A stretch of 63,595 nt of DNA, from IMG/VR virus record IMGVR_UViG_3300028549_001550, one strand, 5' to 3'. The notes below the pieces were generated by a model that ran no database searches, was not told where the DNA came from, and saw only the letters and a program-made list of their open reading frames with translations. Source of the stretch: a virus. Of this stretch, positions 1-63,595 are shown in pieces; positions within the stretch are counted from its first letter, which is position 1; each line of letters opens with the position of its first letter. The position numbers were made by a program, and so were the translations under genes.

Positions 1-255
1 CAGACAAGGCAAAGCCTGTTAAGGAAACCAAAGCCGCCAAAGCCGCCGAGACAAAACAGCACCTTTCAAATGCCATGGATAAGCTGAAACAAATCAATGC
101 TATATTTGGTGAACGTGGTAGTTTCTCTACTGAAAAGATGGATAAAAACATCTATGCACAAATAAAACCATTATTACAAGGCGCATTGGAAGATATTATT
201 GCAGCAGGTAAAACGGCAACAGAATTTGTGAAAATATCAATGGAAGCCTTGACTC
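1..255. repeat. Terminal overlap, copy A (identical to 63341-63595). The contig closes into a 63,340-bp circle.
   Basis: Read directly: bases 1-255 (cagacaaggcaaagcctgtt...tggaagccttgactc) recur base-for-base at 63341-63595. The repeat lies inside an open reading frame, so an assembly overlap of a circular or permuted genome is more likely than a physical non-coding DTR. Confidence 0.95.
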
Positions 256-3200
256 CAGACGCAAGACCGTATTTTGCTAAATTTGTCCAAGAGGATATGG
301 TAGTTCCAGAAACCCCAACAACAAAGGAGAAGGAAGATGGCAATACCGAAAGTAACGATAACGCCGGAGGACAGGACCAACAAGGATTGGGTACTGAAAA
401 AGGTGAAGAGGTTCCAGGAGGACGAGACGGGACTTTGGCCGAGCCTGGGGAAATCGGATCTACAGATAAGGATGATGGGAGTTTGGGAGTACAGCCGCCC
501 AAAGATGTATCGGAAACTACAGATAATGGGGATAGTAAAGGAGATGGCTTACGTCCTGGTCTGCTCAATGATGGAGACGGAGGACAAACTAATGGCGTCG
601 GGGATGCCGGAGACGGACGCACACCAACAGGCGGCGCAAACTTGGCTGATAATGGACCCGGAGGAGGAACCGGAACCGGAGGAAGAAGATTAGGGAATTA
701 TCATATTGATGACCCTAAAGCCCTGATAGGCGGCACCCCCAAAAAGAGATTTGCCAAAAACAAAGCCGCCATTGAAACGTTTAATACAGTTATGAATGAA
801 GGTCGAGAACCTACGGCAGAGGAGAGGGATATCCTTGCTGGCTACATTGGTTGGGGATCGTTCGGGCAGGATCTATTTCAAGGATCATGGGATAGGGCAA
901 AGTATAAGGATGGATGGGACAAGGAAAATGATTGGTTGCGTGAACACCTTGGGGAATCTGCTTGGAAATCTGCACAAACATCCATTCTTAACGCTCACTA
1001 CACCGACCCACCAACAGTAACCTCTATATGGAAGATAGCAAGGCAGTTAGGGTTTAAAGGTGGCAGGGTGCTCGAACCGTCCATGGGTATTGGTAACTTT
1101 TTCGGTCTGATGCCCAAAGACCTCAAGGCAAAGAGTGATTTAACCGGCATAGAGCTTGATGAAACAACGGCAGAAATGGCAAGGATGCTTTATCCTGATG
1201 CCAATGTTCAGCAGATGGGCTACGAAAAGAGCGCAACCGCCGATGGTTTTTACGATCTTGTTATCGGTAACTGGCCATTTGCCAAGGACGGGCCGGTTTC
1301 CAGGAGATACGATCAATACCGATTAAGCCTTCACGATTTCTTTTTTGTTAAAGCCTTAGATCAGGTTCGCCCCGGCGGGTTGGTTATCGGGATCACCAGT
1401 TCCGGGACCATGGACAAGAAGGGAACCGTAGCAAGAATGCAGATGGAGAAGCGTGGCAAGCTCATTGCCGCTTACCGAATGCCCATGGGTGCCTTTAAAG
1501 AGTATGCAGGGACATCTGTAGTTGCTGACCTTCTCGTTTTTCAGAAATATTCCGAATTGAACCCAGGTAAAAGTCTTACTCCTTGGGGGCTACAGGTGCC
1601 ACTGACAAACCAAGAAGGTGTTGCCCTTACTGCCGATGATGGTAGACCGATCATGGTTAATGAATATTGGGACCATAAACCAGATCATGTTTTAGGCCAT
1701 ATGACAGTTGGCCATGGAACCACGCAAGGCCGTATGGGTATGATTGTCGAAAGGCCAAACGGATATGAAGGGACATTGGCATTTTTAGCGGAAAACTTCC
1801 CTTCAGATATCATGCCAAAGCGTACAAACATGGAACACGTCAAGTATATCAGCAATCACACCAAGGAAAAACAGAACAGCATCACAATTACAAAAGAGGG
1901 AGAGCTTTATACTGTACGGGGCGAACGTCTTGCCAATCTGAATGATGAGATAAAATATTCTCTTAAAGACCCCAAAAAAACAAAAGCCCGTGAAAACGAG
2001 ATCAAAGCCATGGTGGAGATAAAAAACCTATATGGCAAACTTCTTGACACCGAGCGTGATGGAAAGCCAAATGTTGAAGAGATAAGAACATCTTTAAACA
2101 ACGCCTATAAAGCATTCACGAAGCAATGGGGGCCACTGAATAGTTCTTTTGCTTTAAGTATTTTCAAAAAGGCAAAGGACCCTTTATCAGCCGCAATAGT
2201 CGCCCTTGAAAATAACAAAGGGACAAAAAAGAAACCTGTTTATATACCATCCAAGATTTTAACAGAATCTACGCAACGAGCTAAAAAGAGGATGGAAAAC
2301 CCATCCATAACGGATGCCTTTGTTCTGGTAAGGAATGAAGAGGCAAGGACCGTTGACCTTGATGATATTGCAAAGAGAAGCGGGAAATCTGTTCAAGAGA
2401 TCAAAGAAGAGTTGTTTTCCAAGGATGCTATTTTTGAAACGCCAGCAGGTGTTTTTGAAGTCAAAGACATTTATCTGTCTGGAAATGTCCGGGAAAAACT
2501 ATTAGAGGCTCTTGACGCAAAAGAAAAGGGGCTTGATATGGAAAGGAATATCAAGGCTCTCAAAGAGGTAATGCCTAAAGACGTTCCATATTTCAGTATA
2601 GAGGTAAACCTTGGTGCGTCATGGATACCCTCGGATGTTTATATGCAGTTTTTTCAGGATGTGGCGAACCTGCCAGAACAAATAACAGACCAGATACATA
2701 TTACGCCGTCAGTCAATGGATGGGTTGTAAAGTTTGATGATGCCAGAAGATTAAACGATAGAGACGAAGTACGATCCCTTTGGAGCACCAAAGATGAACA
2801 CGGCAATATCGAATGTGCGTTTACAAAGATTGCCAAGTCTGCGTTTTCTGGACAAGCCATTACCATTAAATACAAAGACGAGGATGGCAACGAATTTACG
2901 GACACGGCGGCATCTTTAAGGGCAAACGAAAAGGTTGAATCTTTCCGGGAATCCCTGAAAGATTGGATTTGGAAAGATATGGACCGGAGAGTCATGCTTG
3001 AAGAACATTATAACCAAACCATGAATGCCTTTGCCACTCCAGAGTATGATGGTTCTTTCCTCTCTTTCGATGGAATGATGCTTAAAATGGGGTCGGAAGA
3101 GTTCAACCTTAGAAAGCACCAAGTTGATGCAATATGGAGAGGCGTTGCAAACGGGAGGGGATTGTACGCACATGAAGTAGGCACCGGAAAAACCTTCACC

Positions 3201-6200
3201 ATGGGGGGGATTGCCATTGAATCCAGGCGTTATGGATTGGCTAAGAAACCCTTAATCCTGGCGCACAATGCGAATAGCGCCTCTGTAGCATCCGACATTC
3301 AAAAAATGTATCCGGGTGCCAGTGTTCTCTATATAGATAATCTTGCACCAGAGAAAATACAATCATCATTGTATCAGATTGCCAATGACGATTGGGATGT
3401 TGTTGTTATGCCTCACTCCCTTATGGAACGTCTTACCTTATCAAGGGAAACATTAAACAAATTGGCCGCCGAGGATATAGCAAACCTTGAGAATGAAGCT
3501 ATTGAATCTGCGGAAGAAGAGGGTTTTGACATATCCGATATCCTTGATGATGCAGAGGCGTTAACAAAGATAAGGGGTGCCTCTACTGCGAAGGAAATTG
3601 TAAAACAACGAAACAAGATCATCGCAAACATTGAGAAACAAGTCTTAGCCGCCAGCAAGGAGGGTGCCGTTTCTTTTGAGGATCTTGGTATTGATATGAT
3701 GATTATTGATGAGGCTCACGAGTTTAAAAAGCCGCCCCTGGTGACCAAGATGAAGGTTAAGGGACTCAACACAGCCACCAGTAACAAAGGTATCGGGTTA
3801 AACCTTTTAACGGGTTATATTAAAGAGCTAAACCAGGGGAAAGGTGTTCATCTGTTTACCGGGACACCTATTACAAACACCCTGAACGAGATTTATAACC
3901 AGATGCGGTACACCATGTCAGACAAGATGGAGGATGCCGGGGTTCTTGGGTGGGATTCTTGGTTTAACACTTTTGCCTCGGTCAATAATGATGTGGAACG
4001 AACCTCAACAGGTGATTACGAGTCTGTTTCCAGGCTGTCAGGGTTTCATAACGTGTCTGAGTTGCGGCGGTTTGCAGGTCAGTATATGGATATTGTCTTT
4101 GCCGATGATATGCCGGAGTTTGTTCCCAGGGAAACAGCATCAGGTAAAACCCTGCTCGATGAAAGCCTTAGTGAGGCAGACCGTGCCGAGTTGATAGAGG
4201 GACGGGTCGAAGGTGGAGAAATAAAGGGTAGGCCCTACAAGAAAATTATCAATGAAGTTGCTGATATGTCCACTGAACAACGGGAAATCTTAGAAGGCTT
4301 AATCAGGAGAGCGAGGTCTTTTAAAGAGTCTGATGGAAAAACACGCTATGAGATTATGAAAACTGGAGATAACCGAAGCCCGGTTATCATAGAGACTGAT
4401 GCCGCCAAAGCAGGTTTTGACACAAGGCTTTTTGATAAAGATTTGTCAGAGCATCCAGATAATAAAATCAACCGATGTACTTCAAATGTTTTAGAGCATT
4501 ACAAAGCCCACAAAATGACGGCACAGGTCATCTTTATGGACAAGGGTTATAATGATACTGCTGATAGAGTCCGTAGAGTTGGAGGTCTAAAAGTTAAAGT
4601 AACCGTTGATACCTTTAACGCAGCTAAAGACATTGTGGCTAAACTTATAGCCGGTGGAATAAAGACAGAAGAAATCGCAATTGTTAAAGGTACAACTTCC
4701 AAAATAAAAAGATTAGAGATTGCCGAAGCTGTGAGTAGGGCCGAGATCAGGGTGGTCATAGGAGCAACCTCAACCCTTGGAACTGGCGTGAATATGCAGG
4801 AGAATCTAAAGGCCATGCACCATCTTGACGCTCCATGGATGCCCGGAGAACTGGAACAGCGGAACGGACGAGGCCATAGACAGGGCAATAGATGGAATAC
4901 TGTTCTTGAGTATAGATACATAACAGAGAGTATTGACGCAAGGAGATGGCAGGTTTTAGCCAAAAAGCAGAAGATCATTACAGATTTTCTGAAAGCTAAA
5001 GACGGTATGCGAACCATTGAAGGTGATGTCCTTGACATGGGAACCAGTGCTCTTGACGATATCACCGCCAGCTTTTCAGAAGCCGCCGGGGATGCTCGTA
5101 TCTTGACCATTGAGAAGTTGAAAAAGGATATTGAAAAACTCTCAAAGAAGCAACGTCTCCATGATACGGGGGTTGTCGAGGCAAAGCAGAAGGAGAAGAA
5201 AAACAGACAGGATATCCCAAATCTTCAAAGTGATGCTGATAAGGTAAATGCCGATTTGTCTCTTTACAATGCTGAAAAAGAGAAACCCTTCTCCATCACG
5301 ATCCAAGGGAAAGAGCATACTGACCGGAAGTCTGCCGACAAAGCCCTTGAAAAGATTTTTCTCAAGAACCATGAGACACGAAAGGATAAGACCGGGAGAC
5401 TTAAAGTTGCAGAAGAAGAAAAAATAGGGGAGTACAGGGGTTTTGAGCTTGTTAAGGTACTTAATTTTGTAACACAGCCTGAGTATTATTTACAAAAAGA
5501 CGGTGCTTATGACGTATCTCCATCTATGGGTAGTCTTGATTCTTTATCGAGAACCATGGGCAAACTGGCAGATGAAATAGCACGAGCCATAGGGGATAAA
5601 CAACGGGCCATTAAAAAGTATGAGCAGGTCCAGCAAGAGGTCTTTGGGCAAACAGGCGCCCTAAACAACAAGAAACATATGCTTGCATCAATCCAGGCAG
5701 ATATGGCGGCATTTCCAGATGCACCCCCAAGATGGCTTGCCCAGGGAGCACCCGTGGGAACCATGGTCTTTAATAAGGGTGTGGAATACGAGGTTGAAGG
5801 GCATAGGGCCGGGGACCATGATTTTTATGTCATGGCTTTTAAAGAGGAGGGAGGATCCACAGAGCATAAAATATTCTCATACAACGAGGTCAGGGATTTA
5901 AATAACCTGCCTCTCTATGAAGATTTGTCTCCCAAGGCAAAGGAGAAACGTCATTCGGATATAGGGGCCGCCGGATTCGGACAGCAAGGGCTTGATAATG
6001 CCAGATTGCAGGAACCTCTGTATTCCACTGAAAACACACCTTCCGGGGAGAACGTCACCTTACAGCAGATCCAGAAGATGTTCCCAGGGCAAAACGTAGG
6101 GCTCTCTCCTGATAACTCGGTTTGGGTACGCCTCAAGAACGGCGCAGGATTGAGAATCAAAGGCGTTCGGCAGGTATCGGAAGGTAAGTACCTATTTTCC

Positions 6201-9200
6201 ACAGAAACCGGGAAGATGGACCAGAACGGCCTCATTGCCGGGAAATATGCCAACAATGAGATTGAGCTTGTTGACGGCGTGGCCAATGGTGGAACGCTTG
6301 CCCATGAATCGGTACATTTTCTTGAAGATATAGGCGTTATCGACAAGGCTGATATCTTTGTCCTTGACCATAAGATTGCATCCCTGGCAAAGAACGGAGA
6401 CCTTGACTTTAATCTTGTCCAGGACCAGAGAGAGAACCGGGCCGTGTTCCTGGCGCAATACTTGGCAGATCGTGAAAAGTTCAGGGGAACGGTAGTAGGG
6501 AAGATCATTCAGAGAGTTGCAGATTTCCTTGATTCCATGGTTGCCCTGGGAAAAACATCGGTGCGTAAGATTGCCAAGGGGATTGAGAGCGGGAAGATAT
6601 TCGACAAACCAACAGACGGAGTTGAGCAACCGGGCTTTCAATTCGAGATAAGAACCAAACCGGCACCGAAAAAGACTATTCAGGCTTTCAAGTTGTTCAA
6701 AGTGAAGAAAGGTAGCCCTGGGAAACTGTTCCCCTTATATGTAGAAGCGAACAAACCAGTTGAGACAGAGGTTTGGCATGATGCAGAGATAGGGCCTATG
6801 ACAGACAAAGGGAAGGTCAAGTCAAAGTTAGGGCCCCTAGCATTTAGACCAGGATGGCACGGAGGGGACGCTCCTGTTGCAACACATATTGGTGAATCAG
6901 GAGATGAAACCCCAACGCCACGGTTTAGACCAGCAGATCAGGTATGGGCAGAGGTAGAGATGGCTGATGATGTTGATTGGCAAACCGAGGCAAACAAAAG
7001 GGCTACATTGACGAAGGCCGGGAAGCCCATTGCCAGGACAGCACATATAACAGACCAATTACCCATTGACGGGTCGTACCGGTACAAAACCAATTCAAAC
7101 ATGACTGGTAGCTGGATTATATCAGGAGCCATGAGGATTAAAAGGGTTCTCACGGACGAAGAGGTTTCCAAGATCAACCAGGAACTTGGGGTTTCAGACC
7201 TGCCCAGGGCGAACGGGGCAGTATTTGACTCCAAGAAATACGGGTTTGATGAGACTCAGTATTCTACAGTCTCCACCAAAAAAGACAAAGGTTATGCAGG
7301 GGAGCAGTTCAAAGGCATCCTCCCTGAAAGCGTAGCCAAGGGAATGGAGAAAAGCCGAGGGATAACCCCCACAGCATTGATTGACAAGCTGAAAAGTTTC
7401 CTGAGCGACATGAAAAAGGAGATGGATCATTTTCCTGAATTGACCAGGATGGAGCCGGGGGTTAAAGCCTCATCTGCAAGGGAGATCCTAAGACGGCATC
7501 AAGATATCCCGGACATGGTGCAGGACAAGACGGCAAGGGAGATGTCAGCCATTCTTGAGAACATGAATAAGACAGAATATGATGCTTTTGCAATGGAATT
7601 AATCCTTGGTGACGAGGTGCGGTCTATTAATGAAGGGATCCGGACTGATGACAATTTACCATGGGGTTTCACGAGTACGAAAGAGATGGTTGAATCTCAT
7701 AAAAGATTACAAGAGATGAACAAGAAAACCCCCAAGGTTGCCAAAGCCCTTGCAGACCGCCGAGCCTTTCAAAAAAGTGTAGCAAAAGACTTGGTTAAAT
7801 ATGGGATCATGAAAAAAGAGATCCTAAAAGATGGTGATTATTTCCATCACCAGATCCTTCTATATTGGAATAACAAAGCCGCAGAGCAAAAAGGTATGGG
7901 TACCTCTTCAAGCGAGGTTCGTTCCAAGTGGCGTCCCTGGATGGCTGCACGTAAAGGGTCACCCCTGGAATACAACACCGAGTACATGGAGGCTGAGTTC
8001 TTTGCCACGGCATCACAGTTGGCACAGGTGGAAACCGCCAAAAACCTGAAACAGATCAAAAAAGAAAACGATATCCTGAAGGATCTCAAGCAGGAAGCCA
8101 AGGCAAAGAATAATGCCCTTTATGCTGCATGGGTCGAAGCCGAAACAGCGCAAGACATGAACTTCAAGGATCCGGTAAAGCCCTTTTCTACTCGGATTGC
8201 CATTGGGTTTGCAGGTTTATCTAAGGCTGTTCAGGATGGGACTATCACCTATGACAGTGAGTTTCTGGACGTTGTGAACGCAATCCGAAAAGCCGGGGAG
8301 CTTCAAAAGGCAGACAAAGCCGCATGGAAAGATGCTGTAGACGATAACCCAAAGGTGAGCATGGCAATCAACCACCCCAGGTTGTTCCCCTTCCTCTCCC
8401 ACCTCCTGGAGAAACAGCACGAAGGAGCGATGTCGGCAGCCTTAATTTACAAAGGGATCAAGGGCCGTGACAGAGTTATGAAGGAATCCCTGGGTAAAGA
8501 CTTCAAGACCTGGAAACAGCTTATCCCTGAAGGTTACAAAGAATGGAAACCAGATCCCAAGGGTGGAGCATTCTTTGTTAACTCCATTACAGATCAGGTC
8601 CTTCAGGGGGTATTGACCGGGGAAAGGAGCCTGGAAGAGAAGGATGTCAGGAAGGTCTTGGCCAGGGGTAACCCACCGGTGTGGGTCCTGCCAGAAGGTT
8701 TGGCAGATACAATGGACAACTTCCGGTCCCATACCGCAGAGGGACGGCTGGCGCAAACATCGGAATGGGCCTTGTCAGCATGGAAACAGTATATCCTGTT
8801 AAACCCGTTCTCAGCCTTAAAATACAACATAAACAATATGTCAGGAGATTTAGATGTGGTGCTGGCATATCGCCCGGAGATTGCAAAGCCCGGGCCGGTC
8901 AAAAAAGCCATGCAAGACCTTATTAACTGGTCCAAGTACAAGACTCTCTCTCCAGCCTTGAAAGCGGAAATGGATGAAGCCATGAAGCATGGTGTTATCG
9001 GAAGTGGATTCGCTGTGCAGGAAGTCACGGACACGCTAAAGCTGATGTCCTCGGAAACCTTTGTCAAAAACATTTTGACTGAGGAAAAAATAGGCATGGC
9101 GGCGGCATACTGGAAAAAGGTCAAGAACGCCTCCCAGATTCGGGAGAACATTCTCCGCTTATCTGCTTTTAGATGGTTCAAAGGCCAGTTGGAGGCAGGG

Positions 9201-10358
9201 CAGAAAGTCTATGGTGCATCCAAGGTCGAAGATATCGACAACCTTGTTGTGGATGGGAAGCACGTTGAAGCCGCCGCAAAGATGGCCAGGGAACTCTTGG
9301 GGGATTATGGGAACATATCCAGGCACGGGGATTATATTCGGAGACGCTTGATCCCCTTTTATTCCTGGATCGAGATAAACGCTCCCAGATACGCCTATTT
9401 GATGCGTAACCTTAAACATGAGGGTGAGACTACCAAGAGACTGTCGTTTACCATGGCAAAGAAAGGTGCGGTTTTTCTTGCCAAGGCTTCAATGCTTGGT
9501 GGTGCTGTGATGCTGTTTAACTCTATTATGTTCCCTGATGAATTGGAAGAGCTCGGAACGGCACAGAGACGGCAGTTACATTTGATCCTGGGGCGCAGGG
9601 ATGACGGGTCAATAATGACGGTGCGATTCCAGGGAGCGTTATCAGATGCCCTGTCATGGTTTGCCAAGGAGGATCTACCGGAAGATATCAAGGATCTGGT
9701 AGCTGGCAAATCAACAATTCAGGAACAATTGCTCGATGTCCCCAAGTCAATATTGAACAAGGTGGTAGGCGGCATCCGTCCGGAAGCCAAGGTCTTATTT
9801 GAAACCCTTACCGGGCAGTCAACATACCCTGATGCTTTAAACTCTCGTCCTATCCGGGATAAACTTGAAAACGTACTGAAAACCTTCAAGCTGGATATCC
9901 CATACAGATACATAGCAGGGAGGCCGCAACGAGGTAACAGCACGGTAGAGCATTTTATAAGCGATGTCTTGAGCACTATCACTTACACAACGGAACCAGG
10001 GGTCCAGCCATACTACGACACCAGGAACACGGTTTTTGAATGGAAAGAGAAACAGGGCATTGAATCAGGGCAAGGGAAGCCGACCAAACGAGGCAACACC
10101 CTTTATTACTACAAACAGGCGTTGAAATATGGGGATTTAAAAGCCGCATGGAAATACAAACAGGCATATAAAGACTTGGGCGGGACCATGCAAGGGATGC
10201 AGCAATCAATCAAGATGGCTCACCCCCTGGCCGGAATCAATGTGGTACAGCGAAGGGCCTTTAGGCAGAGTTTAACCCCTGGCGAGGACAGGAAACTTGA
10301 ACAGGCATTGAAGTGGTACCATTCCACCTATGTCGAGAAGCGGAGAGAACTGCAATAG
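3..10358 (+). CDS. Giant polyvalent protein, C-terminal part (continuation of 58471-63594). Contains N6-adenine MTase, SNF2 helicase, an HExxH zincin motif and a long unassigned C-terminus.
   Basis: Codons 3-74 upstream of Met75 are open (DKAKPVKETKAAKAAETKQHLSNA) and duplicate 63343-63414. The ORF is 3,427+ aa long, has recognisable enzymatic motifs (see sub-features), and ends with a stop at 10356-10358 followed by a terminator. Confidence 0.9.
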   Translation, partial: DKAKPVKETKAAKAAETKQHLSNAMDKLKQINAIFGERGSFSTEKMDKNIYAQIKPLLQGALEDIIAAGKTATEFVKISMEALTPDARPYFAKFVQEDMVVPETPTTKEKEDGNTESNDNAGGQDQQGLGTEKGEEVPGGRDGTLAEPGEIGSTDKDDGSLGVQPPKDVSETTDNGDSKGDGLRPGLLNDGDGGQTNGVGDAGDGRTPTGGANLADNGPGGGTGTGGRRLGNYHIDDPKALIGGTPKKRFAKNKAAIETFNTVMNEGREPTAEERDILAGYIGWGSFGQDLFQGSWDRAKYKDGWDKENDWLREHLGESAWKSAQTSILNAHYTDPPTVTSIWKIARQLGFKGGRVLEPSMGIGNFFGLMPKDLKAKSDLTGIELDETTAEMARMLYPDANVQQMGYEKSATADGFYDLVIGNWPFAKDGPVSRRYDQYRLSLHDFFFVKALDQVRPGGLVIGITSSGTMDKKGTVARMQMEKRGKLIAAYRMPMGAFKEYAGTSVVADLLVFQKYSELNPGKSLTPWGLQVPLTNQEGVALTADDGRPIMVNEYWDHKPDHVLGHMTVGHGTTQGRMGMIVERPNGYEGTLAFLAENFPSDIMPKRTNMEHVKYISNHTKEKQNSITITKEGELYTVRGERLANLNDEIKYSLKDPKKTKARENEIKAMVEIKNLYGKLLDTERDGKPNVEEIRTSLNNAYKAFTKQWGPLNSSFALSIFKKAKDPLSAAIVALENNKGTKKKPVYIPSKILTESTQRAKKRMENPSITDAFVLVRNEEARTVDLDDIAKRSGKSVQEIKEELFSKDAIFETPAGVFEVKDIYLSGNVREKLLEALDAKEKGLDMERNIKALKEVMPKDVPYFSIEVNLGASWIPSDVYMQFFQDVANLPEQITDQIHITPSVNGWVVKFDDARRLNDRDEVRSLWSTKDEHGNIECAFTKIAKSAFSGQAITIKYKDEDGNEFTDTAASLRANEKVESFRESLKDWIWKDMDRRVMLEEHYNQTMNAFATPEYDGSFLSFDGMMLKMGSEEFNLRKHQVDAIWRGVANGRGLYAHEVGTGKTFTMGGIAIESRRYGLAKKPLILAHNANSASVASDIQKMYPGASVLYIDNLAPEKIQSSLYQIANDDWDVVVMPHSLMERLTLSRETLNKLAAEDIANLENEAIESAEEEGFDISDILDDAEALTKIRGASTAKEIVKQRNKIIANIEKQVLAASKEGAVSFEDLGIDMMIIDEAHEFKKPPLVTKMKVKGLNTATSNKGIGLNLLTGYIKELNQGKGVHLFTGTPITNTLNEIYNQMRYTMSDKMEDAGVLGWDSWFNTFASVNNDVERTSTGDYESVSRLSGFHNVSELRRFAGQYMDIVFADDMPEFVPRETASGKTLLDESLSEADRAELIEGRVEGGEIKGRPYKKIINEVADMSTEQREILEGLIRRARSFKESDGKTRYEIMKTGDNRSPVIIETDAAKAGFDTRLFDKDLSEHPDNKINRCTSNVLEHYKAHKMTAQVIFMDKGYNDTADRVRRVGGLKVKVTVDTFNAAKDIVAKLIAGGIKTEEIAIVKGTTSKIKRLEIAEAVSRAEIRVVIGATSTLGTGVNMQENLKAMHHLDAPWMPGELEQRNGRGHRQGNRWNTVLEYRYITESIDARRWQVLAKKQKIITDFLKAKDGMRTIEGDVLDMGTSALDDITASFSEAAGDARILTIEKLKKDIEKLSKKQRLHDTGVVEAKQKEKKNRQDIPNLQSDADKVNADLSLYNAEKEKPFSITIQGKEHTDRKSADKALEKIFLKNHETRKDKTGRLKVAEEEKIGEYRGFELVKVLNFVTQPEYYLQKDGAYDVSPSMGSLDSLSRTMGKLADEIARAIGDKQRAIKKYEQVQQEVFGQTGALNNKKHMLASIQADMAAFPDAPPRWLAQGAPVGTMVFNKGVEYEVEGHRAGDHDFYVMAFKEEGGSTEHKIFSYNEVRDLNNLPLYEDLSPKAKEKRHSDIGAAGFGQQGLDNARLQEPLYSTENTPSGENVTLQQIQKMFPGQNVGLSPDNSVWVRLKNGAGLRIKGVRQVSEGKYLFSTETGKMDQNGLIAGKYANNEIELVDGVANGGTLAHESVHFLEDIGVIDKADIFVLDHKIASLAKNGDLDFNLVQDQRENRAVFLAQYLADREKFRGTVVGKIIQRVADFLDSMVALGKTSVRKIAKGIESGKIFDKPTDGVEQPGFQFEIRTKPAPKKTIQAFKLFKVKKGSPGKLFPLYVEANKPVETEVWHDAEIGPMTDKGKVKSKLGPLAFRPGWHGGDAPVATHIGESGDETPTPRFRPADQVWAEVEMADDVDWQTEANKRATLTKAGKPIARTAHITDQLPIDGSYRYKTNSNMTGSWIISGAMRIKRVLTDEEVSKINQELGVSDLPRANGAVFDSKKYGFDETQYSTVSTKKDKGYAGEQFKGILPESVAKGMEKSRGITPTALIDKLKSFLSDMKKEMDHFPELTRMEPGVKASSAREILRRHQDIPDMVQDKTAREMSAILENMNKTEYDAFAMELILGDEVRSINEGIRTDDNLPWGFTSTKEMVESHKRLQEMNKKTPKVAKALADRRAFQKSVAKDLVKYGIMKKEILKDGDYFHHQILLYWNNKAAEQKGMGTSSSEVRSKWRPWMAARKGSPLEYNTEYMEAEFFATASQLAQVETAKNLKQIKKENDILKDLKQEAKAKNNALYAAWVEAETAQDMNFKDPVKPFSTRIAIGFAGLSKAVQDGTITYDSEFLDVVNAIRKAGELQKADKAAWKDAVDDNPKVSMAINHPRLFPFLSHLLEKQHEGAMSAALIYKGIKGRDRVMKESLGKDFKTWKQLIPEGYKEWKPDPKGGAFFVNSITDQVLQGVLTGERSLEEKDVRKVLARGNPPVWVLPEGLADTMDNFRSHTAEGRLAQTSEWALSAWKQYILLNPFSALKYNINNMSGDLDVVLAYRPEIAKPGPVKKAMQDLINWSKYKTLSPALKAEMDEAMKHGVIGSGFAVQEVTDTLKLMSSETFVKNILTEEKIGMAAAYWKKVKNASQIRENILRLSAFRWFKGQLEAGQKVYGASKVEDIDNLVVDGKHVEAAAKMARELLGDYGNISRHGDYIRRRLIPFYSWIEINAPRYAYLMRNLKHEGETTKRLSFTMAKKGAVFLAKASMLGGAVMLFNSIMFPDELEELGTAQRRQLHLILGRRDDGSIMTVRFQGALSDALSWFAKEDLPEDIKDLVAGKSTIQEQLLDVPKSILNKVVGGIRPEAKVLFETLTGQSTYPDALNSRPIRDKLENVLKTFKLDIPYRYIAGRPQRGNSTVEHFISDVLSTITYTTEPGVQPYYDTRNTVFEWKEKQGIESGQGKPTKRGNTLYYYKQALKYGDLKAAWKYKQAYKDLGGTMQGMQQSIKMAHPLAGINVVQRRAFRQSLTPGEDRKLEQALKWYHSTYVEKRRELQ
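309..690 (+). other. Gly/Asp/Thr-rich disordered linker of the giant protein
   Basis: Translation reads ...DGNTESNDNAGGQDQQGLG...NDGDGGQTNGVGDAGDGRTPTGGANLADNGPGGGTGTGGRR. It has no hydrophobic core. Confidence 0.75.
690..1546 (+). other. N6-adenine DNA methyltransferase domain (class I SAM-dependent) inside the giant protein
   Basis: The SAM-binding motif I VLEPSMGIGNFFG starts at 1068. The catalytic motif IV variant VIGNWPFAKD has its GNWPF at 1266-1280. The order motif I then motif IV is as in gamma-class amino-MTases. Confidence 0.8.
3100..5000 (+). other. SNF2/SF2 helicase domain inside the giant protein
   Basis: Four motifs are present: LRKHQVDAIW (3108), motif I HEVGTGKTF (about 3171-3197), motif II IIDEAHEF (DEAH at 3708-3719), and motif III FTGTPITN. 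Motifs V/VI read LGTGVNMQ...LDAPWMPGELEQRNGRGHRQGN, with the QRNGRGHRQGN portion at 4857-4889. Confidence 0.85.
6303..6317 (+). other. HExxH zincin-like metallopeptidase motif inside the giant protein
   Basis: Translation reads GGTLAHESVHFLEDIG, with H-E-S-V-H at 6303-6317. Only the short motif is visible; the fold is not verified. Confidence 0.45.
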
Positions 10359-10377
10359 GTTCCATCCTTTTTACCCA

Positions 10378-10414
10378 CCCCCCTTCGGATTCAACCCCAA
10401 AGGGGGGTTTTTTA
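10378..10414 (+). terminator. Rho-independent terminator after the giant gene
   Basis: Stem CCCCCCTT (10378-10385) pairs with AAGGGGGG (10400-10407) and is followed by T7 (10408-14), 20 nt after the stop codon. Confidence 0.85.
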
Positions 10415-10430
10415 TTCTGTTTAAAAAGGT

Positions 10431-10471
10431 ATACCTTATTGTCTGTCTGAAAAGATACGTCAATAAGGTAT
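10431..10471. promoter_or_regulatory. Perfect 11-bp inverted repeat upstream of the serine recombinase gene (candidate recombinase binding / res-like site)
   Basis: ATACCTTATTG (10431-10441) and CAATAAGGTAT (10461-10471) are separated by a 19-bp spacer. Further AAAAAGGT / TAAGGT reiterations occur up to about 10510. Confidence 0.4.
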
Positions 10472-10588
10472 TACTTTTAGTAATTGACATGGTTTACAAA
10501 AAGGTCTAAGGTGTTTTTTATCATAAAGGGTGGCCTTTGTGATTCAATTTAATAATGTATAAAAGTGAATATTGATGGGAGATGGATA

Positions 10589-10774
10589 ATGAAAAACACC
10601 TGGATAGAGATTAAAAAAAGACCAATCCCAACCGGAACAGAAGATGATATTTTAATCTATACTCCGCATTCTGTTCCATCTATGAGGTTTAGGGTCATGT
10701 CGGCATCAACAGCGGGGACTTGCAGGAGGGCCACTCACTGGCAACCGTGCGTGGCCCCAAAAGATGAGGAGTAG
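10589..10774 (+). CDS. Small DUF551-like protein
   Basis: MKNTWIEIKKRPIPTGTEDDILIY...ATHWQPCVAPKDEE resembles the W-x-x-[VI]-x-x-x-x-P ... THW-x-P ending typical of DUF551. GGGAGA lies upstream of ATG 10589, whereas the track start 10565 is GTG. Confidence 0.4.
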   Translation: MKNTWIEIKKRPIPTGTEDDILIYTPHSVPSMRFRVMSASTAGTCRRATHWQPCVAPKDEE

Positions 10775-10777
10775 ACC

Positions 10778-11344
10778 GTGGTGAACATTTTTGCTTATGC
10801 CAGGGTCAGCACCTTGGACCAGCAAACAGACAGCCAAATCAAGGGCCTGATGTCGGCATATCCCAATGCCATCCTCAGACAGGAAAAAAAGACAGGGACA
10901 ACAACAAGGGGTAGGGATGTCCTGAATTTAATCCTGGAGATGATCGGGCCGGGTGACAAGCTGGTTGTCTGGAAGCTGGACAGGCTGGCCAGGAATGTAA
11001 ACGACCTTTGCAAGATCATTGAAACCCTGAACGCCAAGGGATCTTTCCTTGAGATCATTGACCAGAAGATTGACACCGGGACGGCAACGGGCCGGGCCTT
11101 CCTCCAGATGTTGGGGGTGTTTGCAGAGTTTGAAACAAACCTGAGAAAAGAACGGCAGCTGGCAGGGATAGCAGCAGCCAAGGCCAAGGGTAAACACTTG
11201 GGGAGGCCCATACTCCTTACCAAGGACCAAAAATGGGAGATCCGTGGCAAGAAGGATGCCGGGGAAAAACTCTCCTCTTTATCAAAGGAGTATGCGGTAA
11301 GCCGGGGAACCATTTACAATGTCTTGAAAGAAACGGATATCTAA
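10778..11344 (+). CDS. Small serine recombinase (resolvase/invertase family, 188 aa)
   Basis: The N-terminal catalytic domain shows IFAYARVSTLDQ (the nucleophile Ser) and VWKLDRLARN. A C-terminal HTH reads EYAVSRGTIYNVLK. GAGGAG lies 6 nt upstream of the GTG start. Confidence 0.9.
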   Translation: MVNIFAYARVSTLDQQTDSQIKGLMSAYPNAILRQEKKTGTTTRGRDVLNLILEMIGPGDKLVVWKLDRLARNVNDLCKIIETLNAKGSFLEIIDQKIDTGTATGRAFLQMLGVFAEFETNLRKERQLAGIAAAKAKGKHLGRPILLTKDQKWEIRGKKDAGEKLSSLSKEYAVSRGTIYNVLKETDI

Positions 11345-11355
11345 AGGGGGGGACA

Positions 11356-11694
11356 ATGGAGCTTGAAGTAATGTTATTGCAAACGGCTGAAGCCATGGAA
11401 GAATATTTAACCGAGGCTTTGGGCAACAACAACGCCTTGGTTAATGATCTGAAACTCCTGTCAGTATGGGTAAAGGATGTCGAACCGGGGCGGCCTGGAA
11501 CCCTTGCCATGGCCATTGTTGATCAGGCCATTAAAGAGTATGGTTTTAATTGTGACAAATTGGCAGAGGATCTTGTTTTTGAATTATACTCTGCCAATTT
11601 AAACGACCTGAGGGAATGGGTAGGATGTGCATTTAAAAGCGGGGAATTGCTTATGCTCGATGTCATCCTCTTTACAGAAAGGGTTATGTATTGA
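11356..11694 (+). CDS. Hypothetical protein (112 aa)
   Basis: ATG 11356 is preceded by GGGGGG. The track start 11233 would overlap the recombinase gene by 112 nt. No family recognised. Confidence 0.5.
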   Translation: MELEVMLLQTAEAMEEYLTEALGNNNALVNDLKLLSVWVKDVEPGRPGTLAMAIVDQAIKEYGFNCDKLAEDLVFELYSANLNDLREWVGCAFKSGELLMLDVILFTERVMY

Positions 11695-11737
11695 CAAAGT
11701 AAAGGTAGAATGGTCCCGAGACTACATAATCAGGGTT

Positions 11738-11772
11738 CCAAGACTACAGGTTTAACATTGATGTAGTCTTGG
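11738..11772. terminator. Hairpin between convergent genes (candidate bidirectional terminator)
   Basis: An 11-bp stem CCAAGACTACA (11738-48) / TGTAGTCTTGG (11762-72) has a 13-nt loop. Only a weak T-tract (GTCTTTT) follows on the plus strand. Confidence 0.45.
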
Positions 11773-11787
11773 AATAGTCTTTTAAAT

Positions 11788-12771
11788 TTAAAAGAAGGCT
11801 AGGTTTTTAAACGCATGAAAGTAGTTGATGCGTAACAGGCCTCTATTTCCGACCTTAAACCGTTCTCTCATGGTTTTATTTAAGTTTTGCCGTCCTATAA
11901 AATCATCCAGGGCGGCAAGTTGGGTTTCACTCAAGGCGTTAATCTCTTCTCTTGTCGCCATCCCTTCACGCTCTCTTTCTTCCCTGTCTGCCTGGATGCT
12001 TGCCCCATGGTCAGGTTGTCGTGTTGCCGGGGCCTGGGGTGCTTCTGGTTCAGACCCTTCTATCCAGTTCTCCTTGATACACTTGTCCAGGTACGCCTTG
12101 AATTTTGCTCTTGTATTGCCTGTTGAGTTGGCAATGGTATATGCGATGGACTGTTTGACGTAAAGCTCGGAATGGGCCTTTAAAGCTGTCCTAAATATGG
12201 TTCTTAATGCTGGCTGTTGAAACTGTTCAGGGACCAGGGAAAACAACGAGGCAATCAAGGTTGTTAACTGTGTTGCAGAAAACGGCGACGGCGGTTCTGG
12301 TTCTAAAGTGCCAATAGCACTTTTCGTAAAGTCAGGAGGCGGTTTTTGTAGTCGTTCGTTCTTTTTAGTCTTTGGTAAAAGATCAGTATTTACTAAAGCG
12401 TGCCGGTTAGCTATTTCCACCTTTCCTACTTCTCCCTTTGGGGTAAGTAGCTTTTCCTCTTGTATTTCTGGTATCTTATATGGTTCTTCATGTACCACAT
12501 ACTCCCACTTGATAATGTGCGCCTTTTCGTCTCTGGTGGAAGTATGTTCCATGTATCCTGTCTCTTTTAGTTCCTTGATTCCAGAATATACAGACTTCAA
12601 TCCACATTTTTTAGCCTTTGCAAGCTGTTTTACATGGATTGTCCAATCATCCGGTTTTGATAAAAGATAAACCAAGATTGCCGTAGCTTTCCAGGACAGG
12701 CGAGTATCATTTAAGACAGTATTGGAGATAATGGAGTATCGTTCTACCTTCTTAACTCGGATGATGCTCAT
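11788..12771 (-). CDS. Winged-helix DNA-binding protein, replication-initiator/replisome-organiser-like
   Basis: The N-terminus YSIISNTVLNDTRLSWKATAILVYLLSKPDDWTIHVKQLAKAKKCGLKSVYSGIKELKETGYM follows the pattern seen in phage/plasmid wHTH Rep/DnaD-like N-domains. The remainder is unassigned. Confidence 0.5.
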   Translation of the reverse strand: MSIIRVKKVERYSIISNTVLNDTRLSWKATAILVYLLSKPDDWTIHVKQLAKAKKCGLKSVYSGIKELKETGYMEHTSTRDEKAHIIKWEYVVHEEPYKIPEIQEEKLLTPKGEVGKVEIANRHALVNTDLLPKTKKNERLQKPPPDFTKSAIGTLEPEPPSPFSATQLTTLIASLFSLVPEQFQQPALRTIFRTALKAHSELYVKQSIAYTIANSTGNTRAKFKAYLDKCIKENWIEGSEPEAPQAPATRQPDHGASIQADREEREREGMATREEINALSETQLAALDDFIGRQNLNKTMRERFKVGNRGLLRINYFHAFKNLAFF

Positions 12772-13301
12772 ATCAGCACCTCCGCTAACTCAGCAGGAAT
12801 ACTAATCGCTATTTCAAAAAGAGTTCTTCTGTGAAGGTAATGATATTCCATGTGGCAATTAGGGCAGATATTAACGATACTTGTTTCTCCTTCACTTTTC
12901 AATTTAGGGAAATGGTGTCCATGCAGATATATAGTTTTACACGAACACCATTCACAAGTTGCGATCCCCACACCTTTTTGTGGAGTTTTATTGCAGATAT
13001 ATTTTTTTATTGCATATGGTTCTTTTGGAAGCTCTCTAATGGCCTTGTCTTTGATCAATCTTTGTGTGCTGGTTTTTATTTCTTTTTTTGACAAAACTAA
13101 ATCCCTGGACAGAGAGGTTTTTAAAGTAGGTCCGTTTGCCGCCAAATATCCAAGGACAGCGGCACATTTAGAATTGTATTTTCTTACCCATGGTACATAG
13201 ATCAATACTGTTGGTGATTTTTCCAGAAGTGTTTCCAGAGATCCTTGAAAATTATTTGAAGAAAGGTCTTGAATATTTCGTATGTGCGGTGTTATCATCA
13301 T
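12768..13301 (-). CDS. HNH endonuclease with N-terminal wHTH-like region
   Basis: CEWCSCKTIYLHGHHFPKLKSEGETSIVNICPNCHMEYH shows the Cys pairs plus the H-N-H arrangement. It has a 4-nt overlap with the downstream gene. Confidence 0.7.
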   Translation of the reverse strand: MMITPHIRNIQDLSSNNFQGSLETLLEKSPTVLIYVPWVRKYNSKCAAVLGYLAANGPTLKTSLSRDLVLSKKEIKTSTQRLIKDKAIRELPKEPYAIKKYICNKTPQKGVGIATCEWCSCKTIYLHGHHFPKLKSEGETSIVNICPNCHMEYHYLHRRTLFEIAISIPAELAEVLI

Positions 13302-13359
13302 CTTGCTTTTTCCTTTGCTTGAAAAGCATCACATCTTGGAAGATTTGACACTTCGTTTT

Positions 13360-13401
13360 GAAAACCCCCTGGACCGCTAATCCATGGGGTTTTCGCTTTT
13401 T
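13360..13401 (+). terminator. Strong hairpin plus T-run oriented on the plus strand inside a minus-strand gene block
   Basis: GAAAACCCC (13360-68) pairs with GGGGTTTTC (13386-94), followed by GCTTTTT. A second hairpin GAGCCCTGG...CCAGGGGCTC lies at 13403-13427. Confidence 0.4.
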
Positions 13402-13600
13402 AGAGCCCTGGACCATTCCAGGGGCTCAACGACTACAGCCTGCTAATGCTGTTCATTCATACCTCTATGGAGCGATTCCCACAAGGTTTTTCACATAATT
13501 GAACAGCATCAAACCTTTATTTAGAATCTCCGGGAGAGCGCAAAAATCAACAAGGCCCATATTCCCATGGTTCCCACAAGTATAAACGCTTCAGGCCAAC

Positions 13601-13990
13601 TCATCGGTTATCACCTGAGCCGCCAAGTTTGCCCCGGTCCTGGCGGCTTTTCAATTTCTGTATGTTTGCAAAGGCTATATCTTCCAAGGGTATATCTACT
13701 TCCCATGCTATTTCGGCAATGTACCAAAGCACGTCTCCAAGCTCAAGCCCTATGGCGTCTCTGTCCTCCTGGTTAATGATCCCACCTTTGTCACGCATGA
13801 TCTTTTTGATTTTGTCTGCTACTTCACCGGCTTCACCGGCAAGGCCCAGGGCCGGGTAATACAGGTTTTCACCTTTGCCTGGGTAGATTGCCGTTTCCTG
13901 GGCTGATTGTTGGTATTTATCAAGAGTAAGGGGAACGTGCCTTCTTTCGCCATGCTTTTGACATAAGCCTTTACACTTTTTGATACTCAT
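13601..13990 (-). CDS. mazG: MazG-like nucleoside triphosphate pyrophosphohydrolase
   Basis: LGLAGEAGEVADKIKKIMRD...LELGDVLWYIAEIA shows the EExxE-type metal-binding helices characteristic of all-alpha NTP-PPases. Confidence 0.85.
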   Translation of the reverse strand: MSIKKCKGLCQKHGERRHVPLTLDKYQQSAQETAIYPGKGENLYYPALGLAGEAGEVADKIKKIMRDKGGIINQEDRDAIGLELGDVLWYIAEIAWEVDIPLEDIAFANIQKLKSRQDRGKLGGSGDNR

Positions 13991-14107
13991 TACATATCCT
14001 CCTTGCTACCGCACACATATACATCTCATAAACATGGGTACAAATGCTTATAGTTTCAATGAAACACATAGCCAGGACGAGATACGACATCCACCCTGGC
14101 AGCTCGA

Positions 14108-14533
14108 TTATGATTGGATCCATGATTGCTCCTTTAATGCCCTTGCTAATGTATTGATATACAGGGCTGTAACTTCAATGGTTTCAAAAGACATCCCCCC
14201 ATTACGAAGCACCATCTGAGCAACGGCACCAAGACTCTTCCACTGGTCGTTACCAAATCGGTCATCGCCGTCTACTCTGAGTCTGGTAAACATGGTTTTT
14301 TCCGGTCGCTTATTGCTGTCGTCAATCACCTCGGCAATTGAATACATCCCAAGCATACGGGGAGTAATGACATACAGGCAAATGTCACATTCCTGCCTCT
14401 GTCTGATTTCTTCCTGCATACACTCTGGATTCCAGTTTTCTACAACGGGATTAAAATATTCAACATTAAGTTGTGGGATAATGCGCTCTCGCCATGTTGA
14501 CCCATTACAGGTTCCACCAAGAAAAACTTTCAT
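14108..14533 (-). CDS. Nucleoside 2-deoxyribosyltransferase-like protein
   Basis: The N-terminus MKVFLGGTCNGSTWRERIIPQL...FNPVV...CDICLYVITPRM matches my recollection of the Nuc_deoxyri_tr2-type family. Not verified by search. Confidence 0.5.
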   Translation of the reverse strand: MKVFLGGTCNGSTWRERIIPQLNVEYFNPVVENWNPECMQEEIRQRQECDICLYVITPRMLGMYSIAEVIDDSNKRPEKTMFTRLRVDGDDRFGNDQWKSLGAVAQMVLRNGGMSFETIEVTALYINTLARALKEQSWIQS

Positions 14534-14573
14534 ATTCTAAACCTCCTCCCTGTACTCTCAGCCGGTTGATTAA

Positions 14574-14834
14574 TCAATTTAGTGCACTCTCTTCCCATTC
14601 CATTTCCAGCAATAGACCTTCATGCTGAATGGCAGCTTCGGTTACAAAAGATTTATACTGTATTATATCTTCTATTTCTTCGAGGACTTCATCATCTGTC
14701 ATATCTTTAAATATCCCACGAACACCTTCTCTTTTTGCAATGTTCATGTTTGCCGTCATTCTTGTACAGAACAAAAAAAACTCCATCTGTGTCATATTCT
14801 CAATTTTCTTACCCATATTCCCCCTATGCTGCAT
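14574..14834 (-). CDS. Hypothetical protein (86 aa; an alternative start lies at Met7, 14816)
   Basis: The ORF sits in a co-directional, tightly packed operon. No family recognised. Confidence 0.5.
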   Translation of the reverse strand: MQHRGNMGKKIENMTQMEFFLFCTRMTANMNIAKREGVRGIFKDMTDDEVLEEIEDIIQYKSFVTEAAIQHEGLLLEMEWEESALN

Positions 14835-15408
14835 ATCTACGGATTGTCTTATTGTCGATTAAATCGGTGAGTTTGTTTGCCAAGGCATGGCCAAGCCTGA
14901 TCCTTGACTCCTCTTCAAAATCTGGATCCATGTGGCGGTACAGGGTCATTAAGTTCTTGCCCAGGCGGTCCCACTCAAGATACAGGCTGTTGAGCCTGTC
15001 CTGGGAGGAGACGACAATCATCAGGTTTATCAGGTTGTCTTTTTCCTTGGCAATGAGGATCATGACGGCATTCAATAGTTCGATCTGGTCTATTACCTGG
15101 GCTGTCCCTTCTGTTGTGAGGATCGTTTTCAAGCAAGCCTTTCGTAGCTTGTCAAACTTATACCAATCCTTTGCTTTCAAGATAAACTTGCTGGTATCCG
15201 GGGCAGAAAATAAAACCTGCCTGATATTTGCCAAGTTTTTCTCTATTGTCTTGCACCAGATCATCGTCTTTTGTTGCAACCCGAGCTGATTGCCGTATTT
15301 CATCAGTAGCTCTGTTGTCATTTCCGCTATCTCAAGCGTAATCATGCGGTGTTTTGTGCCTGTAGACATAACAATGGGTGTACCAGTCCGTACCACGTTT
15401 ATTTTCAT
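14824..15408 (-). CDS. Hypothetical protein (194 aa)
   Basis: Its start overlaps the thyX stop by 4 nt. No family recognised. Confidence 0.55.
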   Translation of the reverse strand: MKINVVRTGTPIVMSTGTKHRMITLEIAEMTTELLMKYGNQLGLQQKTMIWCKTIEKNLANIRQVLFSAPDTSKFILKAKDWYKFDKLRKACLKTILTTEGTAQVIDQIELLNAVMILIAKEKDNLINLMIVVSSQDRLNSLYLEWDRLGKNLMTLYRHMDPDFEEESRIRLGHALANKLTDLIDNKTIRRYAA

Positions 15409-16022
15409 TCCATCACCTTATTAACCAGATCATCAAAAACAATGGGAATGCGGAAGGATGCCGCCGAAAGCAATGGTATCATGATCTCTCGCATCTGCGG
15501 ATGAGCAGTTGGCGCACACCTTAACTTAAAAATGTGTCGCCATTCACGGATATTGGCAGTAAGGACCAATTCGGTTTTAAGGCTGTTCGGAAGCACGGAA
15601 CGGGCCTTTTCAGGCGTAGATGTCTCCAGGAGGCGAAAGTATTTTTTCTCTGCAAACATACAAGCCGATTCCCATTCCAGCCATTCCGGGGATCCCTGCT
15701 CCCAGAAGAACGGATCAATAACGGTGATCTGATTGTTGAATTTATTCTTGGAATAGTTGCAGTACCGTGTTGATTCCTGAGTAACGCTTAACAGGCGGTG
15801 CCTGACGATTTCATGAGAAATACCCCTATCGACAATTAACCGCACTCTCATGAACAGGTGTTCGAGAGGTGTCATGTGTCCTAATTGCATTAGCTTGACA
15901 GCAAACAACTCAGGACTAATTGAAGGTGAAGATTGATAGCAGATATGAGCCGCCGCTTCGATCACTGCTATGGCATCAGGGGTGACGTATTCTATAAGGT
16001 GCCAGGGTTTTTCTATAAACAT
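15405..16022 (-). CDS. thyX: FAD-dependent thymidylate synthase ThyX
   Basis: The ThyX signature RHR-x7-S is present as RHRLLSVTQESTRY. The length (205 aa) and context residues HxxxLEH...HEIVRHR are also consistent. Confidence 0.88.
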   Translation of the reverse strand: MFIEKPWHLIEYVTPDAIAVIEAAAHICYQSSPSISPELFAVKLMQLGHMTPLEHLFMRVRLIVDRGISHEIVRHRLLSVTQESTRYCNYSKNKFNNQITVIDPFFWEQGSPEWLEWESACMFAEKKYFRLLETSTPEKARSVLPNSLKTELVLTANIREWRHIFKLRCAPTAHPQMREIMIPLLSAASFRIPIVFDDLVNKVME

Positions 16023-16318
16023 TATAGGTTCTCCCCATAGTCACAAAAAGCAATGATCTCCAGGTAGTGTTTCGCTTTACGAAGATCCTCAATACCGTTC
16101 TTCAAATCGTGCCTGAGGACGTACCGTATGACATGACCTTCTGTTGTGGGGATATTGTTCCTTTTTAGGAACTCAGCTGGCTGGCAGAAAGGAAACCTTG
16201 TTTTATAATGACTGCCGCCAACTTGGGTATCAAAGGGATTGATTAAATTTTTGGTGGGACCATCGTTGTCAATGGGGATATCTTCTGTATCTTCTGTATC
16301 TTCTGTAACCTGAAACAT
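16022..16318 (-). CDS. DUF3310-family protein
   Basis: VGGSHYK...QPAEFL...GHVIRYVLRHDLKNGIEDLRKAKHYLEI matches the DUF3310 pattern (GGxHY ... K-Y-x-x-R ... DL-x-KA-x-x-Y). Confidence 0.7.
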   Translation of the reverse strand: MFQVTEDTEDTEDIPIDNDGPTKNLINPFDTQVGGSHYKTRFPFCQPAEFLKRNNIPTTEGHVIRYVLRHDLKNGIEDLRKAKHYLEIIAFCDYGENL

Positions 16319-16321
16319 AAA

Positions 16322-16350
16322 AGCCCTCTCTTTGTTAAGAAGAGAGGGCT
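16322..16350 (-). terminator. 11-bp-stem hairpin; on the minus strand it is followed by TTTTAT (terminator of the repressor transcript and/or 5'-UTR structure of the leftward operon)
   Basis: AGCCCTCTCTT (16322-32) pairs with AAGAGAGGGCT (16340-50) around a 7-nt loop. The minus-strand reading gives hairpin, then UUUUAUG, where AUG is the start of the 16318 gene. Confidence 0.55.
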
Positions 16351-16375
16351 ATAAAACGAATCGACACCTTTTTAT
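16339..16375 (+). repeat. 37-bp direct repeat, left copy (36/37 identical to 17595-17631), bracketing the immunity cassette
   Basis: The repeat reads GAAGAG[A/G]GGGCTATAAAACGAATCGACACCTTTTTAT. A 30-bp perfect core lies at 16346-16375 and 17602-17631. Confidence 0.9.
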
Positions 16376-16757
16376 TTACCTATATATGTTCTTTTTGTCA
16401 ATGGCTTTCCTGAACTCTTTAAGAGTTTTATATGCTTCCTTTATAGTGTTTCTTCCGACATAGCAGCCAAACTCAATTATTAAACACTTCAAGTTTGATG
16501 TCTTTATCAAAAAAAAGGTTTTTTTTTAAACGTAGGAGCTAATAGACACATTCTTTTCATATTAAAAGCGTAGAGGTTTTTCTCTCGTGTCGAACTAAGT
16601 GCTCTCAAAAAAAACGATATCCGATTTTTCGGAGAAGATCGAAAAAATGTTTTAAACCCTACAGAGTCTTGCAACTCAAAATCAACAACATACTGTCTGA
16701 CTCCGGGGTAATCCAGCTCTAAACACAGAGGCGAAGTTAAGGATTTGATCCTTTTAT

Positions 16758-17156
16758 TTAACTCTTTTTTTTTTCAAGCATAGAAAGCGCAACCCCTTCG
16801 ATAAAGCCCTCTATAAGTCGGATTTTATCAGGGTCTGTTTCGTTTATTTGGTTTATTCTGTCAAATAAGCGGTCGATCATAGTGTATCTCCTTACAGTTG
16901 CCATTTCTCCATTTATAGATAGAGAACCTTCATTCTCTACTATCCTCTGCCCCATTTTTAAAAATTCATCGTATTCTATATTGAAAAAACTTGCAATGTC
17001 TCTTCTCGTCTGTTCTGAGCCGTTTCTATGGCCCTTAACCATTCCAGATATATAAGACTGCGTTACTCCAATGCTTAAAGCGATCTTTCCCTGTGATGTT
17101 TTAGTGTTCCGGATTAAAAACTCTAAGGCAGCGGCAAAAGGTGGTTTTGAAGTCAT
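16758..17156 (-). CDS. XRE/CI-like HTH transcriptional repressor (132 aa, no peptidase domain)
   Basis: The HTH reads TSQGKIALSIGVTQSYISGMVKGHRNGS. The gene is divergent from a Cro-like gene across a 203-bp AT-rich region containing palindromes. Confidence 0.8.
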   Translation of the reverse strand: MTSKPPFAAALEFLIRNTKTSQGKIALSIGVTQSYISGMVKGHRNGSEQTRRDIASFFNIEYDEFLKMGQRIVENEGSLSINGEMATVRRYTMIDRLFDRINQINETDPDKIRLIEGFIEGVALSMLEKKKS

Positions 17157-17207
17157 TGCGAACGTTCCTTTGTTTTTTTTTAATATCGATGTGTTTCCAC
17201 AAAAAAG

Positions 17208-17222
17208 ATAACTTAAAGTTAT
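17208..17222. promoter_or_regulatory. Perfect 15-bp palindromic operator candidate O1 (ATAACTTAAAGTTAT)
   Basis: Read directly. It lies in the divergent repressor/cro intergenic region. Related copies are at 17301-17315, 30473-30487 and 30492-30506. Confidence 0.6.
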
Positions 17223-17300
17223 AACAAAAGCAACCCTTTCCTGTGTCTATATATAGTCTATAAAATTTGAAGAACTATATAATATCCTAAAGTTTATATT

Positions 17301-17315
17301 ATCACTAAAAGTTAT
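17301..17315. promoter_or_regulatory. Operator candidate O2 (ATCACTAAAAGTTAT, 13/15 to O1)
   Basis: It has the same right half-site AAGTTAT and a left half-site matching 5/7. A weaker third copy ATATCCTAAAGTTTA lies at 17282-17296. Confidence 0.45.
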
Positions 17316-17324
17316 AATGTTGGC

Positions 17325-17351
17325 TTGACATCAACATCTATTTGTTATAAT
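17325..17351 (+). promoter_or_regulatory. Rightward sigma70-like promoter for the cro-like gene (TTGACA, 15-nt spacer, extended -10 TGTTATAAT)
   Basis: TTGACA lies at 17325-30 and TGnTATAAT at 17343-51. The ATG at 17360 follows only 8 nt after the -10 box and has no SD, so the mRNA would be leaderless or nearly so. Confidence 0.55.
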
Positions 17352-17359
17352 CAAAACAC

Positions 17360-17566
17360 ATGGCTTATACACAAACAGAGTTAGGACGGCTGGTGGGAAA
17401 AACGCAGGGTTACATTTCCATGGTTTGCAGAGGGAAGCGTACACCCTCATGGGCTACGGCTCTTGCCCTTGCCGAACACACAGGGATCAGCACCGATGAC
17501 TGGCAAGGTTTCAACAAAGAAAAGATAATGGAGGTGGTCGAATGTAGAGAAACAGAGGATAACTAA
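17360..17566 (+). CDS. Cro-like small HTH regulator (68 aa)
   Basis: The HTH reads YTQTELGRLVGKTQGYISMVCRGKRTPS. It is divergent from the CI-like gene. Confidence 0.75.
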   Translation: MAYTQTELGRLVGKTQGYISMVCRGKRTPSWATALALAEHTGISTDDWQGFNKEKIMEVVECRETEDN

Positions 17567-17594
17567 TAGTTAAGAATATCACTTTTGGATGAAT

Positions 17595-17631
17595 GAAGAG
17601 GGGGCTATAAAACGAATCGACACCTTTTTAT
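17595..17631 (+). repeat. 37-bp direct repeat, right copy
   Basis: See the left copy. It lies 37 nt upstream of the first replication-module gene (17668). Confidence 0.9.
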
Positions 17632-17667
17632 AGAACACCTCGAATACGACAAAAAAGGGAAAAAATA

Positions 17668-18459
17668 ATGTCAGAAAAAAATGTAATCTCTTTTGATTTA
17701 GAAACTATTGCAGATCGGAGAATGCTTGACTATCTACCAGACAGCAAGGCGAATGCCCGGTTGAAATCACCAGACAAGCTACAGGTTGAGGTGGATGAAA
17801 TAGGGGCGGTAATCTCTGCACCATCATTTATAGACCTGTCCGAAAAGGCCCAGGCCAAACTTCAAAAAGACCTGGTTAAAGCCCAGGGTGCTGTAGCCAT
17901 TGCCTTGGAAAAGATCAGTTTAGACCTAGCTGAAAAGACGATCAAACAAGTAGCAGAAATGGGTCTTGATCCTGCAATGAACATGATCTGTTCTGCGGCT
18001 TGGTCTGATGCCACAGGAAAAAACGGTTGCATCCTTTTAAAAGAAGAATCTGGAGAAGCAGAGAAGAGCCTCCTGATTGATTTGTGGGCAATCCTGGACG
18101 AATACAACCACTTCGTAACCTACAATGGCCGGGGGTTTGATATTCCCTGCCTCCTTCTCCACGGGATGGAGTATGGCGTAAGGCCCTCGGTGAACATCGA
18201 CAAAGGCAGGTACAACAAAGGCAATCACACCGATCTCCGGGGGATACTGGCCGGGGAAGGTGCTTTCGCCAAAGGGAAGTTGGATTTTTTCGCAAAGAAA
18301 TATTTGGGCCGGGGCAAAGCAGATGGAATGTCTGGCGATCAGGTTCAAACCTATTGGGATCTGGAGCTGTACGAGGACATCATGGAGTACAATATCGAGG
18401 ATGCGGTATTGACTATGGACCTTTATAAAATGGCCGATATAGCTGGCCTCCTGGAGTAA
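17668..18459 (+). CDS. 3'-5' exonuclease, RNase H-like fold (PolB-exonuclease-related)
   Basis: DEDD-type motifs are present: ISFDLET, VTYNGRGFDIPCLLLHG and EYNIEDAVLTMDLY. Confidence 0.75.
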   Translation: MSEKNVISFDLETIADRRMLDYLPDSKANARLKSPDKLQVEVDEIGAVISAPSFIDLSEKAQAKLQKDLVKAQGAVAIALEKISLDLAEKTIKQVAEMGLDPAMNMICSAAWSDATGKNGCILLKEESGEAEKSLLIDLWAILDEYNHFVTYNGRGFDIPCLLLHGMEYGVRPSVNIDKGRYNKGNHTDLRGILAGEGAFAKGKLDFFAKKYLGRGKADGMSGDQVQTYWDLELYEDIMEYNIEDAVLTMDLYKMADIAGLLE

Positions 18460-18460
18460 A

Positions 18461-20278
18461 ATGAAAACCATTACAAGTGTTAAAAACTTGGCTGTACGGC
18501 TGAATGAATCCGGCAAGATCAAAATTGGCGAGAAGGGCGCTTTGGTAAAATCAAAGAATGGCGCAGAGTTTCGCCAGCCGTCAAAATTTGACTACTTCAA
18601 GATCACCACCACGGAAAAGGGGGCTGACGAAAACTACCTGCCAGATACCGTCATTATGGACGAGATCAAAAAAAACCCGGCATTTTTGAATGAAGCCGGG
18701 AACATTGTTAAAATCCCCATCCGATTATTGTACGATGCTGACGATTTGAATTTTCCTGTTAAATACGTGTCTTACATGAACGGGAAGATGTCCTGCTATG
18801 GCGATGGTGAGGAATCATTTAAGGCGATCAAGGACAACTTTGAAACCCCTTGCAAATGTCCCTGTCCCAGGAGCGCACCGGGATATAAGGGCACCGACAA
18901 ATGCAAGCTGTCCGGGGCTTTGACTTGCGTAATAGACGGTTCTGAGTATTTTGGACAGACCCACACATTTAGGACAACAGGCGTTAATTCCGTGTCCGGT
19001 ATCCTGGGATCACTGCACCTTATAAAGAATATCACCAATGGCAAGGTGGCACGGTTGCCCTTGCTCCTGGTCTTGTCTGCAAAAAACACCATCACTCCTG
19101 ACGGTTTCCCGACAAAGGTCTATGTCGCTTCGATATGGGTTAATGGCACCCTGAACAATTGCCGGACAGAAGCCTTATCCCTTGTCCAGGAGGAGAAACA
19201 GTTCCTTATCTCCATGGATGACATCGAGACAACTGCCAGGAAGTTAAGCCTGGACAAGCTGACCATTGATGAAGTGGAAGAGAAGGAGTTTGTGGAGGAG
19301 TTTTTCCCTGAAGCACGGGCCAAAGACACAACCATTGTTGTTGCCCAGGTTGTTGCCCCGGTTGTTGCCCAGGCAGAACCAGCAATAGATCCGGCACCGG
19401 AAGTAGAACCCATCAAAGAGACAGCGACGGAAAGCTCTGTTCCTTTGGTGGAGTCAACAGAATGCTACTTGGGGGAGTTTCCTGTTGCGGGTTACGCAAA
19501 GGTTTATGAGGCGTTCCTGGCTGAACAAGACCTGGAAAAGGCCATGGCCTTTGCAAAACGGTTGCGTAAGGAAAACCTGCAATACTGGATATCAACAGTA
19601 TATCCCGACATGGATTTTTCCGAATCAGCAAAAAAGCCGGAACTGCTGGAGCTGGTTGAAAGTATCTTGGCTTCCACCCTTCCTGTACAGGCACCGGAAA
19701 CGGAAACGGAAGCACCAGCACAGGCACCAGCACCGGAAACGGAAAACCTTGAAACAATCAAGGCCTTAATCCTGGGATCCTCAGATAAAATTCAAGCGCA
19801 TCCGCTCCTTGTTCACATTGCCAAGGCCACAACAAGAAAAGAGATAGCAGACCTGGTTGTCAAATGGTTTGCGCCTAACCCTGTTGATATCAGCCAAGAC
19901 ACTGAGGATTTGGTGGATATGTCTATCAAGCGGATTGAAGTCTTGAATGGTTCGGCCTTTCTGAATACGGAAAAGGTTGAAGAGGTGTCCGAGGTTAAAG
20001 AGGTGGCAGAGGTCGAGGAAACAGGCAAGGCCACGTATGTAAGAGATTGGGACTCATCCGGGCCTTTAGTGCGAGAGCAGAAAATAGCAATCGCCAGGAT
20101 AAAAAAGGCCCTGGAAGATTCAGGCAAGCTGTCAAAGGATCCGGCAAAATGGGCCGTGCTGGTTCAGTATTTTCTGGACAAAGACGGCAAGGCCATTACA
20201 TCGGCAAAAGAGATGACCCAGGTACAGGCAGACACATTCATGACAATGTTGAAGGTCAACATTGTCATACCCTTTTAA
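18461..20278 (+). CDS. Hypothetical replication-module protein (605 aa) with a Cys cluster and acidic Pro/Ala/Glu low-complexity linkers
   Basis: The N-terminus reads KIKIGEKGALVKSKNGAEFRQPSKFDYFKITT. The Cys cluster reads SCYGDG...PCKCPCPRS...DKCKLSGALTC. Linkers read VVAQVVAPVVAQAEPAIDPAPEVEP and QAPETETEAPAQAPAPETEN. No confident family. Confidence 0.6.
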   Translation: MKTITSVKNLAVRLNESGKIKIGEKGALVKSKNGAEFRQPSKFDYFKITTTEKGADENYLPDTVIMDEIKKNPAFLNEAGNIVKIPIRLLYDADDLNFPVKYVSYMNGKMSCYGDGEESFKAIKDNFETPCKCPCPRSAPGYKGTDKCKLSGALTCVIDGSEYFGQTHTFRTTGVNSVSGILGSLHLIKNITNGKVARLPLLLVLSAKNTITPDGFPTKVYVASIWVNGTLNNCRTEALSLVQEEKQFLISMDDIETTARKLSLDKLTIDEVEEKEFVEEFFPEARAKDTTIVVAQVVAPVVAQAEPAIDPAPEVEPIKETATESSVPLVESTECYLGEFPVAGYAKVYEAFLAEQDLEKAMAFAKRLRKENLQYWISTVYPDMDFSESAKKPELLELVESILASTLPVQAPETETEAPAQAPAPETENLETIKALILGSSDKIQAHPLLVHIAKATTRKEIADLVVKWFAPNPVDISQDTEDLVDMSIKRIEVLNGSAFLNTEKVEEVSEVKEVAEVEETGKATYVRDWDSSGPLVREQKIAIARIKKALEDSGKLSKDPAKWAVLVQYFLDKDGKAITSAKEMTQVQADTFMTMLKVNIVIPF

Positions 20279-20303
20279 CAATATAAAATAAGGAAAAAAT
20301 ACC

Positions 20304-20972
20304 ATGGCAGAAGCAATAGCATTGGATTGGGACGAGTATGATGCAGAAGAAGAGATCACAGAAGAGGACCAGAAGGGCTCGAACGATCTAGAACGCCAAC
20401 TACTTGTTGGAAAGTTCGTTTGTTCCGTTTCTGATGTTTCCCTGAAAGAGATCCCTGCCGGGATGGTTGGCATCCAGGTTACGTTTAAGTTCCGGATTGA
20501 ACACGTTCTCGCATTTGAGACGATCATTAAAGATAAGGATGGCAAGACAGTTATGAGGCCAGATTCGTCTGGCATTGATCAGCCGGTCTTGAAAAAGCTC
20601 CCTGTACCTGCTGACAATCAAGACTCCTTAAACGCCTTGCTTTGTGGCCAGCTCATTTTTGACCAGGTTAAATATCCATCAGACGAGGCCAAGGACGATG
20701 CCAAGGGCACACACAAGAGAAGAAGGCTGTTCGTGGCCAAGAAACTTGGCATCATTGATGAGAAGGCTACGGCATTCAAGCGGAAACAGTGGCTTGACGC
20801 AAAAGACAAGTTTGTAATCATCGAAACCGAGCGGAATACGTACACCGCAAAATCCGGCGAAGAGGTCATAAATCACCAGGTTATTTTCTTTGGCGGTTAT
20901 GAAACCCTGGCATCAGCCGGGCTTGACCCTGCAACATTCATCGGCACCGATGATGAGTATGACGACATTTAA
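20304..20972 (+). CDS. Hypothetical protein (222 aa, acidic termini)
   Basis: The ORF has AAGGAAAAAA upstream and its stop overlaps the next start (TAATG). No family recognised. Confidence 0.6.
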   Translation: MAEAIALDWDEYDAEEEITEEDQKGSNDLERQLLVGKFVCSVSDVSLKEIPAGMVGIQVTFKFRIEHVLAFETIIKDKDGKTVMRPDSSGIDQPVLKKLPVPADNQDSLNALLCGQLIFDQVKYPSDEAKDDAKGTHKRRRLFVAKKLGIIDEKATAFKRKQWLDAKDKFVIIETERNTYTAKSGEEVINHQVIFFGGYETLASAGLDPATFIGTDDEYDDI

Positions 20973-21754
20973 TGGCTGATAAAATAGCATATCACCCTAA
21001 TGGGGTGAGTGTTATCACGTTCCTGGAAGGGCCGCACACATACATGGATAACAATGGTATGCGGTATCTTTCAGGAACGTCTCTCGTTAAAAAGTTCTGG
21101 ATATCGTTTGACGCTGTTTCCATGGCTGACAAATGCTCCAAGGGCCGCAATCCCAAGTATCAAGGGAGAACAGCCGAGGAAATTTTAGAGGAATGGGAAG
21201 CTGAACGGTTGAGAGGTTCGAGCGAAGGAGATAACACCCATCTTTATGCCGAAGCGGTTAGCGCAGGATGGCCGATGGCAGACAGACCTGCACCGATATC
21301 GGAAAGGACAACCCTTCTCTTTGCCCAGGTTGATCTTGTCCATGACTTTTTAACGAGAGTTCGAGGATTTGTTTTTGTCTCTGCGGAGATGGTGGTGTTT
21401 GATCCTGCCCTGGGCCTTGCCGGTATGATTGATTTAATAATGTATGAGCCGAGTACAGAAACCCTATGGATACTGGACTGGAAGCAGAATAAAGAAATAA
21501 AGACCCAAAACCCATGGCAAATGGGCAAAGGGCCTTTATCTCACTTACAACAAACGGATTTAAATATTTATACACTTCAACTTTCAACATATCAGTATTT
21601 GATCGAGAAAAACAGATATTTTCCCCATTCCCATAAAATCAGACGGGCCTTAATCCATATTAAACCCCATGAGTACGAGATAATACCCCTTAATTATTGG
21701 AACTACGAGGTTGAGGAGATGTTTAGAGCATCAAAGGAGATCAACTTTGAATGA
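20972..21754 (+). CDS. PD-(D/E)xK nuclease (Cas4/RecB-exonuclease-like, no Cys cluster seen)
   Basis: GMIDLIMYEPSTETLWILDWKQNK shows the D ... D-x-K arrangement, followed by QLSTYQYL (QxxxY). Confidence 0.65.
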   Translation: MADKIAYHPNGVSVITFLEGPHTYMDNNGMRYLSGTSLVKKFWISFDAVSMADKCSKGRNPKYQGRTAEEILEEWEAERLRGSSEGDNTHLYAEAVSAGWPMADRPAPISERTTLLFAQVDLVHDFLTRVRGFVFVSAEMVVFDPALGLAGMIDLIMYEPSTETLWILDWKQNKEIKTQNPWQMGKGPLSHLQQTDLNIYTLQLSTYQYLIEKNRYFPHSHKIRRALIHIKPHEYEIIPLNYWNYEVEEMFRASKEINFE

Positions 21755-22655
21755 AAATTTGACTGAAAAAACAGAGGTACGGGGGTTGCTCGATAAAATC
21801 ATTTATCAGAACGATAATGGTTTTCTCATTGCAAGTTTCTTATCTGATGGAGGAGCTATCACGGCATTGGGGACGTTAATCAATCCCCAGGTTGATCTTG
21901 ATTATCAATTGACCGGGGAATGGTCGGAAACATCCACCCATGGCAAGCAGTTTAAATTTTCAGGGCATAGAACCATGCTTCCCCAGGATCCTAACGGTAT
22001 ATTTAAGTATATTGTGCGGATTTGCAAATATGTAGGGGTTGAGGTCGGGAACGATCTCGTTAACAGATACAAAGGCGAAACTCTAAATGTTTTGCGCCTG
22101 GATCCTGATCGAGTCTCCAAGGAGACAAAGGGTTTAACTCTTGCCAGGGCAGAAGAGATCCGGAAATCACTGATCGACAATCAAAAGAACGAACAGGTCC
22201 AGGTTGACTTAGAGGCGTTGCTTGATGTCCCAGGGATGCGGAAAGCCTTGGTGAAAGAGCTTATTGACGAATACAGAGATAACGCTCCTGCCAAAATAAA
22301 AGAGAATCCATACATCTTAACGGATTTTCACCGGGTCGGTTTTTTAATGGCAGATAAGGTGGCGGTGCTAAAGGTCGGCATTGCCAGGGATCACGTCAAA
22401 CGGAAGATGGCCGCTACGCTCCATTGCATCAAGGAAAATATGCAGGAGGGGAACGTTTGGATTTTAAAGGCCGAGCTGATTACAAAAATCACAGACCTGA
22501 TCCAGGTATCAGAACCCGATGCCGGGATCAAGGAGTTGTTAAAAAAGGGCAAAATCGTCAAGAAACGTGGAGCATATGCAACAACAAAAGCATCCAAAGA
22601 TGAAGAAGCAATCGCAAAATTTTTAATTGGAGGCGTGAATGTCACCTACGCATGA
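21747..22655 (+). CDS. RecD2-like helicase N-terminal module encoded as a separate ORF
   Basis: VRGLLDKIIYQNDNGFLIASFLSDGGAITALGTL...LTGEWSETSTHGKQFKF resembles the N-terminal OB/SH3 plus HhH region of RecD2-type helicases. TTG 21747 lies 6 nt after AAGGAGA, whereas the track start is TTG 21711. Confidence 0.6.
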   Translation: MNENLTEKTEVRGLLDKIIYQNDNGFLIASFLSDGGAITALGTLINPQVDLDYQLTGEWSETSTHGKQFKFSGHRTMLPQDPNGIFKYIVRICKYVGVEVGNDLVNRYKGETLNVLRLDPDRVSKETKGLTLARAEEIRKSLIDNQKNEQVQVDLEALLDVPGMRKALVKELIDEYRDNAPAKIKENPYILTDFHRVGFLMADKVAVLKVGIARDHVKRKMAATLHCIKENMQEGNVWILKAELITKITDLIQVSEPDAGIKELLKKGKIVKKRGAYATTKASKDEEAIAKFLIGGVNVTYA

Positions 22656-23934
22656 AGAAGAAATCCAAGCGTCTGACGAGCAAAGGGCGGCGGTAAGGAT
22701 GGTTGATCAGCAAAAGATATCAATTCTCATTGGTGGCCCAGGGACAGGCAAGACCTTTACCACAAAATTGATCCTGGAATATGCCGACGATCGAAACTTA
22801 AAAGTCTTGATGGCTGCGCCAACTGGCAAGGCTGCAAAGAAAATGCAGGAGGCTACGGGCAGAAAAGCAACAACGATTCACGCCATGCTTGAATGTACGT
22901 TTGATTCCGGGCAATTCTCATTTAAACACAACGCTGAAAAACCGCTCCATGCAGACCTTATCATCCTTGATGAGGTTTCCATGGTTTCCTTAGATATAAT
23001 GGCTTCAGTCATGGCTGCAATCGACATCAAACAAACAAAACTGCTGTTAATTGGAGACCAGGACCAGTTGCCAAGTGTTGGGGCCGGGGCAGTATTAAGG
23101 GATATGTTGGCCTCTGCCCTGGTTCCCTTTACCTCACTCACGAAAACTTTCCGGTATTGTGGCGAGATAGTCCGTGTTTGCCACAAAATCAAAGTTGGAG
23201 AACTTTACAAGGCAAAGAAAAAACTGGACCTGGAAGCAGAGGACAAAATCAACCTTATACACATCGAGATGAGTACCCAGGCCAAGACCAGGGAGACGGT
23301 TCTTGATCTGGTTACCAGGGTCATACCAGGCAAGGGGTTTAATCCCATTGATGATATCCAGGTTCTTTCTCCAGTCAATGACTCCGGGGAGCTATCCTGC
23401 AAGGCCCTTAATGAAGCGCTCAGAGAAAAGTTAAACCCTTTGCCGGATACCAATTTTTTTGATCCAGGCGGGAATGATTGGACATATCACTTCAGGGTTG
23501 GGGACAGGGTGATCAATACCAAGAACCGGGCAGTAGATAAGACAGATGCGAGGGAAACAAACATCGTCAATGGTGACCTTGGTATTATAAAAAAGGTCAG
23601 CAAGAAGGAGATGGTAATTCTTTTTGCTGATCCTGATCGAGAGGTTATAATGAAACGGGAAAACAACACATTGCTCCATGCTTATTGCATCACTTGTCAT
23701 AAATTTCAAGGGAGCGAAGCACCTGTAATCATTATTCCCCTACACCGGCAATTCGATATGTTTCTTTCAAATGCCTGGATCTATACCGCCTTATCACGAG
23801 GCAAAAACATTGTAATCACGGTCGGGGCCTGGGCAACAATAGAAAAAGCTATCAAAAATCGACAGCCAAATAAGAGGTTTACCATGTTAACCGAAGAGAT
23901 TCTAAAAGCTGAGAATGACCTTTATGATATCTGA
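22639..23934 (+). CDS. RecD-like SF1 DNA helicase core (431 aa)
   Basis: Walker A is ILIGGPGTGKTFTT and Walker B is LIILDEVSMV. Further motifs are LIGDQDQLPSVGAGAVLRD, CHKFQGSEAPVIIIP and YTALSRGK. Confidence 0.88.
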   Translation: MSPTHEEEIQASDEQRAAVRMVDQQKISILIGGPGTGKTFTTKLILEYADDRNLKVLMAAPTGKAAKKMQEATGRKATTIHAMLECTFDSGQFSFKHNAEKPLHADLIILDEVSMVSLDIMASVMAAIDIKQTKLLLIGDQDQLPSVGAGAVLRDMLASALVPFTSLTKTFRYCGEIVRVCHKIKVGELYKAKKKLDLEAEDKINLIHIEMSTQAKTRETVLDLVTRVIPGKGFNPIDDIQVLSPVNDSGELSCKALNEALREKLNPLPDTNFFDPGGNDWTYHFRVGDRVINTKNRAVDKTDARETNIVNGDLGIIKKVSKKEMVILFADPDREVIMKRENNTLLHAYCITCHKFQGSEAPVIIIPLHRQFDMFLSNAWIYTALSRGKNIVITVGAWATIEKAIKNRQPNKRFTMLTEEILKAENDLYDI

Positions 23935-24424
23935 CCCATTCACCCTGATCATAGATACCAGGGAGCAAAAACCCGTCTTGTGGGACAAGGAAGGGGATCC
24001 CTGGTTTAAAGATATGTTTGTAAAAAATGGCACCCTTAAAACTGGCGATTATAGCATTGAAGGTATGGATAAGCCCGATTGTGAATACTCCATTTGCATA
24101 GAACGGAAAAGCCTACCAGACCTTTTTGGTTCAACGGGCCGGGGCCGGGGCAGGCTTAAAAAAGAGTTTGAAAGAATGGCTGGATATGATTATGCCGCAA
24201 TCGTGCTTGAAGCAGATTTGAATACGATTTTTAGGGATCCACCACCCATCACAGCAATGAAAGCCAAGGCGGTATATCGCACATTGATAGCTTTTTCATT
24301 GAGGTATGGGGTTCACGTCTGGCCATGTCCTAATCGGCATTTTGCGGAGAAACACATCTATCTTACCCTCCAAAGATTTTGGCAGGATAGGAGACCAGGA
24401 GGGGCGCTATGGGCAAAAAAATAA
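23915..24424 (+). CDS. ERCC4-type (XPF/Mus81-like) nuclease
   Basis: IIDTREQKP...TGDYSIEG...ICIERKSLPDLFGS shows the GDx(n)ERKxxxD signature. An alternative ATG lies at 23924. Confidence 0.65.
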   Translation: MTFMISDPFTLIIDTREQKPVLWDKEGDPWFKDMFVKNGTLKTGDYSIEGMDKPDCEYSICIERKSLPDLFGSTGRGRGRLKKEFERMAGYDYAAIVLEADLNTIFRDPPPITAMKAKAVYRTLIAFSLRYGVHVWPCPNRHFAEKHIYLTLQRFWQDRRPGGALWAKK

Positions 24425-26034
24425 AGGATGAAACGAAAGAAGAAACAGACGAGCGATTAGAAAGAGAGATGATTGAAGGGTTCCGGGCTACGCACAAAAA
24501 AAGAACACCGGGGCAAAAAGTAAGCAGCTATAAGGCCAGAGATAAAGACAGTCAGAAAATCCTTGAATGCCTGAACAGCAATGAAACCGGGGATGCTTAC
24601 CTGTTTGTGAAACTCAATTACAATAAGTTCATTTACGATAAAAGCTCTAGCGAATGGTATTACTGGACAGGCCACTTTTGGAAAAGAGATATAGCCGAGC
24701 AGGTACGGGCCTCCTGCACAGAGGTTGTGGACCTGTACGGGCAGGAGATGGTTGATGAACAGATTACGCTTGCCCAGGCTACGGGCCTTGAGGATAAAGA
24801 GCAGATAAAAAAAAGCAACTATCTTATCAAGGCTTTAAAAACTCGAATCTTTGAACTACAAGGGTTACACCGTCAAAGCAACGTTTTAAAAATGGTGGTC
24901 TTTGGTAAAAATGCCTTGTGGTGTGACGGTAATAATTGGGATGCCGATCCCTGGTTGCTTGGATGTCAAAATGGGGTACTCAATCTAAAAACCGGGAAAT
25001 TCAGGGATGGTCGTCAAAAAGATTGGATAAAAACCCCCTGCGCCGTGGCCTGGGAAGGTGCAGACGCTCCCAGGAAAGCCTGGGAAAAGTTTATCTTTGA
25101 TATCATGTGCCATAACGAGCTTGACTTAGAAGGGCTGGAGATGGTCGAATTTCTTCAAAAGCTCTTTGGTTACTCAATCCTGGGTCTATCTACGGAACAT
25201 ATCCACCCTATCTGCTACGGGCCAGACGGCAGGAACGGCAAGTCAACATTGTTCGAAGTGATCAAGAAGGTTCTCGGTGATCTGGCACACAAGGCCCCAA
25301 CAAAGTTCTTGATGCAGACCATGGCCCCTGGAGCTTCAGGGCACGAAACGGATGTTGTAGCACTCAAGGGTAAAAGAGTGATCTGGTGTTCAGAGTCAAA
25401 TGATGGAGACAAGATGGATAGCGCAAAGCTCAAGGAGCTGACCGGGGGGGACACTCTTAACGCCAGGGGAGCATACTGCAAGCTGGCTGTATCCTGGGAA
25501 CCTACCCACACTCTTTTCATTCACACCAACAAAATAGTCCGGGCACCGGCAAACGATCCGGCATTATGGCAACGGTTAATGATGATTCGGTTCCCATTTT
25601 CGTTTCAGTGGGAACCCATTCCAGGCACAAACCAAAAGCTCAGGAGTGCTACACAAAAGGATGAACTCCATGCCGAACTCCCAGGGATACTGGCGTGGTT
25701 GGTCCAGGGCTGTAAGATGTGGCAAGACGATGGCTGTCACCTCGACCCACCCGAATGCGTAAAGGCTGCCACAAGGCAGTATCGAAAAGACGAGGACATT
25801 GTGGGCCACTTTATCGAAACTTGCATTATCAAAGGCGATAAAGATGATCCTGCATTCCGCTCTTCAACAAAGGCCATTTATTCCACGTACAAAGAATGGT
25901 GCCTGGAGAATGGCCACAAGCCCATGGCAAAGAACAGGTTATTCAAGGATCTGGAGGACAAATTCCCCAAAATAAAGTCTTATGGATATTATCATTTTGC
26001 GGGTGCCCTTTTAATCGACGATTGGAACAAATAA
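24409..26034 (+). CDS. D5/P4-family SF3 helicase (primase-associated NTPase)
   Basis: The D5_N-like stretch is DPWLLGCQNGVLNLKTGKFRDGRQKDWIK and the Walker A is ICYGPDGRNGKSTLFEVI. The length and C-terminal wHTH-like tail are typical of the P4 alpha / poxvirus D5 family. Confidence 0.85.
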   Translation: MGKKIKDETKEETDERLEREMIEGFRATHKKRTPGQKVSSYKARDKDSQKILECLNSNETGDAYLFVKLNYNKFIYDKSSSEWYYWTGHFWKRDIAEQVRASCTEVVDLYGQEMVDEQITLAQATGLEDKEQIKKSNYLIKALKTRIFELQGLHRQSNVLKMVVFGKNALWCDGNNWDADPWLLGCQNGVLNLKTGKFRDGRQKDWIKTPCAVAWEGADAPRKAWEKFIFDIMCHNELDLEGLEMVEFLQKLFGYSILGLSTEHIHPICYGPDGRNGKSTLFEVIKKVLGDLAHKAPTKFLMQTMAPGASGHETDVVALKGKRVIWCSESNDGDKMDSAKLKELTGGDTLNARGAYCKLAVSWEPTHTLFIHTNKIVRAPANDPALWQRLMMIRFPFSFQWEPIPGTNQKLRSATQKDELHAELPGILAWLVQGCKMWQDDGCHLDPPECVKAATRQYRKDEDIVGHFIETCIIKGDKDDPAFRSSTKAIYSTYKEWCLENGHKPMAKNRLFKDLEDKFPKIKSYGYYHFAGALLIDDWNK

Positions 26035-26073
26035 TTTACCTTTTCGGGGTATTTTGGAGCTTTTGGGGGGTGC

Positions 26074-26392
26074 AAATTGCCCTGCAAAGGCTTCAAAAGC
26101 CCTGGTAAATCACTAAATGCCCTGGCTTTTACCCTGAAAATAGAAATAACGATTGAATAAAAACAGATACTTATCTATTTCCAGGGCATTAGGGCATCTA
26201 AAAGGGCCTATCTTTCCATTTTGGGTATGTTTTTATACCTTATACACGTATTACGTCATATGAGAAAGAATGGGCAAACGAAATGCCCAAATGCCCTGGC
26301 GGTGGTTTATCTGTAATGAAATCAAGAGGTTGTCCAGGGTAAACAAAAGGCCCCAAAAGGCCCTAAATGCCCTGGACAAATGCCCTGGACCA
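26074..26392. repeat. Iteron array (candidate origin of replication) between the SF3 helicase and primase genes
   Basis: AAATGCCCTGG occurs perfectly at 26115-25, 26289-99, 26365-75 and 26378-88. Near-copies are AAATTGCCCTG 26074-84, AAAAGCCCTGG 26095-105 and AAATGCCC 26281-88. An inverted copy CCAGGGCATT lies at 26181-90. Confidence 0.7.
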
Positions 26393-26413
26393 CCCAAAAA
26401 GAAAGGTTGAACG

Positions 26414-27766
26414 ATGTTAGACATATTGCAACTATGCGAAGATACAGGCAATTCCTACAAAAAGGTCACAAATGCCGAATTTCAAGGCCCTTGCCCGTAT
26501 TGTGGAGGTAATGACAGGTTTTCTATTATTCTTGCTAAGGATCACTTTGTTTGCCGGTCCTGCAAAAAGGCAGGGGACTCGATGTTTTTCCAGATGGACT
26601 ATCATCAGATGGGCTACCTGGATGCTTGTGTCTCCCTGGGCCGGGATCCCAACATAAAATATAAATCCCTGAATATTCACAATGGGCCTTATCATTCTGC
26701 CTTGGTTCCCTGGGTGCCTCGTCAAATAACCTTGCCGCCCAAAGCCTGGCAGGAAAAAGCCGGGATCATTTTGATGAACGCCTATAAATATCTTTTGTCC
26801 GGGGCCGGGAAGGGCCATAGGGAATGGTTGAACGCCAGGGGTATATCAAACGCAACGATAAAACAGGCCAGGTTTGGTTGGATCACAAGGTCATTAACGT
26901 TTGATCGTAAGGCCTGGGGCTTGGATGCCACAAATGAAGACGGCACGAGTAAAAAGGATGTCTGGCTTCCTGAAGGGTTGATAATCCCTTATTTTCAAGG
27001 GAATCTGCCAGTGAGGTTAAGAATCCGGCAAAGCAAACCCATAGGAACTGATAGATATATCATCGTGGGTGGTTCCAGTACCGGATTCCTCGTTCACAGC
27101 AAACACGCAGGTGGTGATATCAACCCGTCCTTAAAAACGCTTGTATGCGAGTCTGAGCTTGACGGATGGCTGTTACATCAAGAAATAGGTGATCTGATCA
27201 ATATCATGTCGATTGGCAGTGCTCAGACAAGGCCTGGTGATGATATTGCTTCTGTCCTGGCTGGTCCTGCCCTGGTCACGCTCCTGGATAACGATTTGGC
27301 CGGGATCACTGAGCAAAAATGGTGGTCAAAGCAATACCCAGGATGTAAAAACTGGTTGATGCCAGCCGGGAAGGATCCGGGGGAGGGGTTCGCCCTGGGA
27401 GTCAATATCAGAGCCTGGTTCCTGAAAAAAGCAGGGTCCGTTGCAGACCTTTCGACAAAACTGGATCAAAACGTATGGGTACCTGAGTCAAAACCCGTCC
27501 TCCCTGCCACGGTGTCCTTTGCTCCTCCAGTGTCAAAACCCATACAGAAGCCAGCACAGAAAATGCCGACATCAAGAAGCCTGTGCAGACATAATAGGCC
27601 CTGCCTGAGTTTCAACAGTGAAACCTGTCTCGTTGCTAAGACAAATGTTTACAATATGGAAAAATGCCCTAAGGATCAATGGTACCTGCATCACGACAAC
27701 GAATATATTTCAACAATCGTTTTGGGATTTGAGTACGGGAAAAAGAGAAGACAGAAGAGGGAATAA
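26414..27766 (+). CDS. DNA primase (CHC2-type zinc finger plus Toprim)
   Basis: The zinc finger reads CPYCGGNDRFSI...FVCRSCKKAGD. The Toprim acidic residues appear in LVCESELDGWLL and TLLDNDLAG. Confidence 0.75.
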   Translation: MLDILQLCEDTGNSYKKVTNAEFQGPCPYCGGNDRFSIILAKDHFVCRSCKKAGDSMFFQMDYHQMGYLDACVSLGRDPNIKYKSLNIHNGPYHSALVPWVPRQITLPPKAWQEKAGIILMNAYKYLLSGAGKGHREWLNARGISNATIKQARFGWITRSLTFDRKAWGLDATNEDGTSKKDVWLPEGLIIPYFQGNLPVRLRIRQSKPIGTDRYIIVGGSSTGFLVHSKHAGGDINPSLKTLVCESELDGWLLHQEIGDLINIMSIGSAQTRPGDDIASVLAGPALVTLLDNDLAGITEQKWWSKQYPGCKNWLMPAGKDPGEGFALGVNIRAWFLKKAGSVADLSTKLDQNVWVPESKPVLPATVSFAPPVSKPIQKPAQKMPTSRSLCRHNRPCLSFNSETCLVAKTNVYNMEKCPKDQWYLHHDNEYISTIVLGFEYGKKRRQKRE

Positions 27767-27888
27767 GGGGGATTTGTCGAACCAACTCGGTGTGCAACCA
27801 CCGAGCCGGTTCCTAAACAAAAAACAGTTCCAATGAGCCGCTAAAGACAACAGGAAATGTTTATAAAAGCCAAAAACTTTATATAAGA

Positions 27889-27931
27889 TTTATTGTCAAC
27901 TATCAAGTAATCTTTGACAGTTGACAATAAA
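27889..27931. promoter_or_regulatory. Perfect 12-bp inverted repeat at the convergence of the replication operon and the leftward small-gene operon
   Basis: TTTATTGTCAAC (27889-900) and GTTGACAATAAA (27920-31) flank a 19-nt loop. It could be a hairpin/terminator or a protein-binding palindrome. Confidence 0.4.
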
Positions 27932-27940
27932 TAGCATGGG

Positions 27941-28075
27941 CTATCTCTTTTTTAATACTGATTTGATAATAGCAACATGAACAGCTGTCATGCGCTTGCT
28001 TGGGCTTTTAGCACAACCTTTTAACCAAGTTGTGCTTTGATCCTTTACCGCTTTTCTGTAGTCTTTATATGTCAT
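27941..28075 (-). CDS. Possible small ORF (44 aa), last gene of the leftward operon
   Basis: Hand translation gives MTYKDYRKAVKDQSTTWLKGCAKSPSKRMTAVHVAIIKSVLKKR. The ATG lies 2 nt after the upstream stop. It is below the 60-aa cutoff of the track. Confidence 0.3.
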   Translation of the reverse strand: MTYKDYRKAVKDQSTTWLKGCAKSPSKRMTAVHVAIIKSVLKKR

Positions 28076-28077
28076 CT

Positions 28078-28278
28078 TCAATCCTTTATCTCAAAATGTG
28101 AGCCTTCAATGATCAGGCAGCAACCTTTATCAATAACCTGCAAACCCATTGCTCCCTGCAAACTGTTTTCGAATGCTGTCCTCTTCCCTATGTATTGGGG
28201 GTAATCCTGGTTCGTCCATACGCTCCGGTAGTCTTTGTGAATGGAATTATACTGCCTGGTGGTTAACTGGTACATCAT
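28078..28278 (-). CDS. Hypothetical small protein (66 aa)
   Basis: The ORF sits in a packed co-directional operon. No family recognised. Confidence 0.5.
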   Translation of the reverse strand: MMYQLTTRQYNSIHKDYRSVWTNQDYPQYIGKRTAFENSLQGAMGLQVIDKGCCLIIEGSHFEIKD

Positions 28279-28480
28279 TCCCCCCCTTTAAAAAATCCAC
28301 ATCTGATCCGCTATTATAGGTGACGTAACCCTGCCCATGGTACATAAAAGACACCTTCATATCTCCGACAGGGTACGTCTCACACTCCATATCCACAAAT
28401 TCCCCATCTCGCCTGTGCCAATCCGTAACAGCAACGAACATCCCCACATCTTTTGTTTCCATTGCCTTGTCAATATCCAT
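28247..28480 (-). CDS. Hypothetical small acidic protein (77 aa)
   Basis: Its start is adjacent to the upstream stop (28482). No family recognised. Confidence 0.5.
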   Translation of the reverse strand: MDIDKAMETKDVGMFVAVTDWHRRDGEFVDMECETYPVGDMKVSFMYHGQGYVTYNSGSDVDFLKGGNDVPVNHQAV

Positions 28481-28481
28481 G

Positions 28482-28664
28482 TCAAGCTCCTATGTGATCC
28501 ATGTAAAATTTAAGAGCCGTTTCGATAGCCTGGCTCTTGTGTTTCTGTTGGTTTAGCCAATCTGCTACATGAGGGCTAACCCTGGCAGCCACATATATTT
28601 TTTTATCCGGGATCGTGGTTCCAGCCGGTCTACCTGCTCCTTTCCGTTTTCCGCCGCTTGACAT
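28482..28664 (-). CDS. Small basic protein (60 aa), possible DNA binder
   Basis: The sequence is MSSGGKRKGAGRPAGTTIPDKKIYVAARVSPHVADWLNQQKHKSQAIETALKFYMDHIGA. It has an AT-hook-like GRP motif and an RHH-like tail. Met at 28664 follows the upstream stop directly, whereas the longer track ORF would overlap the upstream gene by 131 nt. Confidence 0.45.
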   Translation of the reverse strand: MSSGGKRKGAGRPAGTTIPDKKIYVAARVSPHVADWLNQQKHKSQAIETALKFYMDHIGA

Positions 28665-28665
28665 A

Positions 28666-28971
28666 TTACACCCAATACCCACAACCCCTAAAATCCTCGG
28701 GGTGGCCGGTTGCGTCAATTTCATCATCATTTTTTGGTATGGGATAGTTTTCGCCATACCTATTAATGAGCCGTTGAATCTTTTCCCTATGCGCAAGATT
28801 CTCCTGGAATATCTTTTCGCAGCATTTTTCTTTCCAGGTTTCAGGGGTATCAGACATTAGCATATCTACAGCGCTGAATCCCTCATCTGTTTCTTGATTA
28901 AATATCTCCTCAACACCTTTTGTTGTACAGGCGTGAATAGCTACCTTTAGAGCGTTTTTGAGTGTTCTCAT
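28666..28971 (-). CDS. Hypothetical acidic protein (101 aa)
   Basis: The ORF is in the operon. No family recognised. Confidence 0.5.
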   Translation of the reverse strand: MRTLKNALKVAIHACTTKGVEEIFNQETDEGFSAVDMLMSDTPETWKEKCCEKIFQENLAHREKIQRLINRYGENYPIPKNDDEIDATGHPEDFRGCGYWV

Positions 28972-28995
28972 GATGTTTATCCTTTTATCATTATT

Positions 28996-29011
28996 GCCCC
29001 GTTTCCGGGGC
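28996..29011 (-). repeat. Intercistronic GC hairpin (variant copy)
   Basis: GCCCCG-tttc-CGGGGC lies between the 29019 and 28971 genes. Confidence 0.6.
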
Positions 29012-29018
29012 TGGTTGG

Positions 29019-29273
29019 TTATCTATTGTAAAGACCAGGGCCATCTTCAACCACTTTGTATCCACACCCGAGAGATTCTACAATGGATAGACCATCAAGC
29101 GAAGGTTCATATATTCTTGCCCTTTCAGCCTGTCCATATTTTTTTAGATCCTGGACAAGTTCTTCTTCTGTTTCAAAATCAGTCCCCAATACGGTGAAAC
29201 CATCACCGTTTGCCCACATTAACACTGGAACGGATCTTTCTGGAAATTCTATAGTTGCAATTAGTGTTGCCAT
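29019..29273 (-). CDS. Hypothetical acidic protein (84 aa)
   Basis: AAGGAGA lies upstream on the minus strand. No family recognised. Confidence 0.55.
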   Translation of the reverse strand: MATLIATIEFPERSVPVLMWANGDGFTVLGTDFETEEELVQDLKKYGQAERARIYEPSLDGLSIVESLGCGYKVVEDGPGLYNR

Positions 29274-29300
29274 GGTCTTATCTCCTTTATGTCTGGTTAT

Positions 29301-29318
29301 GCCCCGATTGCTCGGGGC
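29301..29318 (-). repeat. Intercistronic GC hairpin repeat (copy 1)
   Basis: GCCCCGA-ttgc-TCGGGGC is embedded in an imperfect ~50-bp repeat spanning the RBS region, the hairpin and the TTTGGGTTA flank, about 29280-29331, shared with 29561-29609. Confidence 0.75.
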
Positions 29319-29324
29319 TTTGGG

Positions 29325-29558
29325 TTACGCTTCCAATTTTTGCAGGTATAATTTCCACCACCTTTTACAGATGGTGGAAAATTCTTTCATATCATCACCA
29401 TGATATGAAATCGTTGATCCCATGGTTGAGCCACCCTTACAAATCTGTTCTCCAAGCGTTCCAGGCTTCCCATTAAGATCAACAAATATGTACGATTTGC
29501 CAGGGATTGAGAACTCTATTTCTTTGCCGAGCTTTTTTGAGTTTATCGTGAATTTCAT
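29325..29558 (-). CDS. Hypothetical protein (77 aa)
   Basis: The ORF is in the operon with AAGGAGA upstream. No family recognised. Confidence 0.55.
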   Translation of the reverse strand: MKFTINSKKLGKEIEFSIPGKSYIFVDLNGKPGTLGEQICKGGSTMGSTISYHGDDMKEFSTICKRWWKLYLQKLEA

Positions 29559-29578
29559 GATCTTATCTCCTTTGTTAT

Positions 29579-29596
29579 GCCCCGATTGCTCGGGGC
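29579..29596 (-). repeat. Intercistronic GC hairpin repeat (copy 2)
   Basis: The 18-nt hairpin gccccgattgctcggggc is identical to the one at 29301-29318. Confidence 0.75.
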
Positions 29597-29604
29597 AGTT
29601 TGGG

Positions 29605-29853
29605 TTATAATCCTAAAACGTCTATCGCTTTAGTTTTTGAAAACTTGCTATATTTTTTACAACCATCTTTCAAAAGATAAAAATTAACTTTACCCCATGA
29701 ACTGCCTGAATGTCTGCTACTTGCATATGAAATGCTGCAAGCTATAGCGTCTCCATTGTCTAAAATTGTGGTTGCTGTTCCTTTTTTCAATATATGATGG
29801 CTTGCTGCTTCTTCTGCTTGTTCTATTAATTTTGTTACCGTTACTTTTTCCAT
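29605..29853 (-). CDS. Hypothetical protein (82 aa from ATG 29853; the track ORF starts at GTG 29892)
   Basis: AAGGA lies 8 nt upstream of ATG 29853 (MEKVTVTKLIEQ...). No family recognised. Confidence 0.5.
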   Translation of the reverse strand: MEKVTVTKLIEQAEEAASHHILKKGTATTILDNGDAIACSISYASSRHSGSSWGKVNFYLLKDGCKKYSKFSKTKAIDVLGL

Positions 29854-29984
29854 TTTGATATCCTTGGTTGGTGGTTTGTTTTTTTCTCTCACTCTTTAGA
29901 TACAAAATAAGCCCATTTTGATTAAATGTCAAACAAATAATCAAAACAGGCTCATTTTTTATAATTTATATTTAAATACTTAAT

Positions 29985-30152
29985 TTACATAGATAACCCT
30001 ACAATGAGCATAGCATACCCAAAAACAGCGATCCCTGCCAACTTGACACAATCCCTTGCGAAACCTTCGTAAGATTCCTCCTTTATGTCTGAGACAACAC
30101 CGTAAATCAAAACCTGGCTGGCGAGAGTTATCCTCTTGAGTTTACATTTCAT
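29985..30152 (-). CDS. Possible small membrane protein (55 aa)
   Basis: Hand translation gives MKCKLKRITLASQVLIYGVVSDIKEESYEGFARDCVKLAGIAVFGYAMLIVGLSM. GGAG lies 8 nt upstream and the C-terminus is a TM segment. It is below the track cutoff. Confidence 0.35.
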   Translation of the reverse strand: MKCKLKRITLASQVLIYGVVSDIKEESYEGFARDCVKLAGIAVFGYAMLIVGLSM

Positions 30153-30163
30153 GATCCAATCTC

Positions 30164-30403
30164 CTATAAAAAAAATGTGCCGACAAAGTAAGTTTCGTTA
30201 TCGTCCAAACCCTCGTACTCCACGCAATCGAATGTGCAGGAGGATATCCTTGCCGGTTTGTTCTCCTGGTCCTCATACTCCTCTGTACGCCGTGCCATCC
30301 TGAAGTTTTTGCCCTTGAGCATCTTTTCTGCTCTCTCAAGATAGTAGCTACGTGTGTCTAAATCCCTTTTTGCGGCTTCCCTGGTCGATACTTGTTTTGC
30401 CAT
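30164..30403 (-). CDS. Hypothetical protein (79 aa), first gene of the leftward small-gene operon
   Basis: GGAGAC lies upstream. No family recognised. Confidence 0.55.
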   Translation of the reverse strand: MAKQVSTREAAKRDLDTRSYYLERAEKMLKGKNFRMARRTEEYEDQENKPARISSCTFDCVEYEGLDDNETYFVGTFFL

Positions 30404-30472
30404 TTGAAGTGTCTCCGTTTGTTTTTTGGTGCGTTATTTCTGGACTCCTTGGTGCTACAGCAAAAAGCTACT

Positions 30473-30511
30473 ATAACTTAAAGTAATAGTCAATACTTAA
30501 AGTGATATAAT
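30473..30511. promoter_or_regulatory. Two operator-like copies of the immunity-region palindrome plus a TATAAT box in the divergent 30.4-30.6 kb control region
   Basis: ATAACTTAAAGTAAT (30473-87) matches O1 at 14/15. AATACTTAAAGTGAT (30492-506) matches at 12/15. TATAAT lies at 30506-11. Confidence 0.5.
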
Positions 30512-30587
30512 TTGTAATTTTTATTGCATAATATTGAAAATATATATATGAAAGAGTTATATATATAACTAATTTGGAGCATTGAGT

Positions 30588-30992
30588 ATGCCGATAGTCG
30601 CAGAAATAAAACGGATAGAAGAAACCCAGGACGGCATTATTGGTGTCCTGCTCACAGACGGCCGCCTCCGGTGCTACACTCTGGAAAAAAGATATCTGCT
30701 CAATGCCCCAAACGTCTCCTCCATCCCTCCTGGCTCCTATATCTGTAACCGCATTACATCCCCACATCACGGCAAGACCTTTGAGATATCGGACGTACCA
30801 GGGCGTTCACATATCCTTTTCCACATTGGAAACACAGACAACGACACCGAGGGGTGCATTTTACTCGGGAGGAGAGTTGGATATATCAATAAAAAGCGGG
30901 GGATCCTCGAATCTAAGCTCGCCTTTTATGATGTCATGACTTTGTTGCATGGCGTGACATCCTTCCCTCTCACAATCACCGAAAACTTTTAA
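30588..30992 (+). CDS. DUF5675-like protein (possible cell-wall-active enzyme)
   Basis: GIIGVLLTDG...CYTLE...IPPGSY...FEISDVPGRSHILFHIGNTDNDTEGCILLG shows an H-x-G-N ... GC-I-L motif. This resembles the DUF5675 / YkuD-like His...Cys arrangement. GGAG lies 8 nt upstream of ATG 30588. Confidence 0.5.
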   Translation: MPIVAEIKRIEETQDGIIGVLLTDGRLRCYTLEKRYLLNAPNVSSIPPGSYICNRITSPHHGKTFEISDVPGRSHILFHIGNTDNDTEGCILLGRRVGYINKKRGILESKLAFYDVMTLLHGVTSFPLTITENF

Positions 30993-31007
30993 GGAGCTAC
31001 TATAAGA

Positions 31008-31178
31008 ATGAACGTCAAAACTTTAATCAAAACCAAAACATTCTGGGGCGGCATCTCGGGCATCGTCACTGCCGTGGCTGGTGTTATGACCGGCACCATG
31101 GACCCAGGGACAGCGATTCAGACGGTGATTGGGTCCGTGATAGCTGTCTGTCTTAGAGATGGAATAGCTAAACGATGA
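31008..31178 (+). CDS. Holin-like small membrane protein (56 aa, about 2 TM)
   Basis: Hand translation gives MNVKTLIKTKTFWGGISGIVTAVAGVMTGTMDPGTAIQTVIGSVIAVCLRDGIAKR. AAGGAG lies upstream. It is below the track cutoff. Confidence 0.55.
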   Translation: MNVKTLIKTKTFWGGISGIVTAVAGVMTGTMDPGTAIQTVIGSVIAVCLRDGIAKR

Positions 31179-31351
31179 ATGAAATCAGGGCCTACGTCGT
31201 GGCAGCCGGAGCTTTTGTAGCACAGTACCTGCCCGGCTCACTGTCTGAGTGTTCGGCCCTGGTTGGTATCACGCTTGGATTGGCTCAGCTATCCATAACT
31301 CTCCCCAAGGTCTTCAGAATGATTTTGGGCAATCGGAGAATGTCAAAATGA
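31175..31351 (+). CDS. Second small membrane protein (58 aa; holin/antiholin or spanin-like partner)
   Basis: There is an ATGA overlap with the previous ORF. Translation gives MNEIRAYVVAAGAFVAQYLPGSLSECSALVGITLGLAQLSITLPKVFRMILGNRRMSK. Confidence 0.5.
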   Translation: MNEIRAYVVAAGAFVAQYLPGSLSECSALVGITLGLAQLSITLPKVFRMILGNRRMSK

Positions 31352-31827
31352 TGAAGCAGTTTATTAACGTAAAATTGGTGGGCGCAGAACCCATGACGCT
31401 TGGCGAGTACAACGAATATCGTGGCTGGACGATCCCGGCTGATGAAGATCCAGACGAGCCAGGGTTTCACTCGATGGATATCAGTGGCCGGGAGACATGG
31501 CACCCCAAAGAGTCTTTTGAATATCAAAGTTTTCGCATCGAAGCGACCAGCAATACAATCACTCAGGCTGATGTTGACGGCATGATCGCCAACATCATGG
31601 TTCAGACGATTGGATCAAAGACAACATTTGTGCAGGTTACGCTCCTGAATGGTTTCACCCTGGAGGAAACAAGCTCCTGTGTTGATCCGGCAAATTATAA
31701 CGAGGCCATGGGTGCCAACCTTTGCCTTGGCAAGATCAAGGACAAGATATGGTTTCTCCTGGGGTTCCTGCTCCAGTCTGCTCTCTACGGGTTTGGCCTC
31801 AAGACTCCAGGAGTTGACAAGAGGTAG
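31348..31827 (+). CDS. N4 gp49 / Sf6 gp66-family protein
   Basis: The C-terminal half TTFVQVTLLNGFTLEETSSCVDPANYNEAMGANLCLGKIKDKIWFLLGFLLQ matches my recollection of that family. ATG 31348 overlaps the upstream stop (ATGA), whereas the track start 31249 would overlap two small genes. Confidence 0.5.
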   Translation: MMKQFINVKLVGAEPMTLGEYNEYRGWTIPADEDPDEPGFHSMDISGRETWHPKESFEYQSFRIEATSNTITQADVDGMIANIMVQTIGSKTTFVQVTLLNGFTLEETSSCVDPANYNEAMGANLCLGKIKDKIWFLLGFLLQSALYGFGLKTPGVDKR

Positions 31828-31830
31828 TCC

Positions 31831-32289
31831 ATGGCAAAGGTCGGACGAAAAGGGACATATCAGAGTGATTACCCGAGGCTTGCCTTGGTCGCTTGTGCCG
31901 AGGGTGGGTTTACGGATGTCAAGCTGGCAAAGCTGTTTGATGTCAGTAGGGCAACAATAAACTCCTGGAAACAGACACACCCTGAATTTTACTCCTCGAT
32001 CCTTGCCGGGAAAGATCAATACGACACCGAACACGTAGAAACCGCATTGCTAAAACGTGCCCTGGGCTATCAGTACAACGAGATCACCAAAGAACCACCT
32101 GATCCTGAGACAGGGGAAACGGGCCTGGTCATCACCAAAATCGTGCGGAAGAGCGTACCTGGTGACGTTAAGGCCCAAACGTTTTGGCTCAGGAACAGAA
32201 ACGGCGAACGGTGGCAGGATAAACAAAACATTGCTGGTTCCCTGTCCCTTACGCTATCTCACGAACAAATGCTGGACGAATTAGAATGA
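31831..32289 (+). CDS. terS: Terminase small subunit
   Basis: The N-terminal HTH reads FTDVKLAKLFDVSRATINSWKQTHPEF. The C-terminal stretch is WLRNRNGERWQDKQ. It has a 4-nt overlap with terL. Confidence 0.8.
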   Translation: MAKVGRKGTYQSDYPRLALVACAEGGFTDVKLAKLFDVSRATINSWKQTHPEFYSSILAGKDQYDTEHVETALLKRALGYQYNEITKEPPDPETGETGLVITKIVRKSVPGDVKAQTFWLRNRNGERWQDKQNIAGSLSLTLSHEQMLDELE

Positions 32290-33806
32290 TAGACGAACGG
32301 GAACGGGCTATCCGGCAACGGCTCAAGAGGGACTATCCTCACTATGCGGAGAAGTGCCTGAAGATTCGTGTGAAAAAGGCTGTTCTGGTTGATGGCAAGA
32401 AACAGAAGGTCGTTCCCTTTGTACTCAATCGTGCCCAAACGTATCTCCATGAACGACTGGAAGAGCAGAAGGCCAGGACCGGCAAGATTCGGGCTTTACT
32501 CTTAAAAGGTCGGCAGCAAGGGTGTAGCACGTATGTTGGAGGTCGGTATTATCATCTGACCACCCATGGCAAGGGTCTGAAAACCTTTATCCTGGCGCAT
32601 GAGGACAAGGCAACCACAAACCTTTTTAATATGGTCAAGAGGTTTCACGCCTTAAACTCCCCATTGCTAAGGCCCTCTACATCCTTCTCAAATAGCAAAG
32701 AGTTAGTGTTCGACAAGCTCGATTCAGCCTATGGCCTTGGCACCGCCGGTTCAAAGAATGTCGGCCGGTCTGACACCATTGACTTCCTGCATGGGTCCGA
32801 GGTGGCGTTTTGGGAGAACACGGACGATATCAAAGCCGGTGTGTTCCAGGCAGCGGAGATGGCCGAGGAGATCATACTTGAATCCACAGCCAATGGCCTG
32901 GGCAATATGTTCCACCAGATGTGGCAGGATGCAGAGCGGGGCCTATCTGACTATATCGCTATCTTTATCCCCTGGTTCTGGCAGCCAGAATACCGGAAGC
33001 TCACACCAGACGGATTTAAACCAACAAACGAAGAGATCAAGTATCAATCGGCATACAAGCTCGACAATGAGCAAATCTACTGGCGGCGGCTCAAGATCGT
33101 TGAGCTTGGGAATCCTCTCCTTTTTAAGCAAGAGTATCCCGGCAACGCCGCCGAAGCATTTCAGACAACAGGAATTAACAGCCTGATTCCAGCAGAATCG
33201 GTGCTTGAAGCCCGTAAAACCATGGGTGTTGCAAAGTATGGAGCCTATGTGGTGGGCTGTGATCCTGCACGGGAAGGGAAGGACTCCACCACATTTATAA
33301 GGAGACAGGGCCGGATTGCCTGGGGCCTTGATTCGCATATTCACCTTGACGACATGGCAAAGGCAGGTGTGGCCCGTAAGATACTGGAAGCCGAACCCGT
33401 GGATATGATGTTCATTGACCGTGGTGGTGGATCCGGGATGTATGACCGGCTGGTTGAAATGGGATTCGGTAAGCGGATCCGGCTTGTCAACTTTGGCGGC
33501 AAGGCGTTTGATCCCGACAAATACAAAAACAGACGGGCCGAGATGTGGGATGGGATCAGGATTTGGCTTGAATCGGAAGAGGAAGTACAGCTTCCAGACC
33601 TTGACACCCTTCAAGCTGACCTTTGTGCACCTGGGTTCAAATATACTTCAACAACTCAAATTCAATTGGAAGCCAAGGACGAGATTAAGAAGAGAATAGG
33701 CAAGTCACCAGACGAGGGCGATGCCCTGGCGTTGACTTTTGCAGAACCCGTGAAACTCATTAAGACATCATCCCGGCGGCATAGACGCTCAGGGATGGCG
33801 GCATAA
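32286..33806 (+). CDS. terL: Terminase large subunit
   Basis: The Walker A-like stretch is LLLKGRQQGCSTY. Nuclease-domain acidic motifs are VVGCDPAREGKDST and MFIDRGGGSGMYD. The C-terminal stretch is KSPDEGDALALTF. Confidence 0.88.
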   Translation: MIDERERAIRQRLKRDYPHYAEKCLKIRVKKAVLVDGKKQKVVPFVLNRAQTYLHERLEEQKARTGKIRALLLKGRQQGCSTYVGGRYYHLTTHGKGLKTFILAHEDKATTNLFNMVKRFHALNSPLLRPSTSFSNSKELVFDKLDSAYGLGTAGSKNVGRSDTIDFLHGSEVAFWENTDDIKAGVFQAAEMAEEIILESTANGLGNMFHQMWQDAERGLSDYIAIFIPWFWQPEYRKLTPDGFKPTNEEIKYQSAYKLDNEQIYWRRLKIVELGNPLLFKQEYPGNAAEAFQTTGINSLIPAESVLEARKTMGVAKYGAYVVGCDPAREGKDSTTFIRRQGRIAWGLDSHIHLDDMAKAGVARKILEAEPVDMMFIDRGGGSGMYDRLVEMGFGKRIRLVNFGGKAFDPDKYKNRRAEMWDGIRIWLESEEEVQLPDLDTLQADLCAPGFKYTSTTQIQLEAKDEIKKRIGKSPDEGDALALTFAEPVKLIKTSSRRHRRSGMAA

Positions 33807-33814
33807 GGATAAGA

Positions 33815-34198
33815 ATGGCTGAGGTTATTAGAGAGATTATTTACAGGAAGGTCAATGGCGAGTATGAGCCGGTGCTGTCCATCAAACCAAAGGTTGAGCG
33901 CATGGGCCACATGGCAAACTTTGCTATTCGCCTGGATGACCTATGGATGTACACACCAGACAAAAACCCCAACTTTGACAAGTGGATGTACAAGGTTGTC
34001 ACGGAAATTTACAGAATGTTCAACCTTGGCGTTGTGATCTCAAGCCAAAAAATGGCCGAGGTTGCAAGTGTGATTGAGGATGGCATTGACGATCTGCTCA
34101 AGGCACCACCTGAGCCGCCCAGGGGCAGTATGTCAAAGGCCTTTGCTAAAGCCATGGGTGAAGCAACCATCAATGGAAAGACCGTGGAGTTTAGCTGA
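33815..34198 (+). CDS. Hypothetical protein (127 aa) between terL and portal
   Basis: The ORF is in the packed late operon and its stop overlaps the portal start. No family recognised. Confidence 0.6.
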   Translation: MAEVIREIIYRKVNGEYEPVLSIKPKVERMGHMANFAIRLDDLWMYTPDKNPNFDKWMYKVVTEIYRMFNLGVVISSQKMAEVASVIEDGIDDLLKAPPEPPRGSMSKAFAKAMGEATINGKTVEFS

Positions 34199-36366
34199 TG
34201 GGAGACTATACGGTTTCCACAGAAAACTCTTCAATGTTTGGCATTGATGACAAGGAAGAGGATTACACCGCTGTCCCTGAGCAATCAGAAGAGGATATCG
34301 CCAGGCTGAACAAGGTCAAATCCTGGTGGAGCTATGCAAAATCTATCCAGTCAGAGGCCCGTGCCGAGTGCCTACGTGACCATGAATTTTATGACGGGGA
34401 CCAATGGAACGCAGATGACAAGGCAGAGATCGAGGGCCGGGGACAGATTGCCACGGTCTTTAATCGTATCAAACCAACAACTGATTGGATCATCGGAAGC
34501 GAGAAGAAGAACAGGATAGACCATAGAGTTTTACCCAGGACCGCCGAGGATGCGAAGGGTGCCGAGAATAAAACCCAACTCCTGAAATATATCTCGGACG
34601 TGAACAAGCTCCCCATTGAACGCTCTCAGGCTTTCAAGGATGGGGTTATCAGTGGCCTTGGGTGGCTTGAGGCAGGGGTTACGCAAGACCCTACACAAGA
34701 GACAATCTTTATTGATTATGAGGATTGGCGAAATCTCTGGTTTGATCCGCTGTCTGTCCGGGTAGATATGAAGGATGCACGGTTTATCATCCGGCGCAAA
34801 CGGGTAGACCTTGACGTTGCCTGTTCCATGTTCCCTAAGTTTGCCGGGGCAATCAAGATCATGAGCAACAATTCAACGTCTGCCTCTGATGCTTATTCCT
34901 ACGATGCCACAGACGAAGAGACGGACGTAGAGGTTCAGATCGAGGGCAAGGGTGGGGAGCGTAGTTCCTTTGGTGCGAGAAGCCGCCTGGAGGTTGTTGA
35001 GTGCTGGTACAAAACCCCTGAAAAGGTTTCTGTCCTTGAACACGGAACAGAGGATATCGGCACCCTGAGAGGACAGCGATACTATCCAGACGAACCAAAA
35101 CATATGGAGCTTGTAGACAACGGTTTTGCCACCACCACAGACGCAATCAAGATGGTGGTCAAGTGCATGATCTTTGCCGGGGACATTATCTTGCAGGATA
35201 CTGATTCCCCTTACAACCACAACAGGTTCCCTTTCATCCCTATCTGGGGTTTCCGTAAAAAGAAGGACAATACCCAATACGGCATTGTGCGGAATCTCCG
35301 TGATGTCCAGGACGATTTGAACAAGAGAAGGTCCAAGGCCCTATTCATTCTGGCCACAAACCAGATCATTGCAGACAGCGATGCTGTAGACGATTGGGAC
35401 GAGCTTGCAGACGAGGTAAGCAGACCGGACGGCATCATTAAGAAAAGGAAAGGGGCCGAGCTTGAGATCAACAACGAGCGAGGTTTGGCACAGGAACACG
35501 TTCTCCTCATGAACCAGGACGCAGAATACATTGAGGCTGTAGCCGGTGTGACAGACGAGCAGATGGGCCGGGAGACGAACGCCACCTCAGGCAAGGCTAT
35601 CGAGGCCAGGAAGGAGCAGGGCAACATTGTAAACTCTGAGCTGTTCGATAATCTCCGGATCTCAACTCAGCTCCTTGGAGAAATGCTCCTATCCCTGATC
35701 GAGCAGTACTACACAGAAGAGAAAAAGTTCAGGATCACCAATGATAAGAACCTGCCCGAGTTCGTGACCATTAATAACACTGACCCTGAATCAGGCGAGC
35801 TGAATGATATTACCGCTGCCCAGGCTGATTTCATAGTTGATTCATCGGCATGGACGGCAAGCATCAGGCAAGCCACCTTTGAAACACTGATGGAGATGTC
35901 AACAAAGATGGATCCCCAGGTAGCTCTCTCCCTGCTGGATCTGATCATTGATCTGTCAGACATCCCAGGAAAGGAGGATCTTGTCGCACGTATCCGGTCA
36001 ATCAATGGGCAGTCTGACCCTGAAGCAGATCCCAACGACCCGGAAGCGCAACAGGCGGCCCAGGCGAAGCAACAGGCAGAACAGGCCCAGGCGCAGTTTG
36101 AACAGACCATGCAGAACCTTGAAATGCAAAAGCTACAGTCAGAAGTTGGAAAGAACAATACTGATTCCGAGGCTACACGGGCCGGTATGCAGTATGACAG
36201 GGAAAAGCTGACCATTGAAAAGGCCAAGGCCCTGCATGATATCCAACTTGGAAACAAGCAACTTGAAAGCAACAACGAGCAAGCCAAATCCAAAGACCGG
36301 ATACTTGCCACCAAACAAGGCGTGAGCGGTATTAAGTCTGACAACAAGAAAAAAGGAGCAAAGTAG
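34198..36366 (+). CDS. Portal protein (722 aa)
   Basis: The call rests on its position immediately after terL, its size, and its Gln/Ala/Glu-rich coiled C-terminal barrel-like tail. The family was not verified by search. Confidence 0.75.
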   Translation: MGDYTVSTENSSMFGIDDKEEDYTAVPEQSEEDIARLNKVKSWWSYAKSIQSEARAECLRDHEFYDGDQWNADDKAEIEGRGQIATVFNRIKPTTDWIIGSEKKNRIDHRVLPRTAEDAKGAENKTQLLKYISDVNKLPIERSQAFKDGVISGLGWLEAGVTQDPTQETIFIDYEDWRNLWFDPLSVRVDMKDARFIIRRKRVDLDVACSMFPKFAGAIKIMSNNSTSASDAYSYDATDEETDVEVQIEGKGGERSSFGARSRLEVVECWYKTPEKVSVLEHGTEDIGTLRGQRYYPDEPKHMELVDNGFATTTDAIKMVVKCMIFAGDIILQDTDSPYNHNRFPFIPIWGFRKKKDNTQYGIVRNLRDVQDDLNKRRSKALFILATNQIIADSDAVDDWDELADEVSRPDGIIKKRKGAELEINNERGLAQEHVLLMNQDAEYIEAVAGVTDEQMGRETNATSGKAIEARKEQGNIVNSELFDNLRISTQLLGEMLLSLIEQYYTEEKKFRITNDKNLPEFVTINNTDPESGELNDITAAQADFIVDSSAWTASIRQATFETLMEMSTKMDPQVALSLLDLIIDLSDIPGKEDLVARIRSINGQSDPEADPNDPEAQQAAQAKQQAEQAQAQFEQTMQNLEMQKLQSEVGKNNTDSEATRAGMQYDREKLTIEKAKALHDIQLGNKQLESNNEQAKSKDRILATKQGVSGIKSDNKKKGAK

Positions 36367-36368
36367 AC

Positions 36369-37238
36369 ATGGCAAGACACTTTACAGATGAAGAGTTAGA
36401 GGGGCTATCGGAAGAGGAGATCGAGGCAATCAATGAACCTGAGGGGGATGACGACGATGATTTTTCTACGAATGACGATTCCGATGATGACGAAGATCCT
36501 GCAACAGACCTTGATAAGGATATCGAGTCTGATGACGGCACCGTTGACGATCACGGCACCGATGATGAAAACAAGGCTGGTAAGGATGCAAGCAAGGAAG
36601 CCGAAACGGTTAAACCTGCGGATAATGATGCAGGAGACAACCCTGATGATGATGATCATAAACCAGCTAAAGTAGTAATCACAGAACATGATACCAAGAT
36701 TGCCGAGCTTGAGAAAAAGTTCAATGACGGTGATCTTGACTTTGACACATATATCAAAGACCGCCTGGGCCTGGAGCGAGACAAGACCCGAGAGATAGTC
36801 CGAGATGAAGCGGTCAGAATGTCAGCCGAGAACACATGGAAGTCTGAGCAGGAAACATTCTTCTCCTCTAACGATCATCTGAAAAGCAATCCCATCGTTT
36901 ACGATTCCTTTGCAAGAGAAGTCAATAAGCTGCTGAACGACAAGGCATGGGCCAGTAAGCCGGGTAGTGATGTCCTGGCCAAGGCAAAAAGCCTGATCGA
37001 AACAGCCTACAACATTAAACCACCAGCCGGTGACGGGTCAAAAGGAAAAGCAGCTGTCCGGGATGCCAAAAAAGCATCAGCTAACAGGGCCACACCTCAG
37101 ACACTTAAAGATGTGCCAGCAGCAGACGGCAACATGGATGGTGGGTTTGAATATCTGGATAAATTGGACGGGGCCGCCTACGAGCTGGCCATTTCCAAGC
37201 TATCTACAGAAGAATTGGACGCATACGCAAGGGCATAG
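36369..37238 (+). CDS. Scaffolding protein (very acidic N-terminus, helical C-terminus)
   Basis: It lies between the portal and major capsid genes. The acidic run reads DDDDDFSTNDDSDDDEDP... and the remainder is helical. Confidence 0.6.
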   Translation: MARHFTDEELEGLSEEEIEAINEPEGDDDDDFSTNDDSDDDEDPATDLDKDIESDDGTVDDHGTDDENKAGKDASKEAETVKPADNDAGDNPDDDDHKPAKVVITEHDTKIAELEKKFNDGDLDFDTYIKDRLGLERDKTREIVRDEAVRMSAENTWKSEQETFFSSNDHLKSNPIVYDSFAREVNKLLNDKAWASKPGSDVLAKAKSLIETAYNIKPPAGDGSKGKAAVRDAKKASANRATPQTLKDVPAADGNMDGGFEYLDKLDGAAYELAISKLSTEELDAYARA

Positions 37239-37327
37239 TGTCCTTGTGGAAATAAGGTCAGGGTTCTTATAGCTCCCCTGGTGAGTCAGGGCAAGACCGA
37301 TCACAAACTAAAATAAGGATTTTAACC

Positions 37328-38431
37328 ATGAGTAAGACAATTATCGGTCTAAATGACCCCAAGGCGGTAAAGAAATACTCCGCATTCCTGGCCGTAGATG
37401 CGCCTCGTAAGTCTTTTTGGGCCAAGAAGTTTACAGGCCCGGAGGGAGGCTCTACGCCTGTCGTCAAGATTGACAGGCTACAGAACGACGCAGGGGAGTA
37501 CGTTTCCTTTGACTTGAACGTTCAATTGAAAATGAAGCCCGTAGAGGGTGACGACATCCTGGAGAACAAGGAAGAGAAACTCAAGTTCTACACGGATGGG
37601 CTGTACATTGATCAGATGCGAGGCGGCGTTAATGCCGGTGGTCGCATGACCCGGAAGAGAACCATTCATGATCTCCGTAAAGTTGCAAAGGAGAGGCAGT
37701 CCGATTGGTGGGCAAGGGTTTTTGATGAGCTTCATTTTATGTATATGTCCGGTACCAGGGGCGCAAACAGCGAGTTCATTTTTGACGCAACCTATCCCGG
37801 CTTTGCCAACAATGCCCTTTCTGCCCCGGATTCCCTGCACCATTACTTTGCCAATGACAAGACCAAGGCAACACTGACAGCGACAGATACCATGTCTATA
37901 AGCGGTATTGATCAGCTTGTTACCCAGGCTGAAATGATGGGCGGCGGCACCCAGGAAACTCCACAGATTCAGCCATTCAAGCTCGATGGTGAGGATCATT
38001 TCCTTTTGCTCATGAACCCATGGCAAGCATACTCCCTGCGAACGGATACCGGGGCCGGTAAGTGGCTCGACATCCAGAAGGCCCTTGCCACCTCGGAAGG
38101 TCGCAAGTCTCCAATCTGCAAGGGTGGCCTTGGAATGCACAACAATGTTGTTCTCCAGAGTCACAAAGGGGTTATCCGCTTTGATGATTGCGGAGCTGGC
38201 GCAGTTAAGGGAGCAAGAGCCTTGTTCCTTGGTGAACAGGCCATGGCCATTGCCTGGGGTTCTGGCGGTTCTGGCCTACGTTTTGATTGGCACGAGGAGA
38301 GCAGGGACAATGGAAACGTTCTGATCATCAGCACATATTCCATGTTCGGCCTGGAAAAAATCAAGTTCAACGGGCTTGATTACGGTGTGATTGCATACGA
38401 TACGGCAGCAGATAAGCCCGCTGCAATTTAA
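37328..38431 (+). CDS. Major capsid protein (N4-gp56-like, HK97 fold expected)
   Basis: KYSAFLAV...FWAKKFTG...VSFDLNVQLKMKPVEGDDILENKEEKLKFYTDGLYIDQMR matches my recollection of the N4-gp56 MCP family N-terminus. It lies after the scaffold gene and a hairpin follows it. Confidence 0.75.
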   Translation: MSKTIIGLNDPKAVKKYSAFLAVDAPRKSFWAKKFTGPEGGSTPVVKIDRLQNDAGEYVSFDLNVQLKMKPVEGDDILENKEEKLKFYTDGLYIDQMRGGVNAGGRMTRKRTIHDLRKVAKERQSDWWARVFDELHFMYMSGTRGANSEFIFDATYPGFANNALSAPDSLHHYFANDKTKATLTATDTMSISGIDQLVTQAEMMGGGTQETPQIQPFKLDGEDHFLLLMNPWQAYSLRTDTGAGKWLDIQKALATSEGRKSPICKGGLGMHNNVVLQSHKGVIRFDDCGAGAVKGARALFLGEQAMAIAWGSGGSGLRFDWHEESRDNGNVLIISTYSMFGLEKIKFNGLDYGVIAYDTAADKPAAI

Positions 38432-38440
38432 TCAAACCAT

Positions 38441-38468
38441 AGGGGGCTGGCCGCTTGGCTGGTCCCCT
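38441..38468 (+). terminator. Hairpin immediately after the capsid gene (attenuator/processing-stability element)
   Basis: AGGGGGCTGGCC-gctt-GGCTGGTCCCCT forms 12 pairs, of which 3 are G-U. No clear U-tract follows. Confidence 0.4.
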
Positions 38469-38489
38469 ACATTATAAGGAGCATTTTAT

Positions 38490-38945
38490 ATGCCAGTTTT
38501 TACAAGTGTCAATTTTGAAAAATCCATTCTCAGTCCTCAGTCAGCCGGAGAAGTCTATGTCACAGATGACCGGGCCGAACTTCCCATCACCCTTGCCCTG
38601 GGAGACATCATCAAAGTTGGGTATCTCCCTGCTGATTGTACTCCCGTGGATTTGACGGTTCACGTTACCGAGCTTGATACCCATGCAACGGATCTCCTGA
38701 GATATTCCGTGGGCCTCCTGGACGAAGCAGGAACGGACCTTATCGCCGGTACGGAATTTCTTGTGGGCGGTAAGGCCGAGGCAATCAAAACCGTTCGTGG
38801 TGATGGCGTGGGTTTCCTTACCACTCCCAGGGACAAGGTTAATGACCGGGCCATTGCGGTTAAGATCACAGCCGCCGGTGCAACTAAAGCGGCAGGAACC
38901 ATGCGTGTGATCATGTCTTATCGTGCCTCTGAATACGGCATTTAA
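38490..38945 (+). CDS. Virion structural protein (151 aa; possible decoration/auxiliary head protein)
   Basis: AAGGAG lies upstream and the sequence is beta-rich. The call rests on its position after the MCP gene. Confidence 0.5.
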   Translation: MPVFTSVNFEKSILSPQSAGEVYVTDDRAELPITLALGDIIKVGYLPADCTPVDLTVHVTELDTHATDLLRYSVGLLDEAGTDLIAGTEFLVGGKAEAIKTVRGDGVGFLTTPRDKVNDRAIAVKITAAGATKAAGTMRVIMSYRASEYGI

Positions 38946-38977
38946 TTTTATAACCACTTAACGGAGAAATAACCACA

Positions 38978-39184
38978 ATGATCATGCAAACCTGTTTCAC
39001 TCGATGTGGACAACCTATCCCGATGAGGGTGGAAAAGTTCGATTACCTGTTTACCGAGAATCAGCACGGTGATTTCACCTGCAACGTTCTCAGTGAGGAC
39101 CATTGCAAACACCTGATTGAAACCGGCAATTTCAAGGAGTACGTGGCTCCTCACGTAGCTGAAAAAGGTGGATCAAAGAAATGA
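38978..39184 (+). CDS. Hypothetical protein (68 aa)
   Basis: The ORF is in the late operon and overlaps the next gene by 4 nt. Confidence 0.5.
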   Translation: MIMQTCFTRCGQPIPMRVEKFDYLFTENQHGDFTCNVLSEDHCKHLIETGNFKEYVAPHVAEKGGSKK

Positions 39185-39828
39185 TCCTTAATCGGATACT
39201 GACATTGATTGAAACGGGTGTTGCAGATCCCTCGTTCACCAGGGAAGCAGACATCATGCCCTTGGTGAACGAGTTTGTGGAGGAAACCAGCAACCTCTTT
39301 AATCTTCCAGACCTGCAAGCGCAAGAAGGGATTACCGTATCATCAGGGGACATATCCATTGAAATGCCGGTAACTTTTTCTCGGGAGCTTTACAGGGTTT
39401 ACAACGATACCTTTATGAGGCTGGTAAGCATCCGCACAAACGTAGCTGTCCTGGAAGGGATGTACGATCCCTATGGTTCCCCTGGGGCTATAAAGGATGT
39501 GGCTCAAGACTCTGGAGTATTGTGGGTAAAGCCCAATCCCATTCAGGACCAAGAGTTAAGTTTGTTCTTTTACAGGAAACCGGTTCCCCTGGAGTTTGAT
39601 GACGATGACGGTAAACTTGACGGCATCCCTGATCACCTATCCCAGGTTGCCGTGGATTACGTCTTGATGAGGCTGTTCACGCTTATAGAGGATGGGATCG
39701 AGGGACGTAAGGTTAACACCGAGCATTACACGGGCCTGTATAGCGTGGGCCTTGCAAAGATAGAAATGTATTGCAAACAAGCTCCAAAGAAGAAACCCAA
39801 GATTAAGCGAAGTGCGAGGTTCATCTAA
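39181..39828 (+). CDS. Virion protein (215 aa; possible head-tail adaptor)
   Basis: The call rests on position only. No motif recognised. Confidence 0.45.
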   Translation: MILNRILTLIETGVADPSFTREADIMPLVNEFVEETSNLFNLPDLQAQEGITVSSGDISIEMPVTFSRELYRVYNDTFMRLVSIRTNVAVLEGMYDPYGSPGAIKDVAQDSGVLWVKPNPIQDQELSLFFYRKPVPLEFDDDDGKLDGIPDHLSQVAVDYVLMRLFTLIEDGIEGRKVNTEHYTGLYSVGLAKIEMYCKQAPKKKPKIKRSARFI

Positions 39829-41024
39829 TGAAAACTGACGGCTTTGTGGGTATGAACAACGTCAAGGTAAAAGACCGAACGCTCGGAGAACCTTCCCTTC
39901 TCCTGAACGCTCACGTTGATATAGACGGGTCTTTGGAAAAGAGGGAAGGGATTCAACAGGTGGTTGCCTTGCCGGGTTCCCATAGCCTATGGACGAACGA
40001 GAAGGGCACTGTCTTGTGCATGGCAAAGGGTGATCTTTACCGGGTCGTTGATAAAAAAGATGTGGTTCTGCTGGCATCAACAGGGCAACCTGATTCACCA
40101 GTTTCTTACCTTGTGATCTCCGGTTTGATCTATATCTCCAACAGATATTGGACCGGGATTTATGATCCAGCAACGGACACCATTGAAAATTGGGGTGCGG
40201 CCGTGCCTGATGCTCCTATCTTGATGGTGACAGCCGGGAGCTTACCTGCTGGTAAATACATGGTGTGCATGACTGTTACGGGTCCAAGGGGCAGACCTTC
40301 CGGCAACGGGTCCATGACCGGCATAGAGCTAACCGAGGCAGGGGGGATATCAATCTTAAACCTGCCTCCCCTGGGTTCGGCATGGGTAACGGATCCTAAT
40401 GGCAGTCAGTTTTATTATTCTGGCACAGAGTCAGACATAACCGCCTTGCCGTTTCCAGACATGATACCGACTTTGTGGGGAAGCCCTCCCAAACCCATGA
40501 CCTGTCTATGTTACGCCTTTGGCCGGGTGTGGGGGGGATGCGGTTCAAGGTTGTATTACAGCGAACCTTTCCAGCCTGAGCTATTCAAGTTGGGTGAAGC
40601 CTACTTTGAAGTTGGGGAACCCATCGGTAACATAGCCAAAACCAACGGCGGGTTATTCGTAGGATGCAAAGACCGCACCTTCTTTTTTGCCGGGGTAGAT
40701 CCTGGAGCAATGGTTCAACGAGAAGCCGGGCCGGGAGTGGTTCCGGGTTCCCTGTGCTATGCCAATGATTTTGGGGAAATGGGGCGCAATGTCCCTATCT
40801 GGATTGGCACAGACGGGGTTTATGCCGGGAATGCAGAGGGTCACATGGTCAACCTGATCAAGAACAAGATCACGATGAGCGCAAGGCAGGAGCAGGGCGC
40901 ATCCATCTACAACGTGAAGAATGGCCAAACAAGAATGATGTTTTCATATCAGCAGGGCAACAAGGATTTAGTCATGGGCGATAATGCCGCCTGTGAAATT
41001 ATCCGAAACGGATCTTTAATTTAA
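39828..41024 (+). CDS. Virion structural protein (398 aa)
   Basis: It is translationally coupled (TAATG) in the late operon. No family recognised. Confidence 0.55.
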   Translation: MKTDGFVGMNNVKVKDRTLGEPSLLLNAHVDIDGSLEKREGIQQVVALPGSHSLWTNEKGTVLCMAKGDLYRVVDKKDVVLLASTGQPDSPVSYLVISGLIYISNRYWTGIYDPATDTIENWGAAVPDAPILMVTAGSLPAGKYMVCMTVTGPRGRPSGNGSMTGIELTEAGGISILNLPPLGSAWVTDPNGSQFYYSGTESDITALPFPDMIPTLWGSPPKPMTCLCYAFGRVWGGCGSRLYYSEPFQPELFKLGEAYFEVGEPIGNIAKTNGGLFVGCKDRTFFFAGVDPGAMVQREAGPGVVPGSLCYANDFGEMGRNVPIWIGTDGVYAGNAEGHMVNLIKNKITMSARQEQGASIYNVKNGQTRMMFSYQQGNKDLVMGDNAACEIIRNGSLI

Positions 41025-41064
41025 ATAACCATGGGGATATCCCATTATAAACAGGAGTAGCAAA

Positions 41065-41664
41065 ATGGATTCACTTATTCAGAGTACAGACATCGGGGCG
41101 CAGTTGGCAGCAGACGTAGAAATTGCCCATGCCCTCAGACACCACAAGGACAAGTTGGGCTTTCAGGGTTTTGTTACGGCAGAACACCGCCGGAATGGAG
41201 AGGTTCTTTGTCGGCAGTCAGGCAAGAACACTTTCACCACAGAAGGTATGGCATTCATGTTGAACACCATGTTCCATGATATTGCCAAAGCCGCCGCCCA
41301 TATCTGGTATGTGGGTATTTTCAAGAACAACGTAACCCCTTCCCTGGCAGATACCGCCACAAAGTTGGGCTCCGGTAATGCCTATGGCGAGTGCCAGGAT
41401 GCCGATTACGATAACCCCCTCACCAACAGGCCAGTTTACGCAACAGAGGACACAACCACAGCGGTTATCTCCAATGTTAATGCCAAGGCCCATTTTGTCA
41501 TGAACTCTTCCATCACTGTTTACGGTGCGTTCCTCACCAACAAACAGGCAAAGACTGACAGCTCCGGTACCATGATGTGCGCAAAACGGTTTGGTACTCC
41601 CAGGGCGGTTATTGCTGACGATGAAATTTACGTAACTTATCAAGTAACGACAACCACCTCATAA
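41065..41664 (+). CDS. Virion structural protein (199 aa)
   Basis: AGGAG lies upstream and the sequence is beta-rich. No family recognised. Confidence 0.55.
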   Translation: MDSLIQSTDIGAQLAADVEIAHALRHHKDKLGFQGFVTAEHRRNGEVLCRQSGKNTFTTEGMAFMLNTMFHDIAKAAAHIWYVGIFKNNVTPSLADTATKLGSGNAYGECQDADYDNPLTNRPVYATEDTTTAVISNVNAKAHFVMNSSITVYGAFLTNKQAKTDSSGTMMCAKRFGTPRAVIADDEIYVTYQVTTTTS

Positions 41665-41768
41665 AAAGCCTTTAAACAATGAAATTTAGCTATATGTTGC
41701 ATTATTAATCCATAGCTGGTATGTTCTTTTAGGTTAATTATTTTTTTTCACAAAGGAGCATACCAGTT

Positions 41769-42581
41769 ATGAAAAACACCCATGAAATCAAAGGCAATGT
41801 AGTGAAAGTAACCGTTCCTTACAAAGATGGAGAAAATTTTATCTTTACTATTGATCTTGATGACCTGCCGATAGTTGACAGTAAAGCATCATGGTCGATG
41901 GATAAGAACAAAACCTCTGCCGTTGCCAATTTTCGTGAAGAGGGGAAGATGTGCAAAGCTACCATGCACCGACTTCTTACTGGCTGGAAGAATGTTAATT
42001 TTGCAGATGAAGATCGTTTTAATTTAAGGCGGTCAAACATGATTGAAGCAGAGCAACGCAAGCGACGCAGGAAAGCTGGTCAACATCTAAAGGGGAACGA
42101 GTATATTGTACACCAAGACTATGCCGAAATGATTATTGACGGAAAGTCTTCTGGCAAGGTTCTTATAGATTGTGATGATTTATTTCTCGTTTCTAATTAC
42201 ACATGGAACATAAACCCAAGCAATGGATATGTTCAAACCAAAACAAGAGAAGGCCGTGGTAAATCTCAAGCCATTTATCTCCACAGACTGATTATGGGAG
42301 AGAAATGTGATGGAACGAAAGTGGACCACATAGATGGGATTAGATTAAATAACAGAAAAAACAATCTCAGGACGTGCTCTAACTCTCAAAATTTACATAA
42401 TATTAAAACTACATGGCATCCAAACGAGCGAAAGTTTAGAGGCGTAACTGTTGCCAGATATTGTTATGTTGCACAGATCCAGATTGATGGCAAACGATAT
42501 CGTGAGTGCTTCTCTACCTTTGAAGACGCTATGAAGCAGCGTTTAAAATGGGAAAAAGAATTTAACCCTTCAGGATTATAA
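41769..42581 (+). CDS. HNH homing endonuclease with AP2 DNA-binding domain
   Basis: The HNH_3 motif is HRLIMGEKCDGTKVDHIDGIRLNNRKNNLRTCSNSQNLHN and the AP2-like stretch is FRGVTVARYCYVAQIQIDGKRYRECFSTFEDAMKQRLKWEKEF. An AT-rich 104-bp spacer precedes it, and it sits as a free-standing insertion in the structural operon. Confidence 0.85.
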   Translation: MKNTHEIKGNVVKVTVPYKDGENFIFTIDLDDLPIVDSKASWSMDKNKTSAVANFREEGKMCKATMHRLLTGWKNVNFADEDRFNLRRSNMIEAEQRKRRRKAGQHLKGNEYIVHQDYAEMIIDGKSSGKVLIDCDDLFLVSNYTWNINPSNGYVQTKTREGRGKSQAIYLHRLIMGEKCDGTKVDHIDGIRLNNRKNNLRTCSNSQNLHNIKTTWHPNERKFRGVTVARYCYVAQIQIDGKRYRECFSTFEDAMKQRLKWEKEFNPSGL

Positions 42582-44744
42582 ATGCCAACTATCAATCATA
42601 AAAATTTGGGAGACATCCAGAGCCACATATATTTATCCGGCACCATAACCATGGTTTACCCGGAGGAAGAGGGGACTCCACCAGAACATTGGGACACGGC
42701 AAACGTTCTCGTGGACGGGTACGCCTACACCTGGAGTCATGCACCAATCTTTTACCATTGCAACCCCCTTTCCCTGGAACGAGATAACGGGGCCATCATT
42801 GACGGTGCCAAGGGCTTTGTGGCAGGGGATAAGGTTATCATCCTATGTGAAATCACAACAGCCAAGGTTGGATCACAACAGCAGATCAACAATGTCATGA
42901 TTGTTGGCCACAAGGAAGGGCCGGTCAAATGTGCCTACAACATCATCATGGTCAGGTGCAGTCTTGCGGAGCTTGAACCCCTGGACCTGGAAACACTCCA
43001 GGCGAACACAGGGGAGCAATGTACCATGTTTGATGTTAGGACAAAAAAAGCTGCCAACATTCCAGATCCAGATATCCCAGGAGAATTATTGACGTTCCCC
43101 TGTCCCATTGCCAAGGTAAAGCCCTTCCTGCTTAATACTGAACTCCAGGGGGTTGAGATGTTTGAATCTTTCCCCCAGGGAGATAGCATTGTCCAGGTGG
43201 CCGGGTTCGTCCCAAACTGGACAGATGATGGATGTGGGGACGATATCCGGGGAGGCGTGGACGCTAAAGACTGGTGGACCAGCTATGACATCGAAGCAAA
43301 TCCAGTAATGAACTTTTTTGAGGATGCCATTATTTCCATCATGCTTGATGACGAAGGCGCTTCAAATGGCACATATCAGCGCACCATGGATACCATTTTA
43401 AACAAAACAGCCGATATCGAAGCGTGGGACAACAAGAGCAAGGCGTTTGGAATAGACCACAGGTCTTATATCGTAACTGGACCAGAGGTTGCTATCTCTG
43501 CCCAGGCAGTAGGCCCGGACGGGTTCCCTTTGAAAAATGCAGAATCCCAACATATCCAAACAGCCTTTGGTGAAAACGAGATATGGCTTTGTGCTGTAAA
43601 TTCCTATGGCGGGATTATCATGGCCTATTGTGATGCCATGTGGAAGTTTATCCGGGTTGAGGATTTTCCACCAAACATCCCAATTCCTGGAGCAATAGAG
43701 AATTGGCAAAAGGTTGCAAATAAAGCTGCAATAGGTGGAGCTTTGCCAGGAGGTATGGCTTCACAGGCTGGAGTTTCTATAAATGATATCTCCATGGCCC
43801 TTGCCTCAGATATCACCATGGCCGGACAAGGTAACAGTATATGGAGCTATGGAGCATTAAAAAGAATCAATGAAGGTTGCTTTCATAGGACTCAGCACCC
43901 GGCGGTAGATGGTAGTGTAGTCCTGAGATCCTTGCCTATCCCGGAAGATAAAGAAGAGCCAGCCTATTTATCGGCACTAAATTTTAGGCAAGACAAGATT
44001 GATGTTTGGTACAGACACGATAATTGGATGAACACCTTTGACATTGCCGTGGGGACATTTGGTGTAGACACAACTTGGTGGTTTCGTTCCGAGGCACAAC
44101 GATGGGGATGTGATGCCATATTTGTTGACACGCCATTAGGGAGTATGTGGCACCAGTCACCGAACTGGAAGGCTTGCATCTGGTATCTGTATAGCATTCA
44201 AATGGGTAGTTCAATGATGACAGCGAGGCAGGACAAGCCCCTACGCCAAGACTTTAAGATGTCATGCAAGCACAGCCGGGCGGTCGCCTGTCAACTTTAT
44301 GTGAACCAGCGAACCGCTATTACCCTTTGGTCTGAGCTTGAGGACAAGTTCGTTAAGCAGGTAGTAGGCGTTGACCCTTACCATTGCATCCCTTCAATCA
44401 ATGAGGAGGATCCCGTAGCCTATGCCAAGATGCCAGACGGGACATTAAAACACTTTTCCCTTTTGACCGAGGAAGAGATTGAACTATTGATTTCAGATAG
44501 AATTTATCTATGGTCTGCCAGTGAAACAACCCCTGAATCCCTACGTGCCAGCCGGAACGAGATAGAGATCATGGGTTCAGCACAGCTTTACTCTGAACTA
44601 CAAACCAAACATGAAAGGCGGAACCCTGTTGACCAGGAAAGAACACCCGAGTTTGAACAGGCTATCCAGGAATTGATAAAGATGGTGGTGGATCCTGCCC
44701 TATCTAAGTTCGCTCCTATATTTCTTGACATGGAGATTATTTAA
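42582..44744 (+). CDS. Large virion/tail protein (720 aa)
   Basis: It starts directly after the HNH stop (TAAATG). No family recognised. Confidence 0.6.
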   Translation: MPTINHKNLGDIQSHIYLSGTITMVYPEEEGTPPEHWDTANVLVDGYAYTWSHAPIFYHCNPLSLERDNGAIIDGAKGFVAGDKVIILCEITTAKVGSQQQINNVMIVGHKEGPVKCAYNIIMVRCSLAELEPLDLETLQANTGEQCTMFDVRTKKAANIPDPDIPGELLTFPCPIAKVKPFLLNTELQGVEMFESFPQGDSIVQVAGFVPNWTDDGCGDDIRGGVDAKDWWTSYDIEANPVMNFFEDAIISIMLDDEGASNGTYQRTMDTILNKTADIEAWDNKSKAFGIDHRSYIVTGPEVAISAQAVGPDGFPLKNAESQHIQTAFGENEIWLCAVNSYGGIIMAYCDAMWKFIRVEDFPPNIPIPGAIENWQKVANKAAIGGALPGGMASQAGVSINDISMALASDITMAGQGNSIWSYGALKRINEGCFHRTQHPAVDGSVVLRSLPIPEDKEEPAYLSALNFRQDKIDVWYRHDNWMNTFDIAVGTFGVDTTWWFRSEAQRWGCDAIFVDTPLGSMWHQSPNWKACIWYLYSIQMGSSMMTARQDKPLRQDFKMSCKHSRAVACQLYVNQRTAITLWSELEDKFVKQVVGVDPYHCIPSINEEDPVAYAKMPDGTLKHFSLLTEEEIELLISDRIYLWSASETTPESLRASRNEIEIMGSAQLYSELQTKHERRNPVDQERTPEFEQAIQELIKMVVDPALSKFAPIFLDMEII

Positions 44745-44745
44745 T

Positions 44746-45108
44746 ATGTTTACCCCGAACAAGGTAGATTTAACAATCTATCAGGGTGCCTCATACCAAC
44801 AGGCTTGGCAGTTGGTAGATAAAATAACTGGAGATCCTATAGACCTTACAGGATACACGGCAAAGATGCAGATCAGGGGCAAGATAAAAGATGATGTCAC
44901 CATTCTTGATCTCACAACAACCAACGGTGGAATTGCGATAACCGTAACAGAGGATATGACAACTCTTTCCCTGTATGCGTCTGCCTTGGCAACATCTGTA
45001 ATTACAGCATCCAAGGGTATCTATGACCTGGAATTGATAGATACTTCTGGTGATGTATATCGCCTTATGCAGGGCACCGTAACGATCTCTCAAGAGGTCA
45101 CAAGATGA
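44746..45108 (+). CDS. Small beta-sandwich-like tail-associated protein (120 aa)
   Basis: The sequence runs MFTPNKVDLTIYQGASYQQAWQL...GIYDLELIDTSGDVYRLMQGTVTISQEVTR. ATG 44746 lies just after the upstream stop, whereas the track start 44725 overlaps it. Confidence 0.5.
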   Translation: MFTPNKVDLTIYQGASYQQAWQLVDKITGDPIDLTGYTAKMQIRGKIKDDVTILDLTTTNGGIAITVTEDMTTLSLYASALATSVITASKGIYDLELIDTSGDVYRLMQGTVTISQEVTR

Positions 45109-45302
45109 GCCTGATTCCTTTCAATCCAGATACCGAGGTTGAGTTATTAAAAGTTATGTCACAGCAGATTACAATCATGGAGGTTGATTCCGGGCTTGGT
45201 TCTTCCCTTTACCAATCATTCCAGGACTATTTAACCCTGGACGGGGGTAGACCTGCGGAGAACTTCACGAATATTAAACCTTTGGATGGAGGTAGACCAT
45301 AA
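45105..45302 (+). CDS. Hypothetical protein (65 aa)
   Basis: It overlaps the upstream gene by 4 nt and the downstream gene by 1 nt (TAATG). Confidence 0.45.
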   Translation: MSLIPFNPDTEVELLKVMSQQITIMEVDSGLGSSLYQSFQDYLTLDGGRPAENFTNIKPLDGGRP

Positions 45303-46018
45303 TGGCGATACCAATTCAATTCAGGAAAGGCACTGTTAAAGAATGGGCCGATGCCGACCCTGTTCTTTTTGAAGGGGAACTTGGGCTACTTTTGACAGAC
45401 GATCCTGATACGCAGCTTATGAAGATGGGGGACGGCACCCTGAAATGGTCTGAACTGCCATGGGCTTTACGAGGCCCCAGGGGGTTTGATTTTGCTTATC
45501 AGTGGGCCGGGACATCCCTTCAGGTAAAACATAGTGACGAGGAACTATTCACGGGCGTAGACCTGGGGTTATCCTTCTCCTGGGATGGTACCAGGCTCGG
45601 GATCAAGAGGGGAACAGACCAGGAATACACGTTCACCGACCTGCGTGGTGCCAACTTTCAATATGCTTGGGATGGTACCAGGTTAGGGGTAAAGACCTCG
45701 GATGAAACAGAATACCTTTATTCTGATCTCAAGGGCGAGAAGGGAGACACAGGGAGTCAGGGAGAGCAAGGCATACAGGGAATCCAAGGGATACAGGGTG
45801 AGCAAGGGATACAAGGAGAAAAAGGGAATATCGGCGAGAAGGGAGATACCGGGAACCCTGCCAACCTTGCAGAGGGTCAGATATGGGTGGGGAATGCCTT
45901 GGGGGTAGCCACAGCGACACCCACAGATATCACGTCAATAAAAAAACTAACCCAAGTAGCCTATGACGCTCTTGATCCTAAAGTGGAAACAACTCTCTAT
46001 CTTATCATTGAGGAATAA
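45302..46018 (+). CDS. Tail fibre protein with collagen-like triple-helix repeats
   Basis: The N-terminus FRKGTVKEWADADPVLFEGELGLLLTDDPDTQLMKMGDGTLKWSELPW matches the Mtd_N / fibre N-terminal pattern. It is followed by 15 consecutive G-x-y triplets: GEKGDTGSQGEQGIQGIQGIQGEQGIQGEKGNIGEKGDTGNP. Confidence 0.75.
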   Translation: MAIPIQFRKGTVKEWADADPVLFEGELGLLLTDDPDTQLMKMGDGTLKWSELPWALRGPRGFDFAYQWAGTSLQVKHSDEELFTGVDLGLSFSWDGTRLGIKRGTDQEYTFTDLRGANFQYAWDGTRLGVKTSDETEYLYSDLKGEKGDTGSQGEQGIQGIQGIQGEQGIQGEKGNIGEKGDTGNPANLAEGQIWVGNALGVATATPTDITSIKKLTQVAYDALDPKVETTLYLIIEE

Positions 46019-46020
46019 AC

Positions 46021-46311
46021 ATGATTTCCCATGATGTAGCGAAAATCTATGTTGGTCCAGTGAATGTTAAGGGTGTTTACTTGGGGGCCAATAAGGTATG
46101 GGCCGAGGATAAGGGTGGAAACTTTCTATTAATACAGATTGAAACGCAAGTAGATTCTGAAAGCCCTGTTTTAGGGCCTCTACAGGCAACGATGGATTTA
46201 CCAAATTTGTTAGTCGATGTTCAACTTATAATTAATATACACGCCTTTATTGATTTATCGCAAACGGTGATGGAATTACCAACAATTTTAATTTCAACAA
46301 TGGTGGAATAA
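46021..46311 (+). CDS. Hypothetical protein (96 aa)
   Basis: The ORF is in the tail-fibre cluster. No family recognised. Confidence 0.45.
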   Translation: MISHDVAKIYVGPVNVKGVYLGANKVWAEDKGGNFLLIQIETQVDSESPVLGPLQATMDLPNLLVDVQLIINIHAFIDLSQTVMELPTILISTMVE

Positions 46312-46317
46312 AAAAAA

Positions 46318-47496
46318 ATGAAACAAACAATGGCTTTACCAAAGATCAATCTGCATTTTGAAGTTAAAAAAAATGGGTTAATTATAAAAGATCAATATGA
46401 AGAAGGCCATTCCTGGACACGGAATGGTTGGAATATGTTTGCAATGATGATGATGTACTGTGGAGGTGTTCCCCTTAGTTTAGCATTGGCGACAGGATCT
46501 CTTAAAACAAAATCCATGTCAGGTGTTTTGAACACAGCTGTTCTTTCAGATGGCGTATCAACAAATATGGCATCATTGCTTGGCTATGGTTTAATCAATA
46601 ATACCACATCTTCAAGTTTCGGGATTTTAGTGGGAAGCGGAACAAAACCCTTCTCGGTTGAGGATTTTCAATTATCGACACTTATACCAAGTGGTATTAA
46701 TGTCAATAATCTTGTATATTCTGCTCAAACGTTGCCAGCTGTAAGATATGCTAACCGTGCGTTCACAACAGTGCATTCAAGAGTTTTTAATAACAATTCC
46801 CCATCGCCCATAACTGTTACAGAGGTCGGTTTTTGTTTTAATGGAGCAGGTCAAGTGGCTGGAAACACTCTTGTTTCAAGGGATTTGCTTGAAATTCCTA
46901 TAGAGATCCCTGTAGGGTCACAACTTACCGTTAATATCGAGCTTTCTGCTAATTTTTCAGCCATAGATATACCAAATTATCCGATTGCGGGGGATCTTGT
47001 AGGTGGAGGGATGTATTTAGCCCCATCTACAATAGATCCCGATTACACATATATTTTATCTCCAATAGTTGGCGGTCAATCTGCACCCATGACATGGGCG
47101 AACGTAGAAACATCTTGGGGCTTATTGAATAATCCTGATGGGTATGCACAAACACAAGTTCTGATGAGTAAAGGAGCAGATTCAACCATTGGAACTTTTT
47201 GTTCTGGAAAAAATGCGGAAAACTTTAATGGCCATAATGATTGGTTTGTTCGTTCAGATTGCGAAGCTGGAGATTCTTATTCCAGCATAGTTACAAAGAT
47301 ACCTGCTGATTATGCCTATAATTCAACTTGGTATTGGTCATCGTCTGAACAGGACGCAAGTCAAGGAAGATGTTTCGATAATTCAGGAAACAGTGTTGAT
47401 TATTGGAACAAAACGAGTATGAGCCATATGTACCCAGTGAGACTTATAAGGAAAGCCTTGATTTCAGATATCATTGCAGAAAAAGCGGGGCAATAA
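46318..47496 (+). CDS. Putative receptor-binding protein with DUF1566/C-type-lectin-like C-terminus
   Basis: The C-terminus GHNDWFVRSDCEAGDSY...NSTWYWSSSEQDASQGRCFDNSGNSVDYWNKTSMSHMYPVRLIRK resembles the DUF1566 pattern (DW-x-LP ... YWSS ... VR-x-VR). Confidence 0.45.
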   Translation: MKQTMALPKINLHFEVKKNGLIIKDQYEEGHSWTRNGWNMFAMMMMYCGGVPLSLALATGSLKTKSMSGVLNTAVLSDGVSTNMASLLGYGLINNTTSSSFGILVGSGTKPFSVEDFQLSTLIPSGINVNNLVYSAQTLPAVRYANRAFTTVHSRVFNNNSPSPITVTEVGFCFNGAGQVAGNTLVSRDLLEIPIEIPVGSQLTVNIELSANFSAIDIPNYPIAGDLVGGGMYLAPSTIDPDYTYILSPIVGGQSAPMTWANVETSWGLLNNPDGYAQTQVLMSKGADSTIGTFCSGKNAENFNGHNDWFVRSDCEAGDSYSSIVTKIPADYAYNSTWYWSSSEQDASQGRCFDNSGNSVDYWNKTSMSHMYPVRLIRKALISDIIAEKAGQ

Positions 47497-49646
47497 TGCT
47501 TCTATTTTCAGACGGCTTTGAATCTTTTGATATTACAGATATCAAAAGGAAATGGGGTGTGGCAATATTACCGACCAATCTCGCGACAGACCCCGAACCC
47601 TACAATAGAATTGTTTCCGGCGTAGATGCCACAAAAAACCCACCTCAGTTTCTATCCAGAAAGGGGGGGCGAGCATTGCAAGTAAAGGGATATGATTTTG
47701 AATTGACAACCCCTATTAAAAAATCAAGGTCTGTATTTGTTGGTTTTGCTTTGCGCTCTGGTAAAGGGAAAATCAAGGGGTTAAAGGTTGCTTTTTATAG
47801 CATGGTTCTCCCCAATAAATCTGACGGTACTGGGTTTTTAAACGGATATAAGGATAGTGATCGGCTCGTTGCAGAATGTGAATTGGTTCTGAATACAACC
47901 TCGGTTTTTTGTAATTGGACGTTTCCTGATCCTGCGGTTGCAAATCAAACATCGGTAATAGATATCTCTTTAAACCCAAAGGGCGGGGAGTTTGTATATT
48001 ATCAGACAGGGATAACCTTGAATGGTAACGCCATGAATGCGGAGGATCGTACAGCCTGGGTTGAAAATAGACTTGGTACATGGGAACAATCACGGAGAAT
48101 TGACAATATAGCAACTGCTGTTTTTGACTCGGATAAAAGTCATTATATTAACGCAGTTTCCTTATACTCTCCAGTTGGTAACTACATTAACAACGTTGAC
48201 GGGGATATAATCCAGCTTGACGATGTTTATATTTGTAATGATGAAGGGCCAGTAAACAACACCTTTCTTGGTGATGTTCGGATAAAGCGAATGACCCCAA
48301 GTATCCAAGGAACAATTAACAACGGGGTATCTTATAACTTTACTGGTTCCAGGCATAATGGGGTATCTGCTGATTTTATCAATACTGTTGATGCCCTTCC
48401 GAATCCATTGCCAGATCCAGAACAAAACCCCATGTTTATTCCATGGGTAGATCCTAGATCCTCTTTCCTTCAACTTCGTTCTAATGCAACACAGTTGTTT
48501 CAATTTACACATCCAGATTACGAGGGAGCGCAACCCAAGATACTTGGAGTAGTTGCCACGGTTATCTCTCGTTGTCAAACAGATATTGGGAAACAATCTG
48601 AAATAGAATTTGTCAGAAAAATAGGCAGTAACCCCCAGGAGCCAGCAGATAATTCATCAGCAGTATTCCCTGTCAGCACAAAAAGAGGATGGGAATCTAC
48701 ATCCTTGGGTTTTGATAATAATGAAATGTTGTTGGAAGGTCGGGAATCTCTTATTTGGTCACCATTGGCAGTTAACAACAGTGAATGGGGCATAAGAATA
48801 AAAGATTGGGATAGAGATCCATCGGAGTATATCCCTGGGTATCTTCGCCACAACATCAAGTTTGAAGATATCCTTCATGAAACGATATATCTAAATGGTT
48901 TTTCCCATAGGTTTTGGGATCGAATGATAGACGAGGGGCTTGTATTTGTGGACGTTCCAGACAACGCCTGGGCAACGTTTGCATATGATACCTTATCAGC
49001 TATGGTTGAGATGATAATCACAAAAAGAGGGTTAAAAGGGATTGATGAGAGGCTATACATCCAAGATGAAATCCCTTGGCAGTATTTCTTTTTGAAAGAG
49101 GTTATGGGTTTGTCTGACGATTTGCTGTTTGCCTGGGCAGGGGATATCTCAGATTCCATGGGTATTGCTGACGACAGTATTGATAAATGGGTGGAAGAGG
49201 TAGCAGACGGGTACAGGGTATATGGATCAAACGTAAGGACAGACATCGGTGAGAACCTTTATGACGTTTTTTCCCTGGAGGAACCTCTTGTGTGGGACAA
49301 CCATGAAACCCTTGAAGATTCATTGGAGGCCAGGGTTTCTTATGTCTGGTCAGCTCATGAGCTGGTTGAGGAGTATTTATGGTACCAGGAATATTCTATT
49401 GGTTCCCACGGTGAACGGGTTGAAGAGGTAATAGGCTTTATAGAGGATCATTTCGATGGGTGGTGGGTTGAAGAATTGCGAGATCCCTTATCTATCTGGT
49501 TCACGGGCATTACCCAACACTGGAGATATGAGTGGTTCATGGGGGTTATCATTAATAGTATTAGATTTGAACCGATTGAAGATACTGGACAATGGGGCGG
49601 TGATGGCATGGACGGATACAGGACAGGATTTGTTAGTTGGAATTAG
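47496..49646 (+). CDS. Large tail/receptor-binding candidate (716 aa), paralogous N-terminus with the 49658 gene
   Basis: ATG 47496 overlaps the upstream TAA. The N-terminus MLLFSDGFESFDITDIKRKW compares with MLLFAENFDDETIASLTGF in the next gene. Confidence 0.6.
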   Translation: MLLFSDGFESFDITDIKRKWGVAILPTNLATDPEPYNRIVSGVDATKNPPQFLSRKGGRALQVKGYDFELTTPIKKSRSVFVGFALRSGKGKIKGLKVAFYSMVLPNKSDGTGFLNGYKDSDRLVAECELVLNTTSVFCNWTFPDPAVANQTSVIDISLNPKGGEFVYYQTGITLNGNAMNAEDRTAWVENRLGTWEQSRRIDNIATAVFDSDKSHYINAVSLYSPVGNYINNVDGDIIQLDDVYICNDEGPVNNTFLGDVRIKRMTPSIQGTINNGVSYNFTGSRHNGVSADFINTVDALPNPLPDPEQNPMFIPWVDPRSSFLQLRSNATQLFQFTHPDYEGAQPKILGVVATVISRCQTDIGKQSEIEFVRKIGSNPQEPADNSSAVFPVSTKRGWESTSLGFDNNEMLLEGRESLIWSPLAVNNSEWGIRIKDWDRDPSEYIPGYLRHNIKFEDILHETIYLNGFSHRFWDRMIDEGLVFVDVPDNAWATFAYDTLSAMVEMIITKRGLKGIDERLYIQDEIPWQYFFLKEVMGLSDDLLFAWAGDISDSMGIADDSIDKWVEEVADGYRVYGSNVRTDIGENLYDVFSLEEPLVWDNHETLEDSLEARVSYVWSAHELVEEYLWYQEYSIGSHGERVEEVIGFIEDHFDGWWVEELRDPLSIWFTGITQHWRYEWFMGVIINSIRFEPIEDTGQWGGDGMDGYRTGFVSWN

Positions 49647-49657
49647 GATAAAAAACT

Positions 49658-51229
49658 ATGCTTTTATTTGCAGAGAATTTTGACGACGAAACCATTGCAT
49701 CTTTAACCGGTTTTGTAATTGGTGCTACAAGCACGATACAACCTGTAGTTGGAAAGATCAATTCTTCAGCCATGATTTTAGGTGGTTCGTTTAGAAAAAC
49801 AGTAAAATCTTCTAAACGACTTGTCTTTGGTGGGTATTTTAAGGTGGAAGAGGCATATCTTTCATCTAATCTATCATACAGCGATAATTACGGAAATAGG
49901 ACTATTGGCTTTGATTTTGGATATGCAGAAGCAGATTATAATAATGCTTCCCATTTTTCAATATATCTAACCATTAATGTTTCCGGCAAAGTGGTTATAG
50001 ATTTTTATACCAAAACCACGACATCCACAGAATATCCTGAGATTGAATCTGCAATAGGATATGTTGATATTCAAAGCGGATATTTTTTAATTGAAATATA
50101 TCTTGATCTTCAGGGTGCTGATTCTTCACAGGGTAGGGTAAAAGTTGCTTTAAACGGGATAACGTATGCAGATATTTCGGGGATAATTACAGGGGATATC
50201 AACAAATGGAACGATGGAGAAAATAGCCCTTCGTCTCACTATAATTTTTTAACTGTCAACTATTCGAAATATATAAAGAACCTTGACAGTATGTATGTCT
50301 GCAACGAAGAATTGTCTTTTCATAATGATTTTATTGGTCCTTATGACATGGCAACATTGAGAGCATCAATAGACGGGGACCAAACGAATTGGGAGAGGCA
50401 AGAGTACGGCCGGGTTCTTGACGTAGGGGACGTAAGACCAAATGTAGAATTTGTAACAAAGACTCCATTCGACAAGCTCAACGCTGAATTTAAAAGCGTT
50501 ACGGCATCCCAAACCCTTACGAGGGATCTGGCCTTTTTTGAGCATCCCAACATCCCGGATACAGCCAATGTGATTGCCGTTTGTCATAAGATCCAGACGA
50601 AAGGCTTAACTGTTCAACAATTAACACAACCATGTATCGTTTGTCCCATTGTCAAGGCATCTGGTGGAGAAATATCTTATCAGCCAGATTACGAACAAGT
50701 GGTTTCCCCTTTTTTATATACCCCCATAATAGCAACCTATGACAAACATCCTGCCTTGGTTACGGATTGGACTCAGGAGTTTTTAAACGGGTCACAATTC
50801 GGATATTGTTTTTTTGAAACAGAAAAGATGGAAGTATTGTCTGGCCTGGGTGGGACAGTAACGAATTGCCGAGCCGGTGACAGTGCATTGATGGTTACAG
50901 ACGGATCAGTAAGTACATATATTTATTCTTCTTCGAGTACAGGCGATGTAACGATCTCTCTTCCAGCCAAGAAGAATATTGCATTGTTTGAAATCATTGG
51001 GACATTATCTGAAACCTATCATTATCTTCATTCCATTTCCATTACTTCAGACAATAAGGCTTGGTACACAATGCCGAGCGATTCAATCAAAAGAGAGACG
51101 GTGGACTCAAAAAATAAATATTCGTGCATCAATGCCTATCCTGGAATTGAAGTGTCTCAAATTAGATTGGGTTTTACAAATGAGATTTATGAAGTGAAAG
51201 CCTATGAATACACAAAAGTGGGGGCATAA
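49658..51229 (+). CDS. Large tail/receptor-binding candidate (523 aa)
   Basis: See above. The sequence is beta-rich and rich in Asn/Ser/Thr/Tyr. Confidence 0.6.
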   Translation: MLLFAENFDDETIASLTGFVIGATSTIQPVVGKINSSAMILGGSFRKTVKSSKRLVFGGYFKVEEAYLSSNLSYSDNYGNRTIGFDFGYAEADYNNASHFSIYLTINVSGKVVIDFYTKTTTSTEYPEIESAIGYVDIQSGYFLIEIYLDLQGADSSQGRVKVALNGITYADISGIITGDINKWNDGENSPSSHYNFLTVNYSKYIKNLDSMYVCNEELSFHNDFIGPYDMATLRASIDGDQTNWERQEYGRVLDVGDVRPNVEFVTKTPFDKLNAEFKSVTASQTLTRDLAFFEHPNIPDTANVIAVCHKIQTKGLTVQQLTQPCIVCPIVKASGGEISYQPDYEQVVSPFLYTPIIATYDKHPALVTDWTQEFLNGSQFGYCFFETEKMEVLSGLGGTVTNCRAGDSALMVTDGSVSTYIYSSSSTGDVTISLPAKKNIALFEIIGTLSETYHYLHSISITSDNKAWYTMPSDSIKRETVDSKNKYSCINAYPGIEVSQIRLGFTNEIYEVKAYEYTKVGA

Positions 51230-52404
51230 TGACTGTTTTCGATATACAGGCAGAAGAACTTTGCCTCCTTTACGAATATAACCAGGGCAATCCATTTAAT
51301 GGGTCAGAATATGTGGAGATTCTTGAGGATGGTATCTCCTTTGTAGATTCAGGGTATATTGTATGGGTTGATATGGTTTCGGATGGTTTGGATTTTTCCG
51401 AAAGTTTTACGCCTGATCACACACCTTATTGCATTATCAAAGACGGCTTTACCTTTGGTGAACTCTTTGGATTGCCAGCACAAGTATCAAATTCCATATT
51501 GAATATAATCCATACTCAGACAGCACGGCCTGTTGATATCTGCTTTTTTGAGCTGGAGGTACTTCACGGGATTGATATTTTTTGGGAAGAGGTGTCAAGC
51601 GGTTTGCATTGCGTGGGGTATGACCAGGGGGTGCCATACCACTGGTTAACCGTGTTTGAATCCTGGGGCTTTGATACTCCTGCCACAATAGTAGCTGTAA
51701 CCTTTTCAGAATCCCTTGACCGGCTCAATATGAGGCACGAAGTGGACCAGCTTTACAACTTCAATAACTCGGTCAATGAACAACTCTTTACCTATGGATG
51801 GCCGTCTATCGCCTGGGGAAAACTCATTGAGGATTGGTATGTTCTGACGGATGACCTTGCACCATACCTTGGCTTTTCCATAACGGAACATCTATTCACG
51901 GACACCATGGCAGGATCCCAATGGATAGGCAACCTCCCCCTGAACTCCACCATGTTTGCCTATGACGTTGACCAGCAGATACAGGGGTTTTCTGAATCCA
52001 TGCTTGAAACCATTGATATGGAAGATTTGATCCAGTCACCCTTTATTGAAAACCTTATGGCATCCCTGGGGATCTCCGGGGACATTGAGAAAACCAACGC
52101 CATCGCAACCTTGATGCTAAAGGAAAACCTGAGAGTCAGCACAACGGTAGCCTTGGGAATGAGCATGGCCTTGGGGATCACTGACAGCATAAAGGTGGTT
52201 GAAGGTTCTGTCCTTGCCATGGTGGTGCAGGATTTTGTTGAAACCCTGCAAGATGGGTTCGGGGTAAGTGTTGAGGCTGCCATGGGTTTTGTCATGTCAA
52301 AGATTATTGATGATACCCTGGCCTGTAACGATTCCCCATTGAATAATTGGTATCTCAATCTACTCCTTGCCGAATCGCTTGGAACAACAGAGGACATAAA
52401 GTAA
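51229..52404 (+). CDS. Virion protein (391 aa, acidic)
   Basis: It is coupled by a TAATG-type overlap. No family recognised. Confidence 0.55.
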   Translation: MTVFDIQAEELCLLYEYNQGNPFNGSEYVEILEDGISFVDSGYIVWVDMVSDGLDFSESFTPDHTPYCIIKDGFTFGELFGLPAQVSNSILNIIHTQTARPVDICFFELEVLHGIDIFWEEVSSGLHCVGYDQGVPYHWLTVFESWGFDTPATIVAVTFSESLDRLNMRHEVDQLYNFNNSVNEQLFTYGWPSIAWGKLIEDWYVLTDDLAPYLGFSITEHLFTDTMAGSQWIGNLPLNSTMFAYDVDQQIQGFSESMLETIDMEDLIQSPFIENLMASLGISGDIEKTNAIATLMLKENLRVSTTVALGMSMALGITDSIKVVEGSVLAMVVQDFVETLQDGFGVSVEAAMGFVMSKIIDDTLACNDSPLNNWYLNLLLAESLGTTEDIK

Positions 52405-52949
52405 TGGGTTTGGTTTTAAATTTCCTCGTTGACGAGGGGCTAAATGTTGAGAATGAGTTTTTAACAGACTCTATTTATTATGTGACCATTGATGACGTGT
52501 TGTCTTTGGTGGTTCTTTTTGAGGCTGTAGGAGATCCATACGTCAATCTTTGCCTTGATACTGATGCTTTGCACCCTTCCATTCACAGTTTGCCCTTATT
52601 CACATCTTTTTGCGAGATTGATGGTGACACCTATGGCACAACGGAAGCAGGGATTCACAAACTTGAGGGAGACACCGACAACGGGCAGATAATACACACC
52701 GGGATAGCATGGTTTAAAACCAACTTTGGGATTTCAAATAAAAAGAAATTCCGGGTTGCTGTCCTGGAGGGAGACATTGACTCAGTGGTAATCAAGGCAG
52801 AAACAGAAACAGGAACAGCAATCTATCCAATTAAAGGAAACCGGGCCGCAATGGGCAGGAATCTAAAGGGCCGGGATTGGGATATCAGGATCATTGATTT
52901 TGACAGGCTGGAGTCATTTGAACTGATTCCTATTGTGGGGGTGAAATAG
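52404..52949 (+). CDS. Virion protein (181 aa)
   Basis: ATG 52404 overlaps the upstream TAA, whereas the track start 52347 would overlap by 58 nt. Confidence 0.5.
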   Translation: MGLVLNFLVDEGLNVENEFLTDSIYYVTIDDVLSLVVLFEAVGDPYVNLCLDTDALHPSIHSLPLFTSFCEIDGDTYGTTEAGIHKLEGDTDNGQIIHTGIAWFKTNFGISNKKKFRVAVLEGDIDSVVIKAETETGTAIYPIKGNRAAMGRNLKGRDWDIRIIDFDRLESFELIPIVGVK

Positions 52950-52950
52950 A

Positions 52951-54540
52951 ATGGGAGAACTGTCAGAACAGGCGTTATGGTTCCGAGGGAAAGCCCCTAT
53001 TACAGAGCAGTTTTCAGAGCAACGGAAAGCCATGCTTGATGTCACAGCTTCCAGGAATTTAACCGGGATACCGGGGCAATTGGTAAGGGCGTCAACAGAC
53101 CTTGAACTAAAGATGCGTCAAGCCCTTTCAAATTTAAGTTATGAGATTGTATCACAGGCCATTGAACGTGAGTTGGCACAGCAAGGGATAAACTATGATC
53201 TTGAATATAAGAACGCAGTAATCCTTTGGGAGATAGACAAGGCCAACCTTTTAGACACCTTGACAAGGGAGATGGCCGATATTGCAAAGGGCCGGGCAGA
53301 TGATGAACACATTCTTTCTGCCCTGGCAATAGAGGTAAGCCTTAGACAGATAGCTTTAATTGCGGCAAAACTTGTGCTGGAACTTGAAACCGAGGCTATC
53401 AAAAAGGAAATGGCTGAAACTGAGGGGGCGAACCTTCCTTACGAGGTGACCCTTGCTCAAGAAAAATTAATCACGGCACAGAAGAAACTTGAAATCATAC
53501 CTCACCTTCAAGCACTTATTGCTGAGGAGGAGGCGCTTCTCCTTGTTGAACAAATAAACGCAGGGTACAGCGAGGATTTGATTGATGAACGATTAGCACA
53601 GATTCCAATTAAAGAAGATACCCTTGGCCTTAAAGAATACTTGCTGACCATGAAGGACAGTCTTACCGCCCCGGGTTTAACCATTGCTGAAAAAAAGGTT
53701 TTACTGGCTGAGGCACGGTTGGATTATGAAACCAGAGCAAGAGATAAGGTTATTCCCACCAATGAAATGATTGTCGCAATAGAGGCACTTAACACAGCGA
53801 CACAGGCGTATATCACAAAAAAGAATGAGATAGTACAGCCATCCTTGGATTATGCCATTAAAATGAATGATTTACTTCAACCCACAAGCGACTACGCAGA
53901 CGCACTGTTAGAAACAAACCCCTTTATCGTTGCCCTGGCAAACAAGAAAATTGAATTGATTGCTCCAAGTCTGGCAAAAGTGACAGCTCTTAAAACCTTG
54001 ATATCTCCATTGACCAAAAAAGCAAAGAAAGCCACAGACTACGCCGAGGAATTGGAGGACCAGAACAAACTTGAAGTTGCCATAAAAGAGATTGCAGAGG
54101 ACATTGAAAAACTCAAAAAGACAGGCGTGGAAGCGGACCTTGCAGTTATGCAAAAGAGGCTTGATGCCAAGGATTATGAGCAAGCCCTTATAGAATTAGA
54201 AGTGGTTTTAAAACAGTTAGACGAAACGAACCGTGCATACCTGTTATCACATGACGCCACAGATACCGTTATCTATGCCACCAGGAAAGAGGAAGCACAA
54301 GCAAATGTCCTTGTAAAAGAGAAGGAGGCATCAACAAAGGGGCTGGATAGTGGGTTTGAAGTTGCACAGATAAAAATGAAATCACAATTCGATAGCGTAA
54401 AAAGAACAGTGGACACCCAAGCCGGGAACGACGGAAGTATTGAAAAAATTAGCCGGATCCATTCTACAGAGAGAACAAGAACAGCGTCAATAGCCGCCGC
54501 CGCCAATATAACAAGTACGCTTATCCATCAAATCAAATAA
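52951..54540 (+). CDS. Coiled-coil virion/internal protein A (529 aa)
   Basis: The sequence is Glu/Lys/Leu/Ala-rich and heptad-like throughout. The C-terminal tail reads AAAANITSTLIHQIK. Confidence 0.6.
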   Translation: MGELSEQALWFRGKAPITEQFSEQRKAMLDVTASRNLTGIPGQLVRASTDLELKMRQALSNLSYEIVSQAIERELAQQGINYDLEYKNAVILWEIDKANLLDTLTREMADIAKGRADDEHILSALAIEVSLRQIALIAAKLVLELETEAIKKEMAETEGANLPYEVTLAQEKLITAQKKLEIIPHLQALIAEEEALLLVEQINAGYSEDLIDERLAQIPIKEDTLGLKEYLLTMKDSLTAPGLTIAEKKVLLAEARLDYETRARDKVIPTNEMIVAIEALNTATQAYITKKNEIVQPSLDYAIKMNDLLQPTSDYADALLETNPFIVALANKKIELIAPSLAKVTALKTLISPLTKKAKKATDYAEELEDQNKLEVAIKEIAEDIEKLKKTGVEADLAVMQKRLDAKDYEQALIELEVVLKQLDETNRAYLLSHDATDTVIYATRKEEAQANVLVKEKEASTKGLDSGFEVAQIKMKSQFDSVKRTVDTQAGNDGSIEKISRIHSTERTRTASIAAAANITSTLIHQIK

Positions 54541-54552
54541 GGGGGGGGGAGT

Positions 54553-56085
54553 ATGAGCATAGAAGATATCATTCTAAGGGGTGTTGACAGGGAAGCCACC
54601 CTATGGAACCCCATAGCGGACACGTTTATATCAATGTTGGATATTGAACAGAGAACCATTTTGTTTGGCTTGTATTCTAATGGCTTTCAAAATGGCTTTA
54701 TATATTTGCAGGAAATATCATCAGAAAAGCTCCTGCAAATCATAGCCCAATACGACAGCAATATGTCACAGCTTGACTCTGACCAACAAAAAACAGTCTT
54801 GGAGGTTGCGTCTAAAAGGTATCTTGATTCCCTGGATCAGATGATACATGAACAGAAAATGGAGGAACTATCCTCTAAAATTGACGCAACAGATAAGGAG
54901 TTTGATGCCAAGTTTGAGGCTTTAGAAGCAGACAGACAAGCTATCGAGACGTTGCAAGTCAAGGCACTCAAGGCCATAGAGGAAACCACGGCAAAGATAG
55001 CAATCCTTGAATCCAGGATTGCAGAAGAAGCCGTCAATAGGAGTGAGGTTGAAATAAGTGTTTTGGAAAAGGCATTGTCTGTTAAGAAGGTGTCTTTGCA
55101 GATAATAGAGGCCGGGGTTAAGGGTTTAAACATTCAGCTTGAAATTCAAAACGCCGCCGTCCAGAACCTTGACCTTGCAGTTGAAAAACATAATTACCAA
55201 CAGCAAGCGGATCAGGTTCCGGCAAACTTAAAAGACATGGAAGCCGAAGGGATAAACATTGACGCAGAGGTTTATAAATCAGGGACAACACGCTCCCTTT
55301 TAGATGCCGATGTAGCAGAGCTTGGGATCCGGACGGTAAAGACAGAAATAGATATTGAGTCAAAGGAGATAGACACCAAACTTTTGGAGGTTGATATCGC
55401 TAAAGCGCTATACAAGACCTCTGAAATTGATGTTGACATTAAAGAGATCCTTGCGAAAACAGAACGGGAGAAGGCCAAAAGGATTGACCTTGAAACTGAC
55501 ACAGCCTTGGTTGATGTTCGCATTGCTGACTTAGAATTGGATGTCAAAAACGTTGCTATCCAATTGTCAGGGATTGAAGTTGATATCGCCATGCTTGATA
55601 TTAAGATCCTACAGACGAACCTTATCAAGATCGACAAGACCATTGCACAGATCAGAAAAGATACAATGGCGTATGAGATCCCCAATAAAAAACAAGCGCA
55701 ACTTGACACCATTGTTAAGGATGTTGAGATACTTAAAACAAGAATAACAGCGTCTAACGAGTACCAGACCATTGAAAAGAATATGCAACTTTCACGTATT
55801 GATAAGCAAGTTGCAGAGCATAATTTTAAAATGTCTATGACAGCAATGGATGAAGAGTTTTCCATTCACAAAGCAGACATTAAAATAGAATCTTACTCAA
55901 AAGACATTGAAATAGCGACAGACCAGAAGAAATATAAACAAGACGAGGACGACGAACAGAAAAGGGTTCCAGAATCACAGATAGACAGCGCACAGACGGC
56001 CCAAAGCGCCGCTATTGATGCCGCCGAGACAATGGCAACGGCAAACATTGTCAACAGTCTTACACACCAAATCGGTGCCGCATAA
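54553..56085 (+). CDS. Coiled-coil virion/internal protein B (510 aa), paralogue of A
   Basis: It has the same composition as protein A. The C-terminal tail reads AAETMATANIVNSLTHQIGAA. Confidence 0.6.
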   Translation: MSIEDIILRGVDREATLWNPIADTFISMLDIEQRTILFGLYSNGFQNGFIYLQEISSEKLLQIIAQYDSNMSQLDSDQQKTVLEVASKRYLDSLDQMIHEQKMEELSSKIDATDKEFDAKFEALEADRQAIETLQVKALKAIEETTAKIAILESRIAEEAVNRSEVEISVLEKALSVKKVSLQIIEAGVKGLNIQLEIQNAAVQNLDLAVEKHNYQQQADQVPANLKDMEAEGINIDAEVYKSGTTRSLLDADVAELGIRTVKTEIDIESKEIDTKLLEVDIAKALYKTSEIDVDIKEILAKTEREKAKRIDLETDTALVDVRIADLELDVKNVAIQLSGIEVDIAMLDIKILQTNLIKIDKTIAQIRKDTMAYEIPNKKQAQLDTIVKDVEILKTRITASNEYQTIEKNMQLSRIDKQVAEHNFKMSMTAMDEEFSIHKADIKIESYSKDIEIATDQKKYKQDEDDEQKRVPESQIDSAQTAQSAAIDAAETMATANIVNSLTHQIGAA

Positions 56086-57467
56086 TGACGGAAACTGATT
56101 TTTTTGCAAGGAGTTTAAGGCTCCCAGATATAAACACTCTGAAAGACGGTCAAATGTCCGGGGCCTTATCCGGGCGCATGGCTCAACTTTTCGAGATGCT
56201 AAATGAAAACAATACCGTTTCCCAGGCACCCATCATGGTTGACCCTGGGGACCATATCCGGATAGGTGACGATGGCACCCCTGGTTTAGCCCTGTCTCTC
56301 CCCATTGCATATGACATTTGGTATCTTTGGCATACTGTTAATGTTCTTCCGGCAGACGACCAGGACAGGGCCTTGTTTGTTGATCTGGTGTTGAATCCAT
56401 TTCTCCTGGAGCTTGGAGGGTTGAAACCTCTCCGGACACTCGCAAAAAGTAACTTGGTCCCTGGTGAGATCACAAACGGATCATTCTTTGAGAAAAACGG
56501 ATATTATTACATAAAGGAAATGAGGTTTGAGACTTTTTTAAAAGACAAAGCTCCAGAGCACACATCCCCAGGGCCGAAAAGAATAAACGAACCAGGGAAA
56601 GACCAGGACGGTTCCGGGCCTGGAGATATCTATTCTGCTTATCTTGCTTTTCCAGTAGGGCCGCTTGGAGTTATGGAAGATATTTCCCTGGTGTATGAGA
56701 GCATGGCCCATGAAGGGGAATATGATAGCTCTTATGACGCAGTTCCAGGCAAGGGGTTACTACCGCCCAAGGAATCGTTAAGCGTTAAATGCAAAGGCTT
56801 TCCTCTGTTTGAAAAGGCATATCTTCCAACAGGTCTTGATACTGAATATCCAGCCGCAGCAATGAACGGACATGACACCATTTCACCTCACCATTGGCTT
56901 AGGTATTGGATAGCAAAAGACAGCGTTTATCCTATCCCTGGGGAGTTTGTAGGGATATCAGTAAAGCCCTTGGCTATCCCTCCCCATTGCTGGTGGTTCC
57001 AGGAGACAAGCCCCTTTTTATACTCTGGAAACTGGTTTGAAACAGACTATTATACATCGGGAATAATAATAGCTGTTATTGAGTATATAAATAAAACTCA
57101 ATATGTGGTATCAAAAGTTTCAGGAAAACACCCCCAAAGAACGGGGACAAGGGACCACATTCTTTCAGAAGGAACGGAGTTTTCGTTTGATATGGTGGGC
57201 AATATTTATAAGGTTCGCGTCAAGGACCAAGATTTGTATTTGCAATCGACAGACTTTAAAGAATATTTCGTTGATGACCGGGTGGCAATCATTAAAAGAT
57301 TTGAAACACATTCTGAAAACTTTAAGTGGACAGGGTTGTCACCGGGGAAGTTAATTCCGGGGCAGGGGGTTGAATCTCTCCAGAATTATGACATCCAAAC
57401 ATCCGGAAGTCTTTTCCAACTCAACAAATCATGGGTTATTGCACCCATAACTTTTTATAAGGAGTAA
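56085..57467 (+). CDS. Virion protein (460 aa)
   Basis: It has an ATAATG overlap with the upstream gene. No family recognised. Confidence 0.55.
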   Translation: MTETDFFARSLRLPDINTLKDGQMSGALSGRMAQLFEMLNENNTVSQAPIMVDPGDHIRIGDDGTPGLALSLPIAYDIWYLWHTVNVLPADDQDRALFVDLVLNPFLLELGGLKPLRTLAKSNLVPGEITNGSFFEKNGYYYIKEMRFETFLKDKAPEHTSPGPKRINEPGKDQDGSGPGDIYSAYLAFPVGPLGVMEDISLVYESMAHEGEYDSSYDAVPGKGLLPPKESLSVKCKGFPLFEKAYLPTGLDTEYPAAAMNGHDTISPHHWLRYWIAKDSVYPIPGEFVGISVKPLAIPPHCWWFQETSPFLYSGNWFETDYYTSGIIIAVIEYINKTQYVVSKVSGKHPQRTGTRDHILSEGTEFSFDMVGNIYKVRVKDQDLYLQSTDFKEYFVDDRVAIIKRFETHSENFKWTGLSPGKLIPGQGVESLQNYDIQTSGSLFQLNKSWVIAPITFYKE

Positions 57468-57472
57468 ACCAG

Positions 57473-58471
57473 ATGAATTTAGATTCGATACTTGATAAGG
57501 CGTGGAGCTTTTTAGATAAATCAATGCAGAGCAAACGGGAACAATCGTTAGCAGAAGGAGAACGCCTTAGTGCCGTTGAGTCTGAAAAAGAAAAAACAAA
57601 ACGGATGGAGTTATCTTCCCTGGAAAAAATACAAGCGCTTGTAAATCAGGGTGCAATAAACAAAGAGGAGCTTGTCAACCAGGGGTTACTATCCAAACAA
57701 CAGTTGGAAAACTCAGGGTTGATGGATAGGCAGGAGCTTGTCAACCAGGGTGAATATAAAAGACAGGAACTTGTCAACTCTGGATCTTTGGCTAAACAAA
57801 AGCAAAGTGACTCGGGGGCATTGGAGAGGTCTAAACTTGATTCAGAAACATCGCTTGGAGTGGAGAGGCTTAGGGGGAACACTACAAGAGATACCACAAC
57901 CGCAACCATGAAAATGTTTAACGATGACGGCACCCCTGCAAATGATAGGATTATTCGTCCAGCCAGAGACACAAACATTAGATCAGAAGTGATCACGCCA
58001 GAACAGAGCGCTATATTTAACCCTTCATCGGAACAGATAGATAATCCTACAAAGAAAGAACCATTATCATTGGTTCCAGAGGCAGGAGTGGCAAGACATC
58101 CAACGGCTCGATCTATGAATGCTCTTCCTGGTGGGCCTGGGAGTGGAATGACACCACAGGAAACTCTTTACCCGGTTCCACGGCAGGAGCCGGAGACATT
58201 ATACCCGGTTCCCCAGGAGCCGGAAACTCTTTATCCGGTCCCCCAGGAGGAAACTCTTTATCCGGTCCCACAGAACAGCAACCGTCAGATGATGCCGCTT
58301 CCTTCCAAGGAAACTCTTTATCCCGTTCCCCAGGAGGAAACCCTTTATCCGGTCCCACAGACAAAAAAGAAGAAACCACATACATCCAAGGAAACCCTTT
58401 ACCCTGTTCCACAGCAGGAAACCCTATACCCGGTTTACCCGACCAACAATAAAAGAAAGAGGATGTTTTAA
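57473..58471 (+). CDS. Repeat protein with (E/Q)LVNQG-type N-terminal repeats and eight ETLYPVP(Q) C-terminal repeats
   Basis: The N-terminal repeats read QALVNQGAINKEELVNQGLLSKQQLENSGLMDRQELVNQGEYKRQELVNSG. The C-terminal repeats begin QETLYPVPRQEPETLYPVPQEPETLYPVPQEETLYPVPQ... The stop overlaps the giant-gene ATG. Confidence 0.7.
   Translation: MNLDSILDKAWSFLDKSMQSKREQSLAEGERLSAVESEKEKTKRMELSSLEKIQALVNQGAINKEELVNQGLLSKQQLENSGLMDRQELVNQGEYKRQELVNSGSLAKQKQSDSGALERSKLDSETSLGVERLRGNTTRDTTTATMKMFNDDGTPANDRIIRPARDTNIRSEVITPEQSAIFNPSSEQIDNPTKKEPLSLVPEAGVARHPTARSMNALPGGPGSGMTPQETLYPVPRQEPETLYPVPQEPETLYPVPQEETLYPVPQNSNRQMMPLPSKETLYPVPQEETLYPVPQTKKKKPHTSKETLYPVPQQETLYPVYPTNNKRKRMF
58160..58441 (+). 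repeat. Eight irregularly spaced copies of the 21-nt unit GAAAC(T/C)CTTTA(C/T)CC(G/T)GT(T/C)CC(A/C) encoding ETLYPVP
   Basis: Read directly. The copies are synonymously diverged, and spacers are 3-9 nt for most copies, with two longer ones. Confidence 0.85.
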
Positions 58472-61400
58472 TGCCATTATCCGACCGTACCATGAAGTAT
58501 TATGATGATATCATAACCAAAAATCCAGACAGAGACAGGAAAGCGATAACAAAAGGGATTGAAGCCTTTCACGGGGAAGGGAATACCACGGAATGGTTGC
58601 CAACAGTTGATGAACTTGAGCGCTCTGGCCGAAAAGCTATGGCTACAGGGTTGGATATGTCCACAGGTCAGGGGCAGGGGCCACAGGCTGAACCTAAAGG
58701 CAATGTGTTAGGTGCCATTAAAGATATTGGGGTAGGGTTGATCCGAACACCTATAGATACAGCCACATCTATAGCAAGTATCATTGATGACCCTTACACC
58801 GAAGATGGTTTCTTTGATCCAATGATTGACAGCAGACGAAAGGATCAAGAAAAATATATTAATGCTCCTGGAGCAGAAGAGATAGCTGTACCTGGAACAA
58901 GCGTTTCGCGCCGTGAAATCAGAGCAGGAATGTCGAGCTTTGGTTATTCCATGGCGGCAATGGGTGCCTCCTTTATTCCAAAAGTGGCAGGGATGGCTGT
59001 CGGGGCTGTTAGCGGATCCACTATCCCTCTTGCAGGAACATTGACAGGGGCAGCTATTGGCTTTACCGCCGGTGCCGCCGCTTCTGGTAAAGCCGCCTAC
59101 GATATGGATAAGAACGCATTTGTCCGGGAATACAGGGCTTTCTTGGATAAAGACGCTGGACGGCACATAAACGATTCAGAATTTGCAGAAATGTTACCTG
59201 GAAAGGTTGCCGATGTTCTACATGAGCATGGCCTTCATGAGGCAGGGTGGGAAGGTCTTGCCACTATGGTTGAACGTGGAGCCATGGATAAGATATTTAA
59301 GGGCGGCGGGTTGACAGCTAAGGCCGCTAAGGGGTTGGTTGGCCTTATAGGGTTTGAATTAGGATCAGAATCAGCAACACAGATTGGTCAAACAAATGCA
59401 GAAGTAAACCTTGGCATGAAGCCAGAGGATGAACGAAGGTCTTTTGCGAGCCCACAAGATTGGGCCACATCTGCAAGAGAAGTAGCGCCAGCAATCGCTT
59501 TAATGAGTGGAGGGATGGCTACAGGATCATATCTTGCAGGAAAAGCGTTCAACAAAAAAGAAGGAGCGGAAGATCCTCCTCCTGTGTCTGATGCCGAAAA
59601 GATACTGCTAACTCCCAATGAATTGGGCAAGACTCCAGAACAGGTTTTACTTGATGGCGCTATTAATGATGAAGATGATGTAAAAGCGGCATCAGAATTT
59701 TCAGAGGAAGAATTAGACGGTGTACTTGGGGAACAGACCGGGGAACCTTCCGGAACACCAGCCGGGGAACCTACAAAGGCAAGCACACCAGAAGATGAAT
59801 ATGCCGCTTATGAAGCGGAACTTGCAAAGTATCGTCAGGGTAGGGAAACACCAGGGGAAACAGGGGAAGCCCCAGGGGAACCTGCACCAAAGGGGCAAGG
59901 CCAAGATGAAGCAGAGTGGGAAACAGAGTTTGCGAAGTACAGAGAGACAGCAGAACCTGTTAAAGACGAAGAGGTAGTACCTGAGCCGATCGTAACAGCA
60001 AAGGAGCCAGTGGTTGAGCCTGATGTTGAGCCAGTCATTGAGCCAGTGGTAGAACCTGTTAAGGATCCTGAGCCTGAGCCGGTAATCAAGCCTGATGTTG
60101 AGCCGGTTAAAGACGAAACCCCCATCGAAGCCCCTGCTATTGTTGCCGAGGAAGAAACCCCTGAGCCTGTAATCGAACCTGAACCAATCATTCCAGAAAA
60201 CGAGGAAGCCCAGGGAGTCACCTCGGGGCAAGCGGTCACCTTCACCAATAAGGGTGGGGAAGAGATATCTGGAACCGTTACCAAGGTTGAAGGTGACAAG
60301 GCGTGGATTGAAGATGGGGAAGGGAAAAAATTCAGGTTGCCACAGACGAAATTAACCCCCATCGAAGCCACAGCAGAAGAGGCAGAAGAGGTAAAAACAC
60401 TAGGGGCCCTAAATCCCCTTGATGTAAAAGTTGAGGAGTCTAAAGCAAAGGAAGCCTTTACCCTTACAGGCACTCAACAAACTTTTATTGATAAAAACAT
60501 TGAAAAACTTGGATCCATTGAATCTGTAAACAAGGAATACCCAGGCAAGGATAATGTTTCTCAGTATGCACGAGCCAGGGCCTTAGAATTTTTTCCTGCC
60601 GAGGATTCTACCGCTTTACCTGAACCCGGCATCGAACCATCCATAGAGACACAAGATAAAGAGGTTGCAAAACAGGCGTGGGAAATAACACCAGATGAGA
60701 TATCAAAACTTTCCCCTGAAGCCGCCCGGAAAACCCTTTCAGAACTGAACGATCAAACTTCTGTAGATTACGGAAAAACTACACCGTCCTTTTTAGAAAA
60801 AGACAAGCTCGAAAAAATCAACGCAACAAAGACCTTGCTTAGAGAACAAGCGGGGCAAGCTCCATGGCAACGCACACAGGCTCAAATGCAACGATTAGAA
60901 GGTATGCCAGCAAAGAGGCACCAGAAATTTGTTGAACAGGCCATATCAGAAGGAAAACCCGTTCCTAAAGAAGTTCTTGAAGCCTACCCTGATCTTACAA
61001 GCAACACCCCCAAGACTGATAACGTAATGGAGGATGAACCGCCAAAGGCTCCAGAAGTAAAAGCATCACAATATAAGGATTGGCCCGAGAGTTATACCGC
61101 CCCCACAGAAACAAGTGGAGAGGTAAAAAAGACCATGACGGGGAGAAACGCAACCCCCTTTCCTTCCTTGGACACAAAGAGCAAGGGAAGGGCAAGGGTT
61201 TCTGTTAAGCATCATCATAGGTGGTTGCTTGTCAACGCTCTTGCTGAAGCCACAGCACGAGAGGACGAAACAAACCTCCTCACATTCAACGGGCATAACA
61301 GCGAGAAACTTTCACCTTCTGATGTGGACGCCATGTATTCATACCTGTTTAAATGGGAACCGCAAAAAAAACAGCCTGGACCTATTGTGATGCCAGCCGT

Positions 61401-63594
61401 TGCAGACAGCGAAATCAAGGCAGACGGAAATACCGTAGTTGTTCCCATACCCGAAGCTAAAGCCAATGCTTTAGAACCAAAAGAACAGAAATCGTATCTT
61501 TTAAAAGAAATTGATGCTGCCATAAAACAGGTTTCATCTCCAGAACCATCAGGGGACATGGTTACGATCAAGATCCCTGGGGATGGAGAATATAATATCA
61601 TTAATACCGAGGCGGCTTTGGGAAAGTTTAAAAAGAGGGTATCGTCTTTCTCTGCCGAGGATGTTGTGAATCACGAAGTGCCAGCGTCCAAGACAGGAGA
61701 CAAGCGGCAAAATAGGCGAGTCACAGATTTTTCCGGGGATTATGTCAGGGACTACGCTCCTAAAAACTCATCCCTGCCAAGAAGGAAACCAATAAAACAC
61801 GATGGGGTATTGATTGACGGATATTATGGTGAAGGGTTTTATTCTAATGGAACATTTATTGTCAAAATGGACAAAGCTCCAGGAGGCAGAAAAGACCTTG
61901 GAAAATTTGATACTTCTCATCTACGTAGGATGATAACCCCTGTTCCAGAGCTTCTTATTCCTGCAAAGATTGGTGCCGAGGTTTACGACAATAGTGGGCT
62001 TAAGACTTTTGACGCATACCATGGTGTTCATGTCTACTCTAAAGAAGCCCATGAAGGAGAGCAAAGGCATTATCTCTATAAACCGTCTGAAATAGATGCC
62101 ATAATGTCTAAATTTCCCAAAGCCACACCATCTATATATATGCTTAAAGAGAAGGAAGGACAGCTATTTTTCAAAGATAACAATGGGGATATTGTGGGTG
62201 TTGCGACTCCATTTAGAAAACTTCCTGGAGAATACGGGAATCACATAGGTAAAGCAAAAAGCATTCATGAACTTGCCCTGGGCAGGATGGAAAAGGGGAC
62301 AGATACAAGTGTAAAGACCAAGGAAGAAATCCTTCAAGGGGCAAAGGACCGGGCCAGCCTTTTAAAGGAAGCTAACCGCCTACTGACATACAGGGGCGCA
62401 GATATGAAATACGTCAAAAACCGTTTGACTCCAGCCATAGCGCAAGCACACATAGGGGACAATTCTCATCTCAGGAATGCGGTTGAAGATGTTAAAGGGG
62501 TTATTTCCCTACATAACCCTTCCTTTGCTGCAAACACTCAAGAAACAGAGGACCAGGCACCCAAGGCCATCCCGGCAAATTACAAATCATCTCCAGGTGA
62601 AAAGATCAGGATAGGGGATTATGTAAAAGCGGTAAAGGATATTGACTATTACGGGAAAGAACCATTACGGGTTCTGCATGAAACAACCTCTGGCATCAAA
62701 GTTGAAACTCTGGAGGGGAAGTCTAAGGGCGGTCATTATTCCCATAGTGACTTTGAAAAGGTCATGTCAGAGGACCAGGCACCAGAAGCCAAGCAGGAGC
62801 CTGTCATCCCGCCCAAGAAATTAGCGGAAGCACAAGCAGAAGCCAAAAAAGCCGGAGGTATAAGGCTTGTTTGGCAACACCCTCAACATGGGCATTGGAT
62901 TGTGTCAAGCCGTGGCCCTGGTGGGATGGATGTCGATATTTACAGCGTCACGCCTGATGGATCCGTTGATCTTTGGAGGGGCAAAGGGGACAGTGGTAAG
63001 CTGTCCGAATCGCCAACAGAAACCGTGGAAGCCAAAGACGAGGATCCCTTGTCTCCGGATAAACTTATTGCAGAAGGGGAAAGACAAGATGCCGAGAACC
63101 CAGGAAGCGCCACGCCAGAATCAATCGTTAACGCTCTTTTAGGGAAGTCTCCGGACAAGGTAACAGCCAAAGACGAGGATCCCTTCTCACCTGATAACCT
63201 GCTTGCAGAATGGGACAGACAAGCCGAGGCAATAAAGGCACTGGAGACTGAGACAGCCAAAGCGAACGAAACTACGGGAAAGCCAAATAGATCAACACCA
63301 CCTAAAGCCGTAGCCCCTGAGTCAGTTGTTAAATCTCTTTCAGACAAGGCAAAGCCTGTTAAGGAAACCAAAGCCGCCAAAGCCGCCGAGACAAAACAGC
63401 ACCTTTCAAATGCCATGGATAAGCTGAAACAAATCAATGCTATATTTGGTGAACGTGGTAGTTTCTCTACTGAAAAGATGGATAAAAACATCTATGCACA
63501 AATAAAACCATTATTACAAGGCGCATTGGAAGATATTATTGCAGCAGGTAAAACGGCAACAGAATTTGTGAAAATATCAATGGAAGCCTTGACT
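58471..63594 (+). CDS. Giant polyvalent (multi-domain) protein, N-terminal part. It is open to the window end and continues at 3-10358. The full ORF on the circle is 15,228 nt / 5,075 aa.
   Basis: ATG 58471 overlaps the stop of the upstream gene (TAATG), and an in-frame TAA lies at 58450. I translated every codon from 58471 to 63595 and found no stop. The ORF is absent from the supplied track only because it never terminates in the window. The frame is continuous with ORF 75..10358 through the 255-bp overlap. Confidence 0.9.
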   Translation, partial: MPLSDRTMKYYDDIITKNPDRDRKAITKGIEAFHGEGNTTEWLPTVDELERSGRKAMATGLDMSTGQGQGPQAEPKGNVLGAIKDIGVGLIRTPIDTATSIASIIDDPYTEDGFFDPMIDSRRKDQEKYINAPGAEEIAVPGTSVSRREIRAGMSSFGYSMAAMGASFIPKVAGMAVGAVSGSTIPLAGTLTGAAIGFTAGAAASGKAAYDMDKNAFVREYRAFLDKDAGRHINDSEFAEMLPGKVADVLHEHGLHEAGWEGLATMVERGAMDKIFKGGGLTAKAAKGLVGLIGFELGSESATQIGQTNAEVNLGMKPEDERRSFASPQDWATSAREVAPAIALMSGGMATGSYLAGKAFNKKEGAEDPPPVSDAEKILLTPNELGKTPEQVLLDGAINDEDDVKAASEFSEEELDGVLGEQTGEPSGTPAGEPTKASTPEDEYAAYEAELAKYRQGRETPGETGEAPGEPAPKGQGQDEAEWETEFAKYRETAEPVKDEEVVPEPIVTAKEPVVEPDVEPVIEPVVEPVKDPEPEPVIKPDVEPVKDETPIEAPAIVAEEETPEPVIEPEPIIPENEEAQGVTSGQAVTFTNKGGEEISGTVTKVEGDKAWIEDGEGKKFRLPQTKLTPIEATAEEAEEVKTLGALNPLDVKVEESKAKEAFTLTGTQQTFIDKNIEKLGSIESVNKEYPGKDNVSQYARARALEFFPAEDSTALPEPGIEPSIETQDKEVAKQAWEITPDEISKLSPEAARKTLSELNDQTSVDYGKTTPSFLEKDKLEKINATKTLLREQAGQAPWQRTQAQMQRLEGMPAKRHQKFVEQAISEGKPVPKEVLEAYPDLTSNTPKTDNVMEDEPPKAPEVKASQYKDWPESYTAPTETSGEVKKTMTGRNATPFPSLDTKSKGRARVSVKHHHRWLLVNALAEATAREDETNLLTFNGHNSEKLSPSDVDAMYSYLFKWEPQKKQPGPIVMPAVADSEIKADGNTVVVPIPEAKANALEPKEQKSYLLKEIDAAIKQVSSPEPSGDMVTIKIPGDGEYNIINTEAALGKFKKRVSSFSAEDVVNHEVPASKTGDKRQNRRVTDFSGDYVRDYAPKNSSLPRRKPIKHDGVLIDGYYGEGFYSNGTFIVKMDKAPGGRKDLGKFDTSHLRRMITPVPELLIPAKIGAEVYDNSGLKTFDAYHGVHVYSKEAHEGEQRHYLYKPSEIDAIMSKFPKATPSIYMLKEKEGQLFFKDNNGDIVGVATPFRKLPGEYGNHIGKAKSIHELALGRMEKGTDTSVKTKEEILQGAKDRASLLKEANRLLTYRGADMKYVKNRLTPAIAQAHIGDNSHLRNAVEDVKGVISLHNPSFAANTQETEDQAPKAIPANYKSSPGEKIRIGDYVKAVKDIDYYGKEPLRVLHETTSGIKVETLEGKSKGGHYSHSDFEKVMSEDQAPEAKQEPVIPPKKLAEAQAEAKKAGGIRLVWQHPQHGHWIVSSRGPGGMDVDIYSVTPDGSVDLWRGKGDSGKLSESPTETVEAKDEDPLSPDKLIAEGERQDAENPGSATPESIVNALLGKSPDKVTAKDEDPFSPDNLLAEWDRQAEAIKALETETAKANETTGKPNRSTPPKAVAPESVVKSLSDKAKPVKETKAAKAAETKQHLSNAMDKLKQINAIFGERGSFSTEKMDKNIYAQIKPLLQGALEDIIAAGKTATEFVKISMEALT
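58930..59100 (+). other. Gly/Ala-rich glycine-zipper-like hydrophobic segment in the giant protein (possible membrane-inserting region)
   Basis: Translation reads MSSFGYSMAAMGASFIPKVAGMAVGAVSGSTIPLAGTLTGAAIGFTAGAAASGKAAY, with repeated small-xxx-small spacing. Confidence 0.5.
59953..60198 (+). repeat. Acidic Pro-rich (E/D)P(V/I) low-complexity linker of the giant protein
   Basis: Translation reads EPVKDEEVVPEPIVTAKEPVVEPDVEPVIEPVVEPVKDPEPEPVIKPDVEPVKDETPIEAPAIVAEEETPEPVIEPEPIIPE. At DNA level there are reiterated gttgagcc/gagcctg units. Confidence 0.8.
63031..63228 (+). repeat. Internal duplication within the giant ORF (AKDEDP-x-SPD-x-L-x-AE-x-x-RQ motif twice)
   Basis: 63031-63096 and 63166-63228 share gccaaagacgaggatccctt and then diverge. 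The peptides are AKDEDPLSPDKLIAEGERQDAE and AKDEDPFSPDNLLAEWDRQAE. Confidence 0.8.
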
Positions 63595-63595
63595 C
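63341..63595. repeat. Terminal overlap, copy B (identical to 1-255)
   Basis: Same as copy A; exact 255-bp identity read by eye. Confidence 0.95.

Follow-up and report, generated by a model that had tools for sequence, protein, structure and literature searches.

Profile matches, pairwise alignment, structural matches and comparison with relatives all support the assignment of nt 690-5000 to a DarB-type methylase-helicase dyad, a member of an already known family, and agree with the DarB-like fusion of an N6-adenine methyltransferase and an SNF2 helicase in a giant protein that had been proposed in a preliminary description. The module occupies approximately residues 1,850-3,530 of a phage protein of 5,075 aa, encoded in the stretch of 63,595 nucleotides analysed here (the window). 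Probably, the dyad sits as the central module within a late-made polyvalent protein, which would be packaged, ejected with the DNA and protect this DNA in cis.

The contig is circular, since the window ends with the same 255 nt with which it begins (an exact repeat, 63341-63595 = nt 1-255). An open frame running from 58453 up to the window end continues in frame into nt 1 across the junction; the giant gene extends from the ATG at 58471 over the junction to the stop codon at 10358, as a single 15.2-kb reading frame accounting for 24% of the genome. The ORF 75..10358 (3,427 aa) is listed by the program from position 75 because this is the first ATG within the window; it was rejected as the whole gene, as it constitutes only the post-junction part of the continuous frame. 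Automatic annotation would truncate or split such a gene, since its frame spans the contig junction. The start ATG overlaps the stop of the preceding ORF (57473..58471), a putative ribosome-binding site (AAGAAAGAGGA) is located just upstream, and translational coupling to that ORF is predicted. Amino acid positions of the module motifs are numbered from nt 75 (ORF 75..10358) and not from the ATG at 58471.

Table 1. Coordinates of the giant gene, its modules and motifs in the window.
Feature	Position	Strand	Basis or remark
Giant gene, first part	58471..63340	+	residues 1 to ~1,623 of 5,075; open frame and terminal overlap
Giant gene, second part	1..10358	+	contig junction to stop codon
N-terminal domain with glycine-zipper-like hydrophobic stretch	58678..59580	+	residues ~70-370; phmmer
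Gly/Asp/Thr-rich low-complexity linker preceding the DarB-like module	327..689	+	translation
Helical domain with Y-I-G-W-G-S, corresponding to LPD36	738..986	+	model helices, residues 17-99
Gamma-class N6-adenine DNA methyltransferase core	996..1574	+	AlphaFold, Foldseek, BLASTP, column conservation
HYTDPP (motif X, TP)	996-1013	+	aa 308
Motif I, VLEPSMGIGNFFG	1068-1106	+	LEPSMGIG at aa 333
Motif II, GIELD	aa ~358	+	methylase core
Motif IV, GNWPF	1266-1280	+	NWPF at aa 399
Middle region, methylase to ATPase; beta-rich, then helical	1575..3071	+	covered by phrog_10089 and phrog_11801
SWI2/SNF2-type two-lobed ATPase	3072..5354	+	Pfam, PDB profile search, motifs
Helicase motif I, GTGKT	3180-3194	+	verified in frame
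Helicase motif II, DEAH	3708-3719	+	verified in frame
Helicase motif III, TGTPITN	3858-3878	+	verified in frame
Helicase motif VI, QRNGRGHRQGN	4857-4889	+	verified in frame
Single HExxH region	6021..6626	+	HESVH at nt 6303-6317, verified
phrog_30118 domain, ~195 aa, highly conserved	6663..7253	+	between HExxH region and C-terminal module
C-terminal module, 1,028 aa, one hydrophobic segment	7272..10355	+	70% identical to P0241
Terminator-like hairpin and T-run	10393..10419	+	35 nt past the stop codon

Over aa 102-1884, the protein matches the PHROG family phrog_10089 (‘DarB-like antirestriction’) with E = 0 and 1,466 bits. BLASTP aligned P1 DarB with both the methylase part (2e-20, 26% over 263 aa) and the helicase part (5e-18, 21% over 928 aa), and the two parts are colinear. 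Such similarity lies well outside what chance would produce. The order within the one polypeptide is LPD36, adenine methylase and SWI2/SNF2 ATPase (YIGWGS at aa 257-262, motif I at 332, motif IV at 399, Walker A at 1036 and motif VI at 1595). All six motifs listed in the preliminary description were found exactly where it had placed them, in frame of the long plus-strand ORF, and its spacing of ‘about 600 aa’ between methyltransferase and helicase corresponds to 637 aa from motif IV to Walker A. Matches to amino-methyltransferase or SNF2 families were significant with PHROGs, the PDB profile search and Foldseek, while those with Pfam were weak; the proposal therefore withstands the refutation named in the preliminary description, namely a lack of significant profile matches to these families. 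The catalytic motifs are conserved in nine relatives, 120 database clusters and 50 IMG/VR loci. The module shares at most 51% identity with any cultured phage and 70% with one IMG/VR contig.

The LPD36 signature has been described as GxG followed by G, A or S (Iyer et al. 2017, PMC5512222 section 14), and at least 118 of 122 aligned sequences retain G-W-G. The methylase motifs follow in the order X (TP), I, II and IV, as in gamma-class N6-adenine methyltransferases. The AlphaFold model of the methylase (pLDDT 90.2, pTM 0.86) matched HsdM, M.BseCI, M.TaqI, CamA, BsaXI and BpuSI in a Foldseek comparison with the PDB (entries 3ufb, 2okc, 7qw5, 2np6, 1g38 and 2ar0; E 1e-10 to 1e-8, probability 1.00); the predicted fold is Rossmann-type and closest to solved adenine DNA methylases. 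No Pfam methylase model passes its threshold (Eco57I, PF07669: E 0.02, 15.4 bits against a cut-off of 25.3), and many close homologs carry precomputed matches to PF02384 (N6_Mtase) or PF07669. An alignment of 121 sequences comprised the present protein, P1 DarB and the clusters nearest to it. Here the E, P and G of motif I (LEP..G.G) and the motif II D vary little or not at all, the upstream HYT-x-P motif is likewise conserved, and the motif IV residues N, P and F each occur in 120 of the sequences.

Compared with (N/D)-P-P-(Y/F/W), motif IV retains the N, the second P and the F, while the first P is replaced by Trp; this position is Val in P1 DarB (N-V-P-F) and Pro in cultured podophage homologs (NPPF). 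In the same alignment of 121 sequences it is V in 108, W in nine, I in four and Pro in none, and N-W-P-F is kept in all 31 IMG/VR relatives at 46-70% identity. The catalytic loop takes the form N-(V/W/I)-P-F in P1 DarB and the metagenomic clades, as against the NPP(Y/F) usually quoted, and the Trp form marks a coherent clade of ~60-kb uncultivated phages.

In M.TaqI, the second residue of NPPY contacts adenine through its main-chain carbonyl (PDB 1G38), and a change of side chain need not abolish catalysis. This bears on the reading that the methylase is dead, N-W-P-F serving to flip or bind a base and protection depending solely on binding and on the removal of restriction complexes driven by ATP. 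Such a reading draws on the replacement of the first motif IV proline (Trp here, Val in P1 DarB), on the Pfam methylase models under threshold and on the DarB literature (including PMC11109961), where no demonstration of DNA methylation by DarB was found. It is nevertheless unlikely, as motif I, the motif II acid and the N, P and F of motif IV are near-invariant down to ~30% identity, and cultured relatives at 30% identity combine the canonical NPPF with the same architecture. The earlier suggestion that N-W-P-F could signal an inactive module is accordingly disfavoured by the N-V-P-F of P1 DarB and by the conservation counts given above. It is similarly improbable that the N-(W/V)-P-F clade, including P1 DarB, represents, in place of a sequence-specific adenine methyltransferase of the usual kind, a motor-coupled processive modifier or scanner without a fixed site, or a flipped-base sensor. 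In such a non-conventional enzyme, the Trp that is invariant in the present sub-clade would mark a changed substrate or chemistry; if true, this defined sub-clade, with its unusual and unvarying catalytic loop, would provide a handle on the DarB mechanism.

The helicase motifs are conserved in the nine relatives, P1 DarB among them. In Pfam, Helicase_C (2e-9) and ResIII (1e-4) are both above the cut-off and SNF2-rel_dom is under threshold (E 0.002, 17.6 bits against 24.9). A family profile searched against PDB sequences retrieved INO80 (9e-12), ISWI (2e-11) and SsoRad54 (3e-9), with SMARCAD1, SNF2h, CHD1L, RAD5 and RapA as further top matches, and the top of this list for the helicase profile consists of SWI2/SNF2 ATPases only.

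Transcription pulls in the genome in T7 and N4. For the present phage, it may be asked whether the SNF2 translocase, once ejected, pulls the remaining genome from the capsid into the cytoplasm instead of countering restriction, with the methylase acting mainly as a DNA clamp. The genome position and the hydrophobic N- and C-terminal segments resemble those of podophage ejection proteins, SNF2 enzymes move on duplex DNA without unwinding it (summarised in PMC5512222), and both the size of the gene (24% of the genome) and its retention throughout the phage group point to a function that is more than accessory. Such a DNA-entry motor is nonetheless quite unlikely, considering that P1 darB mutants, according to papers citing Iida 1987, are viable and affected solely on restricting hosts, and that near-invariant S-adenosylmethionine-binding and catalytic residues are unexpected for a mere clamp.

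With respect to genome context, the phage is circularly assembled (63.3 kb) and, judging by its capsid genes, appears related to PEp14/Bcep22-like podophages; its major capsid protein is ~49% identical to those of Pavtok, PEp14, Itty13 and DC1, each of which has a giant DarB-like gene in its genome. The giant gene shares its strand with the terminase, portal, capsid and head-closure genes and lies downstream of them, and gene order indicates that the late (structural) operon ends with it. The hairpin past its stop codon probably marks the operon end; a single terminator-like site was found as compared to ~0.9 in shuffles, so that its position alone is suggestive. Mass spectrometry of purified virions has revealed the homologs JC1 gp69 and Bcep22 gp75 (PMC9144972). 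This presence in virions, together with the fusion to 3,400 aa of polyvalent-protein modules typical of delivered effectors (PMC5512222), argues against an ordinary, unpackaged late methyltransferase that marks progeny DNA in the producing cell before packaging. Although the gene is late and a second amino-methyltransferase motif was not found in the genome, both of which would suit that explanation, it is highly improbable.

In the preferred reading of a packaged and ejected protective protein, the product would be made late, packed into the capsid and ejected into the next host along with the DNA. Its ATPase would then load on the incoming phage DNA and travel along it, and ATPase and methylase together would shield this DNA in cis against type I-like restriction, through adenine methylation during travel or by occupying and clearing the DNA. 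Both delivery with the DNA and cis protection against type I restriction are carried over from P1 by analogy. According to PMC11109961 and PMC12707154, the mechanism of P1 DarB itself is still undefined. EcoKI restriction was alleviated even when darB on a plasmid carried mutations in its catalytic residues (reported as data not shown), and the effect of the plasmid darB was traced to the DNA itself and not to the protein (PMC11109961). The DarB mechanism is beyond the reach of sequence analysis alone.

P1 DarB (YP_006479, 2,255 aa) shares with the present module the order of helical domain, gamma-class adenine methyltransferase and SNF2-type ATPase, a non-proline second residue in motif IV (NVPF vs NWPF) and helicase motifs I, II, III and VI, although identity is just 21-26% and P1 is a myovirus with unrelated capsid genes. 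Furthermore, P1 DarB is free-standing, is targeted to the capsid by a signal at its N-terminus and depends on DarA, Hdf, DdrA, DdrB and Ulx, whereas the module described here is internal to 5,075 aa, and the N-terminal signal of P1 DarB (PMC9024508) therefore cannot apply. A tblastn search of the window with these five partners gave nothing better than E = 0.8; because they are absent from the window, the protein is regarded as a DarB homolog outside the P1-type Dar system. The missing partners and the internal position both count against the preferred reading, as do the Pfam methylase models under threshold and the replaced first proline of motif IV.

Closer in genome type are the giant ‘DarB-like antirestriction’ or ‘PLxRFG’ proteins of podophages of the PEp14-, Bcep22-, Lastavirus- and Gervaisevirus-type (Bcep22 gp75, JC1 gp69, PEp14_00027, SopranoGao gp06 and Parlo). 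These phages have ~60 kb genomes, major capsid proteins ~46-50% identical to the present one, a giant gene ending the late operon and a methylase-SNF2 module ~30% identical over 1,430 aa; however, their motif IV is the canonical NPPF instead of NWPF, and several of the giants have an N-terminal lytic transglycosylase or acetyltransferase domain, neither of which was detected here. Among cultured phages, the module is most similar (50.8% identity over 1,434 aa) to a 4,947-aa protein of Pseudomonas phages vB_PaeM_USP_18/USP_25, which also has GNWPF and the same place before lysis and recombinase genes, but is annotated merely as hypothetical and has flanking regions without detectable similarity. 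The architecture is identical to that of the dyad defined by Iyer, Burroughs, Anand, de Souza and Aravind in 2017 (LPD36 with GxG(G/A/S), methylase, ATPase), which is likewise one of several modules encoded by a late gene of a phage; its methylase is EcoKI/TaqI-like with an upstream TP motif, and DarB is the archetype (PMC5512222). The motif is given there as NPP(Y/F), in contrast to N-(W/V)-P-F in the present clade and P1 DarB.

As a DarB-like module is a routinely annotated feature of PEp14/Bcep22-like podophages, all of which have such giant proteins, the finding is a diverged addition to a widely annotated family and leaves the understanding of phage anti-restriction unchanged. Its value is modest and pertains to the form of the catalytic loop, the junction-spanning gene and the modular build of the giants.

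The remaining modules would probably serve virion incorporation and ejection, in addition to extra effector functions. Almost no match was found among cultured phages for the N-terminal 1,620 aa and the C-terminal 1,550 aa. In a phmmer search of 1.84 billion representatives, the N-terminal domain gave 358 matches; in the best of these, residues 70-370 align with the beginning of giant proteins. Many proteins of 2,000-5,500 aa start with this domain, and Pfam glycine-zipper matches to it are all under threshold. The domain may act in incorporation into the virion or in contact with the membrane. Between methylase and ATPase, the middle region is conserved within the family, and the AlphaFold model reaches residue 700 (numbered from nt 75). 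The HExxH region, without a match in Pfam or PHROG, is 39% identical to P0241 (where the motif is HETYH) and may, as a lead only, be a candidate zincin-like peptidase cutting the polyprotein. The phrog_30118 domain has 351 database matches (~55-64% identity), and its structure model (pLDDT 87.5) gave no significant fold match in the PDB. The C-terminal module has just three homologs among 5.8 billion proteins and is found elsewhere within a stand-alone 1,607-aa protein that does not contain the DarB-like module, the present protein thus illustrating that giants are built from modules that also exist separately.

The fusion of a DarB-like N6-adenine methyltransferase with an SNF2 helicase, which the preliminary description had placed within a giant phage protein, is real and was correctly interpreted, with matches to PHROGs, BLASTP against DarB of phage P1, the fold and a profile search of the PDB all in agreement. 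The six motif positions reported there are exact and fall in one reading frame of the + strand, and the distance between methylase motif IV and the Walker A motif, claimed to be about 600 aa, is 637 residues.

The ORF finder lists the giant frame as 75..10358 (3,427 aa). The window carries an exact direct repeat of 255 nt at its ends (1-255 and 63341-63595), and since these termini are identical, the contig closes into a circle of 63,340 bp of unique sequence. A true start at nt 75 is ruled out, as the giant-ORF frame is open from nt 1 and continuous with the frame from 58453 to the window end, which is open too and joins it in frame. The giant gene, cut in two by the arbitrary linearisation point, runs from 58471 through the junction to 10358 and encodes 5,075 aa; residue numbers based on nt 75 are converted to full-protein numbering by adding 1,648. 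In the corrected gene model, the DarB-like module lies mid-protein, away from the N-terminus. The end repeat fits circular permutation and headful packaging of the genome, both of which are reported for Bcep22-like phages.

Coordinates of the giant gene, its domains and motifs, and the annotated phage genes in the window
Feature	Position	Strand	Remark
First start codon (ATG) of the giant gene	58471	+	Overlaps the stop of ORF 57473..58471; preceded by AAGAAAGAGGA
N-terminal domain, residues ~70-370	58678-59580	+	Glycine-zipper-like hydrophobic stretch (GMSSFGYSMAAMGASFIPKVAGMAVGAVSG...)
Methylase motif I, VLEPSMGIGNFFG	1068-1106	+	Position check in giant-ORF frame
Methylase motif IV, GNWPF	1266-1280	+	Position check in giant-ORF frame
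Helicase motif GTGKT	3180-3194	+	Position check in giant-ORF frame
Helicase motif DEAH	3708-3719	+	Position check in giant-ORF frame
Helicase motif TGTPITN	3858-3878	+	Position check in giant-ORF frame
Helicase motif QRNGRGHRQGN	4857-4889	+	Position check in giant-ORF frame
HESVH	6303-6317	+	Downstream of the helicase
195-aa domain	6663-7253	+	phrog_30118
C-terminal module	7272-10355	+	1,028 aa
Terminator-like hairpin	10393-10409	+	3' of the giant-gene stop codon
Serine recombinase / DNA invertase	10778-11344	+	phrog_125, E 1e-56; ~420 nt downstream of the giant gene
Terminase large subunit	32286-33806		
Portal	34198-36366		
Major head protein	37328-38431		
Head-closure protein	39828-41024		

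For the module, homology, domain order, fold and motif conservation are established. The giant protein matches phrog_10089 ('DarB-like antirestriction'; E = 0, 1,466 bits), residues 102-1884 (nt-75 numbering) aligning with positions 1468-3215 of the 4647 in the profile, and further PHROG matches are to phrog_11801 and phrog_3820 (DNA methyltransferase) and phrog_62 (DNA helicase). In BLASTP, P1 DarB (reference sequence from NC_005856) aligns in two colinear segments, first the methylase part (26% identity over 263 aa, E = 2e-20) and then the helicase part (21% over 928 aa, E = 5e-18). In Pfam, Helicase_C (2e-9) and ResIII (1e-4) lie above cut-off, while SNF2-rel_dom (17.6 bits vs 24.9) and Eco57I (15.4 bits vs 25.3) lie below it, and no methylase match in the giant protein exceeds the Pfam cut-off; as Pfam alone is weak, the methylase and helicase halves were tested independently.

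For the methylase half, residues 206-700 (nt-75 numbering) were aligned with 65 database homologs. Its AlphaFold model (mean pLDDT 90.2, pTM 0.86) finds its best PDB matches in type I HsdM subunits (3ufb, 2okc, 7eew, 5ybb, 2ar0), M.BseCI, M.TaqI, CamA, BsaXI and BpuSI (E 1e-10 to 1e-8, probability 1.00), and the predicted fold is that of a gamma class N6-adenine DNA methyltransferase. For the helicase half, a profile built from the giant protein, eight phage homologs and P1 DarB was compared with all PDB sequences, the top matches being exclusively SWI2/SNF2 enzymes (INO80, E = 9e-12; ISWI, 2e-11; SsoRad54, 3e-9; also SMARCAD1, SNF2h, CHD1L, RAD5 and RapA). The family profile was required for this result, as the whole ORF used as a single-sequence query against PDB sequences gave no match at E <= 0.01. 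Significant profile matches to amino-methyltransferase or SNF2 families, one of the conditions on which the original proposal hinged, are provided by the PHROGs and the helicase profile search of the PDB, and the structural matches of the methylase are clearly significant as well. Furthermore, the methylase is preceded by a helical domain with Y-I-G-W-G-S, a signature that fits LPD36 (GxG then G, A or S), the domain described as invariably preceding the 'DNA methylase-helicase dyad', of which DarB is the archetype (Iyer et al., PMC5512222).

NCBIfam matches (DrmD, DpdE and PLD-helicase models) cover only the C-terminal helicase lobe and are far below cut-offs, and PADLOC gives the same picture; these matches are not taken to indicate membership in a defence system and reflect the common SNF2 lobe. 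A Megablast search of 50,697 phage records with nt 690-5000 as query returned no match; the nearest cultured relatives are related at the protein level only.

The catalytic loop of the methylase reads GNWPF, the canonical motif IV being (N/D)PP(Y/F) and the P1 DarB counterpart G-N-V-P-F. An alignment of the 120 nearest database clusters with P1 DarB and the giant protein has V at the second position of the motif in 108, W in nine, I in four and P in none of the 121 aligned sequences counted. Each of the other three residues (N, second P, F) is retained by 120 of the 121; H-Y-T-x-P, motif I (L-E-P-x-x-G-x-G) and the acidic motif II residue are conserved to the same degree. Among 50 IMG/VR loci (L012-L061), G-N-W-P-F occurs in all 31 that are 46-70% identical to the methylase and (G/S)-N-V-P-F in the 19 more distant ones, a split that exactly parallels sequence identity. 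The canonical G-N-P-P-F is found in cultured podophage homologs of ~30% identity (VvAW1, Itty13, Atu_ph08, PEp14, SopranoGao, Mwe-JY07 and AhaGv). On these comparisons, the tryptophan is a fixed, clade-defining character, retained through ~50% sequence divergence beside invariant catalytic neighbours. Such a pattern is the expected product of purifying selection on a working active site and argues against a decayed domain, while falling short of proof of catalysis and being silent on specificity. Decay of the loop is rejected on its conservation in the 121-sequence alignment and the 50 loci, and the inactive module considered in the preliminary description is disfavoured by the uniformity of the 31 closer loci and the NVPF of P1 DarB; that the methylase serves as a catalytically silent base-binding domain is unlikely.

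The window is a complete phage genome in which replication genes sit apart from the giant gene and + strand genes without annotation run from the head-closure gene up to it. In the ~16 kb at 42582-58471 (+), eight of the nine scanned proteins have no PHROG match or match unknown-function families only; presumably, these genes encode tail and virion proteins, in a lineage that has been poorly sampled. A search for tRNA genes in the window was negative. Between the giant gene and the serine recombinase, no holin or endolysin was recognised, whereas vB_PaeM_USP_18 carries its lysis genes there.

Major capsid proteins with ~46-50% identity to the one encoded here occur in Klebsiella phages LASTA and SJM3, Pseudomonas phage Itty13, Burkholderia phage DC1 and Erwinia phages Pavtok and PEp14. 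A giant gene is present in all of these phages, annotated as 'DarB-like antirestriction', 'PLxRFG domain-containing protein' or 'DNA methylase', with products of 3,640-4,985 aa in their records. Complete ORFs with the module reach ~5,700 aa in IMG/VR relatives, and the 50 uncultivated phage contigs (L012-L061; many of 55-66 kb) carry it within ORFs of 4,000-5,900 aa. Its closest cultured homolog, a hypothetical protein of 4,947 aa (50.8% identity), belongs to Pseudomonas phages vB_PaeM_USP_18 / USP_25 of the NWPF clade, and the closest overall is on one IMG/VR contig (70%). The NCBI 'PLxRFG' domain named in the relatives' annotations has no NCBIfam match in the giant protein, and the exact PLxRFG motif is absent from it, only 'PLAFRPG' occurring within the 195-aa domain. 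The DarB-like giant protein is a well-known, routinely annotated feature of this phage group, and the residual value of the present case lies in the corrected gene model, the modular anatomy and the unusual catalytic loop, which is conserved as a character of the lineage and is of a kind also seen in P1 DarB.

P1 DarB resides inside the phage head, with ~40 copies in each virion (PMC9024508). It protects only co-packaged DNA against EcoB- and EcoK-type restriction, and its mode of action is 'not defined' (PMC11109961). Among podophages, purified virions of JC1 and Bcep22 were found to contain the respective giant proteins, gp69 and gp75 (PMC9144972), and the 3,764-aa protein of Parlo is described in like terms (PMC6606913). 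Drawing on P1 and the podophage homologs, we propose that the 5,075-aa protein would be packaged and then ejected with the DNA, on which it would load; the SNF2 motor would carry the methylase along the duplex, and the incoming genome would be modified or shielded ahead of type I enzyme action. That the protein is instead a late-acting methylase left out of the virion is highly improbable, and that the module is a motor for genome entry is quite unlikely. The P1 system includes DarA, Hdf, DdrA, DdrB and Ulx, whereas none of the five is encoded in the window. P1 also has an N-terminal capsid-targeting signal, whereas the module here is internal, so a signal of the P1 type would be unusable; on this comparison, virion incorporation must be conferred by regions of the giant protein other than the module.

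Outside the DarB-like module, the giant protein is a mosaic. The domain at residues ~70-370 recurs N-terminally in many giant proteins of 2,000-5,500 aa and may serve in virion anchoring or membrane insertion. Sub-domains at ~720-850, 880-980 and 980-1190 recur in other giants at varying positions, and a single 83-aa stretch is all of the N-terminal part that is shared with cultured phages.

HESVH is the sole HExxH motif in the 5,075 aa, where the chance expectation of one is ~0.15 by a rough estimate, so that its occurrence is not far from chance. The region is 39% identical to part of P0241, a stand-alone metagenomic protein of 1,607 aa with HETYH at this motif, and may be a zincin-type peptidase processing the polyprotein, a reading for which no profile support was obtained. 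The domain of ~195 aa recurs with 55-64% identity in at least 351 metagenomic proteins, where it either occupies a protein terminus or is joined to ART-PolyVal, GNAT, ASCH or ParB domains. RPGWH, ATHIG, AHITDQ and YRYKT, with their immediate surroundings, contain the invariant residues. Its model, a confident one (pLDDT 87.5), has no significant PDB match (best E 0.63), the faint repeated matches to ADP-ribosyltransferases (cholix toxin, Arr, tankyrase) being not significant, and against BFVD it matches uncharacterised viral proteins only; probably, it is one of the effector domains of polyvalent proteins, so far uncharacterised. The C-terminal module has just three homologs in 5.8 billion proteins and shares 70% identity with the C-terminal part of P0241, whose gene lies on two metagenomic contigs (L003, 4930-9753; L004, 2328-7151) beside genes for an integrase, a protein kinase and collagen/Mtd-like fibres. 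Since P0241 has the HExxH region and neither the 195-aa domain nor the DarB-like module, the pieces of the giant protein have been combined independently.

Follow-up and report, generated by a model that had tools for sequence, protein, structure and literature searches.

The window analysed here, 63,595 nt of viral DNA with zero N, begins and ends with the same sequence, as bases 1-255 are an exact copy of 63341-63595. Its unique length is therefore 63,340 nt, and the 255-nt terminal repeat (63341..63595) marks a circular or circularly permuted genome. Bcep22-like relatives are reported to have terminally redundant, circularly permuted genomes and headful packaging (PMC9144972). On the plus strand, a reading frame starts at ATG 58471 and stays open to the end of the window (1,708 codons). 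An in-frame TAA is located upstream at 58450, with no alternative start between the two, and a GAGG-type Shine-Dalgarno sequence lies about 9 nt 5' of the ATG. When the contig was circularised (63,340 bp) and ORFs were called again, as the original prediction had proposed, a single ORF of 15,228 nt was obtained, running from ATG 58471 to the stop TAG at 10356-10358. It encodes 5,075 aa with a predicted mass of about 562 kDa and takes up 24.04% of the genome (15,228/63,340). The 5' part (58471..63340, plus strand) encodes aa 1-1624 up to the start of the terminal repeat, the repeat encodes aa 1625-1709, and the 3' part (1..10358, plus strand), in frame from base 3, encodes aa 1625-5075 and the stop. 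The ORF listed at 75..10358 (3,427 aa) is the C-terminal 67.5% of this frame. From the base composition, 5,075 open codons would be expected by chance with a probability of about 10^-132.

The ORF is nowhere uninterrupted within the linear window, and it could be argued that the 255-nt overlap falsely joined two separate genes into an assembly artefact or chimera. However, the frame is kept through the exact repeat, and an independent relative is continuous over the region. This relative, whose frame on IMG/VR contig IMGVR_UViG_3300027985_001426 (L003) is open for at least 4,551 aa, is 57.8% identical to aa 1567-3824 of the giant protein in a single HSP of 2,267 alignment columns, which spans the repeat-encoded residues 1625-1709 plus flanks on either side. 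One unbroken frame in L003 across the same junction indicates that the join is no artefact. Finished phage genomes also carry relatives of comparable length, with which the domain order is colinear. The artefact reading, whose probability we consider negligible, is effectively refuted by the preserved frame, the continuity of L003 and the colinear relatives. The 5,075-aa ORF is a single continuous gene, as had been predicted. Gene callers that treat the contig as linear split or drop it, since it runs over the contig ends, and without rotation of the contig the largest gene of the phage is lost.

TerL, portal and major head protein were identified in the window, which is the complete, circularly closed genome (~63.3 kb) of a tailed phage. 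The portal is about 43% identical to those of BcepMigl, DC1, JC1, Ralstonia phages and Skulduggery. Judged by sequence similarity, the head genes are distant relatives of those of the Bcep22-like/933W-like group of ~60-kb phages, in which Bcep22 and JC1 are described as podoviruses in the literature. The structural genes adjoining the giant gene showed no relation to those of USP_18, H66, DC1, SopranoGao and L003. Gene order confirmed the giant as the final gene of a long plus-strand structural block. The gene upstream (57473..58471, plus strand) encodes, as predicted, a repeat protein (332 aa, about nine copies of ETLYPVPQ), and the last A of its TAA stop is the A of the giant ATG (TAATG, one-base overlap). 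Family searches with the upstream protein gave no match. A terminator-like hairpin (10393..10416, plus strand; AACCCC-AAAGG-GGGGTT then TTTTATT) is located 35 nt past the giant stop. It had been called the strongest terminator in the window, but it is a consensus match only, with a 6-bp stem and a T-run, whereas a scan of the window found a longer-stemmed terminator-like hairpin (11 pairs) at 16350-16322 on the minus strand.

The giant protein is a mosaic. An N-terminal module (aa 72-341) is followed by about 1,300 unassigned aa plus linkers, a methyltransferase and helicase core (aa ~1870-3300), an HExxH region, a 200-aa domain and a C-terminal module. The Gly-rich N-terminal module (58684..59493, plus strand) is 67% identical to aa 27-296 of P0002, an otherwise unrelated 3,033-aa ART-PolyVal protein whose gene occupies the equivalent position in another phage contig of 60 kb and has the same one-base overlap with its upstream gene. 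The module is a candidate virion-targeting or ejection module. Its aa 150-210 are weakly hydrophobic and resemble a glycine zipper, and the Pfam glycine-zipper match in the module was sub-threshold (E=0.0016). As to the membrane segment of the original prediction, hydrophobic stretches are present, but weakly so: the Kyte-Doolittle peaks, 1.42 in the N-terminal Gly-rich stretch and 1.54 at aa 4781-4799 in the C-terminal module, stay under the usual transmembrane threshold.

Behind this module lies an acidic, Pro-rich, low-complexity linker (59668..60210, plus strand; aa ~400-580; D+E 0.27-0.29, Pro up to 0.19) with 12-nt tandem repeats (repeat family D3) that encode (E/D)P(V/I)x units. The following ~1,040 aa (60211..63340, plus strand; aa ~581-1624) had no match in Pfam, PHROG, NCBIfam or PDB. 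Similarities there are limited to two short ones, of aa 882-964 to H66 gp60 and of aa 1446-1520 to the L003 giant. A 59-nt internal duplication (63030-63088 and 63165-63223) also falls within the ORF. A disordered, Gly/Asp-rich linker (318..725, plus strand; aa ~1730-1865; Gly 0.14-0.23) precedes the enzymatic core.

The core region, aa ~1746-3598, consists of an N6-adenine methyltransferase and an SNF2 helicase. In the methyltransferase domain (738..1760, plus strand; aa ~1870-2210), aa 1953-2202 align with aa 88-327 of P1 DarB (E 3e-19). Motif I, LEPSMGIGNF at aa 1982-1990, corresponds to LEPSAGTGVF of DarB, and motif IV, GNWPF with NWPF at aa 2047-2050, corresponds to GNVPF, so that both the SAM-binding and the catalytic motif are kept. 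Weak Pfam Eco57I/Methyltransf matches and matches to PHROGs 10089, 11801 and 3820 were obtained for the same domain. The SNF2/SF2 helicase (3078..5030, plus strand; aa ~2650-3300) has Walker A GTGKT at aa 2684, DEAH at aa 2860 and motif VI QRNGRGHRQGN at aa 3243. It was matched by Pfam Helicase_C (2.1e-9), ResIII (1e-4) and SNF2-rel (2e-3) and weakly by the SNF2 helicase 1z5z in PDB, and aa 1035-1194 and 1479-1659 of DarB align to aa 2843-2998 and 3214-3405 of the giant. The predicted methyltransferase and helicase domains are borne out by Pfam, PHROG and the DarB alignment, and both are homologous to P1 DarB. The profile of phrog_10089, the 'DarB-like antirestriction' giants of Bcep22-like/F116-like phages, was matched with E=0 and 1,463 bits over positions 1461-3215 of 4,647; the N- and C-terminal thirds of the profile outside these positions were not matched by the giant. 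A tblastn search with the giant gave matches in 138 phage records, and the methyltransferase-helicase core is the region best kept across isolated phages.

The C-terminal part of the helicase has a weak NCBIfam likeness to DISARM DrmD, DpdE and a phospholipase-D anti-phage protein, as might be expected if the giant, instead of being a packaged effector, served in the lysogen or the infected cell for defence or superinfection exclusion, in the manner of DISARM or BREX. The scores, 26-52 bits, are far below the curated cut-offs (500-1,100 bits), and such matches mirror the common helicase fold only. Moreover, the giant gene is co-oriented and overlapping with late structural genes, and homologues have been detected in virions (PMC9144972), which makes a defence module very improbable.

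The region downstream of the core (6012..6647, plus strand; aa 3628-3839) is a candidate zincin-like metallopeptidase. It contains HESVH at aa 3725-3729 and, about 40 residues past it, a conserved Glu in RENRAVF (aa 3767-3773). The HESVH and the distal Glu are kept in four of the five aligned relatives, named as the giant itself, the L003 giant, P0013 (62% identity) and P0005. The peptidase motif noted originally is conserved together with its downstream Glu, but no Pfam peptidase family model matches the region and AF2 confidence is below 50 over most of it.

Next to it is a conserved domain of about 200 aa (6651..7262, plus strand; aa 3841-4044) with the motifs FPLYV, RPGWH and YRYKTNxNMTGxW. 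It corresponds to phrog_30118 (2.8e-57), and 119 of the 120 top-ranking database matches contain it at about 50-64% identity, in proteins that carry ART-PolyVal, LPD38/39, GNAT or strawberry-notch domains. AF2 modelled it with a pLDDT of about 90, and searches gave no PDB fold match and no Pfam or NCBIfam family. Its conservation, its confident fold and the absence of a Pfam, NCBIfam or solved-structure match would fit a new enzymatic or host-targeting domain in wide use among phage polyvalent proteins.

The remaining ~1,000 aa form a helical C-terminal module (7308..10355, plus strand; aa ~4060-5075), which defines the family and contains the hydrophobic stretch at aa 4781-4799. Its motifs GDYFHHQ, RENxLRL, GDYGNIS and IPFYSWxEINAPRY are invariant or nearly so. 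The family comprises at least 2,150 representative clusters at E<=1e-3, and in nearly all matches listed the module is at or near the C-terminus, in proteins of up to 6,639 aa. Its AF2 model (pLDDT 80, pTM 0.76) gave BFVD fold matches down to 9e-31, with 54 viral proteins at E<=1e-3. These matches include proteins named LPD38, at E 3e-7 to 5e-7, and, at E 4e-7, the final segment of the giant from Alix, a Bcep22-like Ralstonia phage; hhalign of the module against LPD38-containing tails was weak (Prob 37%, E 3.5e-4). From the predicted structures, the module appears to share its fold with LPD38-type polyvalent-protein tails. Its relatives bear other payloads, such as ART-PolyVal in P0130 and ddrB-ParB with RadC in P0123. 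The literal PLxRFG motif, found by regular-expression search in the giants of USP_18, H66 and SopranoGao, is absent from our giant by the same search, and NCBIfam gave no such match. The giants of H66 (gp60), LASTA and SopranoGao are named 'PLxRFG domain-containing protein' by NCBI. The HMM of the C-terminal family did not match PLxRFG proteins, and hhalign was colinear with them over 700 columns with a Prob of only 3.6%.

A hydrophobic stretch in a large helical module at the C-terminus, in proteins that are always encoded at the end of the virion module, would also suit a mainly structural protein of the ejection apparatus or internal core, comparable to T7 gp16 and the P22 ejection proteins. 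Such a protein would help to form the DNA-delivery channel of a short-tailed phage, and its enzymatic domains would be secondary additions. Proteins named LT_GEWL (lytic transglycosylase) and 'tail protein' are among the fold relatives in BFVD, the annotation of the DC1 and Pavtok homologues gives a lytic transglycosylase domain, which T7 gp16 also has, and the N-terminal Gly-zipper-like segment weakly, at a sub-threshold score, recalls pore-forming regions. In the giant itself, however, Pfam detected no transglycosylase domain, no fold match to solved PDB ejection proteins was found and the hydrophobic peaks are low, and what isolated phages conserve best is the methyltransferase-helicase core. 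We consider a mainly structural role unlikely. Such a role overlaps the best explanation and does not exclude a packaged effector.

The relatives place the giant in a family. Besides PHROG 10089 and P1 DarB, its core matches giants of 3,800-4,950 aa from Pseudomonas USP_18, Burkholderia Bcep22, DC1 and JC1, and Ralstonia, Klebsiella and Erwinia podophages. Deposited examples are USP_18 gp31 (4,947 aa), DC1 gp67 (4,650 aa), JC1 gp69 (4,515 aa; 22.1% of the genome) and SopranoGao gp06 (4,369 aa), and public protein sets hold members larger than ours, up to 6,639 aa. In USP_18, H66, SopranoGao and DC1 the giant is at the same genome position, as the last and largest gene of the virion module. The rarity implied by the original prediction was not upheld, as the same architecture and genome position have already been deposited and described for dozens of phages. 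Its suggested affinity to polyvalent proteins was supported by relatives that carry ART-PolyVal, LPD1/3/5/22/38, ddrB-ParB, RadC and MuF_C domains. The parallel it drew with N4 vRNAP finds no backing in the sequence, in which no RNA polymerase domain was detected. Profile-HMM searches of the giant returned the anticipated Helicase_C, SNF2-rel and weak methyltransferase matches, but the LPD and peptidase models failed: Pfam LPD38 (PF18857), MPTase-PolyVal and every other PolyVal or LPD model did not reach even E=1. As for the virion, 51 unique peptides of JC1 gp69 were detected by mass spectrometry in CsCl-purified particles (PMC9144972), and the record of H66 gp60 is annotated 'verified by mass spectrometry'.

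We conclude, with a probability of about three in four, that the 5,075-aa ORF encodes this tailed phage's version of the DarB-like giant virion protein typical of the Bcep22-like/933W-like group, a phage-type polyvalent protein. DarB-like giants are packaged in the virions of some short-tailed phages, probably for protection of the DNA on entry. By analogy with the relatives, the giant would be made late, incorporated into the capsid, probably via its conserved terminal module or modules, and leave the virion alongside the DNA at infection. In the same way as P1 DarB counters type I systems, the core would then act on the entering genome to weaken restriction; cleavage of the polyprotein into separately acting pieces may be the task of the HExxH domain, and the remaining domains may hit further host targets. 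The antirestriction function that we infer is borrowed from P1 DarB, to which parts of the core are about 26% identical.

No family was assigned to the first ~1,745 aa, the HExxH region or the 200-aa domain, and about 45% of the giant, aa ~340-1745 and the HExxH region, is without an assigned function. It is possible, and we suggest it only tentatively, that undescribed effector domains fill this part, with the 200-aa domain as a new enzymatic or host-targeting domain and the C-terminal module as a delivery handle. The ~1,000-aa C-terminal module would in that case bring whatever payload it carries into the capsid and, through the tail, out again.

The class, the genome position, the virion association and the presumed antirestriction role are already known in the literature, and the giant opens no new category. 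It adds a very large (562 kDa), divergent member to the virion-borne DarB-like polyvalent proteins and illustrates their build, in which conserved N- and C-terminal modules bracket interchangeable payloads. Such a modular build suggests that loading and ejection use a general handle, which, if real, could perhaps be exploited for the delivery of cargo proteins.

The closest system is that of phage USP_18 (vB_PaeM_USP_18, MT491207), whose gp31 (QLI49405.1, 4,947 aa) is annotated only as 'hypothetical protein'. Both genomes are about 63 kb, in each the giant gene closes the structural block and is its largest gene, the giants are similar in total length, and the core is 44.9% identical over aa 1746-3598 (~1,850 aa). 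In contrast, the N-terminal ~1,745 aa and the C-terminal ~1,480 aa have no BLAST similarity to gp31, and neither BLAST nor HMM similarity was found between these terminal regions and the giants of USP_18, H66, SopranoGao and DC1. USP_18 has the PLxRFG motif and a lysis cassette directly downstream, and our giant has neither.

The Bcep22-like (Lessievirus) giants are Bcep22 gp75, DC1 gp67 and JC1 gp69, with relatives in Ralstonia phages, Erwinia PEp14, Klebsiella SopranoGao and LASTA, and Serratia Parlo (phrog_10089). The portal and head genes are related to theirs at about 43%, the share of the genome is comparable (24.0% here, 22.1% in JC1) and the core shares 28% identity with the giants of DC1 and SopranoGao. 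Unlike them, our giant is larger, lacks a lytic transglycosylase domain and has another N-terminal region, and its C-terminal module is related to theirs only by fold or weak profile.

P1 DarB is an experimentally studied antirestriction protein that acts against type I systems and needs the partners DarA, DdrA, DdrB, Hdf and Ulx for packaging. As in DarB, the N6-adenine methyltransferase of the giant is followed by an SF2 helicase, and the helicase blocks as well as motifs I and IV align, but the identity is only about 25-27% over ~600 aa. DarB has 2,255 aa, less than half as many as the giant, and the N- and C-terminal modules are missing from it. No homologue of the five partners was found in the whole window (tblastn, E<=0.01), and the Lessieviruses likewise are without them (PMC9144972).

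The concept of polyvalent proteins and the predicted role of their peptidases are described by Iyer, Burroughs, Anand, de Souza and Aravind in 2017 (PMC5512222), where LPD38 was reported as specific to the phage type. Our giant differs from LPD38 polyvalent proteins in having no Pfam LPD38 or MPTase-PolyVal match. Like the phage-type proteins, it combines many effector-type domains in one polypeptide encoded beside portal-terminase virion genes, has a candidate HExxH processing peptidase and, as modelled, ends in a fold like that of LPD38-named proteins. The giant is a divergent new member of a described class, the DarB-like or polyvalent multi-enzyme virion proteins of some short-tailed phages.

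The window contained no ambiguous bases in its 63,595 nt, and its first 255 nt were identical to its last 255 nt, which leaves 63,340 nt of unique sequence. From an ATG at 58471, which is preceded in frame by a TAA at 58450 with no other start codon in between, a plus-strand frame was searched for in-frame stops and found open to the end of the window. When the ends were joined through the repeat, it read on without a change of frame as far as a stop codon at 10356-10358. A single ORF therefore crosses the contig junction, as originally predicted. It comprises 5,075 codons (15,228 nt), encodes a giant protein of ~562 kDa and takes up 24.04% of the genome; base composition gives a probability of ~10^-132 for an open frame of this kind. 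The mechanically listed ORF 75..10358 (3,427 aa) lies in the identical frame and is only the C-terminal two thirds of this gene.

We considered that the giant could be an assembly artefact created by joining the contig ends. IMG/VR contained no match to an exact 40-nt pattern adjoining the junction. An IMG/VR scan with residues 1380-1760 of the giant as query recovered contig IMGVR_UViG_3300027985_001426 (L003), whose longest frame, of at least 4,551 aa, aligned to the giant in a single HSP from aa 1567 to 3824 with 57.8% identity. This HSP covers aa 1625-1709, which the terminal repeat encodes, as well as flanks on both sides. In a homologous gene elsewhere, then, the two window ends adjoin, and an artefact is effectively excluded. 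The exact length of the terminal overlap, 255 nt, is the maximum k-mer of some assemblers, a hint that the overlap stems from assembly and is not a physical repeat. Related phages are reported to have circularly permuted, terminally redundant genomes and headful packaging (PMC9144972).

The window is a tailed-phage genome with genes for a large terminase (32286-33806), a portal (34198-36366; phrog_156, 8e-166) and a major head protein (37328-38431; phrog_334, 1e-99). The portal was ~42-44% identical to its nearest GenBank relatives, which were Burkholderia Lessieviruses (BcepMigl, DC1, JC1, CSP3), Ralstonia phages and Pseudomonas phage Skulduggery. When 25 kb of the structural region was compared with GenBank phages by megablast, nothing matched, so this region has no close sequenced relative there. 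No tRNA genes were found in the whole window.

The giant is encoded by a single gene, the last of the long plus-strand structural block; gene order bears out the late position first assigned to it. Its ATG overlaps the upstream plus-strand gene (57473-58471) by one base, the last A of the TAA stop, and the 332-aa upstream product is the expected repeat protein, with N-terminal VNQG-type repeats and ~9 C-terminal ETLYPVPQ repeats; neither PHROGs nor Pfam gave it a family. Upstream of the giant, at 46318-58471, eight large ORFs in a row (332-747 aa) had no or marginal matches in Pfam and PHROGs. No similarity was seen between them and the equivalent regions of phages USP_18 (Pseudomonas), H66, SopranoGao (Klebsiella) and DC1 (Burkholderia), of the 60-kb Logan contig from SRR22315508 (L002) or of L003, and synteny of the giant's neighbour genes with these six genomes was likewise essentially absent. 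Downstream, a small serine recombinase/invertase gene (10778-11344; phrog_125, 9.5e-57) follows the giant, and a lysis cassette, which comes after the giant gene in USP_18, H66, SopranoGao and DC1, is absent from this place in the window.

The claim that the gene ends at the strongest terminator of the window was not supported. The terminator-like hairpin and T-run at 10393-10409 has only six pairs, and a longer-stemmed candidate lies at 16350-16322. A 37-nt repeat (16339-16375 and 17595-17631, 97% identity, spacing 1,256 nt) overlaps the latter site, and exact 23-nt direct repeats occur at 29296-29318 and 29574-29596, 278 nt apart, with the GC-rich hairpin GCCCCGATTGCTCGGGGC inside. Both repeats belong to the early region on the minus strand, where they may act in regulation or as terminators. 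A 26-nt inverted repeat (44111-44136 and 46550-46575, 96% complementary) flanks 2.4 kb containing a tail-fibre-like gene (45302-46018) with Mtd_N, collagen and phage-tail-tip domains. Together with the serine invertase, it may form an invertible segment for host range or a tail-fibre switch, but simulated inversion did no more than truncate the flanking ORFs.

The predicted methyltransferase and helicase were both recovered, with intact motifs of the DarB type. In the N6-adenine methyltransferase (aa ~1870-2210), aa 1953-2202 align to aa 88-327 of P1 DarB, and motif I (LEPSMGIGNF in the giant, LEPSAGTGVF in P1 DarB) and motif IV (GNWPF and GNVPF) are conserved. The SNF2/SF2 helicase (aa ~2650-3300) carries GTGKT, DEAH and QRNGRGHRQGN, is also alignable to P1 DarB, and was matched by Pfam Helicase_C (2e-9) and ResIII (1e-4). 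The whole core, aa 1743-3532, matched phrog_10089, "DarB-like antirestriction", with E=0, and a PDB sequence search of the giant gave one weak SNF2 match only. The parallel drawn with N4 vRNAP was rejected, as no RNA polymerase similarity was seen anywhere. Readings as DISARM, Dpd or phospholipase-D defence proteins were also rejected, their scores being far under curated cut-offs.

Ahead of the core, low-complexity words dominated a first search of a large database with aa 1-1900, which returned only two proteins. The Gly-rich N-terminal module (aa 72-341) is 67% identical to the N-terminus of database proteins P0001/P0002. P0002, a 3,033-aa ART-PolyVal protein, is encoded at 10001-19102 of L002, a separate phage contig, 3' of adaptor and structural genes. 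Its likeness to the giant is confined to the first ~300 residues, and its gene overlaps the upstream gene by one base, as the giant gene does. This suggests that the N-terminal module is portable, and it may serve virion loading. An acidic Pro-rich repeat linker follows (aa ~400-580), in which a run of 12-nt tandem repeats at 60004-60107 encodes acidic Pro-Val-rich sequence. Residues ~581-1745 had no matches in Pfam, PHROG, NCBIfam or PDB, and similarity turned up only in short patches, to H66 gp60 (aa 882-964) and to the L003 giant. A 59-nt duplication in the gene (63030-63088 and 63165-63223, 86% identical) encodes AKDEDP(L/F)SPD... A Gly/Asp-rich linker (aa ~1730-1865) leads into the core.

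The peptidase motif that had been proposed stood in part. In aa 3628-3839, HESVH at aa 3725 and a Glu ~40 residues downstream are conserved in the L003 giant and in the related database proteins P0013 (62% identical) and P0005, an arrangement, HExxH with a distal Glu, that has been described in polyvalent-protein metallopeptidases (PMC5512222). No peptidase model matched this region, where the AF2 model was poor, and Pfam searches of ten giant segments at E<=1 returned nothing from the PolyVal, LPD, peptidase or lysozyme models.

Next to it lies a ~200-aa domain (aa 3841-4044; window 6651-7262) with the motifs FPLYV, RPGWH and YRYKTNxNMTGxW. It was present in 119 of the 120 best matches of a 5.8-billion-protein search, at ~50-64% identity and in variable position, alongside ART-PolyVal, LPD38, LPD39, GNAT or strawberry-notch domains. 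The domain corresponds to phrog_30118, of unknown function, and belongs to no Pfam or NCBIfam family. Its AF2 fold was confident (pLDDT ~90), and a fold search found no significant PDB neighbour; the best match, a cholix-toxin ADP-ribosyltransferase fragment (E=0.46), was not accepted.

For the C-terminal module (aa ~4060-5075), exhaustive HMMER against 1.84 billion cluster representatives yielded 2,150 proteins at E<=1e-3 and 1,443 at the stricter E<=1e-30. Among the matches listed, nearly all ended at the C-terminus or at most a few dozen residues short of it. These proteins reach 6,639, 5,612, 5,267, 5,140 and 5,102 aa, so the giant is large and not the largest. The payloads ahead of the module vary: P0130 (4,552 aa) has a methyltransferase, SNF2 and ART-PolyVal, and P0123 (3,169 aa; C-terminal module 71% identical) has ddrB-ParB and RadC. 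The giant is a mosaic of conserved terminal modules and exchangeable payloads.

None of 82 close homologues had a Pfam domain or informative name over the C-terminal module. Its AF2 model, from a 62-sequence alignment, was mostly helical (pLDDT 80, pTM 0.76) and had no PDB neighbour in a fold search. BFVD gave 54 neighbours at E<=1e-3 (best 9e-31), including proteins named "Large polyvalent protein associated domain 38", the last segment of a Ralstonia phage Alix protein (E 4e-7) and giants named for LT_GEWL, RelA/SpoT, ART-PolyVal, Zeta-toxin or DNA-methylase domains. At the level of sequence profiles, a link with LPD38-type tails did show, though a weak one (hhalign Prob 37%, E 3.5e-4), with a RENxLRL...GDYGN...PF block aligned. 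Sequence-profile comparison with the PLxRFG tails of USP_18, H66 and SopranoGao was not significant, and the literal PLxRFG motif is absent from the giant. We conclude that the giant ends in a divergent branch of a C-terminal module that is typical of polyvalent proteins of the phage type.

By analogy with its relatives, the giant would be incorporated into the capsid and released with the DNA; like P1 DarB, it would then act on the incoming genome, protecting it against restriction. More speculatively, the HExxH region may self-process the giant, the terminal modules may serve loading or ejection, and weakly hydrophobic stretches (aa 150-210 and 4781-4799) may interact with the membrane. The main alternative, a less likely one, is that the giant serves a short-tailed phage primarily as an ejection or core protein, which is compatible with the reading above. 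The original interpretation found partial support, and its ejected multi-enzyme effector is essentially the accepted reading for the DarB-like family, but the family is not new: the polyvalent-protein concept, packaging context and processing metallopeptidase were described by Iyer et al. 2017 (PMC5512222). The giant is a newly found, divergent addition to this known class. Still of interest are its large N-terminal half without assigned families, the widespread unannotated 200-aa domain and the clear "handle plus payload" modularity.

Genes for such giants in the same genome position have been deposited before: USP_18 gp31 (4,947 aa, lysis cassette next), SopranoGao gp06 (4,369 aa), DC1 gp67 (4,650 aa) and H66 gp60 (3,787 aa), a "PLxRFG domain-containing protein" verified in the particle by mass spectrometry. 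No homologues of DarA, DdrA, DdrB, Hdf and Ulx were detected in the window, and they are reported to be missing from the group of Burkholderia phage JC1 as well (PMC9144972). The DarB-like JC1 gp69 (4,515 aa) takes up 22.1% of its genome; in mass spectrometry of virions it is reported to have scored second highest among the proteins, on the strength of 51 unique peptides (PMC9144972).

Follow-up and report, generated by a model that had tools for sequence, protein, structure and literature searches.

A phage gene that ends in an array of ETLYPVP repeats is translationally coupled to the gene for a giant DarB-like polyvalent protein, and its product belongs to a family in which a helical, conserved N-terminal domain of ~165 aa is followed by a disordered, fast-evolving tail. 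We lean slightly toward the reading that this repeat protein is an accessory protein of the particle interior, made and packaged with the giant, and that its tail represents a lineage-specific multivalent array. The DNA analyzed (IMG/VR record IMGVR_UViG_3300028549_001550) is a stretch of 63,595 nucleotides, here called the window, and forms a closed circle in which bases 1-255 duplicate bases 63341-63595 (a 255-nt terminal duplication). Because the contig is circular, the giant ORF reported in the initial annotation leaves the window at its end; followed round the circle, it is corrected to a complete protein of 5075 aa (Table 1).

In some phages, giant polyvalent proteins occupy roughly a quarter of the genome, and their injection is thought to disarm host defenses. 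Polyvalent proteins of phages and plasmids are reportedly the subject of Iyer et al. 2017; the downstream giant is one of them, and the small, conserved repeat protein is its companion, encoded by a gene of its own.

Table 1. Features of the repeat-protein locus and its neighbors, in window coordinates
Feature	Coordinates	Strand	Basis
Two more conserved block genes, 529 aa and 510 aa	52951..56085	+	Block 529-510-~465-repeat protein-giant recurs in several loci
460-aa upstream partner, beta-rich	56085..57467	+	>146 homologues; AlphaFold2 pLDDT 85, pTM 0.81
Repeat-protein ribosome-binding site AAGGAG, 8 nt 5' of ATG	57459..57464	+	Read from sequence
Repeat-protein gene, 332 aa (stop included)	57473..58471	+	ORF; homologues; selection on peptide
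Conserved N-terminal domain (aa 1-165)	57473..57967	+	Alignment A2; AlphaFold2
About six 11-residue repeats xELVNxGxLxx (aa 54-119)	57632..57829	+	DNA repeat family D3
Short conserved tail motif PEAGVARHPTARS, consensus (P)EAGxGRHTxxRS	58076..58114	+	Orthologue comparison
ETLYPVP(Q) array, three higher-order units, two basic/neutral linkers	58160..58441	+	Sequence; repeat analysis
Giant-gene ribosome-binding site AAGAGGA, within last codons (K-R-M) of repeat protein	58457..58463	+	Sequence
TAATG stop/start overlap, repeat protein/giant	58469..58473	+	Sequence
Giant gene part 1 (aa 1-1708)	58471..63595	+	Sequence
Giant gene part 2, beyond circular junction; DarB-like methylase and helicase	1..10358	+	Frame continuity, 255-nt overlap

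Translational coupling to the giant gene

The repeat-protein gene is second to last in a late (particle-building) operon that proceeds from portal, capsid, and head closure through tail fibers and a conserved block to the repeat protein and the giant. The gene immediately upstream stops at 57465-57467. That the frame is a real, translated gene, as first annotated, is supported by its strong ribosome-binding site, by its homologues, and by the purely synonymous divergence of its repeat units described below; as far as sequence can establish it, the gene is expressed as protein.

At the junction, the stop codon overlaps the giant ORF start in TAATG just as had been noted, and the coupling proposed on that basis holds up well in the relatives. 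L001, L002, L005, L010 (as TAGTG), L013, L020, and L024 retain the 1-nt overlap; L017, L019, and L025 have a 2-nt gap in its place. Orthologues carry an AGGAG-like site, equivalently placed in their last 3-5 codons, and relatives whose C-terminal ends read RRMF, RRMI, RKMY, or IGGY have the same ribosome-binding-site arrangement. The basic tail (KRKRMF) remarked on earlier is present, but since it overlies the giant gene's ribosome-binding site its sequence is at least partly set by that start signal. Promoter or terminator signals between the genes did not rise above chance. A frameshift fusion to the giant gene was considered and rejected by eye, as the T-run would give the wrong frame.

Wherever the downstream gene can be read in the examined loci, a member of the repeat-protein family lies directly 5' of a giant polyvalent gene. 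This adjacency spans lineages just 38-48% identical as well as a much more distant branch, with giants of 3200-5100 aa. The order 460-aa gene, repeat protein, giant is found in L001, L002-4, L005, L024, L025, and the P0051 genome, and again in MetMV and in the distant L010, whose 3218-aa giant includes helicase and LPD38 domains. Such conservation of gene order strongly supports a functional link between the repeat protein and the giant. The 460-aa partner is always directly 5' of the family, and its model has no fold match in the PDB. The 529-aa and 510-aa proteins have no Pfam or PHROG match; the sequence of the latter is repetitive, charged/hydrophobic, and coiled-coil-like by eye.

Conserved N-terminal regions and variable bodies

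The repeat protein is a member of a small, rare, unannotated family that is known from metagenomes only. Twelve homologous proteins were found, and a search of 1.84 billion gave 45 homologous cluster representatives at E ≤ 1e-3. A Pfam and PHROG scan with the repeat protein gave no match; the 13 aligned members produced only chance-level matches to Pfam, and two function-unknown PHROGs were matched, by one aligned family member each. No match was obtained by tblastn of the repeat protein against 50,697 phage records, and no prophage by a family-profile search of 185,579 species genomes. Structural comparison was equally silent: Foldseek of the AlphaFold2 model returned nothing at E ≤ 0.001 from PDB and BFVD, and the best hit of a PDB profile search with the family had an E value of 0.1. 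Bins with relatives carried the names Deltaproteobacteria, Desulfobacterium, Syntrophales, and Methanosarcinaceae.

AlphaFold2 lays out the N-terminal domain as a long helix, a repeat region, a second long helix, and a small beta-hairpin, with helices predicted at 3-58 and 83-141; across aa 1-160, pLDDT lies mostly between 70 and 94, falling to 67 in one block of ten. Mean column identity over this domain in alignment A2 is 55%. The second repeat family described in the initial annotation, (E/Q)LVNQG, is indeed there and resolves into about six 11-residue units. Their N-x-G columns are conserved in alignments A1 and A2, and the repeat type recurs in distant family members and in the equivalent MetMV protein. 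Three distant members (P0022, P0031, and P0044) begin with a glycine-rich hydrophobic stretch. The tails of the family are unalignable and range from ~80 to 190 aa; within them, always in otherwise unalignable surroundings, a short GRHT-like motif is found in 8 of the 13 tabulated orthologues (6 distinct sequences).

The giant seems to be built on the same plan. Its relative by sequence is DarB, the anti-restriction protein of phage P1, to which BLASTP aligns three segments (E values of 3e-19, 8e-12, and 2e-10), and Pfam detects Helicase_C and ResIII. After a conserved N-terminal stretch of 60 aa come a glycine-zipper-like segment (aa 172-206) and a proline-rich acidic (V/I)EP repeat (aa ~500-580). 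Giants of relatives carry ART-PolyVal, Eco57I, SNF2, RadC, ddrB-ParB, and LPD38 domains in shifting combinations. A likeness between the giant's N-terminus (M-x-LSD) and P1 DdrB/Ulx was discarded, as it involves five residues only and does not exceed what shuffled controls give.

Identity to relatives is 43-46% in the N-terminal domain of the repeat protein and 50-57% in the first 60 aa of the giant, compared with ~22% in the repeat-protein tail and 21-25% over aa 61-400 of the giant. In these alignments, then, the N-terminal ~165 aa and the giant's ~60 aa appear as conserved elements beside a hypervariable disordered tail and giant body. If the repeat protein docks onto the giant, it probably does so through its N-terminal domain; the parallel conservation suggests that this domain and the giant's N-terminus may be in contact.

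The ETLYPVP array

Between the GRHT-like motif and the last few codons lie ~95 aa of tandem ETLYPVP(Q), and the eight copies counted in the initial annotation are all present: ETLYPV occurs at aa 230, 241, 251, 260, 280, 289, 307, and 316, seven times as exact ETLYPVP and the last time as ETLYPVYP. The residue following ETLYPVP is Q in six copies and R in one. The copies are organized in three units of 81-87 nt, each containing paired motifs, with NSNRQMMPLPSK and TKKKKPHTSK as linkers. LYPVP occurs in no further frame or position within the window, and a degenerate two-copy DNA pattern of the array matched four times in the window and never in 100 shuffles. The region is predicted to be disordered (AlphaFold2 pLDDT ~40).

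Pairwise identity among the seven exact 21-nt units is 67-95%, and of the codon differences between pairs 73 are synonymous and none non-synonymous. To explain them, at least 10 substitutions must have arisen independently, every one silent, for which the neutral probability is ~2e-6. The earlier proposal that synonymous divergence reflects selection on the peptide is thereby upheld: since the units differ at synonymous sites only, ETLYPVP is translated and under selection, and by this codon-level evidence selection holds the peptide unchanged. The same pattern bears on the notion that the array is a nucleic-acid element, either an RNA tuning translation of the giant or an array of DNA-binding sites, with the peptide as a by-product. 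The array does end 30 nt short of the start codon of the giant gene, as such an element might; however, variation at third codon positions with invariant amino acids is the opposite of what this idea predicts, RNA folding round the junction is no better than shuffled (z = -0.47), and relatives have the same junction without an array. We regard it as barely credible.

Nor does a passive spacer or accident, whether a tolerated low-complexity expansion or an assembly artefact, account readily for what is seen. Slippage can make tandem 27-30-nt units, the family's tails vary in length and cannot be aligned, and the array is covered by one assembly, since a second, independent assembly is identical to position 57877 and ends before the array. 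Against this, the silent substitutions accumulated since duplication rule out very recent slippage and neutral drift alike. Because the longest exact repeat inside the array is 21 nt and each copy has its own flanks, collapse or other misassembly is unlikely. A passive spacer or an accident is given very little weight.

None of the relatives has an ETLYPVP array, the closest included, even where the neighboring gene is 66% identical. The C-terminal 108 aa found no match at E ≤ 1 among 5.8 billion proteins, the degenerate two-copy DNA pattern had 0 matches in JGI metagenomes, IMG/VR, and GTDB genomes, and a literature search with ETLYPVP peptide strings returned irrelevant matches only; the first impression that the motif resembles no described one has thus survived across these collections. 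The array is best taken as a one-genome feature, a recent add-on of ~95 aa, and, being missing from all relatives, it is not needed for the family's core role. Of the suggestion that the protein is a docking scaffold or chaperone for the giant, the link to the giant is strongly favored by gene order, and the N-terminal domain, rather than an array that relatives lack, would be the likelier dock. Internal repeat arrays as a family habit were also considered and set aside, as no second member has one; ten HVNPGQYEYQE repeats in P0029 proved to be an unrelated low-complexity match and not a family parallel.

A peptide so strictly selected in all copies, placed in the hypervariable payload part that changes as fast as the giant's counter-defense domains, and specific to one lineage as expected for host adaptation, might instead be directed at the host. 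The eight ETLYPVP copies would then be short linear motifs for a host protein after ejection, either a periplasmic or envelope protein or a defense or housekeeping factor, with the N-terminal domain serving for delivery only. The envelope version draws on what we take, by eye, to be a loose likeness to the TonB box, E/D-T-hydrophobic-x-V-x-A, in which the first three residues fit and positions 5 and 7 are proline. Examples of TonB boxes are ETLTVHA in colicin M and DTLVVTA in BtuB, and proline substitutions in the BtuB box uncouple it. The prolines at positions 5 and 7 of the array motif would likewise disfavor TonB-box beta-strand pairing, and in the collections searched the motif is in no other protein. 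That the tail is such a host-directed effector strikes us as improbable.

Known particle proteins and wider meaning

Ejection proteins of short-tailed phages (T7 gp14/15/16, P22 gp7/20/16, and N4 gp51/52 with the giant polymerase gp50) form sets of helical proteins whose genes close the particle module; they are stored in the head and expelled to form a channel. The repeat-protein gene has a similar distal position in its particle module, and the long predicted helical hairpin of its product is reminiscent of T7 gp14. Unlike the repeat protein, the ejection proteins have no disordered repeat tail. T7 gp14 and P22 gp7 and gp20 insert into membranes, whereas the repeat protein is hydrophilic throughout, with a best 19-residue Kyte-Doolittle mean of 0.17 and no hydrophobic or glycine-zipper membrane segment. 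The family profile scored ≤3 bits against P22 gp7, gp14, gp16, and gp20 and T7 gp13, gp14, and gp15; for N4 gp51/52, the comparison was the tblastn search of the phage records with the whole 332-aa protein, and it gave no match.

Closer parallels come from phages with DarB-like giants. P1 carries a giant methylase-helicase in its head and delivers it along with the DNA; smaller proteins are needed for DarB loading, DarB enters via a short N-terminal signal, and the Dar accessories are packaged too (PMC9024508). The window's giant has its three DarB-like segments, the giants here have a common conserved N-terminal 60 aa, and the repeat protein, as would be expected of a P1-type accessory, is encoded beside its DarB-like giant with conserved adjacency and overlap. 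Unlike this adjacent overlapping pair in a podovirus-like genome, the P1 dar genes are split over two operons of a myovirus; family profile A2 scores ≤0.3 bits against P1 DarA, DarB, Hdf, and DdrA, and gives no score for Ulx and DdrB.

The Bcep22-like group of Burkholderia podophages is the closest cultured match to the window's portal (~43% identity), and its members (Bcep22 gp74-gp75, DC1 gp66-gp67, and JC1 gp68-gp69) also end the particle module with a DarB-like giant, directly 5' of which a medium-sized protein is encoded that has a long disordered, proline-rich stretch. In JC1, both the giant and the protein encoded just upstream were detected in purified particles by mass spectrometry (PMC9144972). 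Differences are that the two genes are 80 nt apart, without overlap, and that DC1 gp66 has a glycine-rich hydrophobic N-terminus absent from the window protein. DC1 gp66 shows no similarity to the repeat protein or the family profile (hhalign probability 0.5%), and BLASTP of P0022 against it gave an E value of 0.037, over the N-terminal glycine-rich stretch only. Elsewhere, N4 ejects a giant polymerase of ~3500 aa with two smaller proteins (PMC13434306), and a 2811-aa polyvalent protein is in the phi24B particle, with ejection proposed (bioRxiv 10.64898/2026.04.10.717836).

These precedents also bear on an assembly chaperone acting outside the particle, which would keep the 5075-aa giant soluble or unfolded and hand it to the forming head without being packaged itself. 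Tight translational coupling is typical of chaperone/client pairs, a fully hydrophilic protein with a long disordered tail would suit the task, and the conserved N-terminal domain parallels the giant's conserved N-terminus. In JC1, the nearest studied analogue, the product of the gene just upstream of the giant is nevertheless a particle protein (PMC9144972), as the P1 Dar accessories are packaged (PMC9024508). The locus itself suits a packaged adaptor and an unpackaged chaperone equally well, and the latter seems to us rather unlikely.

Under the packaged-accessory reading that we favor, the repeat protein would be made in fixed proportion to the giant, and the two would enter the phage head together, the smaller one acting as an accessory or adaptor. 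Recognition of the giant's equally conserved first ~60 aa would probably fall to the N-terminal domain; P1 would offer a parallel, as DarB there bears a capsid-targeting signal at its N-terminus and the Dar proteins are loaded step by step. During infection, the repeat protein and the giant would exit through the tail, either preceding the DNA or accompanying it. The array may be an extended, proline-stiffened, eight-fold peptide display, serving as a spacer or binding one partner in several copies, whether that partner comes from the host or from the giant's variable part; it would count, together with the domain set of the giant, as variable payload and not as conserved machinery. Weighing against packaging are that the phage is known only from metagenomes and that the protein resembles neither known internal or ejection proteins nor P1 Dar accessories and has no hydrophobic segment. 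A more specific version, in which the family is a dedicated binder of the giant's handle and head loader and the tail a host-directed payload whose array captures a host protein on entry, is rather unlikely; if true, these searches would make its array the first of its kind in an internal protein of a phage.

The phi24B (bioRxiv 10.64898/2026.04.10.717836) and N4 (PMC13434306) papers ask how a chain of 3000-5000 residues can be loaded into a head and expelled via a narrow tail. A small coupled partner and a conserved N-terminal tag on the giant would offer a concrete loader/signal pair to test. The array itself provides a clean case of a selected tandem peptide motif in a disordered phage protein, and may serve as bait for the discovery of binding partners.

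The ETLYPVP array and its coding frame

The C-terminal part of the repeat protein carries eight copies of ETLYPV, in agreement with the count of the initial annotation; seven read ETLYPVP and the last ETLYPVYP, and the residue following ETLYPVP is Q in six cases and R in one. The motifs are paired in each of three higher-order units of 81-87 nt, with the linkers NSNRQMMPLPSK and TKKKKPHTSK between units, and a degenerate DNA pattern covering two copies has four matches in the window versus none in 100 shuffles. DNA identity among the seven exact ETLYPVP units is only 67-95%, and all 73 pairwise codon differences between them are silent. No fewer than 10 separate substitutions are required among these units, whereas a single change would be silent in only 27% of the possible cases (P ~2e-6 under neutrality). 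Such silent-only divergence indicates that the frame is translated, which disposes of the objection that the annotation had itself raised, and that the peptide is under purifying selection, as had been claimed. It also argues against a role at the DNA or RNA level: a nucleic-acid element is contradicted both by the third-position variation and by the junction with the giant gene, where the RNA is unstructured, and is scarcely credible. Neutral expansion or an artefact, contradicted by the same divergence, is very improbable, and the longest exact repeat inside the array (only 21 nt) argues against misassembly. Another assembly of this phage differs by one mismatch in 5793 nt and ends at 57877, before the array. 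The second repeat family that had been noticed in the N-terminal half, (E/Q)LVNQG, is likewise present, as about six ELVNQG-type units of 11 residues each.

The array is in none of the family members, including the closest relatives (P0002 of locus L024, 245 aa; L023; L025, 251 aa; and a 250-aa orthologue in the genome carrying P0051). These closest orthologues are shorter by 80-90 aa, so the array is an insertion of ~95 aa between a GRHT-like motif and the terminal codons; its absence from relatives shows it to be an add-on rather than part of the core role. The motif had been put forward as undescribed, and it has no match among 5.8 billion proteins, in JGI metagenomes, IMG/VR or GTDB genomes, and was not found in the literature. 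The exact 332-aa protein is absent from the protein collection searched.

Features of the window and of related loci
Feature	Coordinates (strand)	Remarks
Terminal duplication	1-255; 63341-63595
HNH endonuclease ORF	41769-42581	within particle-gene module, between head-closure gene and 720-aa tail gene
Tail-fibre-like protein	45302-46018	238 aa; Mtd_N domain, collagen triple-helix repeat, phage tail-tip domain
460-aa neighbour	56085-57467
Terminator-like hairpin, then T-run	57431-57457 (+)	inside 3' end of 460-aa gene
Ribosome-binding site of repeat protein	57459-57464	AAGGAG, strong; 8 nt before ORF start
Repeat-protein ORF	57473-58471 (+)	332 aa
Tail motif (P)EAGxGRHTxxRS	58076-58114	aa 202-214; reads PEAGVARHPTARS
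ETLYPV array	58160-58441 (+)	8 copies
Giant gene	58471-63595 + 1-10358	5075 aa; in frame across circular junction
Shared giant N-terminus	58471-58650	aa 1-60
Glycine-zipper-like hydrophobic stretch of giant	58984-59088	aa 172-206; Pfam Gly-zipper_Omp E 0.002, weak, below cutoff
Acidic proline-rich (V/I)EP tandem repeat of giant	60004-60104	aa ~500-580; 12- and 24-nt period
MetMV locus (L006, MK170447)	17893-29125	453 aa, 266-aa protein with similar 11-residue repeats, 3002-aa gene
39-aa ORF loci	L013 5953-7072; L014 2083-3202	two stop codons, then new ORF

A protein family in a fixed gene order

The search of 5.8 billion proteins returned 12 relatives, all unnamed and metagenomic, and a profile of the N-terminal domain run against 1.84 billion cluster representatives gave 45 at E<=1e-3, 21 of them at E<=1e-10. 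Family loci were found in IMG/VR (two) and JGI metagenomes (six); a search of 185,579 species genomes found no prophage carrying the family. The protein has two parts, an N-terminal domain that is helical and conserved and a tail that is disordered and variable. Only the first ~165 aa of the family can be aligned (mean column identity 55%); beyond them the tails are unalignable except for the last few residues and the GRHT-like motif, which is kept in the disordered tails of most members and is a possible site of cleavage or docking. The AlphaFold2 model, built on a 13-sequence alignment, is a long helical hairpin (helices 3-58 and 83-141; pLDDT mostly 70-94, 67 in one block) with the ELVNQG repeats at its turn and a small beta-hairpin after the helices, and disorder is predicted from residue 168 (pLDDT ~40). 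The whole model has no structural match among solved or predicted viral structures (PDB, BFVD), nor does the protein fit any Pfam or PHROG family.

Every locus with enough DNA keeps the order ~460-aa gene, family member, giant gene. The giant has 4389+ aa in L001, 3201 aa with ddrB-ParB and RadC in L002-L004, 3672+ aa in L005, 1599+ aa in L024 and 4539+ aa with ART-PolyVal, Eco57I, SNF2 and RadC in L025; the order recurs in the P0051-carrying genome (63,620 bp) and in L010, where the distant member P0022 precedes a giant of 3218 aa with helicase and LPD38 domains. Among database phages just one shows any similarity, the metagenome-derived "Methanosarcina virus MetMV". It keeps this three-gene order as well, and its archaeal host was assigned in silico only (PMC7164591). 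Bins named Deltaproteobacteria, Desulfobacterium, Syntrophales and Methanosarcinaceae contain relatives of the 460-aa protein. That protein, with >146 homologues, is a constant companion of the repeat-protein family and of the giant gene; its beta-rich AlphaFold2 model is confident (pLDDT 85, pTM 0.81), matches nothing in the PDB (best Foldseek E 0.02, TM 0.15) and may represent a new fold.

The repeat-protein gene lies in the late operon, starting 5 nt past the preceding stop, and is coupled to the gene for the DarB-like polyvalent protein. The TAATG overlap reported at this junction recurs: the stop codon shares 1 nt with the start codon (TAATG or TAGTG) in eight of 13 tabulated loci, the window and seven others, and the two lie 2 nt apart in three more, with an AGGAG-like site, judged by eye, within the last 3-5 codons in most. 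C-termini in the family are repeatedly basic or aromatic (KRKRMF, RRMFS, RRMI, RKMY, IGGY) because the ribosome-binding site of the giant gene sits in these codons; the annotated basic tail is largely a footprint of that site. No promoter or terminator signal rises above chance in 52-60 kb. The terminator-like hairpin directly precedes the ribosome-binding site of the repeat protein, its stem encodes conserved residues, and such sites are at chance level by count in the region.

The giant gene and the conserved contact candidates

Because of the 255-nt terminal duplication the contig closes into a circle of 63,340 bp (45.3% G+C), in which the ORF seemingly cut at the window end joins a 3427-aa ORF at the window start; the resulting giant gene occupies ~24% of the genome. 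The genome is of short-tailed-phage type (P22-like portal, capsid protein, large terminase), with a D5-type primase-helicase, a RecD-like helicase and a collagen-like tail fibre. Its portal shares ~43% identity with the portals of Bcep22-like Burkholderia phages and of their relatives from Ralstonia and Pseudomonas; Stx phages are among the weaker matches. The giant protein contains a helicase, and three of its segments resemble P1 DarB (E 3e-19 to 2e-10); its glycine-zipper-like stretch is a possible membrane-active part of the protein after ejection. Its (V/I)EP repeat, the second proline-rich repeat within the gene pair, is reminiscent of the proline-rich spacer of TonB.

Measured region by region against three relatives, identity is 59-66% in the 460-aa neighbour, 43-46% in the N-terminal domain of the repeat protein and 50-57% in the first 60 aa of the giant; the values for the repeat-protein tail (~22%) and giant aa 61-400 (21-25%) amount to no real alignment. 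Giants of the window, L001, L002, L005, L024 and L025 share the N-terminus M-x-LSDRTIKYY..L...NP.RD...GI..FH..GN.T.F.P, and their domain sets and bodies differ. The N-terminal domain of the repeat protein and this N-terminus of the giant, the two conserved pieces, are natural candidates for contact, and the latter may be a capsid-targeting tag. P1 (L028) DdrB (MSLSDQV) and Ulx (MATLSDTI) begin similarly, a likeness of five residues only and not above shuffled controls. In one relative (L013/L014) this N-terminus is a separate 39-aa ORF, which could reflect a split gene, recoding or a sequencing error. A host-directed motif array would agree with the pattern of a variable payload, and ETLYPVP may be loosely likened to TonB boxes; its two prolines argue against that likeness, and we regard host direction as improbable.

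A possible role beside packaged giant proteins

In JC1, a Bcep22-like phage, the DarB-like giant and the product of the gene just upstream are both particle proteins (PMC9144972), and a long disordered stretch rich in proline is likewise present in the DC1 counterpart of that upstream protein. P1 DarB gains entry to the head by a 30-aa N-terminal signal, once the other Dar proteins have been loaded (PMC9024508); the polyvalent protein of phi24B is a particle component, with ejection proposed (bioRxiv 10.64898/2026.04.10.717836); and the giant polymerase of N4 is expelled along with two smaller proteins (PMC13434306). By analogy with these precedents, we lean toward the repeat protein being a head-internal accessory or adaptor: it would be synthesised in step with the giant and packaged with it inside the head. 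The array, proline-stiffened, disordered and eight-fold, would provide either a multivalent display for binding or an extended spacer. That it serves instead as a chaperone and is not itself packaged seems unlikely.

We hold the descriptive part of the analysis with high confidence. In position, partner and general build the repeat protein comes closest to the P1 Dar system, to the Bcep22-type gp74-gp75 pair and to the sets of ejection proteins known from T7, P22 and N4; the sequence comparisons made here supported membership in none of them, and the fold searches with the whole model gave nothing either. It is best described as belonging to a family, so far undescribed, that accompanies giant polyvalent proteins and in the window carries a unique, selected peptide array. 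The array is a feature of a single genome; the conserved gene pair provides a testable handle on the loading of giant proteins.
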